From Acidimicrobiia bacterium (GTDB lineage: Bacteria; Actinomycetota; Acidimicrobiia; Spongiisociales; Spongiisociaceae): a stretch of DNA of 64,000 bases. Shown here in pieces: positions 1 to 64,000 of the stretch. The position numbers and the translations under genes are program-made. The DNA lies in NCBI GenBank assembly GCA_041576165.1, contig JBFGLM010000002.1:96001-160000 (forward strand). Reading direction: 5' to 3'. The notes under the pieces were generated by a model. That model did not search any database and was not told where the DNA came from. It was given only the letters and a program-made list of their open reading frames with translations. How positions within the stretch are numbered: the stretch's first letter is position 1; each line of letters opens with the position of its first letter.

Positions 1-1
1 G

Positions 2-337
2 ACCGGTCTCCAATCCATGCATCCGGGGGGTGACTTCCTTCGGTGGCTCAACGTGCCGACCGGCATCGGAAGCCGCTACTACGCCCTCGCCGGCAATTTC
101 GAGCCGGCGGACCGGGGGTGGGCGAACTGGGCCAAGAACCACCTCATGGACGCAATATTCCAAGGTAACAATGATCTTGTCGTACCGACCAAGGGTGTCT
201 TTGCCGCCAACGGATCCACCCAGTTCCCGGTGGACCAGCGACTGGAGTTCGGTGCCGACGCCGGTATCAACCACAGCACCTTCTTCGCAGACCAGATCGT
301 CCAGGACAGACTGCTGTCGTGGCTCGGGTCGGGCTAG
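2..337 (+). CDS. C-terminal fragment of an alpha/beta-hydrolase (lipase/esterase-like) protein, 5'-truncated by the window edge
   Basis: Frame is open from base 2 (TGLQSMHPGGDFLRWLN...). YYALAG, NDLVVP (candidate catalytic Asp) and INHSTFF (candidate catalytic His) fit the C-terminal half of small lipase-like folds. Confidence 0.6.
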   Translation, partial: TGLQSMHPGGDFLRWLNVPTGIGSRYYALAGNFEPADRGWANWAKNHLMDAIFQGNNDLVVPTKGVFAANGSTQFPVDQRLEFGADAGINHSTFFADQIVQDRLLSWLGSG

Positions 338-432
338 CGCGGCCTGGTTTTCAACCGTCCGGCATCGGACGGTCGAGATGCGTAGGGTCGGGACGGGACT
401 GGGGGTAGAAGTCGCACGTGGGACAAGGTCGG

Positions 433-3400
433 ATGGTGGCGAGCGGCGATCCACAAACATATGAACGCCCGGTCGCAAGGCCGGTGGCCGGCCGTCGTAC
501 GTTCGCCCTGTGGCTCATCGTCGCGGCTGCCCTTCTCGTCATAGCGGCAACGCTGGCGGCACTGCCGATAGCTCATGGACTGGAGGAACACTGCACCGGC
601 GATATCGTCGTCATGATCGATGCGCCGCTGCGGGCCGGTCCGCTCGATTGGTCGTTCAGCACCGAGGTTGTCGACCTCTCGGGTGACCCGATCCCCCCCG
701 GCACCTACGACGTCAGCCTGGTGACTTCCGACCCAGGGCACGCGCAGCCGGGGGACGTGAGCCAGCCGGCCGAAATCTGGTACGTCGAGCTGCTCGATGC
801 CGATACGAGTCCGATCTACACCTCCGAGTGGACGACCGACCTGGCCGATACCGCTACCGAGCGGATTGATGCCGTCCAGCCCCAGGCGGTTCTCGAGTCC
901 GCCGCCATCACGCTGGTCGCGCGCCACGCCATCGAGGAGATCGAGCGCGACGGGAACGGCAACATCGTGGCCAGCGGCATCAACTCGCTCACCGCGGTGT
1001 GCGCCATCTTCAACTCGGTCTCCATGCCTGTTCTGCCCCTGGAGGTTGGCATCGCAGCCGAGGTGGATCCCGGATCAGTGACGGTCGGCGCCGCCTCCCC
1101 CGCGACCTTCCAGCTTTCGATCAGCAATATCGGCCAGGCTCCAGCCGGCGAGCTGGTGATCGATCAGCCCTTGTGCGGAGACGTCACGGGTCAAACGCTC
1201 GCTCCTGGCGGCGTGGTGACGGTGTCATGCCAGGTCGACGTGTCTCACGGCGGGGTGCTCGATTTGAGAGTCACGGGCGTGAGCGACGGCCGGGCGGTCG
1301 CCGGCGAGACGATGCTGGCGGTGCTCGTCTCAGAGCTCATGATCGAGCCCGAGGCACCGCTGGTTCAGGGGACCCAGGGCGGGTCAGCCACCATTGAGGG
1401 GGTCATCCGCGACAGTGGAACAGTGGCGCTGGCCGAGGTCACGCCCGCGGTCACCGGGCTGCCCGCCGGGGTCACTGCCTCCTGCGGCGCGGCCCCCGAC
1501 CTGGCCCCAGATCAAGAATCCAGCTTCACCTGTTCGCTCGCCGGTGTCGCCGCTGGTGGATCGGCGTTCGACGTTGCCGTCGGTGTGACCGCGGTGAGCG
1601 CCAACCCGGCCCGGGTGGCGGCGGCCGATACCGCCACTGTGACCGTCGTGCCGTGGGAGTCGCAGCCGGCGCTCACGATCGAGATCACACCGGAGACGAT
1701 CACGGTGACCGAGGGGGATACGGTGCAGTACACCGTCGTCGTGGGAGCCGCCGGTATCAATGTGCCTATCGACGTGATGGTTGATACTCCGGCCGACCAA
1801 TGCAGCCGCCAGATTCCGGCCGGCGCCGCCTTCCCCGATGTCCTGACGTGTGAGGTCGTGGCGACCAACACAACCACGATCGATGCGACGGCAACGGCCG
1901 ACACCGGAGGCGCCCAGCCACTCACGGCCACCGATGTATCGACCTTGATCGTCGAGGGCCTGGTCGACATCGAGCTGGACGTCTCGCTAGACGAGCAAAG
2001 GATCGACGTGGGAGACACGGTCGAAATGAGGGTGCTGGTGCGGAACCTCGGCCCGGCTAAGTCCGGGAAGGTGACGGTTGAGATTGATCTGCCCTCAACG
2101 ATCGGCACCGTGAGGTGCTCGGGCCCGCCCGCCGACACATTTGTTTGCTCACGCTGGGTTATCGAAGATGGTCTCGAGAAGGATGACCAGGCGGTTGCCT
2201 CCTACATCCTGCGCGGCGCGGCAGCCGGCTCCGACCCGATAGTTGCCGAAGTCGTTGAAATCGAGGGTGCCCGCGATACCGACTCGGAGCCAGACGACCA
2301 GACCGGCGACGACCACGACTCTGAGGCCCTGATCGTCGAGCGGCCGCCGAATCGCATCATCCCTCGGGGCACCATCAGCGGCTGTGTCTTTCTCGACGAC
2401 GACGAAGACGGCGAACTCGACACCGGCGAAGAGCTGCTCGACGGTGTCCGGGTGTTTTCGGGCTCCAGCAGCGACTTGACCGCCGGCTCGGGGTATTCGT
2501 TCCGGATAGAGGCCGGCACCTACCGGGTGGCGGTCGATGTGGACACCCTGCCGGGTCTCTTCGACTTCTCGACTCCCGCGACCCGCCTTGTCACGGTCCG
2601 GGCCAACCGAACAACGTCCGACATCTGCTTCGGCGTCGTGCCGACCGGCGTCTACACCTTCACCCTTACCGCCGATCCGGCAGAGATCCAGATCGATTCC
2701 ACGGCGGCCGTGAGCGTGCTCGTCGACGGCCCGGACCGGCCCGACGTCCCGGTCATCTTCGATCCGCTGCCCGGCGGCTTGGAGCTGGTCGGTCCCCGCC
2801 GGGTCGACGTGACTGTGGGCGAGCCCTTCGACGTCGAGATCAAAGGGGAACAAAACGGTCGATATTTGATATCAGCGCGAGCCCAAACCGACGGCGTCAC
2901 GGGACCAGTGGCAACGACTGCGCTGATTGTCATGCTTCCCCCCTCCAAGATAGGGGGCACGGTATTCGTGGATTCCGACGGGGACGGCGTGCTGGACCCC
3001 GACGAGGAGCCGCCGGCAGACGCATCGACCCTGCGGGTCCTGGCGATCAAACGCGACAAGATCCAGCCGGCCGCCGCTCAATCTGCGGGCTCGGGGCTCG
3101 GGTACTACGGCTCGGGGGTCCTTCAGTCCCGGATATCCCTGTTCCAGGGCGCGTCGCTGCTCGGCTTCGTCTTCTTCGTGGATGAAAACGGCCGCTACGT
3201 TACAGAGACGCTCACGCCGGGCAAGTACCAGCTGGAGCTGATCGATTCGGCCGACCGGCGCATCGAGTCGCTGCCCGAGGGCCGCCAGATCGCCCTGCCC
3301 CGCGACGCCGGCAATCACGACCTGGACTTTGCAGTGACCGCCCAGCTCGACGCCGACCGGATCAGCGGCCGGGTGTGGATCGACGAGAACGGTAACGGCG

Positions 3401-5769
3401 AGATAGATGACGGCGAACGGGGATGGGGCGGTGCCATGGTCACGATCTCCGACCTCGATGGGAACACCGAACCACAGATCGTGACGACCGAGCTGGTCGC
3501 GGGCGATGAGGCCCGATATGACGCGGTCGTCGAGCCGGGCCGCTATCGGGTCAGCATCGCCGATCAGGGGGGCGCCGAGCTGGGCTTCTCGACCGCGCAT
3601 CCGATCGACGTCGAGGTGCCCGGTGGCATCCCGTTCGACCAGGTGGACTTCGGCGTCACCGATGGGCCATTCGGCGTCATCAGTGGCGGCGTCTGGTGCG
3701 ATGTCAATGACAACGGAACGCTTGATCAAAACGAGACCAGCTTCCCCGGCGTTGTGACCTTGGGCGGGCCGGTCGGGCAGCGCACGGCCACTGTCCAGGC
3801 GGACGGGCACTACGAGTTCTCCGGGTTGAGCAAGGGCGATTACACGGTGGCCTACACCCAGCAGCGTTCCGAAGCCGACCCGATCGAAAAAAACGAGACG
3901 GTCACGCTCGGGCTGGCAGAGGTGAGAAACGACGTTGATCTCAAGCCCTGTCCCAAAGGTTCCATCGGCGGAATCATCTACGTCGACGAAAACAACAGCG
4001 GCTCCTTTGAAGAAGGAGCCGACCGCCCGGCGCGTGGGATCAGCGTCCAGTTGTGGCATTCAGGTGCTCCGATCTCGGAGCGAGCGGCCGTTGAGGTCGA
4101 GGATGTCCGAGAGGGGGAAGCCGCCCGATACCTGTTCCAGCATCTCGCCCCGGGCCTCTACAGGGTCGTCGTCATCGGTGCTGTTGATGACGCGACACTC
4201 GCCATCGGCCGGCGCACGCCCGTGACGATCGAGCCCGGTAGCACCGAGCGCGTCGATCTCGACGTGCGTTTCACCACACAGTCGGGCATCCCGCTCTGGG
4301 TGTGGGTCCTCCTCGGCGGCGCGGCGGCCTTGGCGATCCTGTACTACCTGACGCGGCACGTGCCGGTGCCCATGCCTGTCCCCATCCCAGGGTCGCCGCC
4401 TACCGACCGGGGGCCACCGACCCCGACCCCGTATCCGGGTGTCCGGCCCTTCGGACCGGCCGAGGCGCCGGTATTCGCCGGACGAGAACGCGAGATCAGG
4501 GCGCTCGAAGCTCTGACGTATCCCAACAGGATCCTGCTGCTGTACGGCCCGGCCGGTGCCGGCAAGACCTCGCTGCTGCAAGCTGGGTACATCCCTGCGC
4601 TCGACCCAACGGAATTCGAGGTCCTGCCCACTGCCCGCTTCCAGCTTGGACCGCCGCGCCCGCCCACGGATGGCGCCAACGTCTTCTCATATGCGGTGCT
4701 CTCTTACCTGTCTCAGTCCGCCGTGCCGGCTGCCGCCACCCTGGCGGATTACCTAGATCAGCGCCCGCCGATTGTTGGGGAATTCGACGTCGAGGTGGCG
4801 CGGGTGATCGTGATCGACGAGTTCCAGGAGATGTTCCGGCTCTATCCGGAGTACTGGCACCAGCGTCAATCCTTCTTCGATCAGATCGGCGAGGCGCTGG
4901 AATCCGATCCGCTGGTCCGGTTCGTGCTGTGCATCGACGAGCATGAGATGGGGGAGCTGGAGCCATTCATCGAGCAGTTCGGGCCACACGTCGTCTCGGA
5001 ATACCGAATCGAGCCGCTCCGGCCGGAGCAAGCGCTGGCGGCGATCTCCCATCCTGCGGAGCTGGACGGACGGCGTATGTCCGAGGCGGCGGCCGCGGCG
5101 TTGGTGGACGAGGCTCGCACCGTGCGTGCCGAGCATGACGGGCACCGGATCGAGGTTGTGTACGAGCATGCCGACCCGATGGCACTCCAGCTCAGCGCCG
5201 AAGCTACCTGGCGCCACGCTGACGGTGACGAGATTGGGCCCGACGACATCGTCGGGTGGGAGGATGGCGATGCTGCGATCGAGGCGTTCTACGAATCGAT
5301 CGTGGCCGCGGTGGCTCCCCAGGCCGGTGAAGCCGCGTTGAGAGAGTGGTGTGAGCGGGTTCTGATCGACCCGACCGGCAACCGGGCGGTGCTGGTCCCG
5401 GGTCGCGGCGGCGCCCGCCAGATGCCGGCCGACGTCATCGAATCGTTGACCATGCACACCTTGCTGGTCGGGTCGGTACGCGGAGACGTCCGCTGGCTGG
5501 AGCTGGCGCATGATCGTCTCGTGCCTGCCATCGAGCTCAGCAACCGGAAATGGAGGGAACAAACGCTGATCGAGGCATCGGCCGGCCTGCTCTCGGCCGC
5601 GGCCCGGATCTGGGAACGGCATGGCCGGGATGAAGACGGCCTCCTCGTGGACGGTGCGTTGACCGACGCCCGTCTGTGGGCGGCGGCGTATCCCACGCGG
5701 GTGGGTCCGCTCGAGCGTGAATACCTGGAGGCCAGCATCGCCGCCAGCGAGCGACCCGTCGGCAGCTGA
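433..5769 (+). CDS. Receptor-like membrane protein: signal peptide, Ig-like/DUF11 domains, 5 SdrD-B-like repeats, TM helix, Pro-rich linker, nSTAND1 NTPase
   Basis: Long ORF (start GTG 418 or ATG 433) with an RR-hydrophobic N-terminus. Five G-x-V/I-(F/W/Y)-x-D-x-D/N-x-D/N/S-G repeats at ~2368, 2944, 3355, 3673, 3958. TM helix GIPLWVWVLLGGAAALAILYYL at ~4285-4350. nSTAND1-type motifs PYPGVRPF..FAGRERE, Walker A GPAGAGKTSLLQAG, Walker B VIVIDEFQE, and ELAHDRL. Confidence 0.88.
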   Translation: MVASGDPQTYERPVARPVAGRRTFALWLIVAAALLVIAATLAALPIAHGLEEHCTGDIVVMIDAPLRAGPLDWSFSTEVVDLSGDPIPPGTYDVSLVTSDPGHAQPGDVSQPAEIWYVELLDADTSPIYTSEWTTDLADTATERIDAVQPQAVLESAAITLVARHAIEEIERDGNGNIVASGINSLTAVCAIFNSVSMPVLPLEVGIAAEVDPGSVTVGAASPATFQLSISNIGQAPAGELVIDQPLCGDVTGQTLAPGGVVTVSCQVDVSHGGVLDLRVTGVSDGRAVAGETMLAVLVSELMIEPEAPLVQGTQGGSATIEGVIRDSGTVALAEVTPAVTGLPAGVTASCGAAPDLAPDQESSFTCSLAGVAAGGSAFDVAVGVTAVSANPARVAAADTATVTVVPWESQPALTIEITPETITVTEGDTVQYTVVVGAAGINVPIDVMVDTPADQCSRQIPAGAAFPDVLTCEVVATNTTTIDATATADTGGAQPLTATDVSTLIVEGLVDIELDVSLDEQRIDVGDTVEMRVLVRNLGPAKSGKVTVEIDLPSTIGTVRCSGPPADTFVCSRWVIEDGLEKDDQAVASYILRGAAAGSDPIVAEVVEIEGARDTDSEPDDQTGDDHDSEALIVERPPNRIIPRGTISGCVFLDDDEDGELDTGEELLDGVRVFSGSSSDLTAGSGYSFRIEAGTYRVAVDVDTLPGLFDFSTPATRLVTVRANRTTSDICFGVVPTGVYTFTLTADPAEIQIDSTAAVSVLVDGPDRPDVPVIFDPLPGGLELVGPRRVDVTVGEPFDVEIKGEQNGRYLISARAQTDGVTGPVATTALIVMLPPSKIGGTVFVDSDGDGVLDPDEEPPADASTLRVLAIKRDKIQPAAAQSAGSGLGYYGSGVLQSRISLFQGASLLGFVFFVDENGRYVTETLTPGKYQLELIDSADRRIESLPEGRQIALPRDAGNHDLDFAVTAQLDADRISGRVWIDENGNGEIDDGERGWGGAMVTISDLDGNTEPQIVTTELVAGDEARYDAVVEPGRYRVSIADQGGAELGFSTAHPIDVEVPGGIPFDQVDFGVTDGPFGVISGGVWCDVNDNGTLDQNETSFPGVVTLGGPVGQRTATVQADGHYEFSGLSKGDYTVAYTQQRSEADPIEKNETVTLGLAEVRNDVDLKPCPKGSIGGIIYVDENNSGSFEEGADRPARGISVQLWHSGAPISERAAVEVEDVREGEAARYLFQHLAPGLYRVVVIGAVDDATLAIGRRTPVTIEPGSTERVDLDVRFTTQSGIPLWVWVLLGGAAALAILYYLTRHVPVPMPVPIPGSPPTDRGPPTPTPYPGVRPFGPAEAPVFAGREREIRALEALTYPNRILLLYGPAGAGKTSLLQAGYIPALDPTEFEVLPTARFQLGPPRPPTDGANVFSYAVLSYLSQSAVPAAATLADYLDQRPPIVGEFDVEVARVIVIDEFQEMFRLYPEYWHQRQSFFDQIGEALESDPLVRFVLCIDEHEMGELEPFIEQFGPHVVSEYRIEPLRPEQALAAISHPAELDGRRMSEAAAAALVDEARTVRAEHDGHRIEVVYEHADPMALQLSAEATWRHADGDEIGPDDIVGWEDGDAAIEAFYESIVAAVAPQAGEAALREWCERVLIDPTGNRAVLVPGRGGARQMPADVIESLTMHTLLVGSVRGDVRWLELAHDRLVPAIELSNRKWREQTLIEASAGLLSAAARIWERHGRDEDGLLVDGALTDARLWAAAYPTRVGPLEREYLEASIAASERPVGS

Positions 5770-5785
5770 GCTCGATCGCTGCTGG

Positions 5786-7210
5786 CTAACTGATGGCGGC
5801 GGTCTCTCCCCACCGCCGGCGCAGCTCGTCGGTGAACTCCTCGGGCTTGCCGGGATACAGCGATAGGTTCCACTGCTGGTTGAAGTAGCCCTTGACGTAG
5901 TCGATCATGCCCGGGTCGGCGTCCGGGCTGACCTGCACCGCCACATTGAGGAGCTGGTTGCTGACTCCGTGCCGGAAGCGGGGCAGGATGGCGTGAAGGA
6001 GCGCCCGGAATCCCAGGTCGTCCCAGTCGAAACCCAGGAACAGCAAGGCCCCTTTGCCAATCGCGTGCAGGATCGCCTGGGGCAACGTCGTCTGATCGCT
6101 GGTGACCCCTACTGCGAACGACAGGTAGTCGTCCTCGGACAGGATCATCGACTCGGCGTGGTGGTCGCCGCTGGTTCCGTATAGGTGATAGACGACCGGT
6201 TCGGTGGCTTTCAACTCGAACGAGGGGTCGTGGAGCCTGGAGGATTGTTCCGGCATGATCGCCTCGGACGGCCTATAGCGGTCGGACATCGGTATCCGCG
6301 GGTTGGGCTGCTCCTGCAGCGCCGCTTCGAGATACGCGTCCTGGTTGGTTGTCAGGTATACGGCAAGCGGCAGATCCGCCAGAATCCGGTACGGCGCAGT
6401 CTTGTCCGCCGCGTCGGAGATCTTCAGCTTCTCCAGCCGCTCGGACAAGGCATAGTTGGCCATCAGCTGGTCCTGAGAGTTCTTCACCTTCACGAACTGA
6501 ACCACCCGGGCAAACTCGCGCGCCCACCGGCGGGCCAACCTCTCCTGCGCGTCGGGCTCCTCGCTCGCCGCCAACTCGATCAGGTCGGCCGGTCGGTGAT
6601 AGCCGAACTTGTCCGCCCAGTCGGCGGCCAGGTCTGCCTTGATTCTGGTTGCGTCGGGTGACAAGCCGCCACCGAGGAAGGGCACCAACTTGCCGCGCTT
6701 GATATTGGCGATCAGCGCATCCCAGTCCTGGTCGGAGAAGCCGGTATCGGTGCTGCGCCACTCGATTGACCGGCTCTTGAACGTCTCCTCGATCTCTTCG
6801 ATCAGGGGCTCGAGGCTGGCCGCCTTCTCCTCGGTCAATTGGAAGGCTGGTTTCATCGCCACCTCGAGCAGCGCTTCCGGAAGCTCGTCCTGCGTGGGGC
6901 GCTCGACATCTGGCGCCATCAGCAACAGGATCCGGGCCGGGCCTCGTAGTGCCTGATGTAGCAGGTCGGCGATCGGATCGCCGTCTGTGTGCAGGGCTAC
7001 CGACCCGGTCTCGTCTTCGGCCAGCCATTGATCCCCGACGAGAACGACCAGCACCTCGGTATCGCTGAGCCGGTCGGCGCTGTCGGTATCCGGCGACGGC
7101 TGATCCAGAGCCACGTTGTGATCGCCGAAGTGCCGCGCCAGTAGCTCCCGGGTCGTTGAAGCAAGACCGGCCGTATCGGACCTGCGGTAACTGATCAGGA
7201 TCGTGGCCAC
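5786..7210 (-). CDS. TIR domain + SIR2-like (SIR2_2) domain protein
   Basis: GTG start at 7210 with GGAGG 5 nt upstream. N-terminal ILISYRRSDT..LARHFG..NV..D is TIR-like. C-terminal half has LVPFLGGGLS, YLTTNQD, VYHLYG and LLFLGF (SIR2_2 motif series). Confidence 0.85.
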   Translation of the reverse strand: MATILISYRRSDTAGLASTTRELLARHFGDHNVALDQPSPDTDSADRLSDTEVLVVLVGDQWLAEDETGSVALHTDGDPIADLLHQALRGPARILLLMAPDVERPTQDELPEALLEVAMKPAFQLTEEKAASLEPLIEEIEETFKSRSIEWRSTDTGFSDQDWDALIANIKRGKLVPFLGGGLSPDATRIKADLAADWADKFGYHRPADLIELAASEEPDAQERLARRWAREFARVVQFVKVKNSQDQLMANYALSERLEKLKISDAADKTAPYRILADLPLAVYLTTNQDAYLEAALQEQPNPRIPMSDRYRPSEAIMPEQSSRLHDPSFELKATEPVVYHLYGTSGDHHAESMILSEDDYLSFAVGVTSDQTTLPQAILHAIGKGALLFLGFDWDDLGFRALLHAILPRFRHGVSNQLLNVAVQVSPDADPGMIDYVKGYFNQQWNLSLYPGKPEEFTDELRRRWGETAAIS

Positions 7211-7288
7211 ATCGTCCTCCCGTTCGGTTTCCACCCTACGCATTCACCCGTGTCCGTGGCCGGCACCGCTTGGGTAGGGTGCTAGTCC

Positions 7289-8944
7289 ATGGATCTCGCG
7301 CAACTGCTGACCGAACTCGGTCAAGCGCTCGGCGCCCATGACGAGACGGCGGTGGCAGACATCGTTGACCTGGTCGTTGCGCACATCCTCGGGTCGGATG
7401 AGCCGTTCTCGCCCGAGCTGGCCACCGAGATGCTGGGCACGCTTTTCCACAAGCGCAGTTTCCAGTCGGTAGCACGGCTGGGCGATGCCCTGTTGCAGGT
7501 CGGCGTAGACGAGCCGAAGGTGCGGGGTTACTACGCAGGCGCTTTGGCTGAGGAAGGCTTCTTGACGCCGGCCGAATCGATGGCTGAGAGTCTCAAGTCC
7601 AATTCGGTGGAAGATCCAGCCGAGCGGGCGTGGGCGCAGGAGTTCCTGGGCGGGGTCCGATCCCGGCTGTACGTTCAGGCGACGGGCATGCGGGGGGCGC
7701 GCCGTGAGCGCTTCCTCGACGGAGCGCTATCGGAGTATTGGGGCGCGTACGACGTCGCCCCGGGCGACCACCCCTCTCACGGCATCCAGGTCGTCGGGTT
7801 GCTCAGGCGGGCGGAGGCCGACGGTGTTGACCCGGGCCATTACGGAGACACGACCGAGATCGCCCGCAGGGTGGCAGAGACCGTGCGTGATTCACTCCGA
7901 CCGTCGGACCTGGTCACAGCCGTCAAGGCGGCCGTCACGCTGGGCGACGGCCACGCCGCGCTGGAAGCCGCCACCCGGCTGATCAGCCATGAGCAGGCCG
8001 AGGCGTACGAGCTGAGTGCGCTGCTGTGGGATCTCACGAACATCTGGGGCGTCGACGAAGCACGCGACGACAACAAGCAGCTGATCGGGTTGATCAAGAC
8101 CGGGCTGATGCAGCGGCCCGACTTCAGTCGAGTCGAGCTGACGCCGTCGGAGGCGAGAGCCGCCGCCGAGGGCCTCGACCGGGTCGGAGCCGGCGCGGTA
8201 CCGAGCGGAGCGGCGGATATTCAGCAGGACATCCCGGGCCTGGAACGGATCCTCGGCAAGGAAGGCGTGCGGACCCGGCGGTGGATCCTCAACATGCTCG
8301 ATCGGAGCCGGGCCGTCGCTCGAATAGAGGACCACAGCGAGAAAGCGATGGGCACCGGCTTCCTAGTGCCCGGTCAGGCTCTGCACGATTCGCTCGGTGA
8401 GCAGATGGTGCTCGTCACCAACAACCACGTCATTGCGTCCCGGCCCGAACGCAACCAACTGAAGCCTCTCGAAGCCGTCGCCCGCTTCCAGGCGCTTGAG
8501 GAAGAGGGCGAACGGGCCGGCGTCGACGTAGGCGACCCGATCTTCGAGTCGCCCGTGGAGAAGCTAGACGTGTCCGTTCTCGAGTGCGGGGCCCCCGAGG
8601 GAATGACGCCTTACCGGATCGCCGAGGATCTGCCGGATCACGACGCCATCGATGAAACGGCCAAGGTCTACGTCATCGGGCACCCGGGGGGCCGTACGCA
8701 GTCATTCTCGCTCGACGACAATCTACTGATCGACTACGACGACGAGGTGCTTCACTACCGGTCGCCGACCGAACCGGGGAGTTCAGGGAGTCCGCTGTTC
8801 GATCAGCAGTGGAACCTGATCGGCCTGCATAGTCGCGGCAACGAGAACTTGCCCAAGCTCAGAGGCCAGCCGGGCCGGCGTGAAGCCAACATGGGTTTTC
8901 GCATCACTGCAGTGAGAGCGGCGATGGAAATCTCGCTGCGGTAG
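7289..8944 (+). CDS. Trypsin-like serine protease with N-terminal helical (TPR/DUF4071-like) region
   Basis: GTGFLV, TNNHV (His), KLDVSVL (Asp), YVIGHPGG and TEPGSSGSPLF..W.LIGLH (Ser). The first ~300 aa have an amphipathic helical pattern and no signal peptide. Confidence 0.9.
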   Translation: MDLAQLLTELGQALGAHDETAVADIVDLVVAHILGSDEPFSPELATEMLGTLFHKRSFQSVARLGDALLQVGVDEPKVRGYYAGALAEEGFLTPAESMAESLKSNSVEDPAERAWAQEFLGGVRSRLYVQATGMRGARRERFLDGALSEYWGAYDVAPGDHPSHGIQVVGLLRRAEADGVDPGHYGDTTEIARRVAETVRDSLRPSDLVTAVKAAVTLGDGHAALEAATRLISHEQAEAYELSALLWDLTNIWGVDEARDDNKQLIGLIKTGLMQRPDFSRVELTPSEARAAAEGLDRVGAGAVPSGAADIQQDIPGLERILGKEGVRTRRWILNMLDRSRAVARIEDHSEKAMGTGFLVPGQALHDSLGEQMVLVTNNHVIASRPERNQLKPLEAVARFQALEEEGERAGVDVGDPIFESPVEKLDVSVLECGAPEGMTPYRIAEDLPDHDAIDETAKVYVIGHPGGRTQSFSLDDNLLIDYDDEVLHYRSPTEPGSSGSPLFDQQWNLIGLHSRGNENLPKLRGQPGRREANMGFRITAVRAAMEISLR

Positions 8945-8992
8945 CGCTCGCTGTGCCCGCCCGAACCGAGTTCAGGGCGGGGCCGTCGCGGC

Positions 8993-9616
8993 TCAGCGCT
9001 CGGTGGGCGGGAACGCCGTCTGCTTCGGCGGAGCCCACCTGACCCGCTCTTGCCACGGATCGGCGGGCACGAGCTCAAATACCTCGGCGTGGAGCGGCTT
9101 GTCGCCGTTGAGGGTGTGCAGCGAACGGCCGGTGAGGCCGAGGCGGGCGGCCTGAATGGGATCCTGATGAGAGACGACGGCGACTGGACCGTCGATCTGC
9201 GCAGACCAGCGGCCGATCGCGGACGCCATGCGGTGCGCCAGAGCGGCCAGCGACTCGGCGGACCACGGCAGGTCCCACGGGTGCCGCAGATAGGCGTCGA
9301 GCTCGCCGGGATAATGGTCGTCGAGCTCCTCCCATACCAGGCCTTTCCAGCGCTGGGCCATACCCCACTCGGTGAGCTCATCATCGATCCTGACTTCGAG
9401 GCCGTGCGGTCGAGCGATTGCTGCGGCGGTTTCACGCGCCCGCCGCAGGGGAGACGCCACCACGGCCGCGAGCCGGCGGGGAGCCAGGTACTCGCCGGCC
9501 TCGTCGGCCTGGCGACGGCCGAGATCACTCAGCCCGAATCCCGGAAGGTCGGCATATACGATGTGGTCGGGGTTGTGCACCTCGCCGTGGCGCACGAGAA
9601 ATACGGGGTGTGACAC
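8993..9616 (-). CDS. Histidine phosphatase (phosphoglycerate mutase-like) family protein
   Basis: LVRHGE, SPLRRARETA and VVSHQD motifs. GTG at 9616 is preceded by TACACT-N7. Confidence 0.9.
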   Translation of the reverse strand: MSHPVFLVRHGEVHNPDHIVYADLPGFGLSDLGRRQADEAGEYLAPRRLAAVVASPLRRARETAAAIARPHGLEVRIDDELTEWGMAQRWKGLVWEELDDHYPGELDAYLRHPWDLPWSAESLAALAHRMASAIGRWSAQIDGPVAVVSHQDPIQAARLGLTGRSLHTLNGDKPLHAEVFELVPADPWQERVRWAPPKQTAFPPTER

Positions 9617-9644
9617 GAGTTCGAGTGTAAGGGTCCCGGGAGCA

Positions 9645-10853
9645 GTGACAGAAACCGAGCGGCGGTTCGACGAGCCGATTCTCCACGTCGACATGGATGC
9701 CTTCTATGTAGAGGTGGAACGGCTGCGCGATCCGTCCCTGGTGGGGGCCGCGGTCGTGGTCGGCGGTGCCGGGCCCCGAGGCGTCGTGGCGTCCGCCTCC
9801 TATGAGGCGAGGGCATTCGGGATCCGATCAGCAATGGCCATGGGCGAGGCTCGGCGGCGGTGCCCGGAACTGGTGGTCGTGGCGCCCGATCACGGGCGTT
9901 ACGGCGAGGTTTCCGAGGCGGTGTTCGAGATCTTTCGCAGCTACACCCCCGTGGTCGAAGGGTTGAGCGTCGATGAGGCGTTCCTCGACATCCGGGGCCT
10001 GCGCCTGCATTACGGGTCGCCGCTGGAGGTGGCGGCGGCGATCAGAACCCAGATCCGTCATGAACTTGGCTTGCCCGCCTCGGTCGGCATCGCGGCCACC
10101 AAATTCGTAGCCAAGCTGGCGTCGGCCCACGCCAAGCCGGACGGAATCAGACACGTTGCGGCCGGAGCGGAGGCCGCATTCCTCCACCCGCTGGCGGTGC
10201 AGGAGCTATGGGGGGTGGGCGCGGCTACCCACGCGGCGCTCGAACAGCTCGGGGTGGAAACGATCGGAGATCTGGCTGCAATCCCTGCGCCGACGCTCCA
10301 TCGAAGGCTGGGAACGGCGGTGGGGGGCCAGCTGGCCGCGCTGAGTCATGGGATCGATCCCCGCACGGTGGAACCCGATCTCGCAGCCAAGTCCCTGTCC
10401 GTCGAACACACCTATCCCGTCGATATCAGCGGCTACGAAGTCTTGGAGTCCGAAACGCTCCGGCATGCTGAGCGCCTGGGTAGCCGGCTCAGGAGGGCCG
10501 GGCTGAGCGGCCGTACCGTCGGACTCAAGCTGAGATACGCCGACTTCACGACAGTGACCCGCAGCGAGACGCTGGCGTCGCCGACCGACGTCAGTCGCGA
10601 CATCTATCAGGCGGCCAAGCGCCTGTTGGCCGGGCTTGACGTTGGAGACCGGCCGGTGCGCCTTCTAGGTGTGGGGATGAGCGGGCTGAGCGAAGCGGGC
10701 GGTATCCGTCAGCTGGCCGTCGACCGTCCTGCCAAATGGGACGACGTTGCTGATGCGGTGGAGAGCGTTCGACGGCGCTACGGTAACGATGCAGTGGCTC
10801 CGGCGCGGCTGCGGGACACCCCCGACGAAGGGGCCTCCGAGCGACCGGATTGA
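9645..10853 (+). CDS. dinB: DNA polymerase IV
   Basis: ILHVDMDAFY, ASYEAR, SVDEAF and AKPDG Y-family motifs. Start set at GTG 9645. Confidence 0.96.
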   Translation: MTETERRFDEPILHVDMDAFYVEVERLRDPSLVGAAVVVGGAGPRGVVASASYEARAFGIRSAMAMGEARRRCPELVVVAPDHGRYGEVSEAVFEIFRSYTPVVEGLSVDEAFLDIRGLRLHYGSPLEVAAAIRTQIRHELGLPASVGIAATKFVAKLASAHAKPDGIRHVAAGAEAAFLHPLAVQELWGVGAATHAALEQLGVETIGDLAAIPAPTLHRRLGTAVGGQLAALSHGIDPRTVEPDLAAKSLSVEHTYPVDISGYEVLESETLRHAERLGSRLRRAGLSGRTVGLKLRYADFTTVTRSETLASPTDVSRDIYQAAKRLLAGLDVGDRPVRLLGVGMSGLSEAGGIRQLAVDRPAKWDDVADAVESVRRRYGNDAVAPARLRDTPDEGASERPD

Positions 10854-10901
10854 GCGGTCTCAACCGGAGATTGAGCCTTCAGCCTTGTCTCGGTCGCTGC
10901 G

Positions 10902-10907
10902 TATAAT
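10902..10907 (+). promoter_or_regulatory. -10 element (TATAAT) upstream of the DUF3040 gene
   Basis: Perfect TATAAT in GC-rich intergenic DNA, 36 nt before ATG 10944. Confidence 0.55.
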
Positions 10908-10943
10908 GGCTCAGCGAGTTGGCCGACGGGCCCAGGAGACCGG

Positions 10944-11285
10944 ATGCCATTGGACGAACGAGAACAGCGGATCCTCGACGAAATCGAGCGGCAATTCCGG
11001 GAGGAAGATCCCGAGCTGGTAGAAGCGGTCAACACGATGCCGCTGGCGCGGTTCGCCAAGGGCGGCATCAAGCTCTCGATTCTCGGTGTCATAGTCGGCC
11101 TGGTGCTGATGCTGGCCACCTTCTCGATCAACCCTTTTCCGGCCCTTGTCGGTTTCGTGATCATGGTCTATTCGGTCACACGGCTCGTTTCGGCTCTCGG
11201 TGATGGCTCCCGGAGTCGTTCCAGCGGCGGCGGCGCCGGAAAAGTTCGAAATCGATTCAGAAGTCTCTGGCCTTTCGGGCGCTGA
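10944..11285 (+). CDS. DUF3040 family membrane protein
   Basis: MPLDEREQRILDEIERQF.EEDP N-terminus followed by two TM helices. Confidence 0.9.
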   Translation: MPLDEREQRILDEIERQFREEDPELVEAVNTMPLARFAKGGIKLSILGVIVGLVLMLATFSINPFPALVGFVIMVYSVTRLVSALGDGSRSRSSGGGAGKVRNRFRSLWPFGR

Positions 11286-11304
11286 CCCGGTTCTGCGGGC
11301 TAGA

Positions 11305-11324
11305 GTGGCCGGACTTCCGGCCAC
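11305..11324. terminator. GC-rich hairpin, possible terminator
   Basis: GTGGCCGG-ACTT-CCGGCCAC perfect 8-bp stem 20 nt after the DUF3040 stop; no U-tract. Confidence 0.35.
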
Positions 11325-11433
11325 AGCTGAGCGATCACTGATCGAGTCACTTCCCCAATTGGCTCGCTGAGGCCTGGCGGAGCAAGCGGAGGATTGGCGA
11401 CACTTCGGGTGTCGTGCGGGTCGTGGGAGAGTG

Positions 11434-11928
11434 ATGGCTGAGGGGTTCACTGCGCAGCAGGCGTCCCGATTGACGAACTGCACGCAGCACCAGTTGCGCT
11501 ATTGGGACAACGTAGGTTTGGTTCAGCCCTCCGTGCAGGGGACCGGTGGGCGTCCCGGGGTCCGGCGCATGTACTCGTTCCGGGATCTCGTCGCCCTTCG
11601 GGTGGTGCGGGCGTTGCTCGACAATGGCATGTCGGTCCAGCGGGTCAGGCGAGCATGGTCGTACCTGCGGCGTAATGGAGATTTCGACAAGCACCTGTCG
11701 GAGGTCCGTCTCGTGTCCGACGGCCGCACGATTTTCCACGTGAACGCCGACGAGGACGAGATCCTCGACGCACTACGGGCGGGGCAGCTTGCCTTCTTCG
11801 GGACGATCGATCACGTTACGAGGTCGGTCGAGGAGGATATCACCCGGTTTGAGCTCGACCGGGAGCAGTTCCTCGAGGTTCTGCGGCGAGTGGAGGACGA
11901 CGTGCTGGCCGAGGTCGTCGAGGGCTGA
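11434..11928 (+). CDS. MerR-family HTH regulator (resembles the actinobacterial Rv1830/McdR type)
   Basis: QLRYWD..GLVQPS, RRMYSFRDLVALRVVRALLD.G.S.Q.VR and LVSDG.TI motifs. Confidence 0.88.
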   Translation: MAEGFTAQQASRLTNCTQHQLRYWDNVGLVQPSVQGTGGRPGVRRMYSFRDLVALRVVRALLDNGMSVQRVRRAWSYLRRNGDFDKHLSEVRLVSDGRTIFHVNADEDEILDALRAGQLAFFGTIDHVTRSVEEDITRFELDREQFLEVLRRVEDDVLAEVVEG

Positions 11929-11966
11929 ACGGACCCCGGTGCGGACTAGGTGCTCGAGGGGCTGGC

Positions 11967-14327
11967 TCAGTCGCCGTGCGACCGGAGCGAGCGCAGATTG
12001 AACCAGCGCAGAAGGCGGCGGGTCTTCGAGTATCGCTCTCGCAGCCCGGTCTCGGTTCGGAGGTACGACGCTTCGGCCCACTGGAGACGGGGTGCCGAGA
12101 CCTCGGCTTCCGGGCCGTACATCACCTTCGTATATGTGAGCGCCAGGGGCTCCATCGCCGGGTCGGTCGACGCAGCAACCTCGGTCGGGGTAGCCGACCG
12201 AGGGACGGGATCGCCGAGATCAGCCAGCTGGTCGGTGATCTCGTACCAGGCCGCGCTGATGTCGCCCCGATTGAGCCGCCGGAGGCGTCGCCGCCGGCGC
12301 CACCACTTATAGGCGGGGATGGCACTGAGCAGGGCGGCCGCGATGGGCAATACGAGCAGTTGCCATGGGAACGGCCGGCGTACGGCGTCCGGGTCGAATC
12401 CCGGTAGGACAATGTCGGGCGACGAGGGGGCCTCGGCGATCTGGTTCAACAGCTCCAGCGCCGGGCCGTCGATCGCGTTGTTGACTGCGGTCTCGGTGGC
12501 GTCGCTGCCATCGTCCTGGAGCGGCACGTAGTTGCGCGGGTCAAAGCCGAGGGAGTTGACGAGGCCCGGATTGTCGGCCTGCCGCCGGGGAGTCGGATCG
12601 AACTGCACCCATCCCTGCTCCGGGAACCAGACTTCGACCCATGAATGTGCATCGTTTTGGCGCACGGTCACGGTTCCGTTCGCGTCGATGTCACCGGGGG
12701 CGAAGCCGAGGATGACCCGGCTGGGAATGCCGAGAGTTCGCGCCATCACGGCCATGGCGGTGGCGAACTGTTCGCAGTAGCCGATTCGGTAGTTGATGCT
12801 CTCGGGATCGGTCAGCCACGATTCGAGGTCCTGCGCGGAGTGGCCCGGGTCGATCGTGACGTCGTAGGTGAAGTTGTCCGACCTCAGGAAGGCTTCCATG
12901 AACAGTGCCCGCTCGAAGTCGGTGGCGGCCGCCGCCGTGAGCTCCCGGGCAAACCCTCCCACGGTGCTTTGTGCGATCGACGGCGGGAGCTCCAGGAAGA
13001 CGTCCAGATTCTCCGGTTCGGGACGGGGCGCCACGCCTGCCGCCTGGCCCTCGAACACGCCTTGCTGGCGGGCCTCCTCGAAGATCCCCGAAAGTGAGCC
13101 TTCCCGTGAGGCCAGAACGTCGAAGTTGGGGGCCGGTATCTGCGACGTCACCTGGTAGTTGAGGCCTTCAAACGTGAGCGCGTCAAAGCGCACGGCCCCG
13201 TCCTCGCGGATTCGGAAGCTTTCGGTCAAGATCTCAGACTGGGACGCAAGTGCGACCGGGGTGTACGCGGCGGGGAGGTAGTTCTGGCGCAGGGAAGCGA
13301 TCGTGATGTCCTGGCGAACGGTGGTGGTAGGCCCGATGAAGACCTGATCCGGGTTCTCCCACGGAGTTCCCGGCTCGGGCCTGCGAATCTGGGAACGGCG
13401 CGGGAACCAGTTCGTCCCATCGAAGCTTTCCAGCGCGATCAGCTTCCAGTAGACGTCGCCCGGGTCGATGTCGCCCTCAATTCGGGCTGTGAAGACCGGA
13501 GTGTCCGACTGCGAGACCAGGCTCTGCTGCACCCCCACAAAGAGGTTGTAGCTGACTCCACCGAAGATCCCATTGCCGAAGCCGGTGCGGGCACGCCAGT
13601 TGAGCACGCCCGATTCGGGAACTCGGTCGGCCAGTATCCCCGAGACCAGCACCGTGATGATCAGGAGGCCGACGACGTAGGCGCCGGGTCGACCGGCGGA
13701 CAGCGCAGAGACGTATCGGTTTTCACGATCTCGCAGCCGACCGGTCCCGGCCGTCCGCTCGTCATAGGCAACGGCCAGCAAGCTCGCGAGGAGAAGCCCC
13801 AGGAAAGCGAACGTCCAGCCGAGCCCGGGTGGGACTCGATCCATCGTGGCGAGCTGGAGGTAGAGGAGGAGGCCGGGCACGATCGCGATGATCGGCCGGC
13901 CGGTGGTGAGGGCCCACACCACGACAGCTCCGATGACCCAGAAGAGCCAGGTGAGGAGCAGGATTATCCCGGCCACCGGCACCACAGGAGCTGTCCCGAA
14001 CCGGATCAGCTCGAAGCCAAAGGCCAGCTCCCGTACCGTCTCGCCGACGGTGGCCGGGGTCGGGATCAGGCCGAACAGCGCCGTGTCGGGGGCGGCGATC
14101 CGGATCGTAGCGAGCACGAGGCCGATCCCGTTGGCGATGAGTAAACCGGACAGGCTGGCGCGATAGGACAGGGCCACCCAGGTGATGACTCCACCGAGCA
14201 AGAGAGCGGCGATCAGAACCAGCTGCCAGGGCGGGCCCTGAGAGGCCGTCCGCAGCAACCGCTCCATTCGTAGCAGCGCCAGGATCAGCCCCGCCGCGGT
14301 GGCGAACCAGGTCAGACGGTTGACCAT
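11967..14327 (-). CDS. Transglutaminase-like membrane protein (DUF3488 + TGc)
   Basis: Multiple N-terminal TM helices, GYCEQFA (Cys), HSWVEV (His) and WVQFDPTP (Asp). ATG 14327 overlaps the end of the DUF58 gene. Confidence 0.93.
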   Translation of the reverse strand: MVNRLTWFATAAGLILALLRMERLLRTASQGPPWQLVLIAALLLGGVITWVALSYRASLSGLLIANGIGLVLATIRIAAPDTALFGLIPTPATVGETVRELAFGFELIRFGTAPVVPVAGIILLLTWLFWVIGAVVVWALTTGRPIIAIVPGLLLYLQLATMDRVPPGLGWTFAFLGLLLASLLAVAYDERTAGTGRLRDRENRYVSALSAGRPGAYVVGLLIITVLVSGILADRVPESGVLNWRARTGFGNGIFGGVSYNLFVGVQQSLVSQSDTPVFTARIEGDIDPGDVYWKLIALESFDGTNWFPRRSQIRRPEPGTPWENPDQVFIGPTTTVRQDITIASLRQNYLPAAYTPVALASQSEILTESFRIREDGAVRFDALTFEGLNYQVTSQIPAPNFDVLASREGSLSGIFEEARQQGVFEGQAAGVAPRPEPENLDVFLELPPSIAQSTVGGFARELTAAAATDFERALFMEAFLRSDNFTYDVTIDPGHSAQDLESWLTDPESINYRIGYCEQFATAMAVMARTLGIPSRVILGFAPGDIDANGTVTVRQNDAHSWVEVWFPEQGWVQFDPTPRRQADNPGLVNSLGFDPRNYVPLQDDGSDATETAVNNAIDGPALELLNQIAEAPSSPDIVLPGFDPDAVRRPFPWQLLVLPIAAALLSAIPAYKWWRRRRRLRRLNRGDISAAWYEITDQLADLGDPVPRSATPTEVAASTDPAMEPLALTYTKVMYGPEAEVSAPRLQWAEASYLRTETGLRERYSKTRRLLRWFNLRSLRSHGD

Positions 14328-15487
14328 GTGGACTGCACCCCTTTCAACCACGCCGGCGCCCACGGGTCGTGTGGCCCGACGGTGATCGTGGTCGCGCCGC
14401 CGCGCTGGAATTGCACCAGCGACTCGGGTGGCTCATCGGTGACCGACAGCAGAACCGTCCGCCCGAAGTCGCGTGAGAGCAGCCGCTGAGCCTCCAGCAG
14501 CTCGTTGTCGCCCACCCCCGTGATCAGAACCAGTGCCCCGCCACGGGCGCCCCGCCGCAGATGCATTGCCGCAGCCCGGATGTCGAGATCTTCCTCGAGC
14601 TGGACCCTCGCCAGCGCCTCCATGGCCGAAGCGTAGGGCGACCCGGCGTTGGAGCTGACCGGTGCTCCACCGGTCCAAAGGTCGGCCGCGAAGCCCTCCC
14701 GGTACAAGTGGCGGATCACCGAGGCGGCGCCGCGAACGGCCCGTTCGAAAGCGGCCGGAGACTCGTAGGCGGATTCTCGCGGGTCGAGCAAGACCAGCGC
14801 TCTCGCCTGCCACGGCGTCTCGAGCTGGCGGATCATCAGCCGGTCTCGCTTCGCCGAGCTCGGCCAGTGAACCCGGCGCAGGTCATCGCCGATCTGGTAC
14901 TCCCTGAGTGTAAAGAAATCCTCGCCGCCCCGGTGGCTGAATTCCGGTTTGGCCGCATGGACCGACGGATCGAGGCCGCGTACTATCGGGAACCCTTCGA
15001 GGTCCTCCACCGAGGGATACACAATGAGCTGGTCCCCCTCGCCGACCGAGACCGAAACCGACGCCAGTCCGAGCGGATCTGAGGTGGTGATAGTTGCTGG
15101 CCCCACCTCGTAGATGCCCCGCGGTCGGCATAAGATCTGATACGAGGCGGAAGCCGAGGTGCCGCGGGCCAGCAGACCGAGGGCGAAGCGAGCGGTGCCC
15201 AGGCCCGACACGGTGTCCTCCACCGTCACGTTGCGCATTGCGAACCGTCCCCGGTTGGCAACGGCGGTAGACACCGACGCCTGATCTCCTTCGTGCACCA
15301 GGTTGGGGGTGAGGCGTCTCGTGACCGCAGCGACCGGTATCGTCACCTTGACGAGGATGAGCGCCAGTCCCACGCCGGCGATCAACAGCACACCGGAACC
15401 GAGCAGTTCGATTTCCCCCAACGCCACGAACAGAATCAGGAGTGCGATACCCGCCCCGAGCGCGGCCCAGCCGCGGTCGGTCAGCAT
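14312..15487 (-). CDS. DUF58 domain protein
   Basis: RGIY..GP, LREYQIGDDLRRVHWPSSAK..LMIRQ motifs; lies directly downstream of the MoxR ATPase. Confidence 0.93.
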   Translation of the reverse strand: MLTDRGWAALGAGIALLILFVALGEIELLGSGVLLIAGVGLALILVKVTIPVAAVTRRLTPNLVHEGDQASVSTAVANRGRFAMRNVTVEDTVSGLGTARFALGLLARGTSASASYQILCRPRGIYEVGPATITTSDPLGLASVSVSVGEGDQLIVYPSVEDLEGFPIVRGLDPSVHAAKPEFSHRGGEDFFTLREYQIGDDLRRVHWPSSAKRDRLMIRQLETPWQARALVLLDPRESAYESPAAFERAVRGAASVIRHLYREGFAADLWTGGAPVSSNAGSPYASAMEALARVQLEEDLDIRAAAMHLRRGARGGALVLITGVGDNELLEAQRLLSRDFGRTVLLSVTDEPPESLVQFQRGGATTITVGPHDPWAPAWLKGVQSTWSTV

Positions 15488-16465
15488 CTACGTCCCGGCG
15501 TGGGCACCCGGCACCGTCAGGGAGCCGATGACCGAGCTGACGATGTCGCTCATGTCGGTTCCGCGCATCTGAGCCTCTGGTCGCAAGGCAAGGCGATGCT
15601 CCAACACTGGCGCGGCGAGGGCCTTGATGTCGTCGGGAGTGACGTACTCCCGACCCTCCGCGGCCGCGCGCACGCGGGCCACCCGCTGCAGGTATAGCGC
15701 CGAACGGGGCGACGCCCCCAGCAACAGCTCACCGTGCTGGCGGGTCGCTTCGACCACGTCGACGATGTAACCCTTCATGGAGGTGGCGACGTGGATCTGA
15801 CGGGCCGTGTCGATCATGCGCTCGACCTCATCGGCGCTGACCACCGACTTGAGGTCGTTGAAGGGCGAGATCCCGCCGTGTGTGTCGAGGATCTCGCGTT
15901 CCTTTTCCCGGGTGGGATAGCCGATGACCACACGCATCATGAACCGGTCGAGTTGGGCTTCGGGCAGGGGATAGGTCCCTTCGTGCTCGATCGGATTCTG
16001 GGTGGCGATCACCATGAACGGGGGCTGGAGCGGGTGGGTGGTCGTATCGACCGTCACCTGCCGCTCCTCCATGGCTTCGAGCAACGCGGCCTGAGTCTTC
16101 GGGCTGGCCCGGTTGATCTCATCGCCCACGACGATGTTGGCGAAGATGGGTCCGGGATTGAAGACGAAGCTCGACGCCTGACGATCCCAGACGGACACGC
16201 CTGTGATGTCGGAGGGCAGTAGGTCAGGGGTGAACTGAATTCGGTGGAAGGAGCAGTCGATGGTGCGGGCCAGTGACTTGGCCAGGAGCGTCTTGCCCAC
16301 GCCCGGTACATCCTCCACGAGCACATGGCCTTCGGCCACGAGGCTCATACCCAGCAGCTCGATGACGTGGCGCTTTCCCTGGATGACGCGCTCGATATTG
16401 CTCACCATGGCGTCAAAACGGTCCGCGAACCAGGACACCTGCTCGGGGGGAAGCGACTCGTTCAC
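15488..16465 (-). CDS. MoxR-family AAA+ ATPase
   Basis: EDVPGVGKT, RIQFTPDLLPSD, DEINRA, ATQNP and LPEAQLDRF. GTG 16465 has GAGG upstream. Confidence 0.96.
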   Translation of the reverse strand: MNESLPPEQVSWFADRFDAMVSNIERVIQGKRHVIELLGMSLVAEGHVLVEDVPGVGKTLLAKSLARTIDCSFHRIQFTPDLLPSDITGVSVWDRQASSFVFNPGPIFANIVVGDEINRASPKTQAALLEAMEERQVTVDTTTHPLQPPFMVIATQNPIEHEGTYPLPEAQLDRFMMRVVIGYPTREKEREILDTHGGISPFNDLKSVVSADEVERMIDTARQIHVATSMKGYIVDVVEATRQHGELLLGASPRSALYLQRVARVRAAAEGREYVTPDDIKALAAPVLEHRLALRPEAQMRGTDMSDIVSSVIGSLTVPGAHAGT

Positions 16466-16614
16466 CTGTTGCACCTCACGTCGAACCTCGCAGACATTAC
16501 TAGGGGGCCAGGATTGTGGCACCGTGAGCTTTGGGGCAGGCGCCGGGGCGAGCCCGAATGCCCGAGCACCAGGTACCAGCGCCCGGATCTCTTTCAGGTA
16601 CCCTCTCGCGAGTC

Positions 16615-16887
16615 ATGGATACCTCGCGCGGGCATCGAGCGAGTGGTGCCGGGCTGGTGCGAGCACTCGCCCGTCGCCCGACACTCGCCGTTGAGGCGCT
16701 TCGCACGGTGCTGGCAGTGGCGCCCCGGGCGTGGTGGCGGGCCGTCCCCTTCCTTCCGATACCCGACGCCGACTACTGGGCTTGGCGGGCAGAAACCGCC
16801 TACGGCGACCGAGGTACCGCCCCGGATATCGACGACATCCTGGATTACCTGGCGTGGCGCCGGCGGCAGCGGTCGATCCGGAGATGA
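16615..16887 (+). CDS. Small hypothetical protein
   Basis: Protein-like ORF with WWR..PFLP.PD.DY..WR.ETAYG and DYL.W, which looks like a conserved-type motif. Confidence 0.65.
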   Translation: MDTSRGHRASGAGLVRALARRPTLAVEALRTVLAVAPRAWWRAVPFLPIPDADYWAWRAETAYGDRGTAPDIDDILDYLAWRRRQRSIRR

Positions 16888-16928
16888 TGCGGCATACGGT
16901 GGCGCGAGCGGGCTGGGCCGCGCGACCG

Positions 16929-16957
16929 TTGACACAGGGCGCTATTTCCCGTTTAGT
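16929..16957 (+). promoter_or_regulatory. Putative sigma70-type promoter upstream of the HNH gene
   Basis: TTGACA-N17-TTTAGT; a TAATCT hexamer near 16972 is an alternative -10. Confidence 0.4.
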
Positions 16958-17005
16958 CGGATCGGCGCTGGTAATCTGGCGCCGCTGGTACTCAAGGACG
17001 CGGCT

Positions 17006-17512
17006 GTGGCTCAGCGAGCCCTGATCCTCAACGCCTCTTTCGAGCCGCTGTCGATCGTGAAAGCACGAAGGGCAGTGGTTCTCGTTATACGCGGCCGTGC
17101 CGACATCGTGGAGCCGGGGGACGATGTCTGGCGTTCCGAACGGATGATCTTCGATGTACCGTCGGTTGTCCGCCTCCGCAGTTATGTGAAGGTTCCGTAC
17201 GGCCGCCGCGTCCCGCTGACCCGCAGCGCGGTGTTTGCCCGGGACGGGCAACGTTGTCAGTACTGTCGCGGTCCGGCGGAGAGCCTGGACCACGTCGTAC
17301 CGCGTTCACGCGGCGGAACTCACACCTGGGACAATGTGGTGGCCTGCTGCCGCCGGTGCAATATCCGCAAGGGCAACAAGATGCTTCAGGAATGCGGATT
17401 CTCCCTCACCAAGCGGCCGGCGGCTCCCTCCTACCACGGCTGGTTGTACACCACGATCGGATCGGCCCCCGATCCGCGCTGGCAACCCTATCTCCTCGCC
17501 GACTCGGCCTGA
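17006..17512 (+). CDS. HNH endonuclease (McrA-like)
   Basis: LILNASFEPL, PSVVRL, RDGQRCQYC, LDHVVPRSRGG.HTWDNVV.CC..CN..KG. GTG 17006 follows AAGGA. Confidence 0.93.
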   Translation: MAQRALILNASFEPLSIVKARRAVVLVIRGRADIVEPGDDVWRSERMIFDVPSVVRLRSYVKVPYGRRVPLTRSAVFARDGQRCQYCRGPAESLDHVVPRSRGGTHTWDNVVACCRRCNIRKGNKMLQECGFSLTKRPAAPSYHGWLYTTIGSAPDPRWQPYLLADSA

Positions 17513-17529
17513 CCCGCCGCGTCCTGCGA

Positions 17530-18690
17530 CTACTGACTGGCGATGGTCGTGGTAGTCGTCACCACAGGGGCCGGTTGGACAACTTCCCCGTCCTGGTCGA
17601 CATCGAAGGCGTGGCCACCCAATACGTCGCCGCAATCGAGGAACACGAAATCGCTCCCCGGCTTGGCGCCCAAGTCGACCCATACGGGTACCTCGGCCGG
17701 GGGCGCCAGAATCACCGCCGCCGGCAACCCGGCCTCGTTCACGAACCGGCCGTCCCGCGGCACAATGAACGTCATCACTCGTTCAAATGTCGTACGCGGC
17801 GGAATCATGACACGCTCGATGCTCTCGCTGCGAAGCGGGTCGGTCGGCACGTCCTCGGTCTGAATGAAGAACTGGGTGGAGTAGCGAGCGCTCGAGCCAT
17901 CGGTCCAAACCGCCACGCCTGCCGGCTGCGGGTACAGGACATCCGGGAACGGTGCATCGTCGACACCGTTGTTCGTGACCCGCACGACCAGTCCGTATCC
18001 GACGGTGACCTGCTGGGTCTCGGGGTCGCCGCATACCTGCACGGTGTGGTCGACGGGCGTGACCTCCAGGTCGTCGCTCCACGGGATCGGTTCATTGAAT
18101 TCGGTTATGGCCAGACCCGGAAGAGGCTCCCAGCCCCCGAGCGCAGAGCGACTGCTGCGCAAGTCCCAGCTGGCGAATGTCACGCCGTTCTCAGACGCCT
18201 CGACCGACAGCTCGCTGGTGAAAGCCGTCGGAACCTCGAAGCCCACGGTCCAACGGGCCGGCACTCCCGGGGGAATCACCGACAACGTCGAACCCGGAAC
18301 CAGATTTGTGATCGGGTCGGTTTCCGGGATCACGCGAAGTTCACCTGCGCCGTCCCGCAAGGCCAGGACCGGATAACCGGCTTCACCTGCGAGACCGTTG
18401 AGCAGGTAGGGGAGTACCACCGCAGTAGGACGGAACGCCACCCCGACCTTCACTTCTGACCAGCCGGTGCGGACGGGGGAGGGGACCACGAACGCGTCCT
18501 GAACCTCCAGGTCCCACCCGGGCCCGGCGAAGCGCTGACCGAGCTCGAGCACAGCGACGGGCGGTGGGGGCGAGGATTCTGGCTCGTCCTGGGCGAGCGC
18601 GGGTCCCACCGCCATCGCGCCAGCGAACGAGGCCGCTAGCCCTACCACGGTGATGAGCGCCGCAACGATGACAACTTTGTGGGCTCGCAT
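17530..18690 (-). CDS. Secreted protein with two putative Ig-like (DUF4352-like) beta domains
   Basis: Signal peptide MRAHKVVIVAALITVVGLAASFAGA..ALA-QD with GGGAG upstream. Two repeats end IPP..(W/F)..(GF/TF).VP; Thr-rich C-terminus. Confidence 0.75.
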   Translation of the reverse strand: MRAHKVVIVAALITVVGLAASFAGAMAVGPALAQDEPESSPPPPVAVLELGQRFAGPGWDLEVQDAFVVPSPVRTGWSEVKVGVAFRPTAVVLPYLLNGLAGEAGYPVLALRDGAGELRVIPETDPITNLVPGSTLSVIPPGVPARWTVGFEVPTAFTSELSVEASENGVTFASWDLRSSRSALGGWEPLPGLAITEFNEPIPWSDDLEVTPVDHTVQVCGDPETQQVTVGYGLVVRVTNNGVDDAPFPDVLYPQPAGVAVWTDGSSARYSTQFFIQTEDVPTDPLRSESIERVMIPPRTTFERVMTFIVPRDGRFVNEAGLPAAVILAPPAEVPVWVDLGAKPGSDFVFLDCGDVLGGHAFDVDQDGEVVQPAPVVTTTTTIASQ

Positions 18691-18900
18691 CTCGACTCCC
18701 AAATCACGTACGCAAAATTTCGGGTGCTTCCGAACTCCGGTTGAGCGTTTTGCGTGTTCGTTACAGGCCGACTGTTCACACTGAGTGGCGATACGGCGGT
18801 TTCTCCGGGCTGGTTTGCATTCCGAATCTGCCACGGTTTGCGCACCGTGTGGGACCGTTCTTCACGCCGACTGAGGCGGCGCCGACCATCGGGCGGACCG

Positions 18901-19080
18901 TCAGACGGGCAGGTCGGTCAGATTGCCGCGACGACGCGCCAAGCGGACCGCCCCCCACCCACCCAAAGCAGCGGCAGGCAGCTCGAGGGCGACGATGATC
19001 TTGGCTCCCGACAACAGCGAGACGAGTGTGAGGACGAACAGGACCAAGGTGCCTACTGCCAGAAAGAGTGCCACCTTCAC
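18901..19080 (-). CDS. Possible small membrane protein
   Basis: Two hydrophobic stretches followed by a basic tail; start uncertain, GTG 19080 chosen. Confidence 0.35.
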   Translation of the reverse strand: MKVALFLAVGTLVLFVLTLVSLLSGAKIIVALELPAAALGGWGAVRLARRRGNLTDLPV

Positions 19081-19239
19081 CGGGCACAGCCGGGTCGCCG
19101 TGTACTCGCCCGGGGCCGCCAAACCGATCGATCCGTCCATGATGGGACTTATCGGACGTGAATCCTCATATCTCAAGCGCCGATCGCGGTTCTTTCAGCG
19201 CCGGACAGCTGGGTAGTGGCAGCTATCATGGCCGCTCTC

Positions 19240-19848
19240 ATGACGTCCGAACCTCGCGCTGACGCGGCCGATGCAGGCCACATCGCACGCCGACTGCATC
19301 ACGAATTCGGCCGGGTCCTAGATGCCTCAACGATCGAGCACACCATCTCGGATACCCGACAGCTGCTGGCGGGGCGAGATCGAGGGGATCAACCACAAGC
19401 GGTGGAGTCGTTGGCCCGCGACCGGTTGCGAGCACAGCTCAGCCGGACCAAGCCGGCCGTCCTGTTCCTGTGTGTGCACAACGCAGGCAGGTCGCAAATG
19501 GCTGCAGGCTGGCTACGCCACCTCGCCGGTGACACAGTCGAGGTGTTTTCGGGCGGCTCGGCGCCGGCGAGCGAGATCAACCAACAGGCCGTGGCGGTGA
19601 TGTCGGAGGCCGGCGTTGACATCCGCGGCTACCACCCGCAGCCCTGGACCGACGAGATTGCTCGAGTTGCCGACGTGATCATCACGATGGGCTGCGGTGA
19701 CGCCTGTCCGGTGGTGCCGGGTGCGCGCTACGAGGATTGGGTGGTTCGCGACCCGGCGGAACAGCCGATCGAAGTGGTCCGCGACATATGCAACGACATC
19801 CGAGCTCGGGTCGAGCGGCTGATACGTGAGATGGGTTTGTCGGAGTGA
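19240..19848 (+). CDS. arsC: Arsenate reductase, LMW-PTP type, with N-terminal helical extension
   Basis: P-loop CVHNAGRS, MGCGDACP and DW...DP motifs; overlaps the MIP gene. Confidence 0.88.
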   Translation: MTSEPRADAADAGHIARRLHHEFGRVLDASTIEHTISDTRQLLAGRDRGDQPQAVESLARDRLRAQLSRTKPAVLFLCVHNAGRSQMAAGWLRHLAGDTVEVFSGGSAPASEINQQAVAVMSEAGVDIRGYHPQPWTDEIARVADVIITMGCGDACPVVPGARYEDWVVRDPAEQPIEVVRDICNDIRARVERLIREMGLSE

Positions 19849-20594
19849 AATATCCCGACGAGCGAGCCGTTGCGCCGGCCGCCGCCCATCCGATCGCGCT
19901 GCCGACGCTGGCGCGTCGGCTCACGGCCGAGTTCATCGGCACGGCGTTTCTCCTGGCCGCGGTGGTGGGCTCGGGCATCATGGCGGAACGGCTCACCGAC
20001 GACGTCGGACTGCAGCTGTTCCAAAACGCCTTCGCCACCGCCGGTGTGCTGGCGGCGCTGATCCTGGCCCTCGGCCCGGCGTCGGGTGCCCATTTCAATC
20101 CGGCCGTGACATTGGCGGATCGGGTGTTCGGCGGCCTCAGTACGAGGACGGCGATGGGGTACATCGGTGCTCAGGTCACCGGTGGGATCGTCGGCGTGCT
20201 GGCGGCGAATGTGATGTTCGGATTGGACCTGATCGAGTGGTCGGCCAAGGATCGTTCCGGGGGCCACCTGGTCTTTGCCGAGGGGGTCGCAACGGTAGGC
20301 CTACTCCTCGTGATCTTCGGCGTGGTCCGGTCCGGACGGCCCTCGGTTGCCGCTTTCTCGGTCGGTGGCTACATCGCGGGGGCGTACTACTTCACATCCT
20401 CCACCAGCTTTGCCAACCCGGCCGTGACGGTAGGCCGCATATTCTCCGACACCTTTGCCGGCATCGCTCCCGGCTCGGCGCCGGCCTTCGTGGCCGCGCA
20501 GCTGGTGGCAACATTCGCCGCCGTCGGGATCATCTACTTGATCTACCCCGACACCGTTGACATGGCCGATCGGGTGATCGTTCCTCACGATTGA
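19845..20594 (+). CDS. MIP/aquaglyceroporin channel, likely arsenite efflux (AqpS-like)
   Basis: AEFIGT, SGAHFNPAVT and SSTSFANPAVT (two NPA motifs); GTGA overlap with arsC. Confidence 0.92.
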   Translation: MKYPDERAVAPAAAHPIALPTLARRLTAEFIGTAFLLAAVVGSGIMAERLTDDVGLQLFQNAFATAGVLAALILALGPASGAHFNPAVTLADRVFGGLSTRTAMGYIGAQVTGGIVGVLAANVMFGLDLIEWSAKDRSGGHLVFAEGVATVGLLLVIFGVVRSGRPSVAAFSVGGYIAGAYYFTSSTSFANPAVTVGRIFSDTFAGIAPGSAPAFVAAQLVATFAAVGIIYLIYPDTVDMADRVIVPHD

Positions 20595-20631
20595 CGTCCA
20601 CCGGGCACTCGCCGCGCCCCGAGTCGCTCGT

Positions 20632-21048
20632 CTACCGCGCCGGCCGTACTGTGATGTCGAGCGGCTCGCCGTCGGCCCAGGTTCCGGCAGCGCTGAACAT
20701 ACCTTCCACGATCTGGCCGTCCAGCTGTGCCACCAATGTACCGTCAGCGGCCACCGAGAGCTGGACAGTGGCGCCTGCGGCCCCCTCGACCGTCACCGCC
20801 GAGTGCGGTGCCAAGCCGACGAGACTGACGTCTATGGCGCGACCCTTGTGGGTGAAGCACGCTGACCCGCCAGCGGTGTCGCGGGTCACACAGCCGTCAC
20901 CCCTCTCGGCGAGTTCGATGACATCGAGTGACTTTGTCACAGAGGATTCCGATGAACAGGCCGAGAGGGTCAGCATCGCGGCCAGTGCTGGTGCCACCCA
21001 GAGCCTCTGCTTCGCGCTACCCGACGGGCGTCTCTCATTCCTGCGCAT
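20632..21048 (-). CDS. Putative lipoprotein, paralog A
   Basis: Lipobox LSAC; mature part aligns with 21417-21800 (about 64 identities in ~100 positions by hand). Confidence 0.8.
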   Translation of the reverse strand: MRRNERRPSGSAKQRLWVAPALAAMLTLSACSSESSVTKSLDVIELAERGDGCVTRDTAGGSACFTHKGRAIDVSLVGLAPHSAVTVEGAAGATVQLSVAADGTLVAQLDGQIVEGMFSAAGTWADGEPLDITVRPAR

Positions 21049-21121
21049 GAGGCGACGGCGCACGAGAAGGCTGTGCGGAAGACGGCGAGAGCCCCGGAGG
21101 CGGTGACGACCCCATTGGCCG

Positions 21122-21176
21122 ATCCTACATCTTCGTTCCAGTCTCTAGCAATGGTCATTGCGGCAACCGTTATTGC
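21122..21176 (-). promoter_or_regulatory. Promoter TTGCTA-N18-TAGGAT with tandem palindromic operator
   Basis: GCAATGGTCATTGC-G-GCAACCGTTATTGC at 21148-21176 overlaps the -35 (21146-21151); -10 at 21122-21127. Confidence 0.7.
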
Positions 21177-21416
21177 TGAGCCTGAGAGCTGCGGACGTGC
21201 CGGCTGGTTCCACGGCCCTCCGGCCGACACCAATCTGCAGCTTCCATACACCTGGTGCCACAGGACTTTGTGAAGCCTCATCAGGCCGTTCAGCCCGGCC
21301 GCCACGGCCGGGATGACGTTCGGTCTACGTTCGAGCGGGCGCCCGTAGCAGCCGTCCGCCGGTTCGAGTCCGAGGTAGTCGGATCGGAGCGCACCGACCC
21401 CGTCCGGCGCCACCGC

Positions 21417-21800
21417 CTACCGTGCCGGCCGCACCGTGATGTGGAGGGGTTCGCCGCCGGCCCAGGTGCCCCTAGTCGTGAACGTCCCGTCGACGATCTG
21501 ACCGTTCAGCTGGGCAACAAGCGTGCCATCGCCATGCGCAAAGAGCTGAATCGTGTTGCTCCCGACACCCTCGACGGTAACGGTCGATCCCCCCACGAGT
21601 CCCGCGAGGTCGACGTCTATTGCGTTGCCCACATGCGTGAAGCACGCCGATCCACCCGCAGCGGCCTCGTGAGTGACACAGGCATCCCCAGTGCCAGTCA
21701 ACTCGACGACTTCTAGTGGCTCCGCTCCGGACGTCTTCGAGGAGCAAGCTGCGGCCAAGAGCATCGTGGCGATCAGCGCCGTGGACAGTTTTCCTTTCAA
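21417..21800 (-). CDS. Putative lipoprotein, paralog B
   Basis: TTG start with GGAGG upstream; lipobox AAAC; paralog of 20632-21048. Confidence 0.82.
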   Translation of the reverse strand: MKGKLSTALIATMLLAAACSSKTSGAEPLEVVELTGTGDACVTHEAAAGGSACFTHVGNAIDVDLAGLVGGSTVTVEGVGSNTIQLFAHGDGTLVAQLNGQIVDGTFTTRGTWAGGEPLHITVRPAR

Positions 21801-21899
21801 CGATTCCTCCCCTCTGGGTGCAGCCGGACCGAGTGGTTTGCCACCGGGCATGCCGGGCTCGACCGAAGTCTCTCGCCCAGCGGATCATGTCGGCGGCGG

Positions 21900-21953
21900 A
21901 CTGTATCAGGCTCCACGCCGTTCAGCAATAACTATTGCGGCAATGATTATTGA
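21900..21953 (-). promoter_or_regulatory. Promoter TTGCTG-N17-TACAGT with tandem palindromic operator
   Basis: GCAATAACTATTGC-G-GCAATGATTATTGA at 21925-21953 overlaps the -35 (21923-21928); -10 at 21900-21905. Confidence 0.7.
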
Positions 21954-22058
21954 CAGCGACCGGCTCTGACGCCCGGTGGTCGGTGGTCGGGGTGTCGCCA
22001 CCCCCAGGGGTCGGACGACCCATTTCGGGGGAGTGTGGGGTTGAAGGGGCAAATGGTG

Positions 22059-22100
22059 TTGACTTGTGGCGCGAAATGGGGCAGAGTGGTTGTCAGTGGG
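22059..22100 (+). promoter_or_regulatory. dcw promoter with MraZ-binding direct repeats
   Basis: TTGACT (-35) followed by GTGGC, ATGGG, GTGGT and GTGGG at an exact 10-bp period (22066, 22076, 22086, 22096). Confidence 0.8.
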
Positions 22101-22222
22101 GAATCCGGAGAGGTTTGGGCCACCGTTGGGCGCTTCTGAGCGCTCCCGGGGTGTCAACCGCCCGGAGTCCACCTGGGCAAGGCCTCGGGAGGGCCAGCGG
22201 TGAGTAAAAGGGCGTACAACGG

Positions 22223-22651
22223 GTGTTCCTCGGCGAGTACCAGCACACGATCGACACGAAGGGGCGAGTCGTGCTGCCCGCCCGTTTCCGCGACCGCCTC
22301 GCTGAGGGCTGCGTCGTCACCAAGGGGCAGGAGCGATGCCTCTATGTCTTCCCGCTCGATCGGTGGGAGGACGAAGTGACAAAGGTTTCACGTCTGCCCC
22401 GCACCGACGCGCGGGCACGGCGCTATGCCCGGTCGTTCTTCGCCGGAGCCAGCCAGCAAGAGCTGGACAGGCAGGGACGTGTGTCGGTGCCGCAGAACCT
22501 TCGGGAGTACGCCGGTCTCGAAAAGGACGTGGCGGTGCTGGGCGTGTCGGATCACATCGAGATTTGGTCAAACGAAGAGTGGGCCCGGCTGAGCAGCGAG
22601 GCCGACGAGTACTACGCCAACATCGAGGAGGCACTCACGGACGACATCTGA
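22223..22651 (+). CDS. mraZ: Division/cell wall cluster repressor MraZ
   Basis: MFLGEYQHTIDTKGRVVLP and LDRQGRV duplicated DxxGR motifs. Confidence 0.97.
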   Translation: MFLGEYQHTIDTKGRVVLPARFRDRLAEGCVVTKGQERCLYVFPLDRWEDEVTKVSRLPRTDARARRYARSFFAGASQQELDRQGRVSVPQNLREYAGLEKDVAVLGVSDHIEIWSNEEWARLSSEADEYYANIEEALTDDI

Positions 22652-22670
22652 GGTGGCGCTCTGACTCATC

Positions 22671-22746
22671 GCCAGCCCCCCGGTTACCAATGGATAGCCC
22701 CTTACTCCGCCCGCTTCCAGTTGGTGCCAGCGCCCGGGGGGCTGGC
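22671..22746 (+). promoter_or_regulatory. Structured intergenic RNA before rsmH (position of the actinobacterial mraW RNA motif)
   Basis: GCCAGCCCCCCGG (22671-22683) pairs perfectly with CCGGGGGGCTGGC (22734-22746), which ends 1 nt before ATG 22748. Confidence 0.55.
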
Positions 22747-22747
22747 C

Positions 22748-23683
22748 ATGAGCCAGAGAACGGAGGGCCGCTACCACGACCCCGTCATGGTCCATGAGGT
22801 GGTCGAGCTGTTCTCGCCGCTGGCGCACGGTGTTGTCGTCGACGCAACGTTCGGCGGCGGAGGGCACTCGGCGGCGATCCTCCGGAACCTGGCTGATGAC
22901 GTCGAGATCGTGGCCATCGACCGCGATCCCGACGCAGTAGCGCATGCCGCCGACAAGGCCAGTGCGTTCGGCGATCGCCTCCGGGTGATCGAAGGCAACT
23001 TTGGGGATTTGGACGTGATACTCGACTCGATCGGGATAGACCGCATAGCGGGGGTGCTCTTCGACCTCGGCGTGTCCAGCCGGCAGCTCGACACGCCGGA
23101 TCGAGGTTTTTCGTTCCGGGCACCGGGTCCGCTCGACATGCGCATGGGTCCCGACGCCGCGATCACGGCGGACCGGCTCGTCAACGAGATGCCGGCGGAA
23201 GAGCTCGGGCGTCTGATTCGTCGTTTTGGGGAAGAGCGGCACGCGTCACGTATTGCCCGGGCCATCGCCGAAGCGCGACCGATCACCGACACCGCCCACC
23301 TCGCGAGCGTCGTGCGAGCGGCCGTTCCAGCTGCCGCCCGACGGGCTGCAGATCCCGCCCGGCGGACCTTCCAAGCGCTGCGCATTGCGGTCAACGATGA
23401 GCTCACGGCCGTGGACCGAGGTGTCGGGGCCGGGTTCGACCGTCTGGCACCCGGCGGGCGCGGCATCGTGATCTCCTATCACTCGCTGGAAGACCGGATA
23501 GTCGCCGGACATGTGCGCACTCGTACGACCGTAGACGTACCGCCCGGGTTGCCGGTCGAACCAGAGCCGGCACCGTTCATCGACCTGACGCCTAAAGCCC
23601 GGCGCCCGACGGCCGCCGAAGTATCAGCCAATCCGCGAGCGCGTAGCGCCCGTCTCCGCGCCATCGAACGGAGGGCCGCGTGA
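22748..23683 (+). CDS. rsmH: 16S rRNA m4C1402 methyltransferase
   Basis: H.PVM..EV, DATFGGGGHS, DLGVSS.QLD, RGFSF, FQALRIAVNDEL and NPRARSARLR. Confidence 0.97.
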   Translation: MSQRTEGRYHDPVMVHEVVELFSPLAHGVVVDATFGGGGHSAAILRNLADDVEIVAIDRDPDAVAHAADKASAFGDRLRVIEGNFGDLDVILDSIGIDRIAGVLFDLGVSSRQLDTPDRGFSFRAPGPLDMRMGPDAAITADRLVNEMPAEELGRLIRRFGEERHASRIARAIAEARPITDTAHLASVVRAAVPAAARRAADPARRTFQALRIAVNDELTAVDRGVGAGFDRLAPGGRGIVISYHSLEDRIVAGHVRTRTTVDVPPGLPVEPEPAPFIDLTPKARRPTAAEVSANPRARSARLRAIERRAA

Positions 23684-24090
23684 CCGTTCGCCCAGTTGCC
23701 GTCCCCCGCCAGGTTGCCGCACCGCTGCGCCTGTTGCACAACCACAAAGTGCGCATACCCCATCTTGGCATGTGGGTCGTCTACACCTTTCTGGCCATCA
23801 TTGCGTTCTTCGGACTCATCTACTCCCGAACTGCCCTCGACGCCAGCGCCTTCGAGCTGCAACAACTCGAAACCGGCATTGCGGAAGAGCAGGAGCGCTT
23901 TCAGCAGCTCAGGTTGGAGGTGGCCCGGCTTTCTTCCCCCGAGCGGATCATCCCAGCCGCCGAGGAAATGGGCCTGATATTCCCCGGCGACGTCACCCCG
24001 CTGACCGCGTCCGGAGTGGTGGCGGGCGATGCCAGCGACTTGGAGGATCGGTGGACCGAGGTCAAATCCGTGCTGAGCGCCGCGCCATGA
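23680..24090 (+). CDS. ftsL: Cell division protein FtsL-like
   Basis: Single TM helix plus coiled coil ending LSSPERI..A..MG; lies between rsmH and ftsI. Confidence 0.85.
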   Translation: MTVRPVAVPRQVAAPLRLLHNHKVRIPHLGMWVVYTFLAIIAFFGLIYSRTALDASAFELQQLETGIAEEQERFQQLRLEVARLSSPERIIPAAEEMGLIFPGDVTPLTASGVVAGDASDLEDRWTEVKSVLSAAP

Positions 24091-24299
24091 GCGTCGTGTG
24101 GCTGAGTGCCATACGAGCCGGGTTGACCAGCCAGATGCGGCTCATGCTGCGAGTGGCACTGTTGACTGCTGCACGCGCCGCCTACGGCGCCATTCAATCC
24201 GGACCGACGATGACCGAGCTGAGCGCTGGCAGCCAGTCCCCGGGGGACGGCGGTGCGACACCCGCCGGGATTGCCCTCGCCGCTCGGCCCAGAGACTAA
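24087..24299 (+). CDS. Putative 70-aa small protein between ftsL and ftsI
   Basis: ATGA overlap with the ftsL stop and TAATG overlap with the ftsI start; not reported as a separate ORF in the track. Confidence 0.5.
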   Translation: MSVVWLSAIRAGLTSQMRLMLRVALLTAARAAYGAIQSGPTMTELSAGSQSPGDGGATPAGIALAARPRD

Positions 24300-26029
24300 T
24301 GGTGGCCCGCAGGACGGGCTCTCGTCTCGGAAGCCTTGACTTCCGACTCATCCTCCTCGGCTTTCTGTTCCTGGCAGCGTGGGCGATGATCGGGTTCAGG
24401 CTGTTCCAGGTGCAAGTTGTGCGGGCCGAGGACTACGCAGGCCAAGCGCGAGCCCAGCGTGTGACGACCCGGGAGCTGGCACCCGATCGTGGCACGATCT
24501 TCGACCGCGAGGGCCGCGAGCTAGCAGTCACGATCGACTCGACATCGGTGTACGCAAACCCGCAACAGGTGATCGATCCGGAGGTGACTGCCACCCTGGT
24601 GGGCGGGCTGCTCGGGCTCGACATAGACGAACTCGAGGCCGAGCTCGATGGAGACGGGTCCTTCGTGTTTGTGGCCCGCCAGCTCGAATGGGAAATCGCC
24701 CAGCAGGTTCGGGAGCTCGAACTACCGGGCATCCACTTCGTGTCGGAACCGAAACGGGTGTATCCGGCAGGATCGCTGGCCGCCCATGTCGTTGGGTTCG
24801 TCGACATCGACTCGATCGGCATCGAGGGTCTCGAGGCCGAATACAACGAGCTGCTGGCCGGGAAGGGCGGGCGGCTGCTGGTCGAGCGCGATGTGGCGGG
24901 CCGGGTGATCCCACAGGGGGAGTATGACCTCGAACCGGCCGAGCCCGGTACCGACCTCATCACGTCGATTGATCGCGAGATCCAGTTCATCGCCGAGTCG
25001 GCGTGCGCCGCGGCGCTGGAGACGACAGGGTCGCGTCAGTGCACGATCGTCGTGCTCGACCCCCACACGTTTGAGATCCGGGCCCTGGTGGTGGCGCCCA
25101 CGTTCGATCCCGCCAACCGACAAAGCGCGGATCCCAGCGTCTACAGCAACGCGGCCGTCCGTACCCAATACGAGCCGGGCTCGACCCAAAAGATCGTAAC
25201 GGTGGCAGCCGCGCTCGAGGACCAGGTGGTGGGCGCCTACACCGAGTTTCTCGTTCCCGATCACATCGAGATGGTCCCCCGGGCGTGCGAGTCCGACACG
25301 GATGACATCACCGGCTGTTTCCGGGACGTCAACAAACATCCGGACACCATCATGACCGTGCGCCAATGTGTCACCGTCTCGTCCAACGTGTGCTCCATCA
25401 AGATCCAGCAGAAGCTCGGCGAAGAACGGCTCAACGACTACCTGGTCAACTTCGGGTACGGACAGCCCACCGGGGTGGATTTCCCGGGCGAGCTGCCCGG
25501 GCGGGTCAAGCTGGACGTGGGTTGCACAACCTGTCCGGCATCGGCGGCGATCGGCTATTCGGTGTCGGTTACCCCGCTCCAGATGGCGGCGGTATACGCC
25601 ACAATCGCCAATGATGGAGTATGGATGAGCCCCCGCCTCGTGACCGCAGTGGTCGATGGCCGCGGCCGCCGCCAGGAGATCGAACCGGCCGAGCGCCGGG
25701 TTGTGTCCGAAGGGACCGCCCGGACCGTTCGCGTGATGTTGCGCAGTGTGGTTGAAGAAGGCACAGGCACCCGGGCCGCGGTCGACGGCTATTCCGTTGG
25801 CGGCAAGACCGGCACCACCCGGCGTTTCGTCGAGGGCGAGGGCTACACCGACCAGGTTCTTGCGTCTTTCATCGGCATGGCACCCATCGAGGATCCGGAA
25901 CTCGTCGTCGGCGTGCTCCTGGATGCTCCCGCACCGGAGTTCGGCTCGGGGGGCCTGGCGGCGGCTCCGGTGTTTGCCGAGGTCATCGAAGGGGCGCTCC
26001 AGCAGATGGGGGTGGGACCCGATGCCTGA
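24299..26029 (+). CDS. ftsI: Peptidoglycan transpeptidase FtsI (class B PBP)
   Basis: RGTIFDREG, RVYP, G.EGLE, EPGSTQK (SxxK), SSN and KTGT. Confidence 0.95.
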   Translation: MVARRTGSRLGSLDFRLILLGFLFLAAWAMIGFRLFQVQVVRAEDYAGQARAQRVTTRELAPDRGTIFDREGRELAVTIDSTSVYANPQQVIDPEVTATLVGGLLGLDIDELEAELDGDGSFVFVARQLEWEIAQQVRELELPGIHFVSEPKRVYPAGSLAAHVVGFVDIDSIGIEGLEAEYNELLAGKGGRLLVERDVAGRVIPQGEYDLEPAEPGTDLITSIDREIQFIAESACAAALETTGSRQCTIVVLDPHTFEIRALVVAPTFDPANRQSADPSVYSNAAVRTQYEPGSTQKIVTVAAALEDQVVGAYTEFLVPDHIEMVPRACESDTDDITGCFRDVNKHPDTIMTVRQCVTVSSNVCSIKIQQKLGEERLNDYLVNFGYGQPTGVDFPGELPGRVKLDVGCTTCPASAAIGYSVSVTPLQMAAVYATIANDGVWMSPRLVTAVVDGRGRRQEIEPAERRVVSEGTARTVRVMLRSVVEEGTGTRAAVDGYSVGGKTGTTRRFVEGEGYTDQVLASFIGMAPIEDPELVVGVLLDAPAPEFGSGGLAAAPVFAEVIEGALQQMGVGPDA

Positions 26030-27476
26030 ACCGGTGACGCTCGCGACGCTGGCCCAGCAGGTGGGCGCGGAGTTGCGGGGCGACGGCAGCGTCTGGATAG
26101 AGGACGTGACCCATGACAGCCGGGCCGCCGGACCCCGCTCGCTGTTCGTTGCGGTTCGCGGGTTCACCGTTGACGGCCACCGGTACGTCGCCGGTCTCGC
26201 CGGGCGGGCGGGGGCGGCGGCAGTCGAGGAGTGGGTGGAGGCCGACATTCCGCAGCTCCTCGTGGCCGATTCACGGCTTGCGCTCGGGCTGCTGGCCGAC
26301 GTCGTTCATGGTCATCCGAGCCGGGCGATGGACGTCGTCGGGGTGACGGGCACGAACGGAAAAACCACGGTGACCTACATGATCGAGTCGATCGTGCGGG
26401 CGGCCGGCGGCAGGCCGGCGCGCGTCGGCACGACCGGCGCTTCGCTGAATGGGCGGTCGGTGCCGGTGCCCCGTACCACGCCCGAAGCCAGCGACCTCCA
26501 CCGGCTGCTGGCAACCATGGCGCAGGCCGGGATCTCAGTCGCCTCGATCGAGGTCTCCTCCCATGCGCTCCAGCTCGGCAGAGTGGAAGGCGTCGATTTC
26601 GCGGTTGCCGGATTCACGAACCTCAGTCAGGACCACCTCGACTTTCATGGCGACATGGAGAGCTATTTTCGGACCAAGGCCAGGCTGTTCGATGGTCGGG
26701 CGCGAGCCGAGGTCATTTGGACCGATGACCCCTATGGCCGGCGATTGTTCGAGCTGCGTTCGCGAGTCGCCATGTCGGTTGGATTCGACGACGCCGACGT
26801 TCGAGCATCGCAGGTGAGGACCACCTTGGGTCGCTCTTCATTCCTGCTCGAAACTCCTGGCGGCAAAGTCCCCGTGGAGTTGCCACTGGGCGGAGAGTTC
26901 AACGTCGCCAACGCGGCGATCGCGGCCGCCTGCGTGCTGCCCATTGATTTCGATCTCGAGGCGATCGCGGAGGGTCTCCAGGCTGTACCGCCCATCCCCG
27001 GACGCATGGAACGAATCAAGCGGGGTCAACCCTTTGCGGTGCTGGTCGATTACGCCCACACTCCAGGAGGGATCGAGATCATTGTGGACTCGGCCCGTCG
27101 GGTCGCGTCGGGCCGAGTGATAGTGGTGGTCGGAGCGGGTGGCGACCGGGATCGTGACAAACGATCTCAGATGGGCGCCGCCGGCGCGCGGGCGGACGTG
27201 TTGATCGTCACTTCGGACAACCCCAGGTCCGAGGATCCAGAGGTCATCATCGACGAAGTTCTGGTCGGTGTGGCCGGCGCGGCCGCGACGATCATGCGGG
27301 AGGCCGATCGCCGGGCGGCAATAGAGTTGGCCATCGAGCTCGCCGCCCCCGATGACGTGGTGCTGGTGCTCGGCAAGGGGCACGAACCCGGACAGGAGGT
27401 CCGGGGCGTGGTGCTGCCGTTCGACGACCGCCGGGTGGTGGCCGAAGCACTGGAAGCCGCCGGTTACGCATCATGA
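26022..27476 (+). CDS. murE: UDP-MurNAc-dipeptide:meso-DAP ligase
   Basis: GVTGTNGKTT, TTPE, EVSSH, DHLDFH, VDYAHTP and SDNPR (DAP-type motif). Confidence 0.96.
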   Translation: MPEPVTLATLAQQVGAELRGDGSVWIEDVTHDSRAAGPRSLFVAVRGFTVDGHRYVAGLAGRAGAAAVEEWVEADIPQLLVADSRLALGLLADVVHGHPSRAMDVVGVTGTNGKTTVTYMIESIVRAAGGRPARVGTTGASLNGRSVPVPRTTPEASDLHRLLATMAQAGISVASIEVSSHALQLGRVEGVDFAVAGFTNLSQDHLDFHGDMESYFRTKARLFDGRARAEVIWTDDPYGRRLFELRSRVAMSVGFDDADVRASQVRTTLGRSSFLLETPGGKVPVELPLGGEFNVANAAIAAACVLPIDFDLEAIAEGLQAVPPIPGRMERIKRGQPFAVLVDYAHTPGGIEIIVDSARRVASGRVIVVVGAGGDRDRDKRSQMGAAGARADVLIVTSDNPRSEDPEVIIDEVLVGVAGAAATIMREADRRAAIELAIELAAPDDVVLVLGKGHEPGQEVRGVVLPFDDRRVVAEALEAAGYAS

Positions 27477-28522
27477 TTGCGCTGCTCGTCTCCGCCACAG
27501 CCGCACTGCTGATTTCGATCATCGGCACACCCGCTGCGATCGCAGTGCTGCGACGGCGCCAGGTCGGCCAGTTCATTCAGGAGGAGGTCGAAGGCCACTA
27601 TCACAAACAGGGCACGCCCACCATGGGGGGTGTCGTGATGGTGGCAGCGGCCGTGGTGGCCTACCTAGCCGCCCACATATCGCTGTGGACGCCCGGCGAC
27701 GGCCTGCGGTTGTCGGCTGAGCCGCTACGCACCGGAGGCCTGCTGGCGCTGCTGGCGCTGGTCGGGATGGCCATCATCGGATTCCTGGACGACTTCATCA
27801 AGACCCATCGCCGGCGATCGCTGGGCCTCAGCATCCGCAGCAAATTCGCCGGCCAACTCCTGATAGCCATCCTCTTCGCAGTCGGTGCCGACCAGGCGGG
27901 AGTGTCGACTGAGCTCTCATTTGTCCGCCCCCTGGGGCTGGACCTAGGTGTCTTCTTTGTCGTGCTCGTGCTGTTGATGCTGACCGGGGCGGCCAACGGT
28001 GCCAACCTGGCGGACGGGATGGACGGCCTGGCCGCGGGCTCTGCCGCCCTCATGTTCGGCGCCTTTACGATCATCGCCTTCTGGCAGTCGCGGAACCTCG
28101 ATCTCTATGCGGCGAAGGACCCGCGCGAGTTGGCAATCCTGTCGGCAGCGATGCTGGGAGCGATCCTCGGGTTCCTGTGGTGGAACGCCCCTCCGGCCCG
28201 CATCTTCATGGGCGATGTCGGGTCGAACGCCATTGGGGGACTACTGGCAGCACTCGCTCTGCTGACCAGCACCCAGCTGCTACTGGCGGTGCTGGCCGGT
28301 TTGTACGTGGCCGAAACGCTGTCGGTGATCATCCAGGTGTTCAGCTTCCGCACTTTCGGCAAACGGGTCTTCCGGATGGCCCCCATCCACCACCACTTTG
28401 AGATAGGGGGGTGGCCCGAGACAACCATCGTGATCCGGTTTTGGATATTGGCCGGGATCGGCGTGGCGCTGGCGCTCGGCTTCTTCTACGCCGACTTCCT
28501 ACGAGCTGAGGGGCTGCTCTGA
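27473..28522 (+). CDS. mraY: Phospho-MurNAc-pentapeptide transferase
   Basis: GTPTMGG, GFLDD, N..DGMDGL, IFMGD.G and MAPIHHHFE. Confidence 0.97.
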   Translation: MIALLVSATAALLISIIGTPAAIAVLRRRQVGQFIQEEVEGHYHKQGTPTMGGVVMVAAAVVAYLAAHISLWTPGDGLRLSAEPLRTGGLLALLALVGMAIIGFLDDFIKTHRRRSLGLSIRSKFAGQLLIAILFAVGADQAGVSTELSFVRPLGLDLGVFFVVLVLLMLTGAANGANLADGMDGLAAGSAALMFGAFTIIAFWQSRNLDLYAAKDPRELAILSAAMLGAILGFLWWNAPPARIFMGDVGSNAIGGLLAALALLTSTQLLLAVLAGLYVAETLSVIIQVFSFRTFGKRVFRMAPIHHHFEIGGWPETTIVIRFWILAGIGVALALGFFYADFLRAEGLL

Positions 28523-29811
28523 TGCGGGCGCTGGTGTTGGGTGGCAGCGTCACCGGCCGGGCGGCCGTGCAGCTGCTCGGCCGTTTGGGCTACGCGGTGA
28601 CCGTATACGACGAAATGCCCTTAGACCCCCGCGACGTCGCTCCGGCTGCCATGGTCACCGGCGCCTGGTCGGATGAGCTGCTGGACGCCGTCGACCTCGT
28701 CGTGACGAGCCCCGGCTTCAAGCCGTCGTCGCCACCGATCATGGCTGCGAGGGCGCGCAGGGTCCCGTTGTGGGGTGATATCGAGCTGGCGATGCGCCAC
28801 CTGCATGTCCCGTTCGTTGCTGTCACCGGCACCAACGGCAAGACCACGGTGGTGGAAATGATCGCGGCCATCCTGTCTGCAGAAGGGATGAGGGCACCGG
28901 CCGCCGGCAACATCGGGGAGCCGCCGGCCGATCTGGTCGGCGAAGACATCGACGCCCTGGTGCTCGAAGTATCGAGTTTTCAGCTGTTCTACAGCGAGAC
29001 GTTTCATCCTCCGGTTGCGGTCTTGCTCAACGTTGCGCCGGACCACCTCGATTGGCATGGTTCGATGGAGGACTACGTCGCCGCCAAGGCCCGGATCTTC
29101 CGACGCCAGCAACCGGATGACACGCTGGTGTACTCCGTCGACGACGCCGGCGCCCGCAGCCTGGTCGGAGAGGCGCGGGGTCGCTTGGTCGGCGTGTCTG
29201 GTCACGAGGCCCCCGCCGGCGGGGCGGGTCCGGCAGGGGACGGATTTGTGCTTCCCACCGGACGGATACCGCTGAGAGAGCTCGCAGCAGACGATCCGAT
29301 CTTCCTGGTGGACTTTGCTGCTGCCGCAGTCGCCGCTCACTGTCTCGGCGCCGGCCACGAGGCGATCCGCCGTACCGGGCGCTCCTTTCAGCCCGGGCAC
29401 CATCGCCGGACGTTGGTTGGGACATGGGACGGGGTGAAATGGGTCAATGATTCAAAGGCGAGCAACCCGCACGCGGCGGTGGCCGCAATCGCCGCGTATC
29501 CCTCGGTCGTGCTGATTGCCGGCGGCCGCAACAAGGGCCTCGATCTCTCGCCGCTGGCCGCCGTGTCTACCGTGCGCTACATCGTTGCGATCGGCGAGGC
29601 CGCCGACGAACTGCTGGCGGCCGCAGGCGCCGTGCCCCACGCCCGGGCTTCGACCATGCGCGAGGCGGTCCATATCGCCGACACCGTGGCCCGTCCCGGC
29701 GACACCGTGCTCCTTTCGCCGGGGTGCGCCAGCTTCGACATGTTCTCCTCCTACGGAGAGCGAGGCGACGTGTTCACAGCCGAGGTCAAAGCTCGTAAGG
29801 AGGCAGCATGA
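28522..29811 (+). CDS. murD: UDP-MurNAc-L-Ala:D-Glu ligase
   Basis: SPG, VTGTNGKTT, EVSSFQL, DHLDWH, NDSKASN and LSPGCASFD. Confidence 0.96.
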   Translation: MRALVLGGSVTGRAAVQLLGRLGYAVTVYDEMPLDPRDVAPAAMVTGAWSDELLDAVDLVVTSPGFKPSSPPIMAARARRVPLWGDIELAMRHLHVPFVAVTGTNGKTTVVEMIAAILSAEGMRAPAAGNIGEPPADLVGEDIDALVLEVSSFQLFYSETFHPPVAVLLNVAPDHLDWHGSMEDYVAAKARIFRRQQPDDTLVYSVDDAGARSLVGEARGRLVGVSGHEAPAGGAGPAGDGFVLPTGRIPLRELAADDPIFLVDFAAAAVAAHCLGAGHEAIRRTGRSFQPGHHRRTLVGTWDGVKWVNDSKASNPHAAVAAIAAYPSVVLIAGGRNKGLDLSPLAAVSTVRYIVAIGEAADELLAAAGAVPHARASTMREAVHIADTVARPGDTVLLSPGCASFDMFSSYGERGDVFTAEVKARKEAA

Positions 29812-30977
29812 GTGCCCGGGTGACATCGATCACGAGTATTCGGACGGCTGCCCGGCGGCGGGAGGTCGCCCGGACCACCAACTCTCGACTCGTGTCGTTG
29901 ATGCTGGTCATCGTCGGGATTCTCACCGTCATCGGCCTGGGTGCCACGCTGTCCGCCTCCTCGGTCCCAGGACTGCTGTCCGATGCCAAAGACAGCCTGG
30001 TGTTCTTCAAGCGCCAGGTCGCCTGGGTGCTGCTGGGTGTCGTTGTGATGTTCGTGGCAAGCCGGGTCCCGTACGACTGGTACCGGCGACTGGCCCTCCC
30101 TATCTTCCTCATCAGCGTGACCGGGTTGGCTGCGGTGCTCATGTTCGGGATCGAGGAAGGGGGAGCGAAACGCTGGCTGGATCTCGGCCCCGTCGCGCTC
30201 CAGCCGTCCGAGTTCGCCAAATTCGGCACGATCGTGTTCCTCGCAACCATCTTCAGCCGCAAGGGCCTGCTGGTGACCGACTTCAATCACTTTCTGGTTC
30301 CGGTGGCTGCGGCGGCCGGGCTGACCGGACTGCTGGTGATCCTCGAGAAGGATCTCGGCACCACCATCATCATCGGAGCTGCGGTCGGCGCAGTGCTGAT
30401 CGCGTCTGAAGCACCGCTGCTGTTCACATTCACCACCAGCCTCGTCGGGGGGCTGATGGCGGCGGCGCTGGCGCTGGCCGAGCCCTACCGGCGCGGGCGC
30501 GTGCTGTGCTTCCTGGATCCGTTCTCGGATCCGCTCGGCGACTGTTACCAGCTGGGACAGAGTCTGCTGGCCTTGGGGTCCGGTCACCTGTTCGGCGTTG
30601 GACTAGGTGCCAGCCGAGCGCGGTGGTCGTACCTCCCGAATGCGCACACCGACTTCATCTTCGCCATCATGGGCGAGGAAACGGGGTTCGCGGGGGCATT
30701 GATGGTGCTGCTGCTCTTCGCAGCCCTGTCGGTGATCGGAGTGGTGGTCGCCCATCGTGCGATCGACCCATTCGGACGCATGCTCGCTGCGGGGATCACC
30801 GCCTGGCTGTCGGCGCAGGCAATCGTGAATATCGGCGGGGTGGTCGGGATCATGCCCATCACCGGCCTCGCATTGCCGTTCGTCTCGGTGGGCGGCAGCG
30901 CATTGGTCATGGCGATGGGCGCGGCCGGCGTGCTCATGAATATCGCGCACACCGGGAAAGGAAAGGTCAAACGGTGA
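29808..30977 (+). CDS. ftsW: SEDS family protein FtsW
   Basis: GAKRW, QPSEFAK, DLGT, LPNAHTDFIF..GEE.G and LPFVS.GGS. Confidence 0.96.
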   Translation: MSARVTSITSIRTAARRREVARTTNSRLVSLMLVIVGILTVIGLGATLSASSVPGLLSDAKDSLVFFKRQVAWVLLGVVVMFVASRVPYDWYRRLALPIFLISVTGLAAVLMFGIEEGGAKRWLDLGPVALQPSEFAKFGTIVFLATIFSRKGLLVTDFNHFLVPVAAAAGLTGLLVILEKDLGTTIIIGAAVGAVLIASEAPLLFTFTTSLVGGLMAAALALAEPYRRGRVLCFLDPFSDPLGDCYQLGQSLLALGSGHLFGVGLGASRARWSYLPNAHTDFIFAIMGEETGFAGALMVLLLFAALSVIGVVVAHRAIDPFGRMLAAGITAWLSAQAIVNIGGVVGIMPITGLALPFVSVGGSALVMAMGAAGVLMNIAHTGKGKVKR

Positions 30978-32056
30978 AGTATGCGCTGGCCGCAGCCGGC
31001 ACCGGCGGACATGTCTACCCGGCGCTCGCAGTGGGTGAAGCCTTGACCGCGGCCGGGGTGGCTCCGAGCGACGTTGTGGTCATCGGAGGCGACCGGCTGG
31101 AGGCGACGGTCTTTCCCGCCGCCGGGTTTCCGTTCGAACGCCTGGAGGTGCGCGGATTCAATCGCGGCCGGATGGCCGCCAATCTCGGGATTCCCCGCAT
31201 GTTGGTGAGAGCGCGTTCCCGAGCGGCTGCGATACTGCAAGAGCACAAGGTCGGGGTTGTGCTCGGGTTCGGCAATTACATCACAGTGCCGGTCGCGATG
31301 GCCGCCCGCAAGCTCGACGTTCCACTGTTTGTGCACGAACAGAACGCTCATCCCGGCCTCGCCAACCGCTTGGCCAGTCGCTGGGCCGAACGCGCCTTCG
31401 TCTCGTTCCCGGACACCCCTCAGCTCCACCGGCCCGAGTTCACCGGCAACCCGCTTCGGTCACAATTCGACGGGTTCGACCGAGATTCCCTCCGTCCCCG
31501 AGCTCGGGAGCGCTACGGGCTCGATGCTGATCAACTCACGCTTGGGGTGTTCGGCGGCAGTCTCGGAGCTCGAGCCATCAACGATGCAGTAGCGACGATG
31601 CTGGCTGAGTGGTCTGGTCCGCCGATGCAAGTCATCCATCTGGTCGGTGACAAAGGAAGTCCGGATCCGGCCGAGCGGCGGTCGCCGGCCGCGGTTCGAT
31701 GGACGGTCAGACAGTTCGAGGATCGCATGGATCTGTTCTATGCGGCGCTCGACTTGGTCATCGCCCGGGCAGGGGGCGGCATCGCTGAGGTGCTGGCTAC
31801 GGCCACGCCGGCCATCCTGATTCCGGGTGGATTCGGCTCGGGAGGCCATCAGCTGGCCAACGCCGGATACGCGGCCGAAGCCGGAGCCGCCGCGATAGTT
31901 CCTGAGGCGGAGCTGAGCCGGCTCACCTCCGTGGTCACGGACCTCGCGACCCACCCCGACGCGCGGCTTGGTATGTCTGCGGCAGCTCGCAGTATTGCGC
32001 GGACCGATGCCGCGCATGTCATCGCCCGGCGTTTGATGGCGGCCGCACATGGTTGA
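30974..32056 (+). CDS. murG: Lipid I GlcNAc transferase
   Basis: GTGGHVYP, HEQNA.PG.ANR, GNP.R and GGSLGA..IN. Confidence 0.96.
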   Translation: MKYALAAAGTGGHVYPALAVGEALTAAGVAPSDVVVIGGDRLEATVFPAAGFPFERLEVRGFNRGRMAANLGIPRMLVRARSRAAAILQEHKVGVVLGFGNYITVPVAMAARKLDVPLFVHEQNAHPGLANRLASRWAERAFVSFPDTPQLHRPEFTGNPLRSQFDGFDRDSLRPRARERYGLDADQLTLGVFGGSLGARAINDAVATMLAEWSGPPMQVIHLVGDKGSPDPAERRSPAAVRWTVRQFEDRMDLFYAALDLVIARAGGGIAEVLATATPAILIPGGFGSGGHQLANAGYAAEAGAAAIVPEAELSRLTSVVTDLATHPDARLGMSAAARSIARTDAAHVIARRLMAAAHG

Positions 32057-33422
32057 CCTGTCAACACCGCGACGGGTGCACATGATCGGCATTGGTGGAG
32101 CCGGGATGAGCGGACTTGCCAAGCTCCTGCACCAAATGGGCCACACAGTCACCGGCTCCGACATGAAGACAGGCTCGATCATGCGCGACCTCGAAGATCT
32201 CGGTCTCGACGTATGGGAGGGAAGCCGGCCGGCCAGGGTCGCCGAACTGGACTTGCTGGTTGCGTCGAGTGCGGTGCCGGGTTCAGATCCGGAGCGCCGG
32301 GCGGCCGAAGAGGCGGGGGTCGTCGTGTGGGACCGTCCCGATCTCCTCGAGGCAATAACTCGCGACCTGCTACGAACGATTGGTGCCACCGGCACCCACG
32401 GCAAGACCACCAGCACGGCGCTCCTGGTGAACGCACTGCGGGCGCTGGGAAGGGATCCGTCGTTCGTAGTAGGGGGCTTGCTCAGCGACTTCGGCACCCG
32501 GGCCCACCTAGGCGAGCGTGATCTGTTCGTGCTGGAAGCCGACGAGGCGTTCGGCACCTTTACCCGGTTGCATCTAGAGGGTTTGATGGTCACCAACGTT
32601 GAGGCGGACCATCTGGATCACTACGAAACGCTCGACCGGATCGAGGACACTTTCGCCGAGGTCGTGCGCCGGGTCGACGGCCCGGTGGTGGTGGGAGTCG
32701 ATGATCCGGGAGGTCGACGATTGGCGGAGCGAACCGGCCGCGCCACATACGGCACGGCGGCGGATGCCGATTGGCGGATCGTCGACCTCGCTGAGCGGGG
32801 AGATGCTGTTGAGTTCCGGCTGACCGGGCCCGGCACCAGCACCGACGTCCGGGTGGGACGGCCGGGCGTGCACGTCGCCCGCAATGCAGCGGGAGCGCTC
32901 GCGTTGTTGGGCTCCCTTGGCATGGACGTCGCTGTCGCCGCCCGACGTTTCGGTGAATTCCGGGGGGTCCACCGCCGGTTTGAGGTGCGGGCCAAGATCG
33001 GAGGGGTCACGATCATTGATGACTACGCCCATCACCCCACCGAGGTCGCCGCCAATCTCCGGGCGGCTGCGGCCGGCGACTGGTCACGGATCTGGGCGGT
33101 GTTTCAACCTCACCTGTATTCGCGAACCGAAGCGATGGCGTTCGAGTTTGGCGCCGCCTTCGCCCTGGCCGACAAAGTGGTCGTCACCGACGTGTACGGC
33201 GCCCGGGAAGCGCCGATCCCTGGAGTGAACGGCGAGCTCGTCGCCGATGCCGCCAAAGCCCGCACGGAGGCTGAGGTGTTCTACGTGCCTCGGCGAGGTG
33301 ATGTCGCGGCGTTCTTGGTTGAGCGGGTGGCTCCGGGCGATCTCGTGTTGACGTTCGGGGCGGGCGACGTGACATTGATCCCCGACGAGTTGGCCGCCAT
33401 GCTCGCGGAGCGTTTGACATGA
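32049..33422 (+). CDS. murC: UDP-MurNAc:L-Ala ligase
   Basis: IGIGGAGMSG, GTHGKTT, EADE, DDYAHHPTE and FQPH.YSRT. Confidence 0.96.
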   Translation: MVDLSTPRRVHMIGIGGAGMSGLAKLLHQMGHTVTGSDMKTGSIMRDLEDLGLDVWEGSRPARVAELDLLVASSAVPGSDPERRAAEEAGVVVWDRPDLLEAITRDLLRTIGATGTHGKTTSTALLVNALRALGRDPSFVVGGLLSDFGTRAHLGERDLFVLEADEAFGTFTRLHLEGLMVTNVEADHLDHYETLDRIEDTFAEVVRRVDGPVVVGVDDPGGRRLAERTGRATYGTAADADWRIVDLAERGDAVEFRLTGPGTSTDVRVGRPGVHVARNAAGALALLGSLGMDVAVAARRFGEFRGVHRRFEVRAKIGGVTIIDDYAHHPTEVAANLRAAAAGDWSRIWAVFQPHLYSRTEAMAFEFGAAFALADKVVVTDVYGAREAPIPGVNGELVADAAKARTEAEVFYVPRRGDVAAFLVERVAPGDLVLTFGAGDVTLIPDELAAMLAERLT

Positions 33423-34342
33423 CGCGCTGGAAGGAGCTGGTCGAGGCGGGAGTGGTAGCGACCAAAGTGATGGTCGGCGGTCTCACCACGTACAAGCTGG
33501 GCGGTCCCACCCGTTTCTTCGCAGAGCCGAAGAGCCTGGCCGAACTGCAGATGATCCTGGAGGCCCGGAATGCCGAGCCGGTGCCACTGCTGGTGATCGG
33601 CCGGGGCAGCAACCTGGTCGTTTCGGACCGCGGATTCGACGGGATCGCGCTCCGCCTGAGCGGTGATTTCTCGGAGACGCTGATCGACGGAGCCAGCGTC
33701 ACCGCCGGTGCAGCGGTGAGTCTTCCCGTGCTGGCCCGGACGGCGGCCCGGGCTTCGCTCGGTGGCCTGGAATTCTTCGTCGGTATCCCCGGTTCGGTCG
33801 GCGGGGCGATCGTGATGAACGCCGGCTGTTTCGGTACCGAAACAGCCGACGTCCTGGACAGTGCCGACATCCTCGATCTGAACAGCGGCGAGGTGCGTCA
33901 AGCTGATTCCGCCGGCCTGGAAATGACGTACCGGTCAACCAACCTCTCGGCCCGCGACCTGGTGGTGGGCGCAACCTTCCGGACTGTGCCGTCCACCCGG
34001 ACGGCCTCGGAAGCACGTATGCGCGAGATCACCAGGTGGCGCAAGGAGCACCAGCCCGGCGGCACTCTCAACGCAGGCTCAGTGTTCAAAAACCCTCCGG
34101 GCGATGCGGCCGGCCGTATCATCGACGCGTTGGGTCTCAAAGGCTTCGGCTCAGGAAAGGTGAGGGTGTCCGAACGCCACGCCAACTTCTTTGTCGCAGA
34201 ATCTGACGCGTCCGCTCAAGACGTCTGGAATCTGGTGCACGCAGTGCAGCGACGGGTACGAGAACGGACCGGCGTCGAGCTGGAACCCGAGATCCGGTTC
34301 GTCGGCCAATTCGAGCCGGTCGACGAGGGGGCGCTCGCATGA
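33419..34342 (+). CDS. murB: UDP-N-acetylenolpyruvoylglucosamine reductase
   Basis: G.GSNL, GIPGSVGG..MNAG, GSVFKNP, S..HANF and LEPE. Confidence 0.96.
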   Translation: MTRWKELVEAGVVATKVMVGGLTTYKLGGPTRFFAEPKSLAELQMILEARNAEPVPLLVIGRGSNLVVSDRGFDGIALRLSGDFSETLIDGASVTAGAAVSLPVLARTAARASLGGLEFFVGIPGSVGGAIVMNAGCFGTETADVLDSADILDLNSGEVRQADSAGLEMTYRSTNLSARDLVVGATFRTVPSTRTASEARMREITRWRKEHQPGGTLNAGSVFKNPPGDAAGRIIDALGLKGFGSGKVRVSERHANFFVAESDASAQDVWNLVHAVQRRVRERTGVELEPEIRFVGQFEPVDEGALA

Positions 34343-35124
34343 CGATGGATCCGCGCATGGCCGCGCGCCGCAGCCGGGTGGCCGAAGGGCGGGCCAAGAC
34401 TGACCTCCGGCGCGTGATGTTGCTGGCGGCGGCCGCCGCGTTGGTTGGTGGGTTCATCTGGCTGCTGACATCGCCCTACATGTCCGTGCAGCGCATCGTG
34501 ACGTACGGAGCCGACAACTCCAACGTTGCGGCGATCCTGACGCAGGAAGGTGTCACCGAAGGTCGGCCCTTGATCGCCATCCGCGCCGGCTCGGTGGCCG
34601 AGCGTCTCGAACAGGATCCCTGGATCGCCGACGCTGCGGTCGAACTCGTGTTTCCCAACCTGGTCGAAGTCACGGTGGCCGAGCGGGTCGGCGCCGCTTG
34701 GATAGACGTAGGGCAGCAGTGGGCGCAGGTGGCCCGGGACGGAGTAGTGGTCGGATATGCACCCGCCCCACCAGCCGACGCAGCCGTAGTGCGGCTGGTG
34801 GCGCCCGATCCGGGCCTCGGCGAGCCGCTCACGGACGACCTGGTGGTTGGTGCGGTCACGTTCGTGGGCGCCTTGCCGGCTCCGCTGATGCCCGGCGTGA
34901 CGATCGGAGAGGACGGAGGTGAGGTATGGGCGCGGGTGGCCGACCGGCCGGTCCGGTTGGGCACCGCCACTGATATGGCGGCCAAGGCGGCCGCGGTGGC
35001 GGCAGTGGTACAGGCGACCGACGGCGGGATCATCGATGTGATCGCCCCGTCCCGTCCGGCCGTCCGCCCAGGCGAATCCCCCCGCGACGACAACCCTCAA
35101 GTTGAGGTAGAGAGTAATGGTTGA
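34339..35124 (+). CDS. ftsQ: Cell division protein FtsQ/DivIB
   Basis: TM helix, POTRA-like region ending PWI..A.V...FPN...V.V.ER; dcw position. Confidence 0.88.
   Translation: MTMDPRMAARRSRVAEGRAKTDLRRVMLLAAAAALVGGFIWLLTSPYMSVQRIVTYGADNSNVAAILTQEGVTEGRPLIAIRAGSVAERLEQDPWIADAAVELVFPNLVEVTVAERVGAAWIDVGQQWAQVARDGVVVGYAPAPPADAAVVRLVAPDPGLGEPLTDDLVVGAVTFVGALPAPLMPGVTIGEDGGEVWARVADRPVRLGTATDMAAKAAAVAAVVQATDGGIIDVIAPSRPAVRPGESPRDDNPQVEVESNG
35092..35109. promoter_or_regulatory. Palindromic operator upstream of ftsZ (FtsR-like box)
   Basis: AACCCTCAAGTTGAGGTA imperfect inverted repeat in a locally AT-rich stretch; a second near-palindrome lies at 35153-35169. Confidence 0.55.
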
Positions 35125-35543
35125 GTCCTTTACGGCACGCGGTTGTGAGGTTAAGTTCAACTTCAGCTTGACCGCGGTGCGTGGTGCGGACGGTCGCCGA
35201 GGCGCCCATGAGAACGGTGCGAGCCGGGAGGAAACCGGCACGAGCCGGGATGTCGGCAGGGGCCTGGTCGATGCGGAGCTCGAGCCGATAGCCCGGCATG
35301 CCGGTCGGAGTCGGGAACCGCCCGGAATCGTCTACACGACCACGGGCCGCGCGGAGCGGACAAGCAGAGAACGGGCCGCCCGCCACGGTGGGGATGTCCT
35401 CGTGATGTGTCGGCCGACGCTGAGCGATAGCAATGAATGATGCAGGATTCAACGACGAACCGGGGCAGCAGCCTACGGACGGATCACACGACGAACCGCG
35501 CGCGCCGCGGCACGCCCATGACCCATCGACAAAGGACCCACCC

Positions 35544-36608
35544 ATGACGCAACGTGCACCGAGCGGCCCCCACAGTTATCTCGCCGTCATCAAGGTGGTC
35601 GGCGTCGGCGGGGGCGGCGTGAACGCGGTGAATCGGATGATCGAGGCAGGCGTTCGTGGCGTCGAGTTCATCGCGGTCAACACGGATGCCCAGGCGCTGT
35701 TGATGTCCGATGCGGACATCAAGCTCGATCTCGGTCGCGACGTCACCCGCGGCCTGGGTGCCGGTGCCAACCCCGAGGTTGGCCGGACCGCTGCTGAGGC
35801 CCATCGCGAGGAGCTCGAGGATGTGCTCAAAGGCGCCGACATGGTGTTCGTCACGGCCGGAGAGGGCGGCGGCACCGGCACCGGCGGGGCACCGGTGGTT
35901 GCCGAGGTGGCGCGGAGTCTCGGTTCTCTGACAGTGGGCGTAGTGACTCGCCCCTTTGGCTTCGAGGGGCGGCGTCGGTCGGTGGCGGCCGAACAGGGAA
36001 TCCAGGAACTGCGCGATTCCGTGGACACGCTGATCATCATCCCCAACGACAAGCTGTTGGAGTTGACCGACGACAAGACCAGCGTCGTGGATGCCTTCGC
36101 GATGGCCGACGAGATCCTCATGAACGGCGTGGCCGGCATCACCGACATGATCACGACGCCCGGCTTGATCAACGTCGACTTCGCCGACGTCAAGACCGTC
36201 ATGGCCGAAGCCGGATCCGCCGTGATGGGCATCGGGCGCTCCTCCGGAGAGGGCCGGGCACTCCAGGCTGCCGAACGGGCCATGTCGTCGCCGCTGCTCG
36301 AGACGTCGATGGAAGGCGCTCGCGGGGTGCTGCTGTCCGTTGCCGGGCCGCCCAACATGACCCTGCATGAAGTGAACGACGCGGCAGTGGCGGTCTCCGA
36401 TCACTGTGACGACGACGCCCAGATCATCTTCGGGGCGGTCATCGATGACACCCTCGGCGAGGAGATGTCCGTGACGGTGATAGCAGCCGGGTTCGAACGG
36501 GGACGGCGTCAAACCCGTGCGTTCACCTCAGGCGTCATGACGGGGGCAGGTGAGCGCATTGATGACGGCGGTCTGGATCTCGACATCCCGGACTTTGTCG
36601 AAGGCTGA
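35544..36608 (+). CDS. ftsZ: Cell division protein FtsZ
   Basis: GVGGGGVNAVNRM, GGGTGTG and INVDFAD; C-terminal DLDIPDF. ATG 35544 follows AAAGGA. Confidence 0.98.
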   Translation: MTQRAPSGPHSYLAVIKVVGVGGGGVNAVNRMIEAGVRGVEFIAVNTDAQALLMSDADIKLDLGRDVTRGLGAGANPEVGRTAAEAHREELEDVLKGADMVFVTAGEGGGTGTGGAPVVAEVARSLGSLTVGVVTRPFGFEGRRRSVAAEQGIQELRDSVDTLIIIPNDKLLELTDDKTSVVDAFAMADEILMNGVAGITDMITTPGLINVDFADVKTVMAEAGSAVMGIGRSSGEGRALQAAERAMSSPLLETSMEGARGVLLSVAGPPNMTLHEVNDAAVAVSDHCDDDAQIIFGAVIDDTLGEEMSVTVIAAGFERGRRQTRAFTSGVMTGAGERIDDGGLDLDIPDFVEG

Positions 36609-37239
36609 AGCCGCCCGGCTCTTCATTCGGCCCTCCGGTATCCGCGGGGCTGCGTTCTCGACGGCCGCCGCAGGAGACCTGCGCGGAGGCGACCGAACGA
36701 TGATCGCCGGAGAGCTGGGGCTCGAGCGTGAGTGGGCGACCGTTCGCCAGGTTCACAGGACGGACGTCCGGCGGGCGGAGGGCCCGGGTGATGCCGGGGA
36801 GGGCGACGCACTATTCACTACGGTCCGGGCCCTCCCGCTCGTGGTATTCACCGCCGACTGCGCCGGAGTGGTGATCGAAGCGGCCGGCGCGGTCGGTGTC
36901 GCCCACGGAGGTTGGCGCGGGACGGCTGCCGGCGTCGCCGCCGAGCTGGTAGCGGCCATGGAGGCGGCGGGTCACTCCCCGCAGCGGGCGGCGGTGGGCC
37001 CGACGATCGGTCCATGCTGCTACGAGGTAGGGCAAGAGGTCGTCCGGCTGTTCCCAGGGTTCGTCACGGAGACCACATGGGGAGCACCCAGTGTCGATCT
37101 GGTTTCGGCGTTGCGCGACCAGCTGGTCGGAATCGAGGTCGTGGTCAGTGGCGGCTGCACACGCTGTGACCTGGGCTACTTCTCGCACCGCCGCAATCAG
37201 ACCGGGCATCGCATGGCTGCGATCGGCTGGCTGCCGTGA
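36595..37239 (+). CDS. pgeF: PgeF/YlmD (laccase-domain) protein; start uncertain
   Basis: QVH, GDAL.T, TADC, AHGGWRG, GP.IG.CCYEV, CT.C and FSHRR. Confidence 0.88.
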   Translation: MSKAEAARLFIRPSGIRGAAFSTAAAGDLRGGDRTMIAGELGLEREWATVRQVHRTDVRRAEGPGDAGEGDALFTTVRALPLVVFTADCAGVVIEAAGAVGVAHGGWRGTAAGVAAELVAAMEAAGHSPQRAAVGPTIGPCCYEVGQEVVRLFPGFVTETTWGAPSVDLVSALRDQLVGIEVVVSGGCTRCDLGYFSHRRNQTGHRMAAIGWLP

Positions 37240-37892
37240 AACTCGATGAGGTGCGGGACCGGGTGGCGGCAGCTGCGGAGCGAGGGGGACGCTCGCCGGC
37301 TGAGATCACCCTGGTTGCGGTGAGCAAGGGTCAGCCCCTCAGTGCGGTCGAAGCCGCCTATGAACTCGGCCAGCGGGACTTCGGCGAGAGTCGAGCGCAG
37401 GAGCTGGTAAGCAAGATCCCGCACCTGCCGAATGACAGTCGCTGGCATTTCATCGGCCCTCTCCAGAGGAACAAGGTGCGCCTGGTCCGTCCATCGGTGG
37501 TGCTGCTCCAATCTCTCGACCGAGTGAGCCTGGCCGCAGCCTGGCTCAAGGGTCCCGGAGTGGCGCCGCCAGCCCTGCTGCAGATCAACATCGGCCGGGA
37601 GCCGCAGAAATCGGGAGTGGATCCGACCGATACCCAGTCGGCGCTGGCGGAGATGCGTGCCCTCGGTGTGGACGTCCAGGGGGTGATGGCGATACCGCCG
37701 TACCTCAGCGACGGCGACCAGCTTCGGCCATATTTCCGGGAGCTGGTGGAACTCCGAGATTCGCTGGCTGCCCACGATTGCCCGCTCCCGATCGTGTCGA
37801 TGGGCATGACCGACGATTATGAGGTGGCAATCGAGGAAGGATCGACCATGATACGGGTCGGACGGGCTATCTTTGGCGAGCGCACAAGGTAG
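37236..37892 (+). CDS. yggS: PLP homeostasis protein YggS
   Basis: LVAVSK, FGESRAQE, WHFIG.LQ.NK, SMGM..D and RVGRAIFG. Confidence 0.95.
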   Translation: MKLDEVRDRVAAAAERGGRSPAEITLVAVSKGQPLSAVEAAYELGQRDFGESRAQELVSKIPHLPNDSRWHFIGPLQRNKVRLVRPSVVLLQSLDRVSLAAAWLKGPGVAPPALLQINIGREPQKSGVDPTDTQSALAEMRALGVDVQGVMAIPPYLSDGDQLRPYFRELVELRDSLAAHDCPLPIVSMGMTDDYEVAIEEGSTMIRVGRAIFGERTR

Positions 37893-37899
37893 GCGTGAG

Positions 37900-38472
37900 A
37901 TGGCTTCGATGTGGCAAAAGACACTCTTGTATCTGGGACTGGTCGACGAAGATGGTATTGACGAAGGGCCTGCCGGCCCGCCGACTCAAGCGCGCCCGGC
38001 GGCGCCGTCGCCTGCGGGTCGGCCCCAGGTAGCGCCGACCCAGCCACAGCACCCGGCCACCGGTGAGCAGCGTATCGGGCGTCGCGTCGAGCCCCCGCCG
38101 CCGACGCGCCGTCGCACGACCGCCGAGCCGGCACAGCGGGTGCACACCGACGCCGGAGTGGTCCTGCGCCGCGGGGACTATGCGGGCCCCACCGCCAGCC
38201 ATGCGGAGATAATCGCAGCGCATTCGTTCGCCGACGCCAAGCGACTGGCCGATCTAGTGCGGGAGCGAGTTCCCGTCATCGTCAACCTTCGCGATACGGA
38301 TCCGGACATGGTTCGGCGATTGGTCGATTTTGCGAGCGGTCTCATCTACGCGCTCGACGGCACGATGCGCAAGGTCGCCGAAGGAGTCATTCTGGTCAGC
38401 CCGCCCCGAGTCACGCTTTCCGCCGACGAGGAACGCCGCCTCGTCGACCTCGGCCTCTACGACGAGAGCTGA
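37900..38472 (+). CDS. sepF: Cell division protein SepF
   Basis: YLGL N-terminus; PVIVNL, RLVDFASGL.YAL.G C-terminal domain. Confidence 0.93.
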   Translation: MASMWQKTLLYLGLVDEDGIDEGPAGPPTQARPAAPSPAGRPQVAPTQPQHPATGEQRIGRRVEPPPPTRRRTTAEPAQRVHTDAGVVLRRGDYAGPTASHAEIIAAHSFADAKRLADLVRERVPVIVNLRDTDPDMVRRLVDFASGLIYALDGTMRKVAEGVILVSPPRVTLSADEERRLVDLGLYDES

Positions 38473-38480
38473 ACGAGACT

Positions 38481-38735
38481 GTGGGAATCATCTGCACAAT
38501 CCTGGCGCTCTACGTTTGGGTCGTGATCGCCCGGATCATTTTGGAGTGGATTCCGGTGCCCGGCGATCACCCGGTGGGTCAGGTGCGGCGAGGGCTCGCT
38601 CGGGTGACCGACCCGGTTCTGATGCCGCTCCGGCGCGCAATTCCCCCGCTGCGAACCGGCAGCATCGCGCTCGACCTGTCACCGATCGTCTTGATCCTGG
38701 GCCTGCAGGTGATCCAGGCTGTGCTCTGCCGCTGA
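38481..38735 (+). CDS. yggT: YggT family membrane protein
   Basis: TDPVL.PLRR.IPP and DLSPI motifs. Confidence 0.9.
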   Translation: MGIICTILALYVWVVIARIILEWIPVPGDHPVGQVRRGLARVTDPVLMPLRRAIPPLRTGSIALDLSPIVLILGLQVIQAVLCR

Positions 38736-38811
38736 ACGGCGATCGGGCCATTACCGGTGAAGGCTCAGGCTGCGGTGTATTCTGCCGCGATCCGGCCTGG
38801 GAGTACACGGC

Positions 38812-39618
38812 ATGCCGATGACGCCAACCGACGTACAACAGAAGACATTTCGGGTCGCGCTCCGCGGTTACGCCGAAGATGAGGTAGACGAGTTCCTGGA
38901 CGAAGTAGTCCTGTCGATCCGCGAATACGAGCAGCGGCTGGAAGAGCTGTCGTTCCAGGTAGGGAGCCTCGAGTCGGAGTTGGCCGAGACCCGCCACACC
39001 GAGGACGCCATGCGGCGAACGTTGTTGCTGGCCGAGCGGACTGCCGCCGAGATCACCGAAGAGGCCCGGCGTGACGCTGAGCGGATCGTGTCCGAGGCGC
39101 GTACGACCGCCAATTCGCTGACAGCGGAGCAAGCACAGGAGCGTCAGGAGCTGCTCGCCGAACTGCACCGGCTCCGCGACATCGTCACCGATGTCCGCGA
39201 GCGACTTGGCGACGTCACCAGGGATACTCAGTCCCGGCTGGCGCCCGTGTCCAGCCAGATAGACCGGACACTCGATGAATATGAAGACCAGGACCACGAA
39301 CCCGAGCCAGCCGACTCCCGTCCCGAGCTGCACGCAGTTGACGATACCGACGAGTGGTCTGAAGGTGACGAATCGGACGAGGCCGAAACGGAAGACTGGG
39401 ATTCCGGTGATGGAACCTACTGGGACCGGGGGGCCGATCGATCAGACGGCTCGGACGATGCCGAAACCGACGGTGGCGAACTCGACGAATCGGTAGCTGC
39501 TGCGAGCGACGAGGTGGACGACGTGGCGGATGAGGCCGACGAGCTTGCGACCGATGCACGAGACGAGGCCGAGGATCTCGGGACCCGGCGCCGGCCATGG
39601 GAGCGGTTCAGCGACTGA
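38812..39618 (+). CDS. divIVA: DivIVA protein with acidic C-terminal tail
   Basis: MTP.DV..K.F...RGY..DEVDEFLD followed by a coiled coil. Confidence 0.95.
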   Translation: MPMTPTDVQQKTFRVALRGYAEDEVDEFLDEVVLSIREYEQRLEELSFQVGSLESELAETRHTEDAMRRTLLLAERTAAEITEEARRDAERIVSEARTTANSLTAEQAQERQELLAELHRLRDIVTDVRERLGDVTRDTQSRLAPVSSQIDRTLDEYEDQDHEPEPADSRPELHAVDDTDEWSEGDESDEAETEDWDSGDGTYWDRGADRSDGSDDAETDGGELDESVAAASDEVDDVADEADELATDARDEAEDLGTRRRPWERFSD

Positions 39619-39653
39619 GTGGCGTCGCGCCATGCCGCCTGCCGGCGGTCACC

Positions 39654-42600
39654 TCATCGCACCCGCTCCAGCACGACGGCCAGAGACGCATCACCCACGG
39701 TGACCAGCTGATCGGCGGCTTGCGGATCGCGTCGCATTTCGACCGCCAACACCTCCTCGCCGATGAACGAGCTGTGCCGGTCGATGGCGGCGGCGAGGTG
39801 GTCGTCGTCGGTGTGCCATGCGACGCTGACCCGGTCGGAGACCGCCAGGTCGAGATCGCGGCGAATACCCTGCAGGCGGTTCACCACCTCGCGGGCCAGC
39901 CCCTCGGATATCAGCTCGGGTGACAAGGTCGTCTCCAGGGCCACTGAGAGGGCGCCGTCTGTCGAAACTGCCAGACCCGCTTTGGGTTCCCGGGTGATGA
40001 TCACGTCGTCCGTCGTCAACTCGTGACCGGCCACAACCAGCGGAGCGCCGCCGATGAAGTCATCGAGTTCCTCAGTGGTCAGCGTGGCCAGTCCGGCATT
40101 GACGTCCTTGACATGTGCGCCGAGCCGGGGACCCAGCGTCTTGAAGTTCGCCTTGGCCCGCAGGGCAACGACCGACGCCTCGTCCGGACGAACCCGGACT
40201 TCTTTGACGTTGAGTTCTTCGCTGATCAGAGCCACGTGGGATGCCACTGCTCGGTCGGCTGCGGGCTCACGGGTGAGCACGGTCAGCCGCTGTAGTGGCT
40301 GACGGATACCCACCTGCTCCTTGGCCCGGATGCCGCGGCCGAGTGCGACAACCGTTCGCACCGTGGCCATCGCATCCTCGAGCTCCGCGTCGATCATCGA
40401 ACGATCCGCCTGCGGGAAGTCGGTGAGGTGGACGCTGGCCGGAACATCGCCGGCGGGCGCATGGTCGACCACCAATCCCTGGTAGATCTCCTCGGAGACG
40501 AAGGGCAATACCGGGGCGAGCACCTGCACGAACGTGCTCAGGACATCGCGCAGGGTCGCGAATGCCGCCAGCTTGTCCGCCTCGTCATCGCCCCTGGCTC
40601 GCCAGAACCGACGCCGGGACCGGCGCACGTACCAGTTGGTCAAATCATCTATGAAACCCAGGGTTGGCGGCACGACGCTGTAGAGCCGGTAGCCCTCCAT
40701 CTCCCGGTTGACATCCGCTACGAGGCTTTGGAGCACCGACAGAATCCACCGGTCGATCTCGGGCCGGTCGGCGGGTGCCGCCGCCGCCGCCATATCCTCC
40801 ACCGTGATGCCGTCCGCCTCGGCGTACGTGGTGAAGAACGAGTAGCTGTTCCACAAGGGCAGAAGCACGGTTCGCACCACATCCCGCACCCCCTCCTGGG
40901 AGAATCGGAGAGGTTCGGCCCGAAGCACCGGGGAGTTGATCAGATATGCCCGCAGGGCGTCGGCCCCGAACTCGTCGAGTATGTCCATCGGGTCCGGGTA
41001 GTTCTTCAGGCTCTTGGACATCTTCCGGCCGTCCCCCGCCAGGATCATCCCGTTGACCACGCAGTTCTGGAACGAGGGACCATCAAACAGCGCGGCCGCC
41101 AGCACATGGAGGGTGTAGAACCAGCCCCGGGTCTGGTCCAGACCCTCCGCAATGAACTGGGCAGGGAACGTGTTTTCGAACAGTTCCCGGTTCTCGAACG
41201 GATAGTGGACCTGGGCATAGGGCATCGAACCCGATTCGAACCAACAATCGAGAACCTCGGGCACCCGGACCATCTCACCTTCACACCCCGGCTCGTCGCA
41301 CGGCCAGGTGACGAGATCGATGATGTGCTTGTGGAGGTCGTCGGGCCGCCGCCCCGAGGCCGTTTCCAGCTCATCGCGGGAACCAATCGCCGCGAAGTCG
41401 CCGCACGTGTCGCATTGCCAAACCGGGATGCAGCTGCCCCAGTAGCGGTTGCGGCTGATGGCCCAATCCCGAGCCCCTTCGAGCCAGTTGCCGAAGCGGC
41501 GGGATCCCACGTAGTCGGGCACCCAGTTGATCGCGTTGTTGTGCTCGACCATTCGGTCTTTGAACTCCTCGACCCGCACGAACCAGGTGGGAATCGCCTT
41601 GTAGATCAGCGGCGTGCCCGTGCGATAGCAGAAGGGGTACGAGTGAGTGATCCGCTCGCTCCGGACGAGGATGCCGGCATCTTTGAGGAGGCGGACCAGC
41701 ACCCCGTCGGCGTCTTTGATGTTCATGCCGGCGACATCCCCCGCTTCCTCGGTGAAGCGTCCCTCGGCGTCGACCGGATCGACCAGCACGTCGAGGCCGG
41801 CTGCTTGAAGAGCAAAGAAGTCGGCTTCGCCGTACGCCGGAGCCATGTGCACCAGGCCGGTGCCGTCCTCGGTGGTGACATCCGTCGACAGCAATACCCG
41901 GAAAGCTCCCCGGTCGCGCTCGGTGCCGAAATAGTCGAATGGCGGCAGGTACCCGACACCGGCCAGCTCGGCGCCGGTCGCGCGGGCGGCCGGGCTGGTG
42001 CCTTCGGGCCAATACGCGTCGACCCGAGACTCCGCCAGCCAGAATCGCTGGTCGCCTTCATCGATCCGGACGTAGCTGATCTCCTCACCAACCGCCACGG
42101 CCAGGTTGCCGGGGAGGGTCCACGGGGTAGTGGTCCAGATGAGCAGATAGTCGCCGGCTGCGACCGGCCCGGCCCCTTCGGTGACCGCCAGCTTCACCGT
42201 GATCGAGGGGTCCTCGGTGTCGCGATAGTCCAGGTTTGCCTCGAAGTTGGACAGTGGCGTTGTGGCACCCCATGAGTACGGCAGGACCTTGAAGTCGCGG
42301 TAGATCAGCTCCTTGTCCCACAACCGCTTGAAGACCCACCAGACCGACTCCATGAAGTCGACATCCATCGTCTTGTAGTCGTTCTCCATGTCGACCCACC
42401 GGCCCACGCGGCGCACCATCGTTTCCCACTCGTCGGCGGTCGTCTCCACCAGGGCCCGGCACGCTTCGTTGAACCGATCTATCCCGTATTCCGCAATCTG
42501 ACGGGGACCGGAGATGCCCAGTTCCTTCTCGACCTCCATCTCCACCGGCAGCCCGTGGGTGTCCCATCCGAAGCGCCGCTCCACCCGATAGCCGCGCATC

Positions 42601-42836
42601 GCCCAGTACCTGGGCACGACGTCCTTGATGATCCCGGCAAGGATGTGGCCGTAGTGCGGTGACCCGTTGGCGAAAGGTGGCCCGTCATAGAAGACGTATC
42701 CCATGTCGCGTGGGCGCATCTCGACCTGCTGGTTGAACGCGTCGATGTCGTCCCACAGGTCGAGGATGCGCGTGTCGATCGCAGGGAGGTCGAGGCGTGG
42801 TGCGACTCGAGTGAAGCCTTTTTGAGGTTGCGTCAT
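39654..42836 (-). CDS. ileS: Isoleucine-tRNA ligase (type 2)
   Basis: DGPPFANG.PHYGH, GWDTHGLP, WTTTPWTLP, DWAISRNRYWG and KMSKS. ATG 42836 follows GAGGA. Confidence 0.97.
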   Translation of the reverse strand: MTQPQKGFTRVAPRLDLPAIDTRILDLWDDIDAFNQQVEMRPRDMGYVFYDGPPFANGSPHYGHILAGIIKDVVPRYWAMRGYRVERRFGWDTHGLPVEMEVEKELGISGPRQIAEYGIDRFNEACRALVETTADEWETMVRRVGRWVDMENDYKTMDVDFMESVWWVFKRLWDKELIYRDFKVLPYSWGATTPLSNFEANLDYRDTEDPSITVKLAVTEGAGPVAAGDYLLIWTTTPWTLPGNLAVAVGEEISYVRIDEGDQRFWLAESRVDAYWPEGTSPAARATGAELAGVGYLPPFDYFGTERDRGAFRVLLSTDVTTEDGTGLVHMAPAYGEADFFALQAAGLDVLVDPVDAEGRFTEEAGDVAGMNIKDADGVLVRLLKDAGILVRSERITHSYPFCYRTGTPLIYKAIPTWFVRVEEFKDRMVEHNNAINWVPDYVGSRRFGNWLEGARDWAISRNRYWGSCIPVWQCDTCGDFAAIGSRDELETASGRRPDDLHKHIIDLVTWPCDEPGCEGEMVRVPEVLDCWFESGSMPYAQVHYPFENRELFENTFPAQFIAEGLDQTRGWFYTLHVLAAALFDGPSFQNCVVNGMILAGDGRKMSKSLKNYPDPMDILDEFGADALRAYLINSPVLRAEPLRFSQEGVRDVVRTVLLPLWNSYSFFTTYAEADGITVEDMAAAAAPADRPEIDRWILSVLQSLVADVNREMEGYRLYSVVPPTLGFIDDLTNWYVRRSRRRFWRARGDDEADKLAAFATLRDVLSTFVQVLAPVLPFVSEEIYQGLVVDHAPAGDVPASVHLTDFPQADRSMIDAELEDAMATVRTVVALGRGIRAKEQVGIRQPLQRLTVLTREPAADRAVASHVALISEELNVKEVRVRPDEASVVALRAKANFKTLGPRLGAHVKDVNAGLATLTTEELDDFIGGAPLVVAGHELTTDDVIITREPKAGLAVSTDGALSVALETTLSPELISEGLAREVVNRLQGIRRDLDLAVSDRVSVAWHTDDDHLAAAIDRHSSFIGEEVLAVEMRRDPQAADQLVTVGDASLAVVLERVR

Positions 42837-43052
42837 CCGGTCCTCACGGGGGCGACGCGGCATCGTAGCCGCGTTCGTGGGCTGCCAAGGGAGGTCGCGG
42901 GGCGAGCCGTTCGGTTCCGACAACGGGCGGGTCGCCGGCTGGGAGATGTGGGGTCGGCGCGGGTTCGTCGGGCACGCCCCCGGTTCATAGTGGTGACCGG
43001 CCCGCCGTACCCGGGCCGATCTTCCGTTCTTTCGTCGGGATACCATCACCGG

Positions 43053-43772
43053 ATGTCCGCCGTCGACTTCGCGCGCGCCCTGGCTGCGCACCCTGAAGGG
43101 GTGATGATGGCGGTTTGGGCGGTACCCGGAGCATCCCGCACCGAGGTGTCGGGCTTGCACGGAGATGCCGTGCGAGTCCGGGTTGCAGCCCCGCCTGAAG
43201 GCGGACGGGCCAACCGGGCCATCATCACGTTGTTTGCCGGAATCTTCGACGCTCGGGTTGACATGGCGGCGGGCACCACCTCGCGCAAGAAGCGCTTGCT
43301 GGTAGAGCGCGTTTCCGTTGAGGAGGCCGCTGATGCCCTGTCCCGGGCTACAAAGGCTGGATGTCTGCTATGTTCCCGGCGCCAGGAGGTGTCGGTGCCT
43401 GCACGGAAACCCACCGCGGCGGACCTGAAGAAGTTCCGAGCGCTGCTCGAAGAGGAGCAGAGCCGCCTCAGCGCGGTGCTCAAGGCACATGAGACCGAGA
43501 TCGAAGAGGCGCGCCTGGCCGAAACGTCGGCGGATCGCGACGCCGACCCCGAGAACGCCGACGCCGGTGCCATGCGGTACGAGATGCAGAAGGAACTGGC
43601 GGTCGATCTCAATGCCAGAGACATACTGGCCAAAGTGGGATACGCGCTCGGTCGGATCGAGGCGAAGACGTACGGGATCTGCGAGGATTGCGGCAACCCC
43701 ATCCCCAAAGCGCGGCTCGAGGCCATCCCGTACACCAGCCTGTGCGTCAAATGCGCGTCGGCCCGGCGCTGA
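43053..43772 (+). CDS. DUF167 (YggU-like) domain in frame with a TraR/DksA C4 zinc-finger protein; the DksA part probably also starts at GTG 43395
   Basis: PGA.R.EV.G, V.APPE.G.AN and G.TSR.K (DUF167), no stop codon, then a coiled coil and YGICEDCG.PIP..RLEA.P...LCVKC. Confidence 0.85.
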   Translation: MSAVDFARALAAHPEGVMMAVWAVPGASRTEVSGLHGDAVRVRVAAPPEGGRANRAIITLFAGIFDARVDMAAGTTSRKKRLLVERVSVEEAADALSRATKAGCLLCSRRQEVSVPARKPTAADLKKFRALLEEEQSRLSAVLKAHETEIEEARLAETSADRDADPENADAGAMRYEMQKELAVDLNARDILAKVGYALGRIEAKTYGICEDCGNPIPKARLEAIPYTSLCVKCASARR

Positions 43773-43790
43773 CGCTGTTTCGGACTCGCC

Positions 43791-44324
43791 ATGACAGGCT
43801 CCATGGGTGACGTACCCGGTCCGGCCGGCGCGATGCCATCGAACGCCGCACCGGTCAGTCGAGTCGTCGCCGCCCGGTATCCGGTAGCCGCGGCGCTGGC
43901 GCTGACGATCATCGTGGTCGATCGTCTGACCAAGATCTGGGCGGAAGCGGAGCTGGCCGATGGATCGATTGAGGTGATTCCCAGCATTCTCTCGTTGAGC
44001 CTGGCCGAGAACACCGGGGCATCGTTCAGCCTCTTCCAGGGAGCGGGGCCGATCCTCGGCGTCGCTGCCCTGGTCGCTGTAGTCGTCATCTGGGTGGCGC
44101 TGCGCAACGTTGACATGGGCACTGAGGTGGTGGGCTTGGGCCTGATCATGGGGGGCGCAGTCGGCAACTTCATCGACCGGGTGATCCGGTCGGACGGGTT
44201 CCTCGATGGCGCTGTTGTGGACTTCATCGAGTTCCCCAATTTCCCGAACTTCAACGTGGCCGACTCGGCAATAACGATTGGCGCGGTGCTGCTCATATGG
44301 TCGGCGATCCGCAGGAAAGACTGA
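43791..44324 (+). CDS. lspA: Lipoprotein signal peptidase
   Basis: D..TK, NTGASFS, GAVGNFIDR, VVDFI and FNVAD. Confidence 0.95.
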   Translation: MTGSMGDVPGPAGAMPSNAAPVSRVVAARYPVAAALALTIIVVDRLTKIWAEAELADGSIEVIPSILSLSLAENTGASFSLFQGAGPILGVAALVAVVVIWVALRNVDMGTEVVGLGLIMGGAVGNFIDRVIRSDGFLDGAVVDFIEFPNFPNFNVADSAITIGAVLLIWSAIRRKD

Positions 44325-45223
44325 TTCTCGAGGTGCCCGCGGACCTGGACGGGGTCAGAGCAGATCGGGTGATCGCGGTCCTCAGTGGATTGACGCGCAG
44401 CGAGGTACAGCGGCTGGTCGACGCCGGACACGCCACCAGTGGGGGCGCCATCTTGCAAAGGCGCGATCAGCTGACCGCCGGGGCCCGGATTCAGCTCGAC
44501 GTCCCAGTTGGAGAGGAAGAGACTCCGGCCGAGGAGGTCGACTTCGGAGTCGTCTACCAGGACGACGATTTGGCAGTTGTGGCGAAGCCGGCCGGATTGG
44601 TGGTTCATCCCGGTGCTGGGAACCGCCGCGGGACCCTGGTGAACGGCATCCTCTGGCGCTGGCCCCAGGTGCGGGGGGTGGGTCAGCCGGGTCGATGGGG
44701 CATCGTCCACCGCCTCGATCGCGACACGTCCGGCGTCCTTGCGGTGGCCAAATCGCCAGCCGGCTATGACGGGCTGAAACGGCTGGTCGAGCGACGCGAG
44801 ATGGAACGCCGCTATCTGGCGTTGGTCCACGGCACCCTGGAGCTCCCGACGGGTACCATCGACGCCCCGCTAGGTCGGGACCCGCGGCACCCCACCCGTA
44901 TGCAGGTGAGAGCCGACGGCCGCCGGGCGGTGACGCACTACCAGGTCCGACGCAGCTTCACCGGACACACGCTGCTCGAGGTCCGGTTAGAGACCGGTCG
45001 TACCCACCAGATCCGCGTCCACCTCGCCTCGATCGGGCTACCGGTCGTCGGCGATCCCGTCTACGGACGGCCGGGGGAGGAGGGCGTTGATCCGGGCCGG
45101 GTGTGGCTGCACGCAGCATCGCTGGAGTTCACGCATCCCATCTCCAGCAAGCCGGTGAGGGCTGAGGCTCCGCTGCCCGCCGAGCTTTCCGGCTCACTGG
45201 CATCGGTGGAATCCCATGCCTGA
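44297..45223 (+). CDS. RluA/RluD-family pseudouridine synthase
   Basis: S4-like N-terminus, KPAGLVVHP, VHRLDRDTSG, LETGRTHQIRVH and GDPVYG. Confidence 0.95.
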   Translation: MVGDPQERLILEVPADLDGVRADRVIAVLSGLTRSEVQRLVDAGHATSGGAILQRRDQLTAGARIQLDVPVGEEETPAEEVDFGVVYQDDDLAVVAKPAGLVVHPGAGNRRGTLVNGILWRWPQVRGVGQPGRWGIVHRLDRDTSGVLAVAKSPAGYDGLKRLVERREMERRYLALVHGTLELPTGTIDAPLGRDPRHPTRMQVRADGRRAVTHYQVRRSFTGHTLLEVRLETGRTHQIRVHLASIGLPVVGDPVYGRPGEEGVDPGRVWLHAASLEFTHPISSKPVRAEAPLPAELSGSLASVESHA

Positions 45224-46067
45224 CACCACCCACCATGTCCCGCTGACCTTCGTCGAAGCCCTGTCCGCCGTCCGGCGGTCGGTACTAGAGCCGGATGTCA
45301 TCCCGGCCAAGGTTGTGGCAGGTGCCGTGCGCATGGTGGCACCAGCCGGACCGAGCCGGGCAATGGTCGATAGCTGGAGCACCGAGTCGGCGACAGGACC
45401 GGCAGTGGCGGACGTCGCCTCGCTGCTGGAGGCGGCCCGGCGGACTCATGTCGGGCCGGGGGTGGCGGAACCGGTCCATGCCCGTTACGGAGAGGTCGGG
45501 GTGGTGGCCGCCGTCGCCCTGGCTTCGGTCTTGGCCGCCGAGTCCCTGGACCGGCCGCTCCACCCATTTGGGCCGACGCTGGGCTTGGGGGGCCGCCGGC
45601 TTGGATCCGACTTGTTGGGCCTTGCGCAGCAACTGCACCGGTCGTGTGGTGTGATCCCGCATCGGTGGCGAGCCCTGAGCCTGCACGATCGGACCGCGTT
45701 GCGGTGGTGGGACGCACATGAGGGAGCGATGGTCCCCGGCTGGCTGACGGGCGAAGAGAAGTGGCTGGCGATGGCCTCATTGGCGGACGCCATGGGCGAC
45801 ACGGATCTCAGCCGGCTCTACGCGGGATTCCTCGCGGCACAGGGCTGGGACCGTTTGGACGTGGAAGCGGGGATCTACGGTCGTCTGTCGCGGCTGCGCA
45901 ACGGGCTGCCGGGAGCCTTGCGCGGGGTGCGCCAAATGGTGATATCCGGCCTCGACCGACGTCGAGTCGAGCTGGCTGGGGCGGACATTGCCGCTGAGGG
46001 TGTGGCCGAACTGGTGGACCTGGCCCGCCTGGCCCGGGGGATGGTTGTCATCGGGACACTCGACTGA
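45216..46067 (+). CDS. Hypothetical protein
   Basis: 283-aa ORF overlapping the RluA-family stop and filling the gap before dnaE; no recognisable motif. Confidence 0.65.
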   Translation: MPDTTHHVPLTFVEALSAVRRSVLEPDVIPAKVVAGAVRMVAPAGPSRAMVDSWSTESATGPAVADVASLLEAARRTHVGPGVAEPVHARYGEVGVVAAVALASVLAAESLDRPLHPFGPTLGLGGRRLGSDLLGLAQQLHRSCGVIPHRWRALSLHDRTALRWWDAHEGAMVPGWLTGEEKWLAMASLADAMGDTDLSRLYAGFLAAQGWDRLDVEAGIYGRLSRLRNGLPGALRGVRQMVISGLDRRRVELAGADIAAEGVAELVDLARLARGMVVIGTLD

Positions 46068-46218
46068 ATCACCGCGTGGCCAGGTGTCGCGGCCTACCAT
46101 GCCCGGCGTCGCACTTCCCTGCCGGCGTGGCGCCGACCCGTGACGCTAACCGCGGCAACGCGTGCGCTACGCTCGCGAGAATTACAGATCTGGGATTCAA
46201 AGCGCCGAGGACGGTCCG

Positions 46219-49200
46219 TTGAGCGACAGCTTCGCACACCTGCATTTGCACACCGAGTTCTCGATGCTGGACGGGGCAGCCCGGGTGCAGGACGTCGTCA
46301 AGACCGCGGCAGGGATGGGCCAGCCGGGGATTGCGATCACCGACCACGGGGTGATGTATGGCGTCATCGATTTCGTCAAGGCCGCCCAGGCCCACGAAAT
46401 AAACCCGATCGTCGGCATCGAAGCCTATGTGACCCCGGGCAGTCGCTTCGACCGCCCCTCCAGAGCCGAGAACATCCGGCATCACATGATCCTGCTGGCT
46501 GAAAACGACACCGGCTACCACAACCTGCTCCAGATGACGTCCCGGGCGTATACGGAGGGCTACTACTACAAACCGCGCCTCGACTTCGAGTTGATGGCGA
46601 CGCACGCCGAAGGCGTCATCGCGACCTCCGGGTGCCTGGGCGGTCCGGTGCCGCAGATGCTGGCCCCCGACGCCTCGCGGGAAGAGGGCAACGTCAATCA
46701 GGAGCGTGATTTTGACGGGGCATTGAAGGTCGCCGGCCAGCTTCAGGACATCTTCGGCAAGGACAATTTCCTCATCGAGTTGCAGGACCATGGGATCGAG
46801 GCCCAGCGGCGCATCATGTCGGACCTGGTGGACATCGGCCGGTCGATCGGGGCGCCGCTGCTGGCCACGAACGACGCCCACTACACCCGTCAGGACGAAG
46901 CAGAAGCCCATGACGTGCTGTTGTGTATTCAGACCGGCGCCACCATCGACGAGCCCGATCGACTCACGTTCGAAGGAGACCAGTTCTATCTGAAATCGGC
47001 CGACCAGATGCGGGCCTTGTTTCCGGCGGACCAGTTCCCAGGCGCGTGTGACAACACACTCTGGATTGCGGAACGGGCGTCCACCAAGCTCGAATTCGGC
47101 AACATCCTGCTGCCGCACTTTCCGGTTCCGGAGGGCCACGATCCCGAGTCCTACCTGGAGGAACTGGTGCTCGACGGCGCCCGGGCCAGGTACGGCGGGG
47201 GCCTGTCAACCGAGGTGCAGGAACGCATCGCTCACGAGCTCCAGATCATCTCTGACATGGGCTTCCCTGCCTACTTCCTCATCGTCTGGGACCTGATTCG
47301 CTACGCCCGAGAGCATCACATCCGCACTGGTCCCGGGCGGGGGAGCGCAGCGGGTTCCATCGTGGCGTATTCGTTGGGCATCACCGACCTCGACCCCATC
47401 AAGTACGGGCTGATCTTCGAGCGATTCCTCAACCCCGGCCGCCGCGAGATGCCGGACATCGACATGGACTTCGACGAACGCTATCGGGCCGACGTGATTC
47501 GTTACGCGTCCGAGAAGTACGGGTCGGATCACGTTGCGCAGATCATCACCTTCTCGACGATCAAGGGCAAGCAGGCGATCCGCGACTCGGCGCGGGTTCT
47601 GGGTCTCCCGTACCACGTGGGTGACCGGGTGGCGAAGATGATGCCGGCCGCCATTCTCGGCAAGGAAGCCACCCTCAGCCAGTGCCTGGACGAACCGGAT
47701 ACAGACGCTGAATCCAGCGTGTGGGATTGGTATGCGAACGCGTCCGACCTGCGTGAGGCCTACGCCGCCGACCCCGACGTCAAACGAGTGGTCGACACGG
47801 CCAAAGGACTCGAAGGCCTCCGCCGTCAGGATTCCATCCATGCCGCCGCCGTCGTCATATCACCGCAGCCGCTCATCGACCTGGTCCCGATCCAGCAGAA
47901 GGGCGAGGAAGCCGAGGTCGTCACTCAATATGAGATGCACGGGATCGAGGATCTGGGGCTCCTCAAGATGGACTTCCTCGGCCTACGCAATCTGTCGACC
48001 ATCGAGCGGGCGCTGGAGCTGATCGAGGCGGGTAGGGGCCGGCGGATCGACATCGATCAGGTGCCGCTGGATGATGCAGATACCTTCGACCTGCTGTGCC
48101 GGGGCGACACCATCGGTGTCTTCCAGCTCGAGGGCAGCGCGATGCGGGCACTCATCCGCAGCCTGCAACCTGACTCCTTCGAGGACGTCATCGCGCTGGT
48201 GGCGCTCTACCGACCCGGCCCGATGTCGAACAACTGGCACAACGCCTATGCCGACCGCAAGAACGGGCGTCAGGCGGTGGACTATCCGCATCCCGCTACC
48301 GAGGAAGTGCTGAAAGACACATACGGCCTGATGATCTACCAGGAACAGGTGATGGAGATCGCACGCCAACTCGCCGGCTACTCGATGGCCGACGCCGATT
48401 CCCTCCGCAAGGCCATGGGCAAGAAGATCCCCGCCATCATGCGCAAGGAGAGGGACAAGTTCGTGGCAGGAGCGGTCGCCCAGGGCCACGATGAGAAGTT
48501 CGGCGCCGAACTGTTCGACTCCATCGAGGGATTCGCGGGCTACGGGTTCAACAAGAGCCACTCGGCCTGCTACGGGCTGGTCGCCTACCAGACGGCATAT
48601 CTGAAGGCCCACTATCCCGCCGAGTACATGGCGGCGCTACTGACGTCCGTGAAGCGGGACAAGGACAAGACCGCGGTGTATTTGAACGAATGTCGCACGA
48701 TGAGCGTTGATGTCCTGACGCCCTGCGTCAACCGTTCCCAGAGCGATTTCACGGTCGATGGCGGCAAGATCCTCTTCGGTCTATCGGCCATCCGCAACGT
48801 CGGCGAAGGAGTCGTCGAAAAGATCCTCGCAGCGCGCGGCGCGGGTGGGGCATTCGCCGACTTCTCCGATTTTGTCGATCGCGTCGACATGGGGGCGCTC
48901 AACAAGAGGACTGTTGAGTCGCTCATCAAAGCGGGGGCTTTCGACTCGGTCGGCCACTCTCGCAAAGGCCTGTTCTTGCGCTACGACGAGATCCTGACCG
49001 CTGCCATCAACCGCCGCCGCAACGAGGAGATCGGGCAGTTCAGCCTCTTCGGCGGCGACGACGGCGTCGAGGTCGAAGCGGTGGAGATCAGCCTGGACGA
49101 GTGGCAGAAGAAGACGTTGCTCGCGTTCGAGAAGGAGATGCTCGGTCTCTACATCTCTGACCATCCGCTGCTGGGCGTCGAACCGACGATGCGGCGGGCG

Positions 49201-49722
49201 ACCACGTGCAGTATCTCGTCACTGTGGGATCAGGCGGATGGTACCCAAGTGACGATCGGCGGCCTGGTGTCGGGTATCAGCCGGCGGTTCACCCGCAACG
49301 GCGACCCGATGGTCTTCTTCAACCTCGAGGACCTGGACGGCAACGTAGAAGTGGTGGCGTTTCCCCGGACCGTGGCCGCCTCCGGCCCGCTCATTCAGGA
49401 AGACGCCATCCTGCTCGTGAGCGGTCGTCTCGACCACCGGGGCGACGACGTCAAGATGCGGGCGTCGGAGATCAAGGAGCCCGACCTGCACGTCGACCGG
49501 GAACTCCGCCTGGAGGTACCCGCAACGCAGCTTTCAGTCGACACGGTGGCCCGTCTGAAAGAAATCCTGGTGAACCATCCCGGTGAGGCGCCCGTCTATC
49601 TGCACATGCACAGTGAGGCGGGTCACAAGGTGCTCCAGCTCGGCGAGGAACATCGGGTCGAGCTGCGCAGTTCGCTCTATGCCGAGCTGCGCGAGTTGCT
49701 CGGTCCTCGCGCGCTGGTCTGA
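46219..49722 (+). CDS. dnaE: DNA polymerase III alpha subunit
   Basis: PHP HLHLHTEFS.LDG, GPGRGSAAGS, MPDIDMDF, GLLKMDFLGL, YGFNKSH and an OB fold. TTG 46219 follows GAGGA. Confidence 0.97.
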   Translation: MSDSFAHLHLHTEFSMLDGAARVQDVVKTAAGMGQPGIAITDHGVMYGVIDFVKAAQAHEINPIVGIEAYVTPGSRFDRPSRAENIRHHMILLAENDTGYHNLLQMTSRAYTEGYYYKPRLDFELMATHAEGVIATSGCLGGPVPQMLAPDASREEGNVNQERDFDGALKVAGQLQDIFGKDNFLIELQDHGIEAQRRIMSDLVDIGRSIGAPLLATNDAHYTRQDEAEAHDVLLCIQTGATIDEPDRLTFEGDQFYLKSADQMRALFPADQFPGACDNTLWIAERASTKLEFGNILLPHFPVPEGHDPESYLEELVLDGARARYGGGLSTEVQERIAHELQIISDMGFPAYFLIVWDLIRYAREHHIRTGPGRGSAAGSIVAYSLGITDLDPIKYGLIFERFLNPGRREMPDIDMDFDERYRADVIRYASEKYGSDHVAQIITFSTIKGKQAIRDSARVLGLPYHVGDRVAKMMPAAILGKEATLSQCLDEPDTDAESSVWDWYANASDLREAYAADPDVKRVVDTAKGLEGLRRQDSIHAAAVVISPQPLIDLVPIQQKGEEAEVVTQYEMHGIEDLGLLKMDFLGLRNLSTIERALELIEAGRGRRIDIDQVPLDDADTFDLLCRGDTIGVFQLEGSAMRALIRSLQPDSFEDVIALVALYRPGPMSNNWHNAYADRKNGRQAVDYPHPATEEVLKDTYGLMIYQEQVMEIARQLAGYSMADADSLRKAMGKKIPAIMRKERDKFVAGAVAQGHDEKFGAELFDSIEGFAGYGFNKSHSACYGLVAYQTAYLKAHYPAEYMAALLTSVKRDKDKTAVYLNECRTMSVDVLTPCVNRSQSDFTVDGGKILFGLSAIRNVGEGVVEKILAARGAGGAFADFSDFVDRVDMGALNKRTVESLIKAGAFDSVGHSRKGLFLRYDEILTAAINRRRNEEIGQFSLFGGDDGVEVEAVEISLDEWQKKTLLAFEKEMLGLYISDHPLLGVEPTMRRATTCSISSLWDQADGTQVTIGGLVSGISRRFTRNGDPMVFFNLEDLDGNVEVVAFPRTVAASGPLIQEDAILLVSGRLDHRGDDVKMRASEIKEPDLHVDRELRLEVPATQLSVDTVARLKEILVNHPGEAPVYLHMHSEAGHKVLQLGEEHRVELRSSLYAELRELLGPRALV

Positions 49723-49732
49723 ACTCGACCAG

Positions 49733-50785
49733 TCATCCCCGCAGCAGTGCCTCCAGATCGAGCCCTGATGAATCCGTGATCAAATGCGCCAGCGCGGCGA
49801 GATCGGTCGGGGCTGACCGCTGCCACGGAATCGTGGCAATCGGCGCCCGGTAGCGGTCGCTGAATGACTGGCGTGCCTCCGCCTGTCGATGAGCTTCGGC
49901 CGCCCATCGAAACAGGTTGCGCTCCAGAGCTCGGTCCGGAGCGCTCCCATCGGCCTCCAGCTCGGCGGCAGCCTCCTGCCACGCCTCGGGCAGGGCCCGG
50001 TTGAACACGACCGCCGAAGGGGCGGTGGCCGCCTGGGGAAGCTCCCGGAAGAACCGGCCGGCTTCGCGCAGCGGCGCCGGATCAGCGGTGGTGATCACGA
50101 CGATGGTCGATTGGTGGAAATGCCGTTCGATCTCCTTCGCCCGCCGTGACAGGCCGTCGTAAGTGGTCCGCAGGTCGAACAAGAATTCGGCGACACGCTC
50201 CAGTAGGTCGGTGCCGAGCACACTGCCGGCTACTCGCAACGCCGGTTTGCCGGCGATCGCAAAGAAGCTGCGGCGCCCGGGGAGCCGGGCGCCGGTGAGC
50301 CATTTCAACAACCTTCCCCCGACCAGCTCGCGCATGTCGCCGGGCGCAGTGAAGAAGTCGATCCCGCCGGCCGATGGTGGAGTGTCCACCACCACCAGAT
50401 CCCACACCCGCGAGTCGAGAAAGTTGGCCATCTCCTCAGCCGCGGCATATGCCTGAGAGGCGGGAAAGCGCCCCGAGACCGCCTCCCAGAACTCGTTGTC
50501 GTCGAGGCGCTCTGCCACGTCGGGTGGAGCGTGACGATGGATGATCGAGTTCCACGACGCTTCCGCATCCAGCATCGCCGCCCACAATCCGGCGAGCTCG
50601 GGGTTGGGGGTGGGCTCCGAGCCCAGAGAGTCGACCCCGAGCGCGTCGGCCAACCGGCGGGCAGGGTCGACCGTCACGACCAGGGTGCGCATTCCCATCT
50701 CCGCGGCCCTGATGGCCAATCCGGCGGAGATGGTCGTCTTGCCGACGCCTCCGCCACCGGTGACGAGAATTGCGCGGGTGCTCAT
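49733..50785 (-). CDS. ArsA/Get3-like ATPase (Rv3680-like)
   Basis: GGGGVGKTT, TVDPARRLA and VVDTPP. Confidence 0.9.
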   Translation of the reverse strand: MSTRAILVTGGGGVGKTTISAGLAIRAAEMGMRTLVVTVDPARRLADALGVDSLGSEPTPNPELAGLWAAMLDAEASWNSIIHRHAPPDVAERLDDNEFWEAVSGRFPASQAYAAAEEMANFLDSRVWDLVVVDTPPSAGGIDFFTAPGDMRELVGGRLLKWLTGARLPGRRSFFAIAGKPALRVAGSVLGTDLLERVAEFLFDLRTTYDGLSRRAKEIERHFHQSTIVVITTADPAPLREAGRFFRELPQAATAPSAVVFNRALPEAWQEAAAELEADGSAPDRALERNLFRWAAEAHRQAEARQSFSDRYRAPIATIPWQRSAPTDLAALAHLITDSSGLDLEALLRG

Positions 50786-51636
50786 ATGGCTTCCGCCAAT
50801 TCCTCGGCCAGCCGGGCCGCCACCTCAGAAGACGTCAAGACGCCGAACAGGTAGGGGAGATGTGCGTTGGGCTCCAGCTCCGCCAACCAACGCTGCTGCT
50901 CGGCGTACAACGCGTGGTGCAGCCTGGCGGCCTGGCGGATCGGCCCGGGCTCCAGGCCCTTGACCCGGGCCGCGGCGATGCCGAGTCGCGGCAGCACCCG
51001 GTTGGCGATGACGACCTGGCGGCCGGCGGTCCCTTCCTCCCGCAAGGCGGCGGCCGCCTCCAGAGTCTCGTTGACGGGCAGCTCCTCCGGGAGCGACACC
51101 AGTACAACCGTGGTCGTATCCGCAACCAGAATGGACTCCATCCACGTTGATTGCTCTCTGACCCGCCCGGTTGGAACCAGCTCAGACACCACTCGGGGCG
51201 CCCGCAGATACGACCCGAGCTGACCGGTCGCGGGCGCGTCGACGACAACTAGATCCCAGACGTTGCGGCCCACCTCATATACCACTTTGCCGATTGTGAT
51301 GATCTCCCGGATTCCCGGCGCGGTCGAGGCGAGGACGTCGAAGGCTCGGGCCACCAGCGTGAAGCCGGGGGTCGGAACCTTCAGCTGCAGCTGCAGGTAC
51401 TCGGTCAGTGCCGACGGCAGGTCGATCGCAGTGGCATGCAGCCCCGGCGCCACCTCCTCGGCCCGATACCCGATTTCGCTCCGGCCGAGGTGGGTGGCCA
51501 GGCCCCGATTGTCGTTAGTGGCGATGGCGAGAACCCGCAGCCCGTGGGCTGCCGCCCCGTGTGCAATGGCGGCGGCGACCGCCGACTTGCCCACACCACC
51601 TTTGCCGCTGACGATGACCAGCCCGTGATCGAACAT
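50782..51636 (-). CDS. ArsA/Get3-like ATPase (Rv3679-like)
   Basis: SGKGGVGKS, APG..E..IGK, VVDAPATG and PEELPV.ET; ATGA overlap with its partner. Confidence 0.9.
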   Translation of the reverse strand: MFDHGLVIVSGKGGVGKSAVAAAIAHGAAAHGLRVLAIATNDNRGLATHLGRSEIGYRAEEVAPGLHATAIDLPSALTEYLQLQLKVPTPGFTLVARAFDVLASTAPGIREIITIGKVVYEVGRNVWDLVVVDAPATGQLGSYLRAPRVVSELVPTGRVREQSTWMESILVADTTTVVLVSLPEELPVNETLEAAAALREEGTAGRQVVIANRVLPRLGIAAARVKGLEPGPIRQAARLHHALYAEQQRWLAELEPNAHLPYLFGVLTSSEVAARLAEELAEAI

Positions 51637-51715
51637 CGGCGTCGAGGCTACCGGCTGCTGGGGATATGCCGGCTGCCCGCCGGTACGCTACGTCCAATCG
51701 AACCGGAGGCAAACA

Positions 51716-51931
51716 ATGGCGGAGTTCGACGTTGATGCGATGCTGGCCCGGTTTAAGGAGCGGGCCGAGGCGGTCAGGGACCGCCCGTTCCCGCCGGTCG
51801 AGGGCGAGGTCCGCAAGAGGTTCATCGAGCAGGCGGAGACCGATTACCTGGATTTCTCATTGGTCGGCAACGCCGCCTGGACGGTCGAAGGCGACGATCT
51901 CGTGCTGCGGATTCCGCTGGCAGGCCGCTGA
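51716..51931 (+). CDS. Small hypothetical protein
   Basis: Strong GGAGG RBS; 71-aa compact protein-like sequence. Confidence 0.8.
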   Translation: MAEFDVDAMLARFKERAEAVRDRPFPPVEGEVRKRFIEQAETDYLDFSLVGNAAWTVEGDDLVLRIPLAGR

Positions 51932-51968
51932 AGCCCGACCCTTCAGATCGCGGCGTAGGCTGGAACGC

Positions 51969-52403
51969 ATGGTGATCCGCCGGGCCGCCCCCGGGCATCT
52001 ACCGCTCCTGCTCTCGCTGGTCGAGGCGTTCTACGCAGTGGACGGTCACGAGTTCGATGCCGACGTTGCCGCCGGCGCTCTCAGACCTCTCCTGCAAGAT
52101 GATCGGTTCGGGGTCGTCTATCTGATCGAGGACGGCGGCGATGTGACCGGTTACGCCGTCGTGACGTGGGGCTGGTCGTTGGAGAGCGGTGGGCGGGATG
52201 CGCTTCTAGATGAGATCTACGTCGGTGATCGGGGCCGGGGAGTGGGCTCGGCCGCGATGGCCGCCATTCTCGATGATCTGAGATCGCGGCGCCTGCCACG
52301 GCTGTTGCTCGAAACGGAACGACCCAACGAGCGGACTCGGGCGTTCTACGCCCGTTGCGGCTTCGAGGTCGACGACTCGGTCTGGATGTCGCTTTCCCTC
52401 TAG
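51969..52403 (+). CDS. GNAT-family acetyltransferase
   Basis: LDEIYV..RGRGVGS and N...AFY...GF; TAGGCT-N7-ATG upstream. Confidence 0.9.
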   Translation: MVIRRAAPGHLPLLLSLVEAFYAVDGHEFDADVAAGALRPLLQDDRFGVVYLIEDGGDVTGYAVVTWGWSLESGGRDALLDEIYVGDRGRGVGSAAMAAILDDLRSRRLPRLLLETERPNERTRAFYARCGFEVDDSVWMSLSL

Positions 52404-52582
52404 GGAATCCCGGCGGGCAGCCCGGCCGCCGCGGGTCTCGAGCACCTGATCCCCCGGCATGACCGTGGGCCCGCAAGCTCGGAGCGCGAACGGCCGCCAG
52501 CTGCGAACAGGGCGAGGTGCTGGGCTGCGCGGTCAGATGCCGTGTCGACGTCGTACCGACGGCCGGCTTCGATGTCGTGAGG

Positions 52583-53911
52583 CTATCCGCAAGCCTGCCT
52601 GATCAGTTGTCGGTAGAAGGCAAGCGCTGGGCCGGCATCGGAAATCCTGACCCTTTCATCCGGACCGTGGATCCCCTGTGCTTCCGCCTCATTGAGACGG
52701 AACGGCTGGAACCGGAGAACCTGGTCGGCCACGTTGCCGTAGAAGCGAGCATCGGTGGCGCCCATGACCACGAACGGAGCAGCTGTTGTATCGGCGAACA
52801 CGCCTTTGACCGTTCGCGCCACCAGCTTGAAGGCCTCACTATCGGGATCGGCCAGCGACGGCGGGTCGTGCGCTCGAAGCACCCGAATGGAGATATCCGA
52901 CCCGGCGTGGCGCCGTACGTGCGCCAACACGTCATCGGTGGTGTCGCCCGGCAGCGTGCGGACGTTCAGAACGGCCCGGGCCCGGGTGGGCAGTACGTTG
53001 GCTTTCGTGCCTCCGTCGATGATCGTCGGGGTGATGGTCGTTCGAATCAGCGCGTTGGTCGTCGGCCGGCGAGACAACAATCCGGTCGCGAACGGACCCG
53101 TCTTTCCCAAATTGCGCGCGAGGGGCCGGAGCGCGGGCCGCATGGCAGTCGCTGCCTGTTCAAAGAGGCCGGCCGCGACATCGAGCCTGGGCGCCATCGG
53201 GTGTGACTCGATCCGGGCGATAGCCGCGGCCAGCTTCCCGACGGCGTTGCGGCGCGGCGGGCTTGAGGAATGCCCGGGCTCGCCGCCAGCAGTCAGCTCC
53301 ACGTCGGCGTAGCCCTTCTCGCCGACGGCAATCAGCGCCACCGGGTGCATCGTCCCGGGCAGCAGATCCTCGGTGACGGCTCCGCCCTCATCGAGTGCGA
53401 AGGTGAATCGTTGGTTGCGGGCGGCCAGCAGATCCGCCATGGCTGCGGCCCCGGCACCCGATCGTTCCTCGTCGTCTCCGAGGGCGAGGGTGACTCGGGC
53501 GGCCGGTTGAAACCCTTCTTCCAGGAGCTCTTCGACCACTTCGAGGATCGCAATCAGCGGGCCCTTGTCGTCCACGGTGCCCCGTCCGTAGAGGTAGGTA
53601 CCATCCGAAGCACCGGCGAACGGCGGCCGGCTCCACTCTGATTCCGATGCGGGCTCCACCGGCACGACGTCCTGGTGTGCCAGCAACAGCAGCCCGGGAC
53701 GCTGCGGGTCGCGGCCCTCCCACGAGATCAGTAGCGAACTGTCACCCACAACCTCCACCTCGAGGCGTTCCCATGTGCGCCGGTACGTCTGTTCGAAGAA
53801 GCGGTGGAGCCGCGCCAGTTCCTCTGGGTCGGCCGGAGCGTCGTCGTATGACACCGTCTTGAACCGGACGGCCTGCGCGAGATGTTCGATGAACCGGTGA
53901 GCGGCGGGCAT
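52583..53911 (-). CDS. M20-family metallopeptidase/amidohydrolase
   Basis: AHQDVVP, GRG.VDDKG, DEE, DEGG, GHSS, GATD and IHG.DER. Confidence 0.93.
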   Translation of the reverse strand: MPAAHRFIEHLAQAVRFKTVSYDDAPADPEELARLHRFFEQTYRRTWERLEVEVVGDSSLLISWEGRDPQRPGLLLLAHQDVVPVEPASESEWSRPPFAGASDGTYLYGRGTVDDKGPLIAILEVVEELLEEGFQPAARVTLALGDDEERSGAGAAAMADLLAARNQRFTFALDEGGAVTEDLLPGTMHPVALIAVGEKGYADVELTAGGEPGHSSSPPRRNAVGKLAAAIARIESHPMAPRLDVAAGLFEQAATAMRPALRPLARNLGKTGPFATGLLSRRPTTNALIRTTITPTIIDGGTKANVLPTRARAVLNVRTLPGDTTDDVLAHVRRHAGSDISIRVLRAHDPPSLADPDSEAFKLVARTVKGVFADTTAAPFVVMGATDARFYGNVADQVLRFQPFRLNEAEAQGIHGPDERVRISDAGPALAFYRQLIRQACG

Positions 53912-54031
53912 CGGTGGCGATGGTATCCAGGTCGGTCCGGGCGCGCCGTCCGAGCGCTCCCTTTCGAGCATGGAGCCGGTTACGCGACCCAGTCCGGTGC
54001 GTCGCGCCGGACGCCCCGGCGCGGCGCTGCT

Positions 54032-54622
54032 TCAATCCGGCCGGATCTCGTCAGGAGCTAGGTCGGCGCGGCGCCAGCCGGCCGCGGGAGCGATCTGGGC
54101 CAGGCGGCCGAGCCATGTCTGGTACCGGTTGCCGAAGGGCTCCTGACCGAGTTCTGTGGCAACCACTACCTCTGCTGCCGTGGTGCGGGCCCGGTCGACC
54201 AGCCACCGGGGATATTCCAACTCTCGTTGATGTTCGACAAACTCGTCTTCGTCCAGCACGTGCACTGCGCCGGCTGCGTCGCGCACGATGTCGAGGTCGA
54301 CGTCAATCATCTCGACTCGGTCTGGCTCGGTCCAGCGCGTGCCGGCGATGATGTCGATGTAGAGCAGGTAGCGCGACTCAGCCGGGTTTCCGATCAGAGT
54401 GAACCAGCCGGAATCCGGTATCAGCTGCACGTAGGGAGCCGGCCATTGGATGGCCGGCTCCGTGCCTCGCTGAACGATGGAGCCGGCTGGCGCACCCAGC
54501 CACGTGCCGTGTTCATCCCGCCCCAACCAGATGGCCTCGTGCCGCCAATGCAGCGCGTTGCCGTATTTCAGATACTGAACCGTGACCGGTCGACCAAACG
54601 CTGATTGTTCACCCCGTCTCAT
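54032..54622 (-). CDS. DUF402 domain protein
   Basis: YIDI, ID.DLDIV and LDEDEF motifs; ATGA overlap with the thyX stop. Confidence 0.85.
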   Translation of the reverse strand: MRRGEQSAFGRPVTVQYLKYGNALHWRHEAIWLGRDEHGTWLGAPAGSIVQRGTEPAIQWPAPYVQLIPDSGWFTLIGNPAESRYLLYIDIIAGTRWTEPDRVEMIDVDLDIVRDAAGAVHVLDEDEFVEHQRELEYPRWLVDRARTTAAEVVVATELGQEPFGNRYQTWLGRLAQIAPAAGWRRADLAPDEIRPD

Positions 54623-56265
54623 CGAGCGGGGGCGCGTCCCGCCGCCATTCGCTTCTGCTCGGCCCGCCGTTCGGCTTCCAGGCGTTCGAGGTCGGGATTC
54701 GAATAGTCCACGAACGACATCGCCTCGGCCACGGCCCGGTGGCCCGCCACGTCCCGGATCAGCCGGTGCATCTCCTGGCACACCGCCCGGTATCCGGGAT
54801 GTCCCGCGGGCTGGGTACGGAGTTCGATCAGGTGAAACGCCTCCCGGGCATTCATCTCCATCATGTACCGGATCTTGAAGGCGAACGGCACTACGTACTG
54901 GGCAACGTCCGGCCCGCAGGCGGTGCGGACACGCTCGTAGAGCTGCGCGGCCCGTTCCATCGCCTCGTCCCAGACGCCGGCCGTGTCCGTCTCGTGAATC
55001 TCGTCCGGGGTGATGTAGCCATGACGAGTCGTCAGTCGCTGCCACTCGATCGTCAACATCCGGTGGCGCTGAAGGTCGCGGAAGTTGCCATAGTCGGACA
55101 GAACGTCGAAGCGGTAGGTGGTGTGCTCAAAGCCCCGGCCCGGCTTGTGCCGGCGATTGCGCCGGTCGCCAATGTAAGCGGCGATGACCGCCGCCCGGTC
55201 GGCCGGAGACATCTGGCGGGCAATCGTGTGCAGTTGATCGTCCGGGAGCTCGGTTTGCGCGTACAGTGCAGCCGCCGCCAGTTTCACCTCACCGTCCGGA
55301 TCGAAGTCGACCAGCGTCACCTCCGGTCGCGGCTCAGGCTCGGCCTCCAGCCGCTCGGCCAGGTCCTGGACGCGTCCGGCGGTATCGGTCAGGTAGGCGC
55401 TCCACGCGCCGCCTCTGTCGGGAAGGTCGACCCGGCGTAAGAAGGACGGGATGACCTTGCGTAGCTCGGTGAGCATCATCTGCGCGTACTCGCGCACCTC
55501 CTGCAGAGGATGAGCGTTCATCCGAATGAGCGCCATCTCGTACGCTTGCCCGGTGCCGTATATGCCGACGTTGGAGGTCGTCGCCGCCGGAAGTAGGCCG
55601 CGGATCGTGTCACAGGCTTTGGCGCGGATGGTGGCGTTGTAGACCATTGATGAGTCACTTTCCTGACGCGGAAAGCGGCTCTCGAAGTGGCCCTTCATGC
55701 CGTCGATCAGACCGGCGTAGGTATCGAACAGCCACTCCATGAACTCGGTGGCCGGGCCCTCGAGATCTGTGCCCACCACCTCCGCGGGAAGGTGGTACCG
55801 GTAGCGGGTTCCCAGCTTGCGATCGTAGAAGATGTAGCGGGTCGACTGTTCCAAATAGGCGGCGAGCCGACCCCACTCGAGCACCTTGGTGAGGATGTTG
55901 GAAGCTTGCTCGCACGCCAGGTGCACTCCCCCGAGCTGTGCGACCGAGTCGTCGCCGTACTCGAAGAAAACTCGTTGGTACAGGTCCTCGGCCCGCTGCA
56001 GGCTGACGAGCGGGTCGCCACCGGTCTGCAGTGCCATGGCATTGATCCCGGCTTCGGGCTCGTTGATGAACTCGTCGAGGAACAATCGCCGGACCGACTT
56101 GGGCGAACGCGAGTAGCGGGCAAACAAAGCCCCCTTCACCACCTCCGGCATGTTGATCAGAGCGAAGACGGGTCCGTCGACGTTGGTGAAAAAGCGTGAC
56201 AGAATCGCTCGTTCGTCAGGAGTGAACTCCTCACGGAAGTAGCGGCTTTGATGGTCGTGCGTCAC
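54619..56265 (-). CDS. thyX: FAD-dependent thymidylate synthase, long tandem-domain form
   Basis: ARYSRS, YGD.SVA.L, LEQSTRY, RDLQRHR and N.RE..H.IELR; about 548 aa. Confidence 0.88.
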   Translation of the reverse strand: MTHDHQSRYFREEFTPDERAILSRFFTNVDGPVFALINMPEVVKGALFARYSRSPKSVRRLFLDEFINEPEAGINAMALQTGGDPLVSLQRAEDLYQRVFFEYGDDSVAQLGGVHLACEQASNILTKVLEWGRLAAYLEQSTRYIFYDRKLGTRYRYHLPAEVVGTDLEGPATEFMEWLFDTYAGLIDGMKGHFESRFPRQESDSSMVYNATIRAKACDTIRGLLPAATTSNVGIYGTGQAYEMALIRMNAHPLQEVREYAQMMLTELRKVIPSFLRRVDLPDRGGAWSAYLTDTAGRVQDLAERLEAEPEPRPEVTLVDFDPDGEVKLAAAALYAQTELPDDQLHTIARQMSPADRAAVIAAYIGDRRNRRHKPGRGFEHTTYRFDVLSDYGNFRDLQRHRMLTIEWQRLTTRHGYITPDEIHETDTAGVWDEAMERAAQLYERVRTACGPDVAQYVVPFAFKIRYMMEMNAREAFHLIELRTQPAGHPGYRAVCQEMHRLIRDVAGHRAVAEAMSFVDYSNPDLERLEAERRAEQKRMAAGRAPAR

Positions 56266-56430
56266 AGCGGCACAGCCCCCGTCGTTGGTCCAGCCAGCGG
56301 GACGATAGCGCCGCCGCAACCGGCCTCCGCGCCTTGTTGACCCTCCCGCAATGTTCCCGTCCGGCCGCCGGGTGATTCCGTTACCCGGGCCGCCGGTGCC
56401 GAAGATGAATGTCGACGCCGGAGGCGCAGT

Positions 56431-56748
56431 ATGCTCATTGCGATCATGACCGTGTTCTGGTTGCGCGTCATCGTGGCGGCGCTGCTGCTGGCGATTCTGT
56501 TTGTAGCGGCGATCCCGCTATTCCTCTTGCTGGACCTCACCGCCGGGGGTTCCGGCCGCGGTCTGTGCCCGACCGGGCTGAGTAACTGCAAGACCACCTA
56601 CACCGCAGGGCCGGAGCTGGCGGTGATTCTCATCGTGTCGATGTTCGCGCTGGTGGCGGCGGTTCGGATCACGATGCGGGCGATCCGCCGCCTCGAGTCA
56701 GGCAATCACCGGCTCACAATCTGGAATCTATTCTTTGAGCGGCGGTGA
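56431..56748 (+). CDS. Small membrane protein
   Basis: Two TM helices flanking a loop with GLCPTGLSNC. Confidence 0.7.
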   Translation: MLIAIMTVFWLRVIVAALLLAILFVAAIPLFLLLDLTAGGSGRGLCPTGLSNCKTTYTAGPELAVILIVSMFALVAAVRITMRAIRRLESGNHRLTIWNLFFERR

Positions 56749-56761
56749 CGGGCAGCGTCTG

Positions 56762-57226
56762 TCAGCTCGCAGCATGCCCGGCCAGGATCTCATCTACCGT
56801 CGTCGACACCAGGTAGAGGCCCCGGGCTGTCACCGCCGGTTGGCCCGCCAGCTCGACTTCGCCGCTGAGCCGCAGCCGGCGGCCGGTTCGCTCATCGACC
56901 CGTCCCCGTAGCCGATAGGTGCCGGCATTCCCCAGCGGTGTGCGGTAGCGCAAGTCCATGGTGCCGGTCACGGTCAAAACACCCTCGAGGAGGATCCCCG
57001 CCCACACCAAGATCTCGTCGAGGGCCGTGGCCGCGATGCCGCCGTGGAGCGACCCGACGATTCCCTGATACCCGGGTCGGGCGGCGAACGACGCGGTGAT
57101 CTCGTCGCCCTCCCGTTTGAACCCATCGACGTGGAGCCCGATCGGATTGTCCAGACCGCAGGCGAAGCACCCGTTGTTGGTGTGCGCGCGCAGGGCTTCG
57201 ACAACGTCCGTCATGTCGACGGTCAT
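56762..57226 (-). CDS. PaaI-family (hotdog) thioesterase
   Basis: CFACG.DNP.GL and HGGI.AT.LDE; ATGA overlap with xpt. Confidence 0.9.
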   Translation of the reverse strand: MTVDMTDVVEALRAHTNNGCFACGLDNPIGLHVDGFKREGDEITASFAARPGYQGIVGSLHGGIAATALDEILVWAGILLEGVLTVTGTMDLRYRTPLGNAGTYRLRGRVDERTGRRLRLSGEVELAGQPAVTARGLYLVSTTVDEILAGHAAS

Positions 57227-57780
57227 TGGTAGGCGACTTCCCCGCCGACCAGGCTCTTGATCGAGACCAGCGACCACACTGGCCAGCCCCGCTGTTCCAG
57301 CCCGGCTCGCCCGCCCGCGAACGCCTTCTCGATCACGAATACGAAGCCGGCCACTGTTCCCCCCGCTTCCTCGACGATCTCGCCGAGCGCCACTGCGGTG
57401 CGGCCCCTGTGCAGGAAGTCGTCCACGATCAGCACTCGGCCTCCGGAGAAGATGTGGTCACGCACCTCTATCCGGTACTCGAATCCTTTGGTGGCCGAGC
57501 TCACCTCCCGCCAGTAGCTGACTCTCTCTCCGGGCGTGACGTACTTCTTCGCATAGACCATCGGCAGCCCGGATTCGAGCGAGAATGCCATAGCAGGCGG
57601 GATCCCGCTGGCTTCTGCGGTCAAGATGACGCCGGCGTCGAGCGGCGCTGCGATCTTGGTGATCCGCCGGCCGACCTCGCCCATGACCGCTGGGTCAACC
57701 CGGTGATTGAGAAAGTGGTCGACCAGGACGATGTCGCCGACCACTGTGGCCTCGTCCCGGATCTTCTGGTGAAGGTCCAT
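57223..57780 (-). CDS. xpt: Xanthine phosphoribosyltransferase
   Basis: VD.FLNH.VD, T.EASGI, VLIVDDFL..G and IEK.F. Confidence 0.9.
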   Translation of the reverse strand: MDLHQKIRDEATVVGDIVLVDHFLNHRVDPAVMGEVGRRITKIAAPLDAGVILTAEASGIPPAMAFSLESGLPMVYAKKYVTPGERVSYWREVSSATKGFEYRIEVRDHIFSGGRVLIVDDFLHRGRTAVALGEIVEEAGGTVAGFVFVIEKAFAGGRAGLEQRGWPVWSLVSIKSLVGGEVAYQ

Positions 57781-57840
57781 CGGCGGCAGGATAGATCGGC
57801 GCGGCGGCGCGAATGGCACGGCGCCCCGTGTGGCGCGGGC

Positions 57841-58527
57841 TCAATCGGGTCGGGGAGTTTTGGGCTCGAAGGGGCAGATTCGGCGCAGGTCGCACTCCCA
57901 ACATCGAGGCTTGCGAGCGTCGCACACGTCGCGGCCGTATTGGATGATGCGCATGGACAGCTGGCTCCATTCATCCCTTGGGACGAGAGCCTTGAGATCC
58001 TGCTCGATCTTGACCGGATCGGACTCGGTTGTGAGACCGAGCCGGCTGGCAACTCGTTTGACGTGCGTGTCAACCGCAATCGCCGGTTGTCCAAACGCTT
58101 CGGCCAGCACCACCGAAGCCGTTTTGCGTCCCACGCCTCTCAGTGTCACGAGCTCGCCGATCGTCGCCGGCACGATCCCGTCGAACTTGTCCACCAGGTC
58201 CTGGGAGAGGGCGATGATCGACTTCGTTTTCTGCCGGTAGAACCCGGTCGAGAAGATCACCTCCTCGACCTCCTCTGGGTTGGCGTCGGCCAGATCGGCC
58301 GCAGTGGGCCAGCGCCGGAACAACTCGGGCGTGACCCGGTTGACGTTCTCATCGGTGGTCTGAGCAGAGATCACGGTGGAAACCAGCAACTCGAACGGAT
58401 TGCAGTACTCCAGTGCCGTGTGGATCTGGGGGTACCGCTTGGCCAACCGGTTGACGACCCGGCGAGCGTGACCGCGCTCGGCTGCGCTCGGGGTCCCCCC
58501 GTCCGCTCGCTGCTCTCCAACGCCCAT
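57841..58527 (-). CDS. nth: Endonuclease III
   Basis: SAQTTD..VN, HhH LRGVGRKTA, VDTHV.R and C-X6-C-X2-C-X5-C Fe-S motif. Confidence 0.96.
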   Translation of the reverse strand: MGVGEQRADGGTPSAAERGHARRVVNRLAKRYPQIHTALEYCNPFELLVSTVISAQTTDENVNRVTPELFRRWPTAADLADANPEEVEEVIFSTGFYRQKTKSIIALSQDLVDKFDGIVPATIGELVTLRGVGRKTASVVLAEAFGQPAIAVDTHVKRVASRLGLTTESDPVKIEQDLKALVPRDEWSQLSMRIIQYGRDVCDARKPRCWECDLRRICPFEPKTPRPD

Positions 58528-58634
58528 CGCCGAGCGAGGGTAATGCAATGTCGCTGCCCCCGGACGGGTCCTGCGTCGGTCTCCGGACCGGCGGGCAACC
58601 ACCACTGCAGCAGTGAGCAGGAGCCCCTAGGTTC

Positions 58635-59945
58635 GTGCCAAACTCTCCCGACGTGACTGCACGGGCCTCCCGGCGCGATCTCGACCGGCGCATCCTGACG
58701 CTGGCGCTGCCGGCTCTCGGTGCACTGGCGGTCGAGCCTTTGGTGTCGCTGGCCGACACGGCGTTCGTAGGTCGGCTGGGTACTACCGAACTCGCAGCGC
58801 TTGGCGTCAACACCGCACTGTTTGGTTTTGCATTCTTCGTCTTCAACTTCCTCGCCTACGCCACCACCCCGCTCGTTGCCAACGACATCGGGCGGGGCGA
58901 CCGGCCGGCGGCCGGCCGGACCGCGGTGCAGGCCGTGGTCGTCGCCGCCGGTATCGGGCTGGCCGGCATCGTGGTGTTGCAGGCGACGGCGCCTGCCCTG
59001 TTGCGCCTGATGGGCGCCGACGGGGAAGTCGTCACGGCGGGCGTCGGGTACCTGCGACTACGGGCGCTCGGTATGCCGGGCGTCCTGCTGCTCACCGTGG
59101 GTCACGGCATCTTTCGGGGGGTGCAAGACACCCGTACACCGCTGATGGTCACCCTGGCCGTGAGCCTCATCAACCTGGTGCTCGACCCGATCCTGATCTG
59201 GCCGGCGGGGCTTGGCCTCAGTGGTGCCGGTCTCGCCAGCGCCATCGGGCAGACGGCGGGTGGGGCCACCGTTCTCGTGCTTCTGCTGCAGGGGCGTAGC
59301 GGCCTGCCGCTCGAATGGCGGATCCCACGTGTTGCCGAGCTCCGGCCTTTCCTAGCGGCCGGTTCCGCCCTCACCTTGCGCACCCTGGCATTGGTGACGA
59401 CGTTCACCGTCGCCACGGCCACGGCCGCCCGCATCAGTCCCACGGCAGTCGCGGCACATCAGGTGGCGTCGCAGGTGTGGATTTTTTTGGCGTTGGTCGT
59501 AGATGCCCTGGCGATCGCGGCGCAAGCGATCATCGGAAAGTCACTCGGCGAGGACGACGAAGGCGGAGCCAGGGATGCGTCGAACCGCATTTTGCAATGG
59601 GGCCTGGTTTGGGGAATCGCGCTCGGTGTCGCCTTCTGGTTGCTGCGAGATGCCCTGCCCGGATGGTTCACCGATCAGGCAGAAGTGGTGGCGGTCGTTG
59701 CCGGGCTCATGCCTTTTGTCGCGCTGATGCAACCGCTGAACGCCCTGGTATTCGTGTGGGACGGCATCTTCATCGGTGCCGGCCGGTTCCGGTTTCTCGC
59801 CGTGTCAATGGTCGGGGCGGCGGCCGGCACGATCATCCTCTTGCTGCTGGCGGATTCGATCGTCGCCGTGTGGTGGGCGATCGTCTTCTTGATGGGGGCG
59901 CGGGCGGTGCCGATGGGTGTTGCGTACCGGCGGGGGCTCGCCTGA
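58635..59945 (+). CDS. MATE-family efflux transporter (DinF-like)
   Basis: LALPA...EPL..L.DTA.VGRLG, RG.QDTRTP and N..LDP; multiple TM helices. Confidence 0.92.
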   Translation: MPNSPDVTARASRRDLDRRILTLALPALGALAVEPLVSLADTAFVGRLGTTELAALGVNTALFGFAFFVFNFLAYATTPLVANDIGRGDRPAAGRTAVQAVVVAAGIGLAGIVVLQATAPALLRLMGADGEVVTAGVGYLRLRALGMPGVLLLTVGHGIFRGVQDTRTPLMVTLAVSLINLVLDPILIWPAGLGLSGAGLASAIGQTAGGATVLVLLLQGRSGLPLEWRIPRVAELRPFLAAGSALTLRTLALVTTFTVATATAARISPTAVAAHQVASQVWIFLALVVDALAIAAQAIIGKSLGEDDEGGARDASNRILQWGLVWGIALGVAFWLLRDALPGWFTDQAEVVAVVAGLMPFVALMQPLNALVFVWDGIFIGAGRFRFLAVSMVGAAAGTIILLLLADSIVAVWWAIVFLMGARAVPMGVAYRRGLA

Positions 59946-59947
59946 GG

Positions 59948-61180
59948 TCAACGGGCCGGGCTGCGGGGGGTGAGCTGGCTGCCGAGCGTCTCTGGCACAG
60001 CGCCCATGATCATGACGGCGATGCCGATGCCGGCTCCGAGCATCGCTACGGTTGTCGGCAGTCCGTACTGGTCGATCGTGATCGAGCCCACTGTCAGGCC
60101 GGCGATCGAACCGACCACTCCCACCGAGTTCAACCATTGGACGGCGTTGGCCCGCACCGCAGTCGGGAACAGCTCATTGCGCTGCGCGCCGATGGCGGGG
60201 ATTGCGGCGAATGAACCGAAACTCGAGACAGCGACCGCTATGACAACGACCCACGGAATCTCGACCCAGTAGAACCCGAGCCCGCCGATCAAACCCAACA
60301 CGAGCGAGATGTTGATCGTCGCTTTACGCCCTAGTGAATCGGCCATCCGGCCCCCTGTGAAGAAGCCGATGCCGCCGGCGGTTCCGCCCAGCAGCATGAC
60401 GGCCGCGGCCTGGGTGGTGGTCCAACCGAGATCATTGACGAGGCGCTCCAAGGCGAAGGTGACGACGATCACCGAATACGACGCAACCAGCAGCGAAAAG
60501 ATCGCGAGCAGCCAGAAGGCACCCGCCTGGGCCCCGGCAAACACGGCAAACGGCGAGACCCGCCGATCCGGTGGCTCGAAAGCCCTGCTTTCGGGGAGTT
60601 TTGAGTTGAGCAGCGGGTATAGGGCCAGGCCGATGAAGCTGGCGGCGAAGAGGAAACGCCACGATTGATCGGAGGCTCGGGCCACCGGGAGCGCAAACAG
60701 GCCGATGCCCGAACCGAAGCTCACCGCGGCGGCATAGACCGACAAGCCCCACGCTCGGTTCTCCGGGCCCAGCTGCTCGGACAACAGGACAACGGCCAGG
60801 GTGCCGACAGCGGCAGCTCCCATCCGGGTCGCACCCTGTAGGACCGTGTAAACGGTGGCGCCCGACGCGAACGCGGTCGCGCCCGTCGCGGTGAACAACA
60901 GCAGGAACGCAATGAGGAACGGCCGGCGTCGCCCATAGCGGTCGCCTGCCGTCGAAAAGAGAATGGCCAGCAGGGCGCCGACTCTCGCAATAGCGAGTAT
61001 CTCGCTCATCTCGGCTTCGGAGAGGCCGAACGAGAGGCGCGCGAAGGGCAGCGTGTTGACGGCCTGGGTCTGGGCGTAACCCTGAACGACGCCGGTCACA
61101 TACATCAGCACCAGGAGGCGTCGATCGGCGCGCGTGAATCCTTTCACGGGCGTCATGAATCGAATCAACCGTCCGGCCAT
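59948..61180 (-). CDS. MFS transporter
   Basis: GDRYGRR and ADSLGRK motif A copies, ELFPT.VRA; multiple TM helices. Confidence 0.92.
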   Translation of the reverse strand: MAGRLIRFMTPVKGFTRADRRLLVLMYVTGVVQGYAQTQAVNTLPFARLSFGLSEAEMSEILAIARVGALLAILFSTAGDRYGRRRPFLIAFLLLFTATGATAFASGATVYTVLQGATRMGAAAVGTLAVVLLSEQLGPENRAWGLSVYAAAVSFGSGIGLFALPVARASDQSWRFLFAASFIGLALYPLLNSKLPESRAFEPPDRRVSPFAVFAGAQAGAFWLLAIFSLLVASYSVIVVTFALERLVNDLGWTTTQAAAVMLLGGTAGGIGFFTGGRMADSLGRKATINISLVLGLIGGLGFYWVEIPWVVVIAVAVSSFGSFAAIPAIGAQRNELFPTAVRANAVQWLNSVGVVGSIAGLTVGSITIDQYGLPTTVAMLGAGIGIAVMIMGAVPETLGSQLTPRSPAR

Positions 61181-61407
61181 GTGTCCTCTCGCACTCGGCT
61201 CCAGCGCCTGACCGCACCAGGGGGCTGTGTGCAGGGGCGGACGTTAGTGGTAGCCGATGCCAGGCCGCTGGTGAGAGTCCGACAGATCGATACCGAGTTT
61301 CTCGCGTATTCACTTCAGGGTGCCAGACTGTGACCGTACCGTTGAGGGGGTGGGCACCCGCCGGCGGCAGGTCCCGACCGAACGATCCAGAGCGCATCCG
61401 AGGCAGC

Positions 61408-62157
61408 GTGGAAGTCAGCATCATCACAGCGTTTGTATTCGGGGCGATCTCATTCGTGTCGCCCTGCGTGCTGCCGTTGCTGCCCGGCTATCTCAGCCTC
61501 ATGTCGGGTTATTCCGTTGCCGACTTGCAGGCCGGCAACGCCTCTACCGCGCGGATGCTGCGAGTAACCTTGCTGTTCGTCGCCGGGTTCACGGCGGTGT
61601 TCGTGGCGCTCGGAGCCAGCGCGACCAGCCTCGGTCGCTGGTTGGTGAGCAATCAGACCGCGGCCACTCGCATCGCCGGCTGGGTGGTGGTCGGCTTCGG
61701 GGTGCTGATCGTTGTCCTGGCTCTGTCGAACTCTCCACTCCTCAACTGGTTCAGCCGCGAGCGCCGGGTCGAGGTTCGGCCCTCGCAGCTGGGCCCGTGG
61801 GCTCCGCCCCTGATGGGGCTGGCGTTTGGATTCGGTTGGACACCGTGCATTGGGCCGGTCCTGGCCGGCATACTGCTGGCCGCATCGACCCAGGAGACCG
61901 TCGGGCAGGGGATGACCTTGCTGTTCTTCTATTCGCTCGGTCTCGGGGTGCCATTCGTGTTGGCCGGAATAGGCATGACCAAAGCGTTCGGAGCAATGGC
62001 TTTCCTCCGCAAATACTTGCGCCAGGTGAACGTCGCGTCGGGGTTGCTGCTTGCGGGGTTCGGCGTGCTGATGATCACCGGCCGCATCACCGACCTGTCC
62101 AGCTGGTTCACCGAGTTCTTCATCCGGATCGGACTCGACGGACTCGCCGAGATCTAG
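61408..62157 (+). CDS. ccdA: Cytochrome c biogenesis protein CcdA
   Basis: SF.SPCVLPLLPGY and FGWTPCIGP.L. Confidence 0.93.
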   Translation: MEVSIITAFVFGAISFVSPCVLPLLPGYLSLMSGYSVADLQAGNASTARMLRVTLLFVAGFTAVFVALGASATSLGRWLVSNQTAATRIAGWVVVGFGVLIVVLALSNSPLLNWFSRERRVEVRPSQLGPWAPPLMGLAFGFGWTPCIGPVLAGILLAASTQETVGQGMTLLFFYSLGLGVPFVLAGIGMTKAFGAMAFLRKYLRQVNVASGLLLAGFGVLMITGRITDLSSWFTEFFIRIGLDGLAEI

Positions 62158-62210
62158 CCCGAATCGCATCGGGCCGACCGCGGTGTCGGAGGGGGTACGC
62201 TGCCCCCGTC

Positions 62211-63680
62211 ATGCGTATCACGCCGTCCCGAGAAGAGTTCCTCCGCCTGGCCCAGACCTACTCGGTCGTCCCGGTGGCTACGACGATGCTGGCTGATCGC
62301 GAAACCCCGGTCAGCGCGTTCGAGAAGCTGGTCGGTTCGGCGCCCGGCTTCTTGCTGGAGTCGCTCGAAGGAGGGGAGCGCTGGGCCCGCTGGTCGTTTG
62401 TAGGCTGGGACCCGGTGTTCACGCTGGTCTCGCGTCGGGGGACCGTGCGAGCGGAGGGACGGGCCGTCCCACTGCCGGCGGGTGACCCGCTGACGGTCCT
62501 CGAAGGAGTTCTTGCTGCTTTCGAGACTGCGCCGGTCGAAGATCTCCCGCCCTTGCACACCGGCGCGGTCGGGTACATGGCATACGACTGTGTTCGGTAC
62601 ATCGAAAACTTGCCGTGCATGCCGCCGGACGATCGCGATCTACCGGAGATGGTGTGGCAGTTCGTGGGCAACCTGGCCGCGCTCGACCACTTCAGCCAGA
62701 GCATCACATTCGTGCACAACGTCTACGTAGGTAGGGATCCGGAGGGTCAATACGACCAAGCGATATCCGAGTTGCACCGGTCGGTCGAGCGTCTCGGGAA
62801 TCCCTGGCCCTACGCACCCACCGATCGCCCCTCGCCGCATCCTCCCGAGGGCACCCTTCGGTCGACGATGACCAGGGCACAGTTCGAAGCCGCCGTCGAC
62901 ACCTGCAAGGAATACATCCGGCAGGGTGACGCCTTCCAGGTCGTTTTGTCGCAGCGTCTCGAAACCCCCTACCTCGGTGATCCGTTCCGGGCGTACCGAG
63001 CGTTGCGGCTGATCAACCCGTCCCCGTTTCTGACCTTTATCCGCCACCCGCAGATAACGATCGCCGGGGCGTCGCCCGAATTGATGACACGGGTGCGGGA
63101 CGGCATCGTGTTTTCGCGGCCGATCGCCGGCACCCGCCCCCGGGGGGCGACCGACGACGAAGATCGAGCGCTTGAAGAGGAATTGCTGGCAGACCCCAAG
63201 GAGCGAGCCGAACACGTCATGCTCATTGACCTCGCCCGTAACGACATTGGCAGGGTGTGCGAGTTCGGCACGGTCCATGTCGACGATCTGATGGTGATCG
63301 AGCGCTATTCCCACGTGATGCACATCGTGTCCGGCGTGTCCGGGAAGCTGGCCGGCGATCGGAGCTCCGTCGATGTGCTCCGGGCGATGTTCCCGCACGG
63401 AACGGTCTCAGGAGCACCCAAAGTTCGGGCGATGGAGATCATCGACGAGCTGGAGCCCGTCGCCCGGGGACCGTACGCGGGCGCGGCCGGGTACATCGAT
63501 TTCTCGGGCGACGTCGATACAGCGATCTGTCTGCGGACGGTCGTGTTCGCGGACGGCAAGGCCTGGGTCCAGGCCGGGGCAGGGCTCGTGGCAGATTCCC
63601 AACCGGGAACCGAATACGATGAAACCATGAACAAGGCGGCCGCGGCCCTGGCGGCAATTCGAGGCGCCCGCGATGTCTGA
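62211..63680 (+). CDS. trpE: Anthranilate synthase component I
   Basis: ETP, FLLES, GD.FQVVLSQR, NPSP, SPE, PIAGTRPRG, KE.AEHVMLIDL.RND and G.VSGAPK.RAM. Confidence 0.92.
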   Translation: MRITPSREEFLRLAQTYSVVPVATTMLADRETPVSAFEKLVGSAPGFLLESLEGGERWARWSFVGWDPVFTLVSRRGTVRAEGRAVPLPAGDPLTVLEGVLAAFETAPVEDLPPLHTGAVGYMAYDCVRYIENLPCMPPDDRDLPEMVWQFVGNLAALDHFSQSITFVHNVYVGRDPEGQYDQAISELHRSVERLGNPWPYAPTDRPSPHPPEGTLRSTMTRAQFEAAVDTCKEYIRQGDAFQVVLSQRLETPYLGDPFRAYRALRLINPSPFLTFIRHPQITIAGASPELMTRVRDGIVFSRPIAGTRPRGATDDEDRALEEELLADPKERAEHVMLIDLARNDIGRVCEFGTVHVDDLMVIERYSHVMHIVSGVSGKLAGDRSSVDVLRAMFPHGTVSGAPKVRAMEIIDELEPVARGPYAGAAGYIDFSGDVDTAICLRTVVFADGKAWVQAGAGLVADSQPGTEYDETMNKAAAALAAIRGARDV

Positions 63681-64000
63681 GCTTCCGGCCAGCTACGGCG
63701 ACACCACCGCCGAGTACCTTGCTGCCCGCGATGGCACCGGCACGGTCACGGGGGCGTCCGCGATTTTGTGGCTGGAAGGACCGGATGCAGTCTCTTTCCT
63801 CCAGGGCATCATCACCCAGGACGTGGAAGCGATGCTTCCGGGATCAGTGGCCCGCAGTCTGCTGCTCGAACCCCGCGGGAAGCTGACGGATGTCTTCTGG
63901 GTCCTACGGGGCGAGAATCGGGTGGGCATCATGACCGGGGCCGGGCGGGTCGCAGCCACTCGGGACGATCTCGCCCGCTGGATGATCCGGGTGAAGGCCG
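63673..64000 (+). CDS. YgfZ/GcvT-like folate-binding protein, 3'-truncated by the window edge
   Basis: ATG 63673 overlaps the trpE stop. Hand translation MSELPASYG...GPDAVSFLQGIITQDV...LLEPRGKL; absent from the ORF track because it has no stop. Confidence 0.85.
   Translation, partial: MSELPASYGDTTAEYLAARDGTGTVTGASAILWLEGPDAVSFLQGIITQDVEAMLPGSVARSLLLEPRGKLTDVFWVLRGENRVGIMTGAGRVAATRDDLARWMIRVKA

What the first reader, a model, noticed from the sequence alone, without database searches (positions are those of the whole stretch)
2..8944. Candidate transmembrane STAND signalling/immunity locus: surface receptor-NTPase, TIR-SIR2, trypsin protease, lipase-like gene
Seen: four tightly packed accessory genes (gaps of 95, 16 and 78 bp). 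They encode a hydrolase, an ectodomain-TM-nSTAND1 protein, a TIR-SIR2 protein and a helical-repeat/trypsin protein; housekeeping genes begin right after them. Known: STAND NTPases, TIR, SIR2, trypsin-like proteases and lipases recur in prokaryotic defence systems such as Avs and Thoeris and in NLR-like conflict systems. Inference: the STAND protein has no effector domain of its own, so an external cue could drive oligomerisation and recruit the separately encoded TIR-SIR2 adaptor and protease in trans. I know of no described system with this combination. The locus may extend left of the window.
Basis: partly seen in the sequence, partly recalled or inferred. Interest (0 to 1): 0.9.

Follow-up and report, generated by a model that had tools for sequence, protein, structure and literature searches.

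The report
Membrane-spanning STAND receptor with NADase and protease
A rare bacterial gene trio pairs a surface-exposed, membrane-spanning NLR-like ATPase with separately encoded NAD-destroying and protease enzymes, sits in a spot where related genomes keep defence genes, and may sense danger outside the cell.

Summary
The gaps of 95, 16 and 78 bp are real and the domain calls are right: DUF7379 hydrolase, ectodomain-TM-nSTAND1, TIR-SIR2, helical/trypsin. The TIR-SIR2 gene is on the minus strand. The hydrolase gene starts 1.15 kb left of the window. A HEAT-CHAT caspase-like gene precedes it with a 4-bp overlap.

The whole 5-gene block widens the fabF-dinB interval to 15.2 kb. That interval is 1.9-4.9 kb in 9 of 12 syntenic relatives. 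In three others it holds different cargo, such as a Type ISP restriction enzyme and PIN genes.

The core is STAND / TIR-SIR2 / trypsin. This trio recurs in the same convergent-divergent layout on a metagenome contig at 41-60% identity, and probably on a second contig. Related SIR2 genes lie directly upstream of nSTAND1 genes in 6 more loci. CHAT plus alpha/beta-hydrolase is a published pairing, is fused in a paralogue of this genome, and is probably a separate neighbour.

No PADLOC system matches. An ectodomain on this NTPase is very rare: 4 of the 150 best hits among 1.84 billion representatives.

Verdict: a new variant of STAND conflict systems with trans effectors. Function is not shown.

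The parts
2..337 (+). 3' end (last 111 codons) of a 496-aa DUF7379 alpha/beta-hydrolase gene. The full gene is G000:C2:94847-96337. An 861-aa HEAT-like + CHAT (caspase-like) gene at C2:92265-94850 precedes it with a 4-bp overlap. Both start left of the window.
   Evidence: DUF7379 1.2e-56; CHAT 1.3e-14. Candidate nucleophile CHSRG at S298; CHAT HLAVHG at 716-721 and LNAC at 758-761. A paralogue on C97 fuses DUF7379 and CHAT in one ORF of at least 1529 aa.
353..370 (+). GC-rich hairpin CCGTCCG-GCAT-CGGACGG between the hydrolase stop codon and the STAND gene. It could be a terminator or attenuator, but it has no T-tail.
   Evidence: Read directly from the sequence. The consensus terminator scan did not call it.
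382..388 (+). GTAGGGT box upstream of the STAND gene, a -10-like promoter element.
   Evidence: the 7-mer occurs only 3 times in the 64-kb window on both strands, and all three lie upstream of the three core genes in the gene's orientation; there are 103 copies genome-wide, 63 of them in non-coding or 5' regions, so it is a general promoter-like element and not a system-specific operator.
433..5769 (+). Gene for the receptor-like STAND protein, 1778 aa from ATG 433 or 1783 aa from GTG 418.
   Evidence: The database copy P0158 is 1778 aa.
484..585 (+). N-terminal hydrophobic segment (residues 23-56), a signal peptide or signal anchor.
   Evidence: It is conserved in P0159 and P0160.
586..4281 (+). 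Ectodomain of about 1230 aa, a string of Ig-like beta-sandwich domains (DUF11/CARDB, SdrD_B x3, others) with a conserved membrane-distal domain.
   Evidence: Pfam. AF2 model of residues 57-520 is all-beta with pLDDT 73. Foldseek hits are tandem Ig-like proteins such as adhesins, integrin legs and complement MG domains. It diverges faster than the cytoplasmic part.
4282..4353 (+). Transmembrane helix (residues 1289-1312), followed by a Pro-rich juxtamembrane linker.
4429..5637 (+). Cytoplasmic nSTAND1 NTPase module (residues 1338-1740). Walker A is GPAGAGKT with K1383. Walker B is VIVIDEF.
   Evidence: Pfam. Motifs. G-x-G-K-x-S and the Walker B Asp are invariant in 21 of 21 aligned sequences.
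5786..7210 (-). TIR-SIR2 gene, 474 aa from GTG 7210. The ORF extends to ATG 7243 (485 aa), and the residue numbers below use the 485-aa frame.
5804..6736 (-). SIR2_2 NADase-type domain (about residues 170-480). TTNQ (N300) and VVYHLYG (H353) are invariant in 4 of 4 orthologues.
   Evidence: Pfam, alignment. A PDB profile search gives the antiphage SIR2 proteins ThsA, KomC and DSR2 as the nearest solved relatives.
6764..7210 (-). TIR-fold domain (residues 12-160). An acidic residue (E/D) follows the conserved Trp73.
   Evidence: (SARM1 and BtpA TIR hits). The position of the acidic residue was read; that this position is the catalytic one is recalled.
7233..7239 (-). GTAGGGT box 22 nt upstream of the TIR-SIR2 start codon.
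   Evidence: The same box sits at the same place in L012.
7274..7280 (+). GTAGGGT box 8 nt before the trypsin ATG, which would be compatible with a leaderless mRNA.
   Evidence: The same box lies 7 nt before the ATG in L012.
7289..8944 (+). Gene for the helical-domain + trypsin protease, 551 aa.
7289..8293 (+). N-terminal helical domain (residues 1-335), a divergent TPR-S (PF20308) type.
   Evidence: P0004 itself is below the Pfam threshold. It aligns end to end (91-100% coverage, 32-38% identity) with a large family that carries TPR-S at residues about 65-175. Orthologue P0040 hits TPR-S at 6.5e-5.
8351..8827 (+). Trypsin_2 serine-protease domain. H380, D427 and S499 are invariant.
   Evidence: Pfam. 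Alignment of 10 sequences.

Best explanation
The core is a three-gene conflict (defence or programmed-death) module, carried inside a 5-gene accessory insertion at a defence-cargo hotspot.

1. Gene 1 encodes a receptor-like STAND protein. It has a signal/anchor segment, an extracellular stalk of about 1230 aa built from Ig-like domains, one transmembrane helix, and a cytoplasmic nSTAND1 NTPase with intact Walker motifs. It has no fused effector and no cytoplasmic repeat sensor. This anatomy is shown.
2. In place of the TPR or WD40 sensors that its closest relatives carry, the ectodomain is the sensor. An extracellular event (ligand, phage or cell contact, or wall damage) is proposed to drive NTP-dependent oligomerisation of the NTPase at the membrane. 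This step is inferred.
3. The oligomer is proposed to switch on the separately encoded TIR-SIR2 protein, which depletes or processes NAD+. This is inferred from the conserved pairing of this SIR2 clade with nSTAND1 genes and from its conserved catalytic Asn and His.
4. The TPR-S-trypsin protease is the second arm. It may be activated by recruitment or by a TIR-made nucleotide sensed by its helical domain, and it would then cleave cell targets. This step is inferred, and the nucleotide-sensor role of TPR-S is recalled, not tested.

The outcome would be growth arrest or death of the stimulated cell. The upstream CHAT + DUF7379 hydrolase pair is most likely an adjacent, separately transcribed peptidase dyad. 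It may be a further effector arm, but it is not needed to define the module.
For: Accessory and in a hotspot:
- TIR-SIR2 has a full-length match only in G000 among 41 genomes. G034 has only a 28%-identical SIR2-part match and a TIR-part match. There are 0 matches in 24 same-family genomes.
- The protease was found in 0 of 300 other genomes of the phylum at E<=1e-20.
- The fabF-dinB gap is 15.2 kb here, 1.9-4.9 kb in 9 of 12 syntenic relatives, and 6.2-17.3 kb in 3. Those three carry a Type ISP R-M enzyme + PIN; DUF499 + SNF2 + HNH; and PIN_10 + HTH.

Trio conserved:
- L012 has STAND (43% identity in the ectodomain, 51% in the cytoplasmic part), TIR-SIR2 (41-42%) and the protease (46-60%) in the same convergent-divergent order.
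- The nearest homologues of all three proteins come from contigs of identical lengths, 12392 and 16776. Their identity ranks agree: 59/53/57% against 51/41/49%.

SIR2-nSTAND1 link:
- In 7 of 8 SIR2-bearing loci fetched (L003, L011-L016) an nSTAND1 gene is adjacent. In the six other than L012 it lies directly downstream on the same strand. The eighth, L017, is a 1189-bp contig that ends just after SIR2.

Trans-effector clade:
- Of the 150 best NTPase relatives, 143 begin the NTPase within their first 50 residues and so have no fused N-terminal effector.

Rare receptor form:
- Only P0158 (the window's own protein), P0159, P0160 and P0279 place Ig-like or cadherin ectodomains N-terminal to the NTPase.

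Catalytic residues are intact. The SIR2 domain groups with antiphage NADases. The domain has a TIR fold. One relative, P0133, is a TPR-S-trypsin-TIR_2 fusion. Each of the three genes has the same -10-like box, conserved in L012; CHAT does not. For CHAT+hydrolase as a separate dyad, see Kaur 2020 (passages) and the fusion on C97.
Against: - There are no functional data of any kind, and no RNA run holds the locus.
- Only one other locus (L012) shows the trio directly. The second rests on equal contig lengths only.
- L012 ends inside the STAND gene, so whether CHAT and the hydrolase travel with the trio is unknown.
- The protease family is large: 330 hits, mostly about 35% identical. Their genomic contexts were not seen, so it could act alone.
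- No shared adaptor domain links the proteins.
- The GTAGGGT box is a general promoter-like element of this genome, with 63 of 103 copies in non-coding or 5' regions. It shows separate promoters, not specific co-regulation.
- The TIR catalytic acid is E or D depending on the orthologue, so TIR activity is uncertain.
- The SIR2 part of the model was poor, pLDDT below 50.
- Nothing shows what the ectodomain binds. The fold hits are generic Ig strings.
Confidence: 0.55

Rival explanations
1. A defence island of independent systems. STAND + TIR-SIR2 form a two-gene system, the TPR-S-trypsin protein is a self-contained sensor-effector, and CHAT + hydrolase is a third unit. They are neighbours only because this site collects such cargo.
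For: The site holds unrelated cargo in three relatives. TPR-S proteins are modular and widespread: 330 hits. The family includes ParA- and TIR-fused forms and a DUF676-TPR-S paralogue on C116 of this genome. Each gene has its own promoter-like box. The more distant SIR2-nSTAND1 loci have no trypsin gene in the DNA available: 0 of 6 by tblastn.
Against: The protease keeps its divergent position next to TIR-SIR2 in L012 despite 40-54% protein divergence. The mirrored promoter boxes and their spacing are also kept. The three closest protease homologues come from contigs of lengths 12392, 16776 and 1544, and the first two lengths match those of the STAND and TIR-SIR2 homologues.
Confidence: 0.2
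2. All five genes, CHAT and DUF7379 hydrolase included, form one system, as the reader proposed for the hydrolase. The STAND receptor would control three effector arms.
For: The five genes are inserted as one block between conserved flanks. The hydrolase and STAND genes are on the same strand, 95 bp apart. The usual fusion partner of this SIR2 clade is a CHAT domain: 20 of the 32 listed hits other than the window's own protein are CHAT-SIR2 proteins. A caspase-like protease therefore fits the theme.
Against: CHAT + alpha/beta-hydrolase is a pairing described in other systems and occurs fused elsewhere in this genome without a STAND gene in the 9.4-kb contig. A hairpin and a separate promoter-like box precede the STAND gene, and no box precedes CHAT. 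Co-occurrence could not be tested because L012 is cut.
Confidence: 0.15
3. It is not anti-invader immunity. It would be a surface adhesion or contact receptor used for kin or non-self recognition, or for developmental cell death, in a multicellular or aggregating lifestyle.
For: The ectodomain is built of adhesin-type Ig, SdrD_B and DUF11 domains, and P0279 has cadherin-like domains. The ectodomain evolves faster than the NTPase. The genome holds several TIR-TM-extracellular-domain proteins. Kaur 2020/2021 link such systems to multicellular bacteria (abstracts and passages).
Against: The insertion site carries restriction and toxin-type cargo in relatives. The SIR2 domain groups with antiphage NADases. 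Nothing is known about the lifestyle of this organism.
Confidence: 0.1

Closest known systems
nSTAND1-centred conflict systems with trans-encoded effectors (Kaur et al. 2021, eLife, PMC8195603; example in Thiohalocapsa, PNAS 2024 / bioRxiv 10.1101/2023.09.22.558884)
   Same: It has the same NTPase family (Pfam nSTAND1). The effectors, trypsin and TIR among them, are encoded by neighbouring genes and are not fused (passages).
   Different: The described forms sense through C-terminal FGE/C-lectin, TPR or WD40 domains and couple to effectors through shared EAD adaptors. Here the sensor candidate is an N-terminal ectodomain across the membrane, no EAD was detected, and the effectors are TIR-SIR2 and TPR-S-trypsin.
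Avs5 / AVAST type 5 (SIR2-NOD-sensor; Nat Commun 2025 PMC11897194, Mol Cell 2026 PMC12931631; search listing and abstracts only)
   Same: A STAND NTPase controls a SIR2 NADase effector, and activation by oligomerisation is the model.
   Different: Avs5 is one cytoplasmic polypeptide with a C-terminal sensor. Here SIR2 is a separate, convergently transcribed gene fused to TIR, and the NTPase is nSTAND1 and membrane-anchored. No PADLOC Avs model hits, and no solved STAND structure is related by sequence.
Thoeris (ThsB TIR + ThsA SIR2-SLOG)
   Same: It combines TIR and SIR2 chemistry. The SIR2 domain is nearest to ThsA among PADLOC models (2.9e-9) and is near ThsA structures.
   Different: TIR and SIR2 are fused in one protein, no SLOG or Macro sensor is present, and a STAND NTPase and a protease are attached.
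Caspase (CHAT) + alpha/beta-hydrolase peptidase pairing of MoxR-vWA ternary systems (Kaur et al. 2020, eLife, PMC7159879)
   Same: A caspase-superfamily gene has an adjoining alpha/beta-hydrolase gene (passages). The pair is fused on C97.
   Different: No VMAP or vWA component is adjacent. The hydrolase is a DUF7379 protein.
Receptor-like NTPase conflict systems: PCTM ParA (bioRxiv 10.64898/2026.10.19.760177) and GAP1-N2 GTPase systems (Kaur 2020)
   Same: A cytoplasmic NTPase is joined through TM segments to an extracellular domain (cadherin, TPR, SPOR), with effector genes alongside (passages).
   Different: Those NTPases are ParA or GAP1 GTPases with C-terminal TM and ectodomain. Here it is a STAND NTPase with an N-terminal ectodomain.

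Membership tests
nSTAND1 STAND NTPase | Match to the nSTAND1 NTPase module with Walker A and Walker B motifs | tested here: met
   PF20703 2.3e-28, profile positions 1-379 of 379. GPAGAGKT and VIVIDEF are present. The motifs are invariant in 21 of 21 sequences.
nSTAND1 conflict systems as described (Kaur 2021) | Effector-associated adaptor domain (EAD) shared by the NTPase protein and the trans effector | tested here: not met
   No EAD or Death-like Pfam family hits any of the five proteins at E<=0.01-0.1. All-against-all BLASTP gives nothing below E 0.037. hhalign of A2 against the CHAT protein gives probability 6%.
nSTAND1 conflict systems as described (Kaur 2021) | C-terminal sensor (FGE/lectin, TPR, WD40) after the NTPase | tested here: not met
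   The protein ends 43 residues after the nSTAND1 match. Relatives at 36% identity or less carry TPR or WD40.
Avs5 (AVAST type 5) | SIR2 effector, NOD and sensor in a single polypeptide | tested here: not met
   SIR2 is on a separate gene on the opposite strand. No Avs model appears in the PADLOC scan.
Thoeris | Separate TIR protein (ThsB) plus ThsA with a SLOG or Macro sensor domain | tested here: not met
   TIR and SIR2 are in one protein. The ThsA models match only the SIR2 part, residues 244-419. There is no SLOG or Macro Pfam hit.
TIR domain | TIR (flavodoxin-like) fold | tested here: met
   Model residues 12-160 have pLDDT about 80. The top Foldseek hits are SARM1 and BtpA TIR domains, TMt 0.63-0.70, E 6e-4. 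BLAST/HMMER gives similarity to TIR_2 proteins. The Pfam TIR models themselves do not hit.
TIR domain | Catalytic glutamate for NADase activity | tested here: inconclusive
   The acidic position after the conserved Trp73 is E or D among the 4 orthologues. That this is the catalytic position is recalled, not computed.
SIR2_2 defence-type NADase | SIR2_2 domain with conserved Asn and His | tested here: met
   PF13289 1.1e-13. N300 and H353 are invariant in 4 of 4 sequences. ThsA, KomC and DSR2 are the nearest solved relatives.
TPR-S + Trypsin_2 family | N-terminal TPR-S (PF20308) and C-terminal Trypsin_2 with the H/D/S triad | tested here: met
   Trypsin_2 1.6e-18. The triad is invariant in 10 of 10 sequences. 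TPR-S is not significant in P0004 itself but is present in full-length homologues at 33-38% identity and 91-100% coverage.
Caspase + alpha/beta-hydrolase pairing (Kaur 2020) | CHAT/caspase gene with an adjoining alpha/beta-hydrolase gene | tested here: met
   CHAT 1.3e-14 and DUF7379 1.2e-56, with a 4-bp overlap between the genes. A fused paralogue exists.
MoxR-vWA-VMAP ternary system | Adjacent MoxR, vWA and VMAP genes | tested here: inconclusive
   No VMAP or vWA Pfam hit occurs in the five proteins. The ORFs at window 14312-16522 look like a MoxR/DUF58 set by eye, but they lie beyond three other genes and were not scanned.

The most novel reading that the evidence does not exclude
This would be a bacterial receptor-type NLR. 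A STAND NTPase would read an extracellular event through a giant Ig-like ectodomain (phage adsorption, contact with a non-self cell, or wall damage) and pass it across the membrane to trigger NAD+ destruction by a TIR-SIR2 enzyme and proteolysis by a TPR-S-trypsin enzyme. That is outside-in immune or death signalling. It would combine the logic of Toll-like receptors (ectodomain-TM-TIR pathway) and of NLRs in one prokaryotic module.
Probability: 0.3. Interest if true: 0.85.

Novelty: new variant of a known kind. Interest (0 to 1): 0.6.

Why it matters
The characterised prokaryotic STAND/NLR-like defence proteins I know of (the Avs and bacterial NACHT families; recalled) sense their triggers inside the cell. 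A STAND NTPase whose only candidate sensor lies outside the membrane would mean that bacteria can also arm NLR-type death machinery from the cell surface, possibly before or without genome entry of an invader. The trio is small (8.5 kb) and has clear catalytic residues to mutate, so the question can be tested directly. It also adds a TIR-SIR2 fusion and a TPR-S protease as trans-acting partners of nSTAND1. Finally, it marks the fabF-dinB interval of this bacterial family as a place to look for further defence cargo.

Tried and rejected
- Complex prediction of the STAND cytoplasmic part (A3) with TIR-SIR2 (A4) gave 'no answer': scores 0.25 and 0.00 against a mark of 0.32. It is not evidence either way.
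- Sequencing runs: no RNA holder is listed. Laying contigs of X1, X5, X6 and X7 on the 19-kb region gave only fragmentary cover. One joint, 1907->17175, would skip the whole insertion, but its side is 26 letters at 90% likeness in a metagenome, which is the kind of joint the tool warns against. I did not use it.
- A shared adaptor domain among the five proteins was not found.
- I first read the GTAGGGT inverted repeat as a system-specific operator. I rejected that because 63 of 103 genome copies lie in non-coding or 5' regions by a crude coding mask. I now read it as a general -10-like box; the TAnnnT consensus is recalled.
- The consensus promoter/terminator scan found nothing useful.
- There is no tRNA, integrase or flanking direct repeat at the insertion, and no GC shift.
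- A protein atlas search for the membrane-distal domain gave no usable hit.
- The Foldseek search of the ectodomain model returned only generic Ig strings.
- Literature: no paper among those searched holds 'TPR-S' with trypsin and STAND, or with SLOG and TIR, and none holds 'Tetratricopeptide Repeats-Sensor'. None holds STAND + receptor-like + transmembrane + NTPase + prokaryotic + ectodomain together. In the four papers holding 'STAND NTPase' + 'extracellular domain' + transmembrane + bacterial, the passages I read describe no ectodomain-bearing prokaryotic STAND. The whole texts, figures and supplements were not read, and the supplementary gene-neighbourhood tables of Kaur 2020/2021 may list such forms.
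- The Burroughs 2015 NAR paper, which I recall as the source of TPR-S, is not held. Its content is recalled only.

Full report
WHAT IS THERE. The window is G000:C2:96001-160000, from a genome of 5.1 Mb with about 65% GC in the region profiled, 161 contigs, 96.5% completeness and 7.5% contamination.
- the hydrolase frame ends at 337;
- the STAND gene runs 433..5769;
- TIR-SIR2 lies at 5786..7210 on the minus strand;
- the protease gene runs 7289..8944.

Pfam gives the following.
- STAND protein: nSTAND1 (2.3e-28, whole profile), SdrD_B, DUF11 and CARDB.
- Second protein: SIR2_2.
- Third protein: Trypsin_2.

A hydropathy scan shows an N-terminal signal/anchor segment and one TM helix at residues 1289-1312. 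Both are conserved in the two orthologues. About 1230 residues of Ig-like domains therefore lie outside the membrane and the NTPase lies inside. An AF2 model of residues 57-520 is all-beta with pLDDT 73. It resembles only generic strings of Ig-like domains.

The N-terminal 150 residues of the SIR2 protein fold as a TIR domain. Their pLDDT is about 80, and SARM1 and BtpA TIR domains are the top Foldseek hits with TMt 0.63-0.70. The SIR2 half of that model is unreliable.

Catalytic residues are in place:
- Walker A K1383 and Walker B;
- SIR2 N300 and H353;
- protease H380, D427 and S499.

THE LOCUS RUNS LEFT. In the whole genome the hydrolase gene is 496 aa (DUF7379, 1.2e-56). An 861-aa HEAT-like + CHAT gene precedes it with a 4-bp overlap. 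Left of that lie a membrane protein gene and ORFs that read by eye as a fab (fabD/H/G/F-type) operon. Only the fabF product was used in a search. To the right lie His_Phos_1 and a dinB-like gene.

IT IS AN INSERTION IN A CARGO HOTSPOT. Among 24 relatives, 12 have fabF and dinB on one contig within 20 kb. This count leaves out G028, which is unpublished, and G007, which is not syntenic.
- In 9 of the 12 the gap is 1.9-4.9 kb.
- In G008 it is 6.2 kb, in G015 12.6 kb and in G003 17.3 kb.
- In G000 it is 15.2 kb.
- G009 shows the bare state: fabF, one ORF, His_Phos, dinB.

The three enlarged intervals carry other cargo:
- G015: a Type ISP restriction-modification enzyme plus a PIN gene;
- G003: DUF499, an SNF2 helicase, HNH and NUDIX;
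- G008: a PIN_10/HTH pair.

TIR-SIR2 has no match in 24 same-family genomes. The protease was not found in 300 other genomes of the phylum at E<=1e-20. There is no GC shift, tRNA, integrase or flanking repeat at the site.

WHICH GENES BELONG TOGETHER. Three lines tie STAND, TIR-SIR2 and the protease together.

(a) Conservation of the trio. Metagenome contig L012 (7 kb) carries all three in the same order, convergent then divergent. Identities are 43%/51% for STAND, 41-42% for TIR-SIR2 and 46-60% for the protease. A different gene, an M15 peptidase, follows the protease, and the contig ends inside the STAND gene.

(b) Matching homologue sets. In a search of 5.8 billion proteins, TIR-SIR2 has only three full-length homologues. 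The best homologues of all three proteins come from contigs of the same two lengths, 12392 and 16776, and their identity ranks agree. The 16776 set is the L012 organism.

(c) A wider SIR2-nSTAND1 link. The SIR2 domain's other relatives are mostly CHAT-SIR2 proteins. Six further SIR2 loci have sequence downstream of the SIR2 gene (L003, L011, L013-L016). In all six an nSTAND1 gene follows the SIR2 gene on the same strand.

A search of 1.84 billion representatives shows that this NTPase clade normally starts at the protein's N-terminus: 143 of the 150 best hits do. These proteins therefore have no fused effector, and they carry TPR or WD40 repeats behind the NTPase. Only the window's own protein, P0159, P0160 and the more distant P0279 (Big_9/cadherin/DUF11/SdrD_B) put an ectodomain in front.

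THE CHAT-HYDROLASE PAIR. Kaur et al. 2020 state that a caspase-superfamily domain in their systems is always accompanied by a neighbouring alpha/beta-hydrolase gene (passages). In this genome a paralogue on C97 fuses DUF7379 and CHAT in one ORF of at least 1529 aa. A GC-rich hairpin lies between the hydrolase stop and the STAND gene. I therefore read the pair as a separate dyad next door. The alternative that it is a third effector arm stays open because L012 is truncated.

THE PROTEASE. P0004 belongs to a large family of 330 hits, each about 540 aa, with an N-terminal TPR-S (PF20308) helical domain and a C-terminal Trypsin_2 domain. TPR-S combines with other effectors:
- a TIR_2 fusion (P0133);
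- a ParA fusion (P0044);
- a DUF676 esterase-TPR-S protein on C116 of this genome.

That TPR-S was proposed as a nucleotide sensor is my recollection of Burroughs et al. 2015, which I could not read.

PROMOTERS. The 78-bp divergent spacer holds an inverted repeat whose core, GTAGGGT, is conserved at the same positions in L012. The alignment also fixes the TIR-SIR2 start at GTG 7210, behind a GGGAGG box. The 7-mer occurs three times in the 64-kb window, each time upstream of one core gene and in that gene's orientation. None precedes CHAT. Genome-wide there are 103 copies, and 63 lie in non-coding or 5' regions by a crude mask. It is therefore a general -10-like box. It shows three separate promoters, with the protease perhaps leaderless, and not a private regulon.

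HOW IT LIKELY WORKS. The anatomy, the conserved trio, the SIR2-nSTAND1 linkage, the intact catalytic residues and the hotspot location are shown. Four things are inferred:
- the ectodomain replaces the cytoplasmic repeat sensor;
- an outside event drives NTP-dependent assembly of the NTPase at the membrane;
- this assembly activates TIR-SIR2 to consume NAD+;
- the protease is engaged by recruitment or by a TIR product.

No adaptor domain that could mediate recruitment was found.

COMPARISON AND NOVELTY. PADLOC gives only partial SIR2 hits (ThsA, LmuA) and weak protease hits (RT-Protease_XI, PDC-S45), and no system matches. The locus fails the defining features of Avs5 (single polypeptide) and of Thoeris (separate TIR protein, SLOG sensor). 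It also fails two features of nSTAND1 systems as described: EAD adaptors and a C-terminal sensor.

It works most like those nSTAND1 systems and like Avs5. Receptor-like NTPases with ectodomains are on record for ParA (PCTM) and for GAP1 GTPases. In the passages I read, none is on record for a prokaryotic STAND. Figures and supplements were not seen.

VERDICT. This is a new variant of a known kind. It is real, rare and testable, but no function is shown. Interest 0.6.

Noticed in passing
G003:C1:1414000-1433200 (L021), G015:C1:2012400-2027400 (L022), G008:C1:1892800-1901500 (L023): The fabF-dinB interval is a variable cargo site in this bacterial family. G015 holds a 1730-aa Type ISP restriction-modification enzyme plus a PIN gene. 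G003 holds DUF499 ATPase, a 1215-aa SNF2 helicase, HNH and NUDIX. G008 holds a PIN_10 + HTH_66 pair and a 675-aa protein with no Pfam hit.
   Followed up: partly
G000:C97:4808-9396 (L020): One ORF of at least 1529 aa, cut by the contig end, fuses DUF7379 alpha/beta-hydrolase and CHAT. A 351-aa reprolysin-like metallopeptidase with a PPC domain lies just upstream.
   Followed up: partly
G000 contigs C131, C15, C135, C69, C29 (L010, L008, L004, L009, L006); metagenome L018:1225-3045: Several proteins have an N-terminal TIR_2 domain, one predicted TM helix at about residues 170-230, and then a C-terminal domain that would lie outside the cell: Big_9/cadherin, Septum_form, TPR, lectin-like, or unknown. 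This is a Toll-like-receptor-like topology, and their TIR domains are the closest paralogues of the TIR in the finding.
   Followed up: partly
G000:C116:190-1890 (L026): A second TPR-S protein in the genome carries a DUF676 serine-esterase domain where the protease family has trypsin. This suggests that TPR-S is a swappable sensor or adaptor module.
   Followed up: partly
L012:2-574: In the metagenome orthologue a Peptidase_M15_4 (D-Ala-D-Ala carboxypeptidase-like) gene follows the protease gene and has its own GTAGGGT box 53 nt upstream. There is no counterpart at this place in the window.
   Followed up: no
window 11967-16522 (minus strand): A transglutaminase-like membrane protein, a DUF58-like ORF and a MoxR-like AAA ATPase lie 3 kb right of the island. 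I judged them by eye from the translations and did not scan them. I took them for a housekeeping cluster that is not part of the finding.
   Followed up: no
L011 (Candidatus Electronema aureum contig, genome contigs): A SIR2 gene and an nSTAND1 gene lie on the same strand about 750 bp apart in a cable bacterium, one of the distant SIR2-nSTAND1 dyads.
   Followed up: partly

Follow-up and report, generated by a model that had tools for sequence, protein, structure and literature searches.

How is a single protein to be read that carries an adhesin-like ectodomain on one side of a predicted membrane helix and, on the other, a switch of the kind found in bacterial conflict systems? Published passages describe STAND NTPases, nSTAND1 included, as conflict-system switches with TIR, caspase and trypsin effectors (PMC8195603, PMC7159879, PMC10907252), and the characterised bacterial STAND and NLR-like immune proteins of such passages recognise phage proteins within the cell. 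A STAND switch in which the one large part apart from the NTPase is extracytoplasmic would sense in a different way. The protein in question, the product of gene C, is encoded near the start of the window, a 64,000-nucleotide stretch of an Acidimicrobiia bacterium contig, in a cluster that runs CHAT protease (A), DUF7379 hydrolase (B), gene C, TIR-SIR2 protein (D) and TPR-trypsin protease (E). Our preferred reading, to which we give a probability of roughly 0.55, is that gene C is the NLR-like switch of an uncharacterised conflict system and links an extracytoplasmic domain with effectors that deplete NAD and cut proteins.

Table 1. Features of the gene cluster (nucleotide positions in the window unless stated otherwise).
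Feature	Position	Strand	Description
Gene A	G000:C2:92265-94850, upstream of window		CHAT caspase-like protease, 861 aa; Pfam CHAT E 1.3e-14
Gene B, 3' end	2..337	+	DUF7379 alpha/beta-hydrolase-like, 496 aa; Pfam E 1.2e-56
Gene C	433..5769	+	Ectodomain-TM-nSTAND1 protein, 1778 aa from ATG 433
C: predicted signal peptide or signal anchor	493..579	+	RR, ~20 hydrophobic residues, P-I-A-H-G
C: membrane-distal head	580..1047	+	Conserved beta-sandwich, no named family
C: DUF11 (CARDB-like) Ig-type domain	1966..2298	+	aa 517-627; Pfam E 1.6e-07
C: stalk of five SdrD_B-type domains	2350..4272	+	Pfam SdrD_B E 1.1e-28, 3 stretches
C: single transmembrane helix	4285..4353	+	Kyte-Doolittle peak 2.05
C: predicted cytoplasmic Pro-rich juxtamembrane linker	4354..4428	+	Net-positive
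C: nSTAND1 NTPase module	4429..5637	+	PF20703; aa 1338-1740
C: short C-terminal helical tail	5638..5766	+	Ends …PLEREYLEASIAAS…
Gene D	5786..7243	-	TIR-SIR2 protein, 485 aa; Pfam SIR2_2 E 1.1e-13
D: TIR domain	6788-7210	-	~aa 12-152; fold match, AF2 model
D: SIR2 domain	5795-6748	-	~aa 166-483; Pfam SIR2_2 and fold match
Gene E	7289..8944	+	551 aa; helical N-terminal half (weak TPR-S match) and trypsin-like serine protease
E: trypsin-like domain	8351-8827	+	aa 355-513; Pfam Trypsin_2 E 1.6e-18

The sequence-only reading had placed all parts of gene C in one frame, behind a signal-peptide-like N-terminus and an acidic, beta-rich ectodomain, and these claims are borne out. The frame is open throughout 418..5769 (+), with no stop codon or frame change across its full span, and would encode 1783 residues if GTG 418 were the alternative start; the database copy begins at ATG 433. 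Hydropathy shows exactly two hydrophobic segments, one N-terminal and preceded by RR (aa 31-49, Kyte-Doolittle peak 2.69), the other at aa 1290-1308. In the alignment R21, R22, A47 and G49 (P0002 numbering) are invariant in 3/3 orthologues and a signal-peptidase-like A-x-G site is kept; the signal peptide is probably cleaved. The ectodomain that follows comprises about 1,235 residues with a net charge of -125 and a pI of 4.05. Its head is 38-44% identical among orthologues, with invariant Cys54, His103, His165 and Cys190, and the AF2 model is all-beta (mean pLDDT 74.8). No Pfam match and no usable Atlas match was found for the head, and Foldseek returned only generic beta-sandwich or two-beta-sandwich matches with TM-scores of at most 0.27. 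In addition to the DUF11 domain, the five SdrD_B-type domains each open with I(S/G)GxV(F/W)xD and a DxDxDG Ca-type loop, at nt 2395, 2971, 3382, 3700 and 3985 (residues 655, 847, 984, 1090 and 1185 of P0002 in a pattern search).

The membrane helix (aa 1290-1312) is present in 4/4 full-length proteins (P0002, P0003, P0004 and P0123), with an invariant W1289; TRH and a Pro-rich stretch come after it. The 64 residues between helix and Walker A include 16 Pro, with 7 K+R against 5 D+E, in agreement with the single helix and Pro-rich linker described earlier. The nSTAND1 profile then aligns over positions 1-379 of 379 (E 2.3e-28; 100.4 bits against a cut-off of 27.1, and 105 bits in the own-genome search), and the N-motif PYPGVRPF (aa 1338), Walker A GPAGAGKT (aa 1377), Walker B VIVIDE (aa 1463) and an MHD-like LAHDR (aa 1696) are all found, the Walker A and Walker B columns being invariant in A4, the cytoplasmic part. 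Judged by profile and motifs, the NTPase is complete and its motifs are intact. The sequence-only reading was therefore right to call the P-loop domain complete, but its end at 5520 has to be moved, as the module extends to about 5637. Only 43 residues follow the module, and conserved sequence continues from it to the stop codon; gene C stops after PLEREYLEASIAAS, whereas its relatives go on into a basic stretch and their own membrane helix. No effector domain lies on the N-terminal side. Gene C thus departs from the usual nSTAND1 context, given in passages of one survey as an N-terminal effector or EAD and/or a C-terminal repeat or lectin sensor (PMC8195603). This departure is one of architecture and leaves its place in the domain family untouched. 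Among PDB sequences the NTPase profile found a P-loop match to TRIP13 only (E 0.003), and no solved relative.

Sequence rules place the two halves of the protein on opposite sides of the membrane. The positive-inside rule is satisfied at both hydrophobic segments, the N-terminal domains are exclusively of extracytoplasmic types in Pfam, and BamA/Omp85 was not found in the source genome (96.5% complete), so that the host is probably a monoderm. Together with the A-x-G site, these features point to a type-I-like membrane protein with the ectodomain outside, a single helix and the NTPase inside, which is the topology first proposed. It could still be argued that a chimeric assembly produced the long frame, or a sequencing error that fused two genes, given a source assembly of 161 contigs with an estimated contamination of 7.5%. 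Nevertheless, P0003, P0004 and P0123, from other assemblies, are colinear with gene C through ectodomain, helix and NTPase. The junction at 4270-4440, for which the sequence-only reading had considered a chimera, is also crossed with 0 differences by Logan contigs from 3 runs in 2 studies (X3, 3957-4627; X4, 3600-4332 and 4313-4954; X5, from a different study, 4216-4502); the X5 and X6 contigs cover 3600-5200 only in part. These proteins and contigs, with the unbroken frame, show that the junction is real, and an artefact, now vanishingly improbable, is refuted within reach of public data.

The layout itself is rare, as the earlier reading had supposed, with 4 protein clusters among the best 150 of 21,021 matches in a search of 1.84 billion representatives. 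The published passages do not describe an ectodomain-TM-nSTAND1 layout, and supplements of PMC7159879, PMC8195603 and PMC13581612 may list TM-containing nSTAND1 proteins. A whole-protein query found no orthologue in 40 relatives of the same family or order, and two motif patterns run against genome contigs gave no orthologue among the matches listed, which included a 36% P-loop-region match in a Streptomyces record (L016). Metagenome contigs yielded one locus, L015, whose partial copy is identical to P0004 (0/1059 residues differ) and is therefore the same gene, not an independent fourth example. Across loci the gene C proteins are 42-46% identical. The NTPase part is 61% identical to P0003 and 56% to P0004, while the ectodomain diverges faster (32-50%) and shows large indels; in P0123, the fourth member of the family, the tip has Big_9/cadherin-like domains.

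The premise that nSTAND1 proteins carry an N-terminal effector and C-terminal repeats does not hold for the nearest relatives of gene C. In 113/117 of these the NTPase starts at most 40 residues from the N-terminus, and in 107/117 a TM-like helix comes directly after it, before the WD40/TPR part. An extracytoplasmic domain combined with a cytoplasmic nSTAND1 therefore appears to be the rule in this membrane-tethered sub-clade (NTPase-TM-repeats), a grouping defined in the present analysis that holds thousands of 50%-identity clusters. Gene C shares its defining features, namely the N-motif PYxGxRPF…GRxxE at the module start and a single adjoining helix. Canonical NTPase-TM-WD40/TPR/FGE relatives (for example P0005-P0121; L029 in genome G034; L030 in genome G196) are 30-37% identical to its NTPase and have in common with it the N-motif as PY(V/P)GxRPF…GRxxE, Walker A, Walker B, the HD motif, membrane tethering by one helix with a large domain apparently across the membrane, and an adjoining SIR2_2-family gene. 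In gene C, however, the outside part is N-terminal behind the signal peptide and the NTPase comes last, whereas the canonical relatives begin with the NTPase and have the helix after it; the outside part is of Ig/SdrD_B type instead of repeat propellers or TPR, and the SIR2 partner is a TIR-SIR2 instead of a CHAT-SIR2 protein. The CHAT-SIR2 fusion gene lies directly upstream of the nSTAND1-TM gene in G034 and G196, and among 400 sampled phylum genomes G196 alone has a match to the SIR2 part of D or the NTPase of C at the thresholds used. As its relatives also span the membrane, gene C is best seen as an inverted form of a membrane-receptor clade and not as the sole membrane form; as far as sequence can tell, only the order of its parts and its Ig-type ectodomain are unusual.

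Most of the functional information is carried by conserved partner genes that the sequence-only reading had missed (TIR-SIR2, TPR-trypsin, CHAT and DUF7379), whose products are all predicted to be cytoplasmic. Gene D, the only SIR2_2 gene in the source genome, gave an AF2 model with a pLDDT of 87. Although its N-terminus has no Pfam TIR match, VIA-align superposed this part on the SARM1 TIR (Z 16.1, rmsd 2.1 over 129 residues, 22% identity), the fold also matches many plant and animal TIRs, the TIR_2 proteins P0298 and P0299 match the N-terminal quarter, and the Atlas score is 0.90. It contains a W73…E76 pair, in which E76 may be equivalent to the catalytic Glu. The SIR2 part scores 51.9 bits against a Pfam cut-off of 24.5, has the motifs GGG (Rossmann GxG), TTNQD (the TTNxD Asn) and YHLYG (YHLxG, with the catalytic His), and aligns with SeThsA (Z 23.1) and with the EfAvs5 SIR2 (Z 18.7). 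Foldseek matched KomC, ThsA and DSR2, and an HMM search of the PDB returned ThsA at 4.3e-16. Gene D accordingly joins a TIR fold to a SIR2_2 domain of predicted NADase type.

The other partners include two proteases. Gene E has the full catalytic triad motifs TNNHV, LDVSV and GSSGSP; its TPR-S match scores E 0.026, and 8.8e-05 in the L015 orthologue. TPR-S, for which the literature search found no relevant paper, is reported to have been proposed as a nucleotide-signal sensor, a proposal that is given no evidential weight here. Gene A has a dyad of His (LAVHGKY) and Cys (LNACQVG), and its stop codon overlaps the start of gene B (ATGA) upstream of the window at G000:C2:94847. Gene B has a GxSxG-type nucleophile elbow, CHSRGG, and orthologues (P0302 and P0301) of 76-77% identity; the name DUF7379 was not found in any paper searched. 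Neither A nor B has a TM segment.

The same C -> <- D -> E order recurs at L015, the P0004 locus, where D is 42% and E 49% identical to its counterpart over the full length. The D orthologues P0269/P0270 and the B orthologues P0302/P0301 lie on contigs of 12,392 and 16,776 nt that match the P0003/P0004 contigs in size and source; gene order has thus been seen directly in two loci, and at the P0003 locus through matching contig size and source. The cluster lies in the core chromosome, with the dcw cluster, DnaE, IleRS and MoxR-DUF58-TgpA nearby and no recognisable defence island. Three other genomes carry an A-B fusion and lack any nSTAND1, SIR2 or trypsin gene for 8-10 kb around it; A and B may thus form a module of their own that only happens to adjoin the rest here. 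The PADLOC models, which date from 2023, assigned no defence family to C, A or B: gene C had P-loop-level matches only (PDC-S68, E 0.0016-0.0074, and mad8) and did not qualify as Avs1-5/bNACHT or another catalogued system. Gene D matched ThsA/LmuA weakly (E 2.9e-09 to 1.6e-06) and gene E matched RT-Protease weakly. No shared adaptor (EAD-like) domain was found among the five proteins by all-against-all BLAST, in which nothing fell below E 0.08. Three runs of a predicted complex between the cytoplasmic part of C (A4) and D (A3) gave 0.64, 0.00 and 0.00, which does not bear on binding either way. A promoter/terminator scan performed no better than shuffled sequence, and repeats within positions 1-9500 comprised only short matches of 71-75% identity, judged to be chance, with no template/variable-repeat pair of a diversity-generating element.

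How might such a system work? Outside the cell, gene C would present its beta-sandwich head and Ig-type DUF11 domains on a rigid stalk made up of five predicted Ca-binding SdrD_B domains. A surface event, for which phage, a foreign cell and envelope damage are candidates, would engage or cluster the ectodomains and so gather the tethered NTPase modules. The sequence-only reading likewise took the ectodomain for a putative sensor, of contact, shear, Ca2+ or phage. These would then oligomerise in the STAND manner and recruit or activate the TIR-SIR2 NADase and the proteases, and the loss of NAD+ would end in growth arrest or death. What we infer in this scheme is that C is coupled to D and E, which way the signal runs, and what ligand and outcome are involved. 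Clustering seems likelier than a piston-like relay, since the helix of the relatives lies at the opposite end of the NTPase and the linker here is Pro-rich. Moreover, the NTPase is tethered N-terminally in gene C and C-terminally in its relatives, which speaks for a common principle of activation, oligomerisation driven by proximity. More tentative, and on balance doubtful, is the extension of this idea to the nSTAND1 sub-clade as a whole, as receptor-type NLRs whose single-pass proteins would watch the cell exterior and trigger cytoplasmic NADase and protease effectors, gene C being a rare inverted, Ig-stalked form.

The same parts can be read in other ways. The ectodomain could be an anchor or adhesin that spans the wall, senses nothing and holds the NTPase at the envelope, for instance at septa or phage entry sites. 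A cytoplasmic trigger would then be read by the NTPase itself or by the TPR-like half of gene E, which could equally be the sensor. SdrD_B and DUF11 are structural stalk modules, the head lacks a recognisable ligand-binding fold, gene E has a TPR-S ('sensor') type region, a Pro-rich linker would pass on a conformational change poorly, and published passages on characterised bacterial STAND proteins describe the sensing of intracellular proteins. We nevertheless regard this as unlikely: the conservation of the head, with its invariant Cys and His residues, points to a specific role for the tip, and the relatives put WD40, TPR or FGE, the usual STAND sensor types, across the membrane in place of the ectodomain.

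An Ig/cadherin-type ectodomain could also bind a partner on a neighbouring cell, homotypically or on a foreign surface, with the NTPase and TIR-SIR2 carrying out an allorecognition response or a contact-dependent one of death or dormancy, much like the NLR-based incompatibility of fungi. The tip of P0123 and the faster divergence of the ectodomain would fit such contact or kin recognition, as would the enrichment of related conflict systems in multicellular bacteria reported in passages of PMC7159879. It is, however, a sub-case of outside-in signalling with no separate mechanism, and quite improbable in its specific form. Should the ATPase of gene C serve only its own assembly or turnover, by inside-out control, then D, E, A and B would be separate systems that happen to adjoin it. 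This would suit the lack of a shared adaptor domain and of known-system matches, as well as the presence of A and B elsewhere without C, D and E. Yet B, C, D and E have been kept together despite the divergence of the C proteins, the same SIR2 sub-family adjoins the canonical NTPase relatives, and NTPase sub-clade and SIR2 sub-family co-occur in the sole positive genome of the 400, G196; that the neighbours are unrelated is thus very improbable.

The preferred reading of gene C as a conflict-system switch suggests that decisions on death or defence could be taken from surface events, for instance the adsorption of a phage, foreign contact or damage to the wall. If the receptor-NLR reading were true, STAND immunity would not be limited to sensing invaders after entry. 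The system lends itself to experiment, as its cytoplasmic fragment is short and its partner genes are defined, and the inverted protein is a natural experiment on NTPase tethering. The wider NTPase-TM-WD40/TPR clade merits a survey of its own.

Among known systems, Avs5 (EfAvs5, PDB 9jap and 9nc9) resembles C and D in combining a STAND NTPase with a SIR2 NADase effector. In published passages Avs5 is a single cytosolic chain (SIR2-NOD-sensor) and recognises phage proteins within the cell, whereas here the SIR2 part is separate and fused to TIR, and the STAND protein is predicted to span the membrane and has no cytosolic sensor repeats. The NTPase family is also another one, and gene C has no PADLOC Avs match. 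Thoeris (ThsB TIR with ThsA SIR2-SLOG) shares the TIR and SIR2 NADase combination of gene D, SeThsA being the best structural match to the SIR2 domain. Gene D, however, fuses TIR and SIR2, only its SIR2 part matches ThsA, no SLOG was detected in it, its PADLOC ThsA score is weak (34 bits), and an NTPase switch and two proteases stand alongside; it does not belong to Thoeris.

The stalk of gene C recalls the staphylococcal SdrD-type MSCRAMM adhesins with their acidic, extracellular tandem of Ca-binding SdrD_B domains. Gene C differs from these in having no LPXTG sortase signal, A-domain or SD repeat and in being anchored by a predicted TM helix with a cytoplasmic enzyme domain, and its NCBIfam scores fall far short of membership (MSCRAMM_SdrD, 35.5 bits against a cut-off of 2500; a second SdrC/SdrD model, 23.7 against 1700). 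EACC1 conflict systems, in passages from 2020/2021, combine caspase, trypsin and TIR effectors, STAND NTPases (nSTAND1 among them) and membrane elements, as does this locus. In those passages EACC1 itself, the constant component, is small, has one TM and pairs with a caspase protein, whereas here the membrane element appears to belong to the STAND protein. By means other than a profile search, no EACC1-like gene was identified at the locus.

In PknB-type kinases and animal Toll-like receptors, an extracellular domain, one helix and a cytoplasmic module driven by oligomerisation are joined in a single protein. By analogy, gene C would follow the same logic, with a TIR-domain neighbour and a non-homologous signalling module, the STAND NTPase. 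If the receptor-NLR reading holds, the locus would be a TLR/NLR hybrid in which extracellular recognition is joined through one helix to a NOD switch, with TIR-SIR2 as the executioner.

Pfam matches in the protein of gene C fall into three families (DUF11, SdrD_B and nSTAND1), and a Kyte-Doolittle scan returns two hydrophobic segments only. The ectodomain is strongly acidic (net charge -125, pI 4.05) and carries five DxDxDG-type loops, each after an I(S/G)GxV(F/W)xD strand, which makes five SdrD_B-type domains against the three stretches of the Pfam profile. The NTPase motifs comprise Walker A (GPAGAGKT), Walker B (VIVIDE) and an MHD-like LAHDR; among 28 aligned relatives, these motif columns show little or no variation. 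By profile and motifs, the protein can be assigned to the nSTAND1 domain family, without the usual architecture. The open frame, Pfam domains, two hydrophobic segments and motifs bear out the sequence-only reading of 433-5769 as an adhesin-like ectodomain joined across one helix to an nSTAND1 NTPase, and its coordinates hold to within a few bases except at the NTPase end, which reaches ~5637, with conserved sequence on to the stop codon. Public-contig depth shows a 5-10 fold spike over the Walker A codons (window 4518-4571); the spike consists of 31-48-nt contigs with 3 mismatches and is P-loop sequence from other organisms, not a feature of gene C.

Coordinates of gene C, its domains, its neighbours and the loci compared with it
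Feature	Position	Strand	Details
Gene C, open frame	window 418..5769	+	single frame, 1783 codons
Gene C, database copy (P0002)	start ATG at window 433	+	1778 aa; AAGG 5 nt upstream of ATG
First hydrophobic segment of C	aa 31-49		Kyte-Doolittle; R26-R27 before it
DUF11	aa 517-627 of C		Pfam
SdrD_B	three stretches of C		Pfam, E 1.1e-28
Second hydrophobic segment of C	aa 1290-1308		Kyte-Doolittle; then TRH and a Pro-rich stretch
nSTAND1 module	aa 1338-1740 of C		Pfam, profile positions 1-379 of 379 (complete), E 2.3e-28
Gene A	G000:C2:92265-94850, outside the window	same as C	upstream; CHAT protease, 861 aa
Gene B	end at window 337	same as C	upstream; DUF7379 hydrolase-like, 496 aa
Gene D	window 5786-7243	-	convergent with C; TIR-SIR2 fusion
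Gene E	window 7289-8944	+	divergent from D
X3 Logan contig	window 3957-4627		0 differences
X4 Logan contigs	window 3600-4332 and 4313-4954		0 differences
X5 Logan contig	window 4216-4502		0 differences; study other than that of X3/X4
L029 (G034:C64)	7595-9661		CHAT-SIR2_2 fusion
L029 (G034:C64)	9671-13624		nSTAND1-TM-repeat protein
L030 (G196:C1)	8759-10885		CHAT-SIR2_2 fusion
L030 (G196:C1)	about 10870-13410		nSTAND1-TM-repeat protein
L017, own locus upstream of window	8265-12337		A and B as two overlapping genes
L024	3609-7286		A-B fused
L025	9050-12253		A-B fused
L026	8697-12014		A-B fused

Rarity of the layout was assessed by an exhaustive search with aa 1285-1783 of C against 1.84 billion representatives, which gave 21,021 matches (E <= 0.001). 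Of these 21,021, the best 150 include four proteins whose NTPase is C-terminal and preceded by a long N-terminal part and one TM helix: P0002 (the C protein itself), P0003 (1695 aa, 61% identity), P0004 (1873 aa, 56%) and P0123 (1272 aa, 42%). A further match, P0122 (448 aa, 55% identity), consists of the NTPase alone, possibly as a fragment. P0002, P0003 and P0004 align from end to end. Shared positions include RR and A-x-G in the signal region, four Cys/His of the head that never vary (among them Cys54 and Cys190, a predicted disulfide pair), the Trp opening the TM helix and the PxPxPIP linker. The tip of P0123 has Big_9/cadherin-like domains instead of the head. Across the junction (4270-4440), where the sequence-only reading had wanted a chimera ruled out, Logan contigs of the public runs X3, X4 and X5 show no difference; runs X1 and X2 were omitted as a possible source of the assembly. 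Given the colinear homologues and these contigs, a chimeric assembly is excluded as far as public data reach. The feature of gene C is real and rare; the uniqueness claimed in the earlier reading has to be put differently, since the nearest nSTAND1 clade is also membrane-spanning.

By sequence rules, C fits a type-I-like topology in which the NTPase is cytoplasmic and the Ig-type part lies outside. Charge at the N-terminal flank is net positive (5 K+R, 2 D+E), the sequence C-terminal to the first hydrophobic segment is acidic, and the second helix is followed by a basic flank rich in Pro. An A-x-G behind a helix-breaking Pro, invariant in all three aligned proteins, suggests cleavage by signal peptidase. 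Extracytoplasmic domain types make up the Ig-type part and its counterparts (DUF11, SdrD_B, CARDB-like, Big_9, cadherin-like), and the NTP required by an NTPase is cytoplasmic. Furthermore, Omp85/BamA was not found in the genome of origin (G000, 96.5% complete) by a search that was positive in seven diderm controls; the host is probably a monoderm, whose wall the stalk of C would cross.

The nearest relatives of C point to a wider membrane-spanning group. A word-index search listed 120 such proteins, three of them the P0002/P0003/P0004 family, leaving 117. The NTPase starts no more than 40 residues from the N-terminus in 113 of the 117 (motif PYVGPRPF…FFGRERE), and in 107 a strongly hydrophobic 19-mer follows the module immediately, being the sole such segment of the protein in 102 of these 107. 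Basic residues (RRLRRL, for example) precede the hydrophobic segment, and behind it comes a WD40, TPR, PQQ-propeller, PPC or FGE-sulfatase part. The same pattern is found in 109 of 126 relatives of at least 560 aa among the matches listed by the exhaustive search, with 16 shorter relatives set aside. From these counts, the sub-clade nearest to C is predicted to run from an NTPase inside, through a helix, to a large domain outside, which would place the classical ‘sensor’ repeats (WD40, TPR, propeller, FGE) outside the cytoplasm. The end of the C protein (…PLEREYLEASIAAS) coincides with the entry of the relatives into the basic stretch and helix. C is the inverted form, with its outside part N-terminal behind a signal peptide and its helix on the other end of the NTPase. 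It is thus an Ig-stalked, inverted member of a large nSTAND1 clade that spans the membrane and has apparently not been described.

At E <= 1e-30 to the C NTPase, the sub-clade numbers 2,450 clusters of 50% identity (among its members P0005-P0121 and P0125-P0266; L029 G034:C64, L030 G196:C1). One relative, P0124 (1292 aa), has two tandem nSTAND1 modules, a TM helix at about residue 869 and then an FGE-sulfatase/CLec-type domain, a type that has been reported as a DGR-diversified sensor of STAND proteins. The genome of origin encodes about ten further nSTAND1 genes of the Pfam core type, at 370-400 bits (full range 195-401), against 105 bits for C, which belongs to the divergent sub-clade. These further genes lie on C22, C15, C37, C20, C46, C14, C29, C105 and C11, with open frames of 732-2090 aa, and one has an in-frame TAG; no CHAT, SIR2_2 or Trypsin_2 match is found on their contigs.

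The neighbours of C are of effector type, and no hydrophobic segment is found in A, B, D or E. In its structure model (mean pLDDT 87), D is a TIR-SIR2 fusion: residues 12-152 superpose on the SARM1 TIR (Z 16.1, rmsd 2.1 over 129 residues, 22% identity) and on many further TIR domains, and residues 166-483 on SeThsA (Z 23.1), KomC (Z 21.2) and the EfAvs5 SIR2 domain (Z 18.7). Its motifs are TTNQD and YHLYG. E combines His, Asp and Ser motifs in a trypsin-like domain; A has a caspase-type His and Cys, and B, whose start overlaps the stop of A, an HSxG elbow.

Parts of this cluster recur elsewhere. The 7-kb metagenome contig L015, which holds the P0004 gene (0 of 1059 residues different), repeats the window’s order of C forward, D reverse and E forward, with full-length identities of 42% for D and 49% for E. 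Orthologues P0269 of D (53%) and P0302 of B (76%) are each on a 12,392-nt contig with the source of P0003, and P0270 of D (41%) and P0301 of B (77%) on a 16,776-nt contig like P0004; from the matching size and source, we infer that each pair shares its contig with the respective C-type gene. C, D and E thus stand together in two loci read at sequence level, and B, C and D would do so in three, partly through contigs identified by size and source.

Beyond the orthologues and two TIR_2-only matches, homologues of D match its SIR2 part alone, and 20 of the 33 matches to D are CHAT-SIR2 fusions of ~690 aa. In both genomes in which such fusions were found (G034 and G196), the fusion lies immediately upstream of a canonical nSTAND1-TM gene. 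G196 is also the sole match to the SIR2 part of D among 400 sampled phylum genomes and, in the same 400, the sole match to the C NTPase at E <= 1e-20. Since, in addition, D is the only SIR2_2 gene of the genome of origin, the NTPase sub-clade of C is tied to the SIR2 sub-family of D. A and B are fused as one protein, DUF7379 first, in G679, G497 and G035; matches to nSTAND1, SIR2 or trypsin are absent from the 8-10 kb around these fusions. Proteins of the DUF7379 family at ~50% identity are widespread across many phyla (649 matches), and no mention of the family was found in the literature searched. A and B form a separate unit, which may either act with C, D and E or simply adjoin them.

The window also holds core chromosome at 24098-33422, 39654-43160 and 46162-49722 (a cell-division/wall cluster with a PBP transpeptidase and three Mur ligases, isoleucyl-tRNA synthetase and DnaE), so that the conflict-type cluster sits in a conserved chromosomal region and not on an evident mobile element. 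The stretch 9372-16522 holds a DinB-type polymerase gene and, after it on the opposite strand, a MoxR (AAA_3)-DUF58-TgpA transglutaminase operon, which resembles the usual housekeeping version more than a ternary conflict system.

STAND NTPases are described as NTP-dependent oligomerising switches, with nSTAND1 as the switch of conflict systems having TIR, caspase and trypsin effectors (PMC8195603, PMC7159879, PMC10907252). C is most likely a receptor-like switch, because its NTPase is held at the membrane, the one other large portion of the protein lies outside the cell and effector-type genes adjoin it; beyond a cytoplasmic and intact NTPase, we infer the rest. Engagement or clustering of the ectodomain would draw the NTPase modules together, these could then oligomerise, and the oligomer may switch on the proteases as well as D, which would destroy NAD+ and possibly give TIR-derived signals. 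Such a proximity mechanism is more plausible than a conformational relay, as the helix is on opposite ends of the NTPase in C and its relatives and the linker is Pro-rich. Alternatively, sensing could fall to the TPR-like half of E, an N-terminal half that is helical with a weak TPR-S match. Against C as a receptor-like switch count the lack of a PADLOC family for the cluster, the failure to find an adaptor domain shared among its proteins and the core-chromosome setting. The receptor idea put forward from sequence is plausible.

Several known systems could be set aside. C lacks an LPXTG and scores 35.5 bits where the cut-off is 2500, and so does not belong to the SdrD-type MSCRAMMs; nor is it a catalogued Avs or bNACHT system (no PADLOC match). 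The cluster is not Thoeris, since TIR and SIR2 are fused and no SLOG domain was detected. No description of the C architecture or of the NTPase-TM-repeat clade was found in the literature, where supplementary lists may hold such entries. In the available text of a 2026 survey, STAND receptors are presented as sensors that act within the cell (PMC13581612). A 2024 paper notes that some NACHT proteins targeted by DGRs have CLec domains predicted to be periplasmic, so membrane STANDs are not wholly unremarked. The C system belongs to STAND-switched conflict systems, a known kind, in an interesting gene context. SIR2-STAND proteins such as Avs5 are functionally nearest to it, whereas the C system is split, membrane-spanning and outward-facing.
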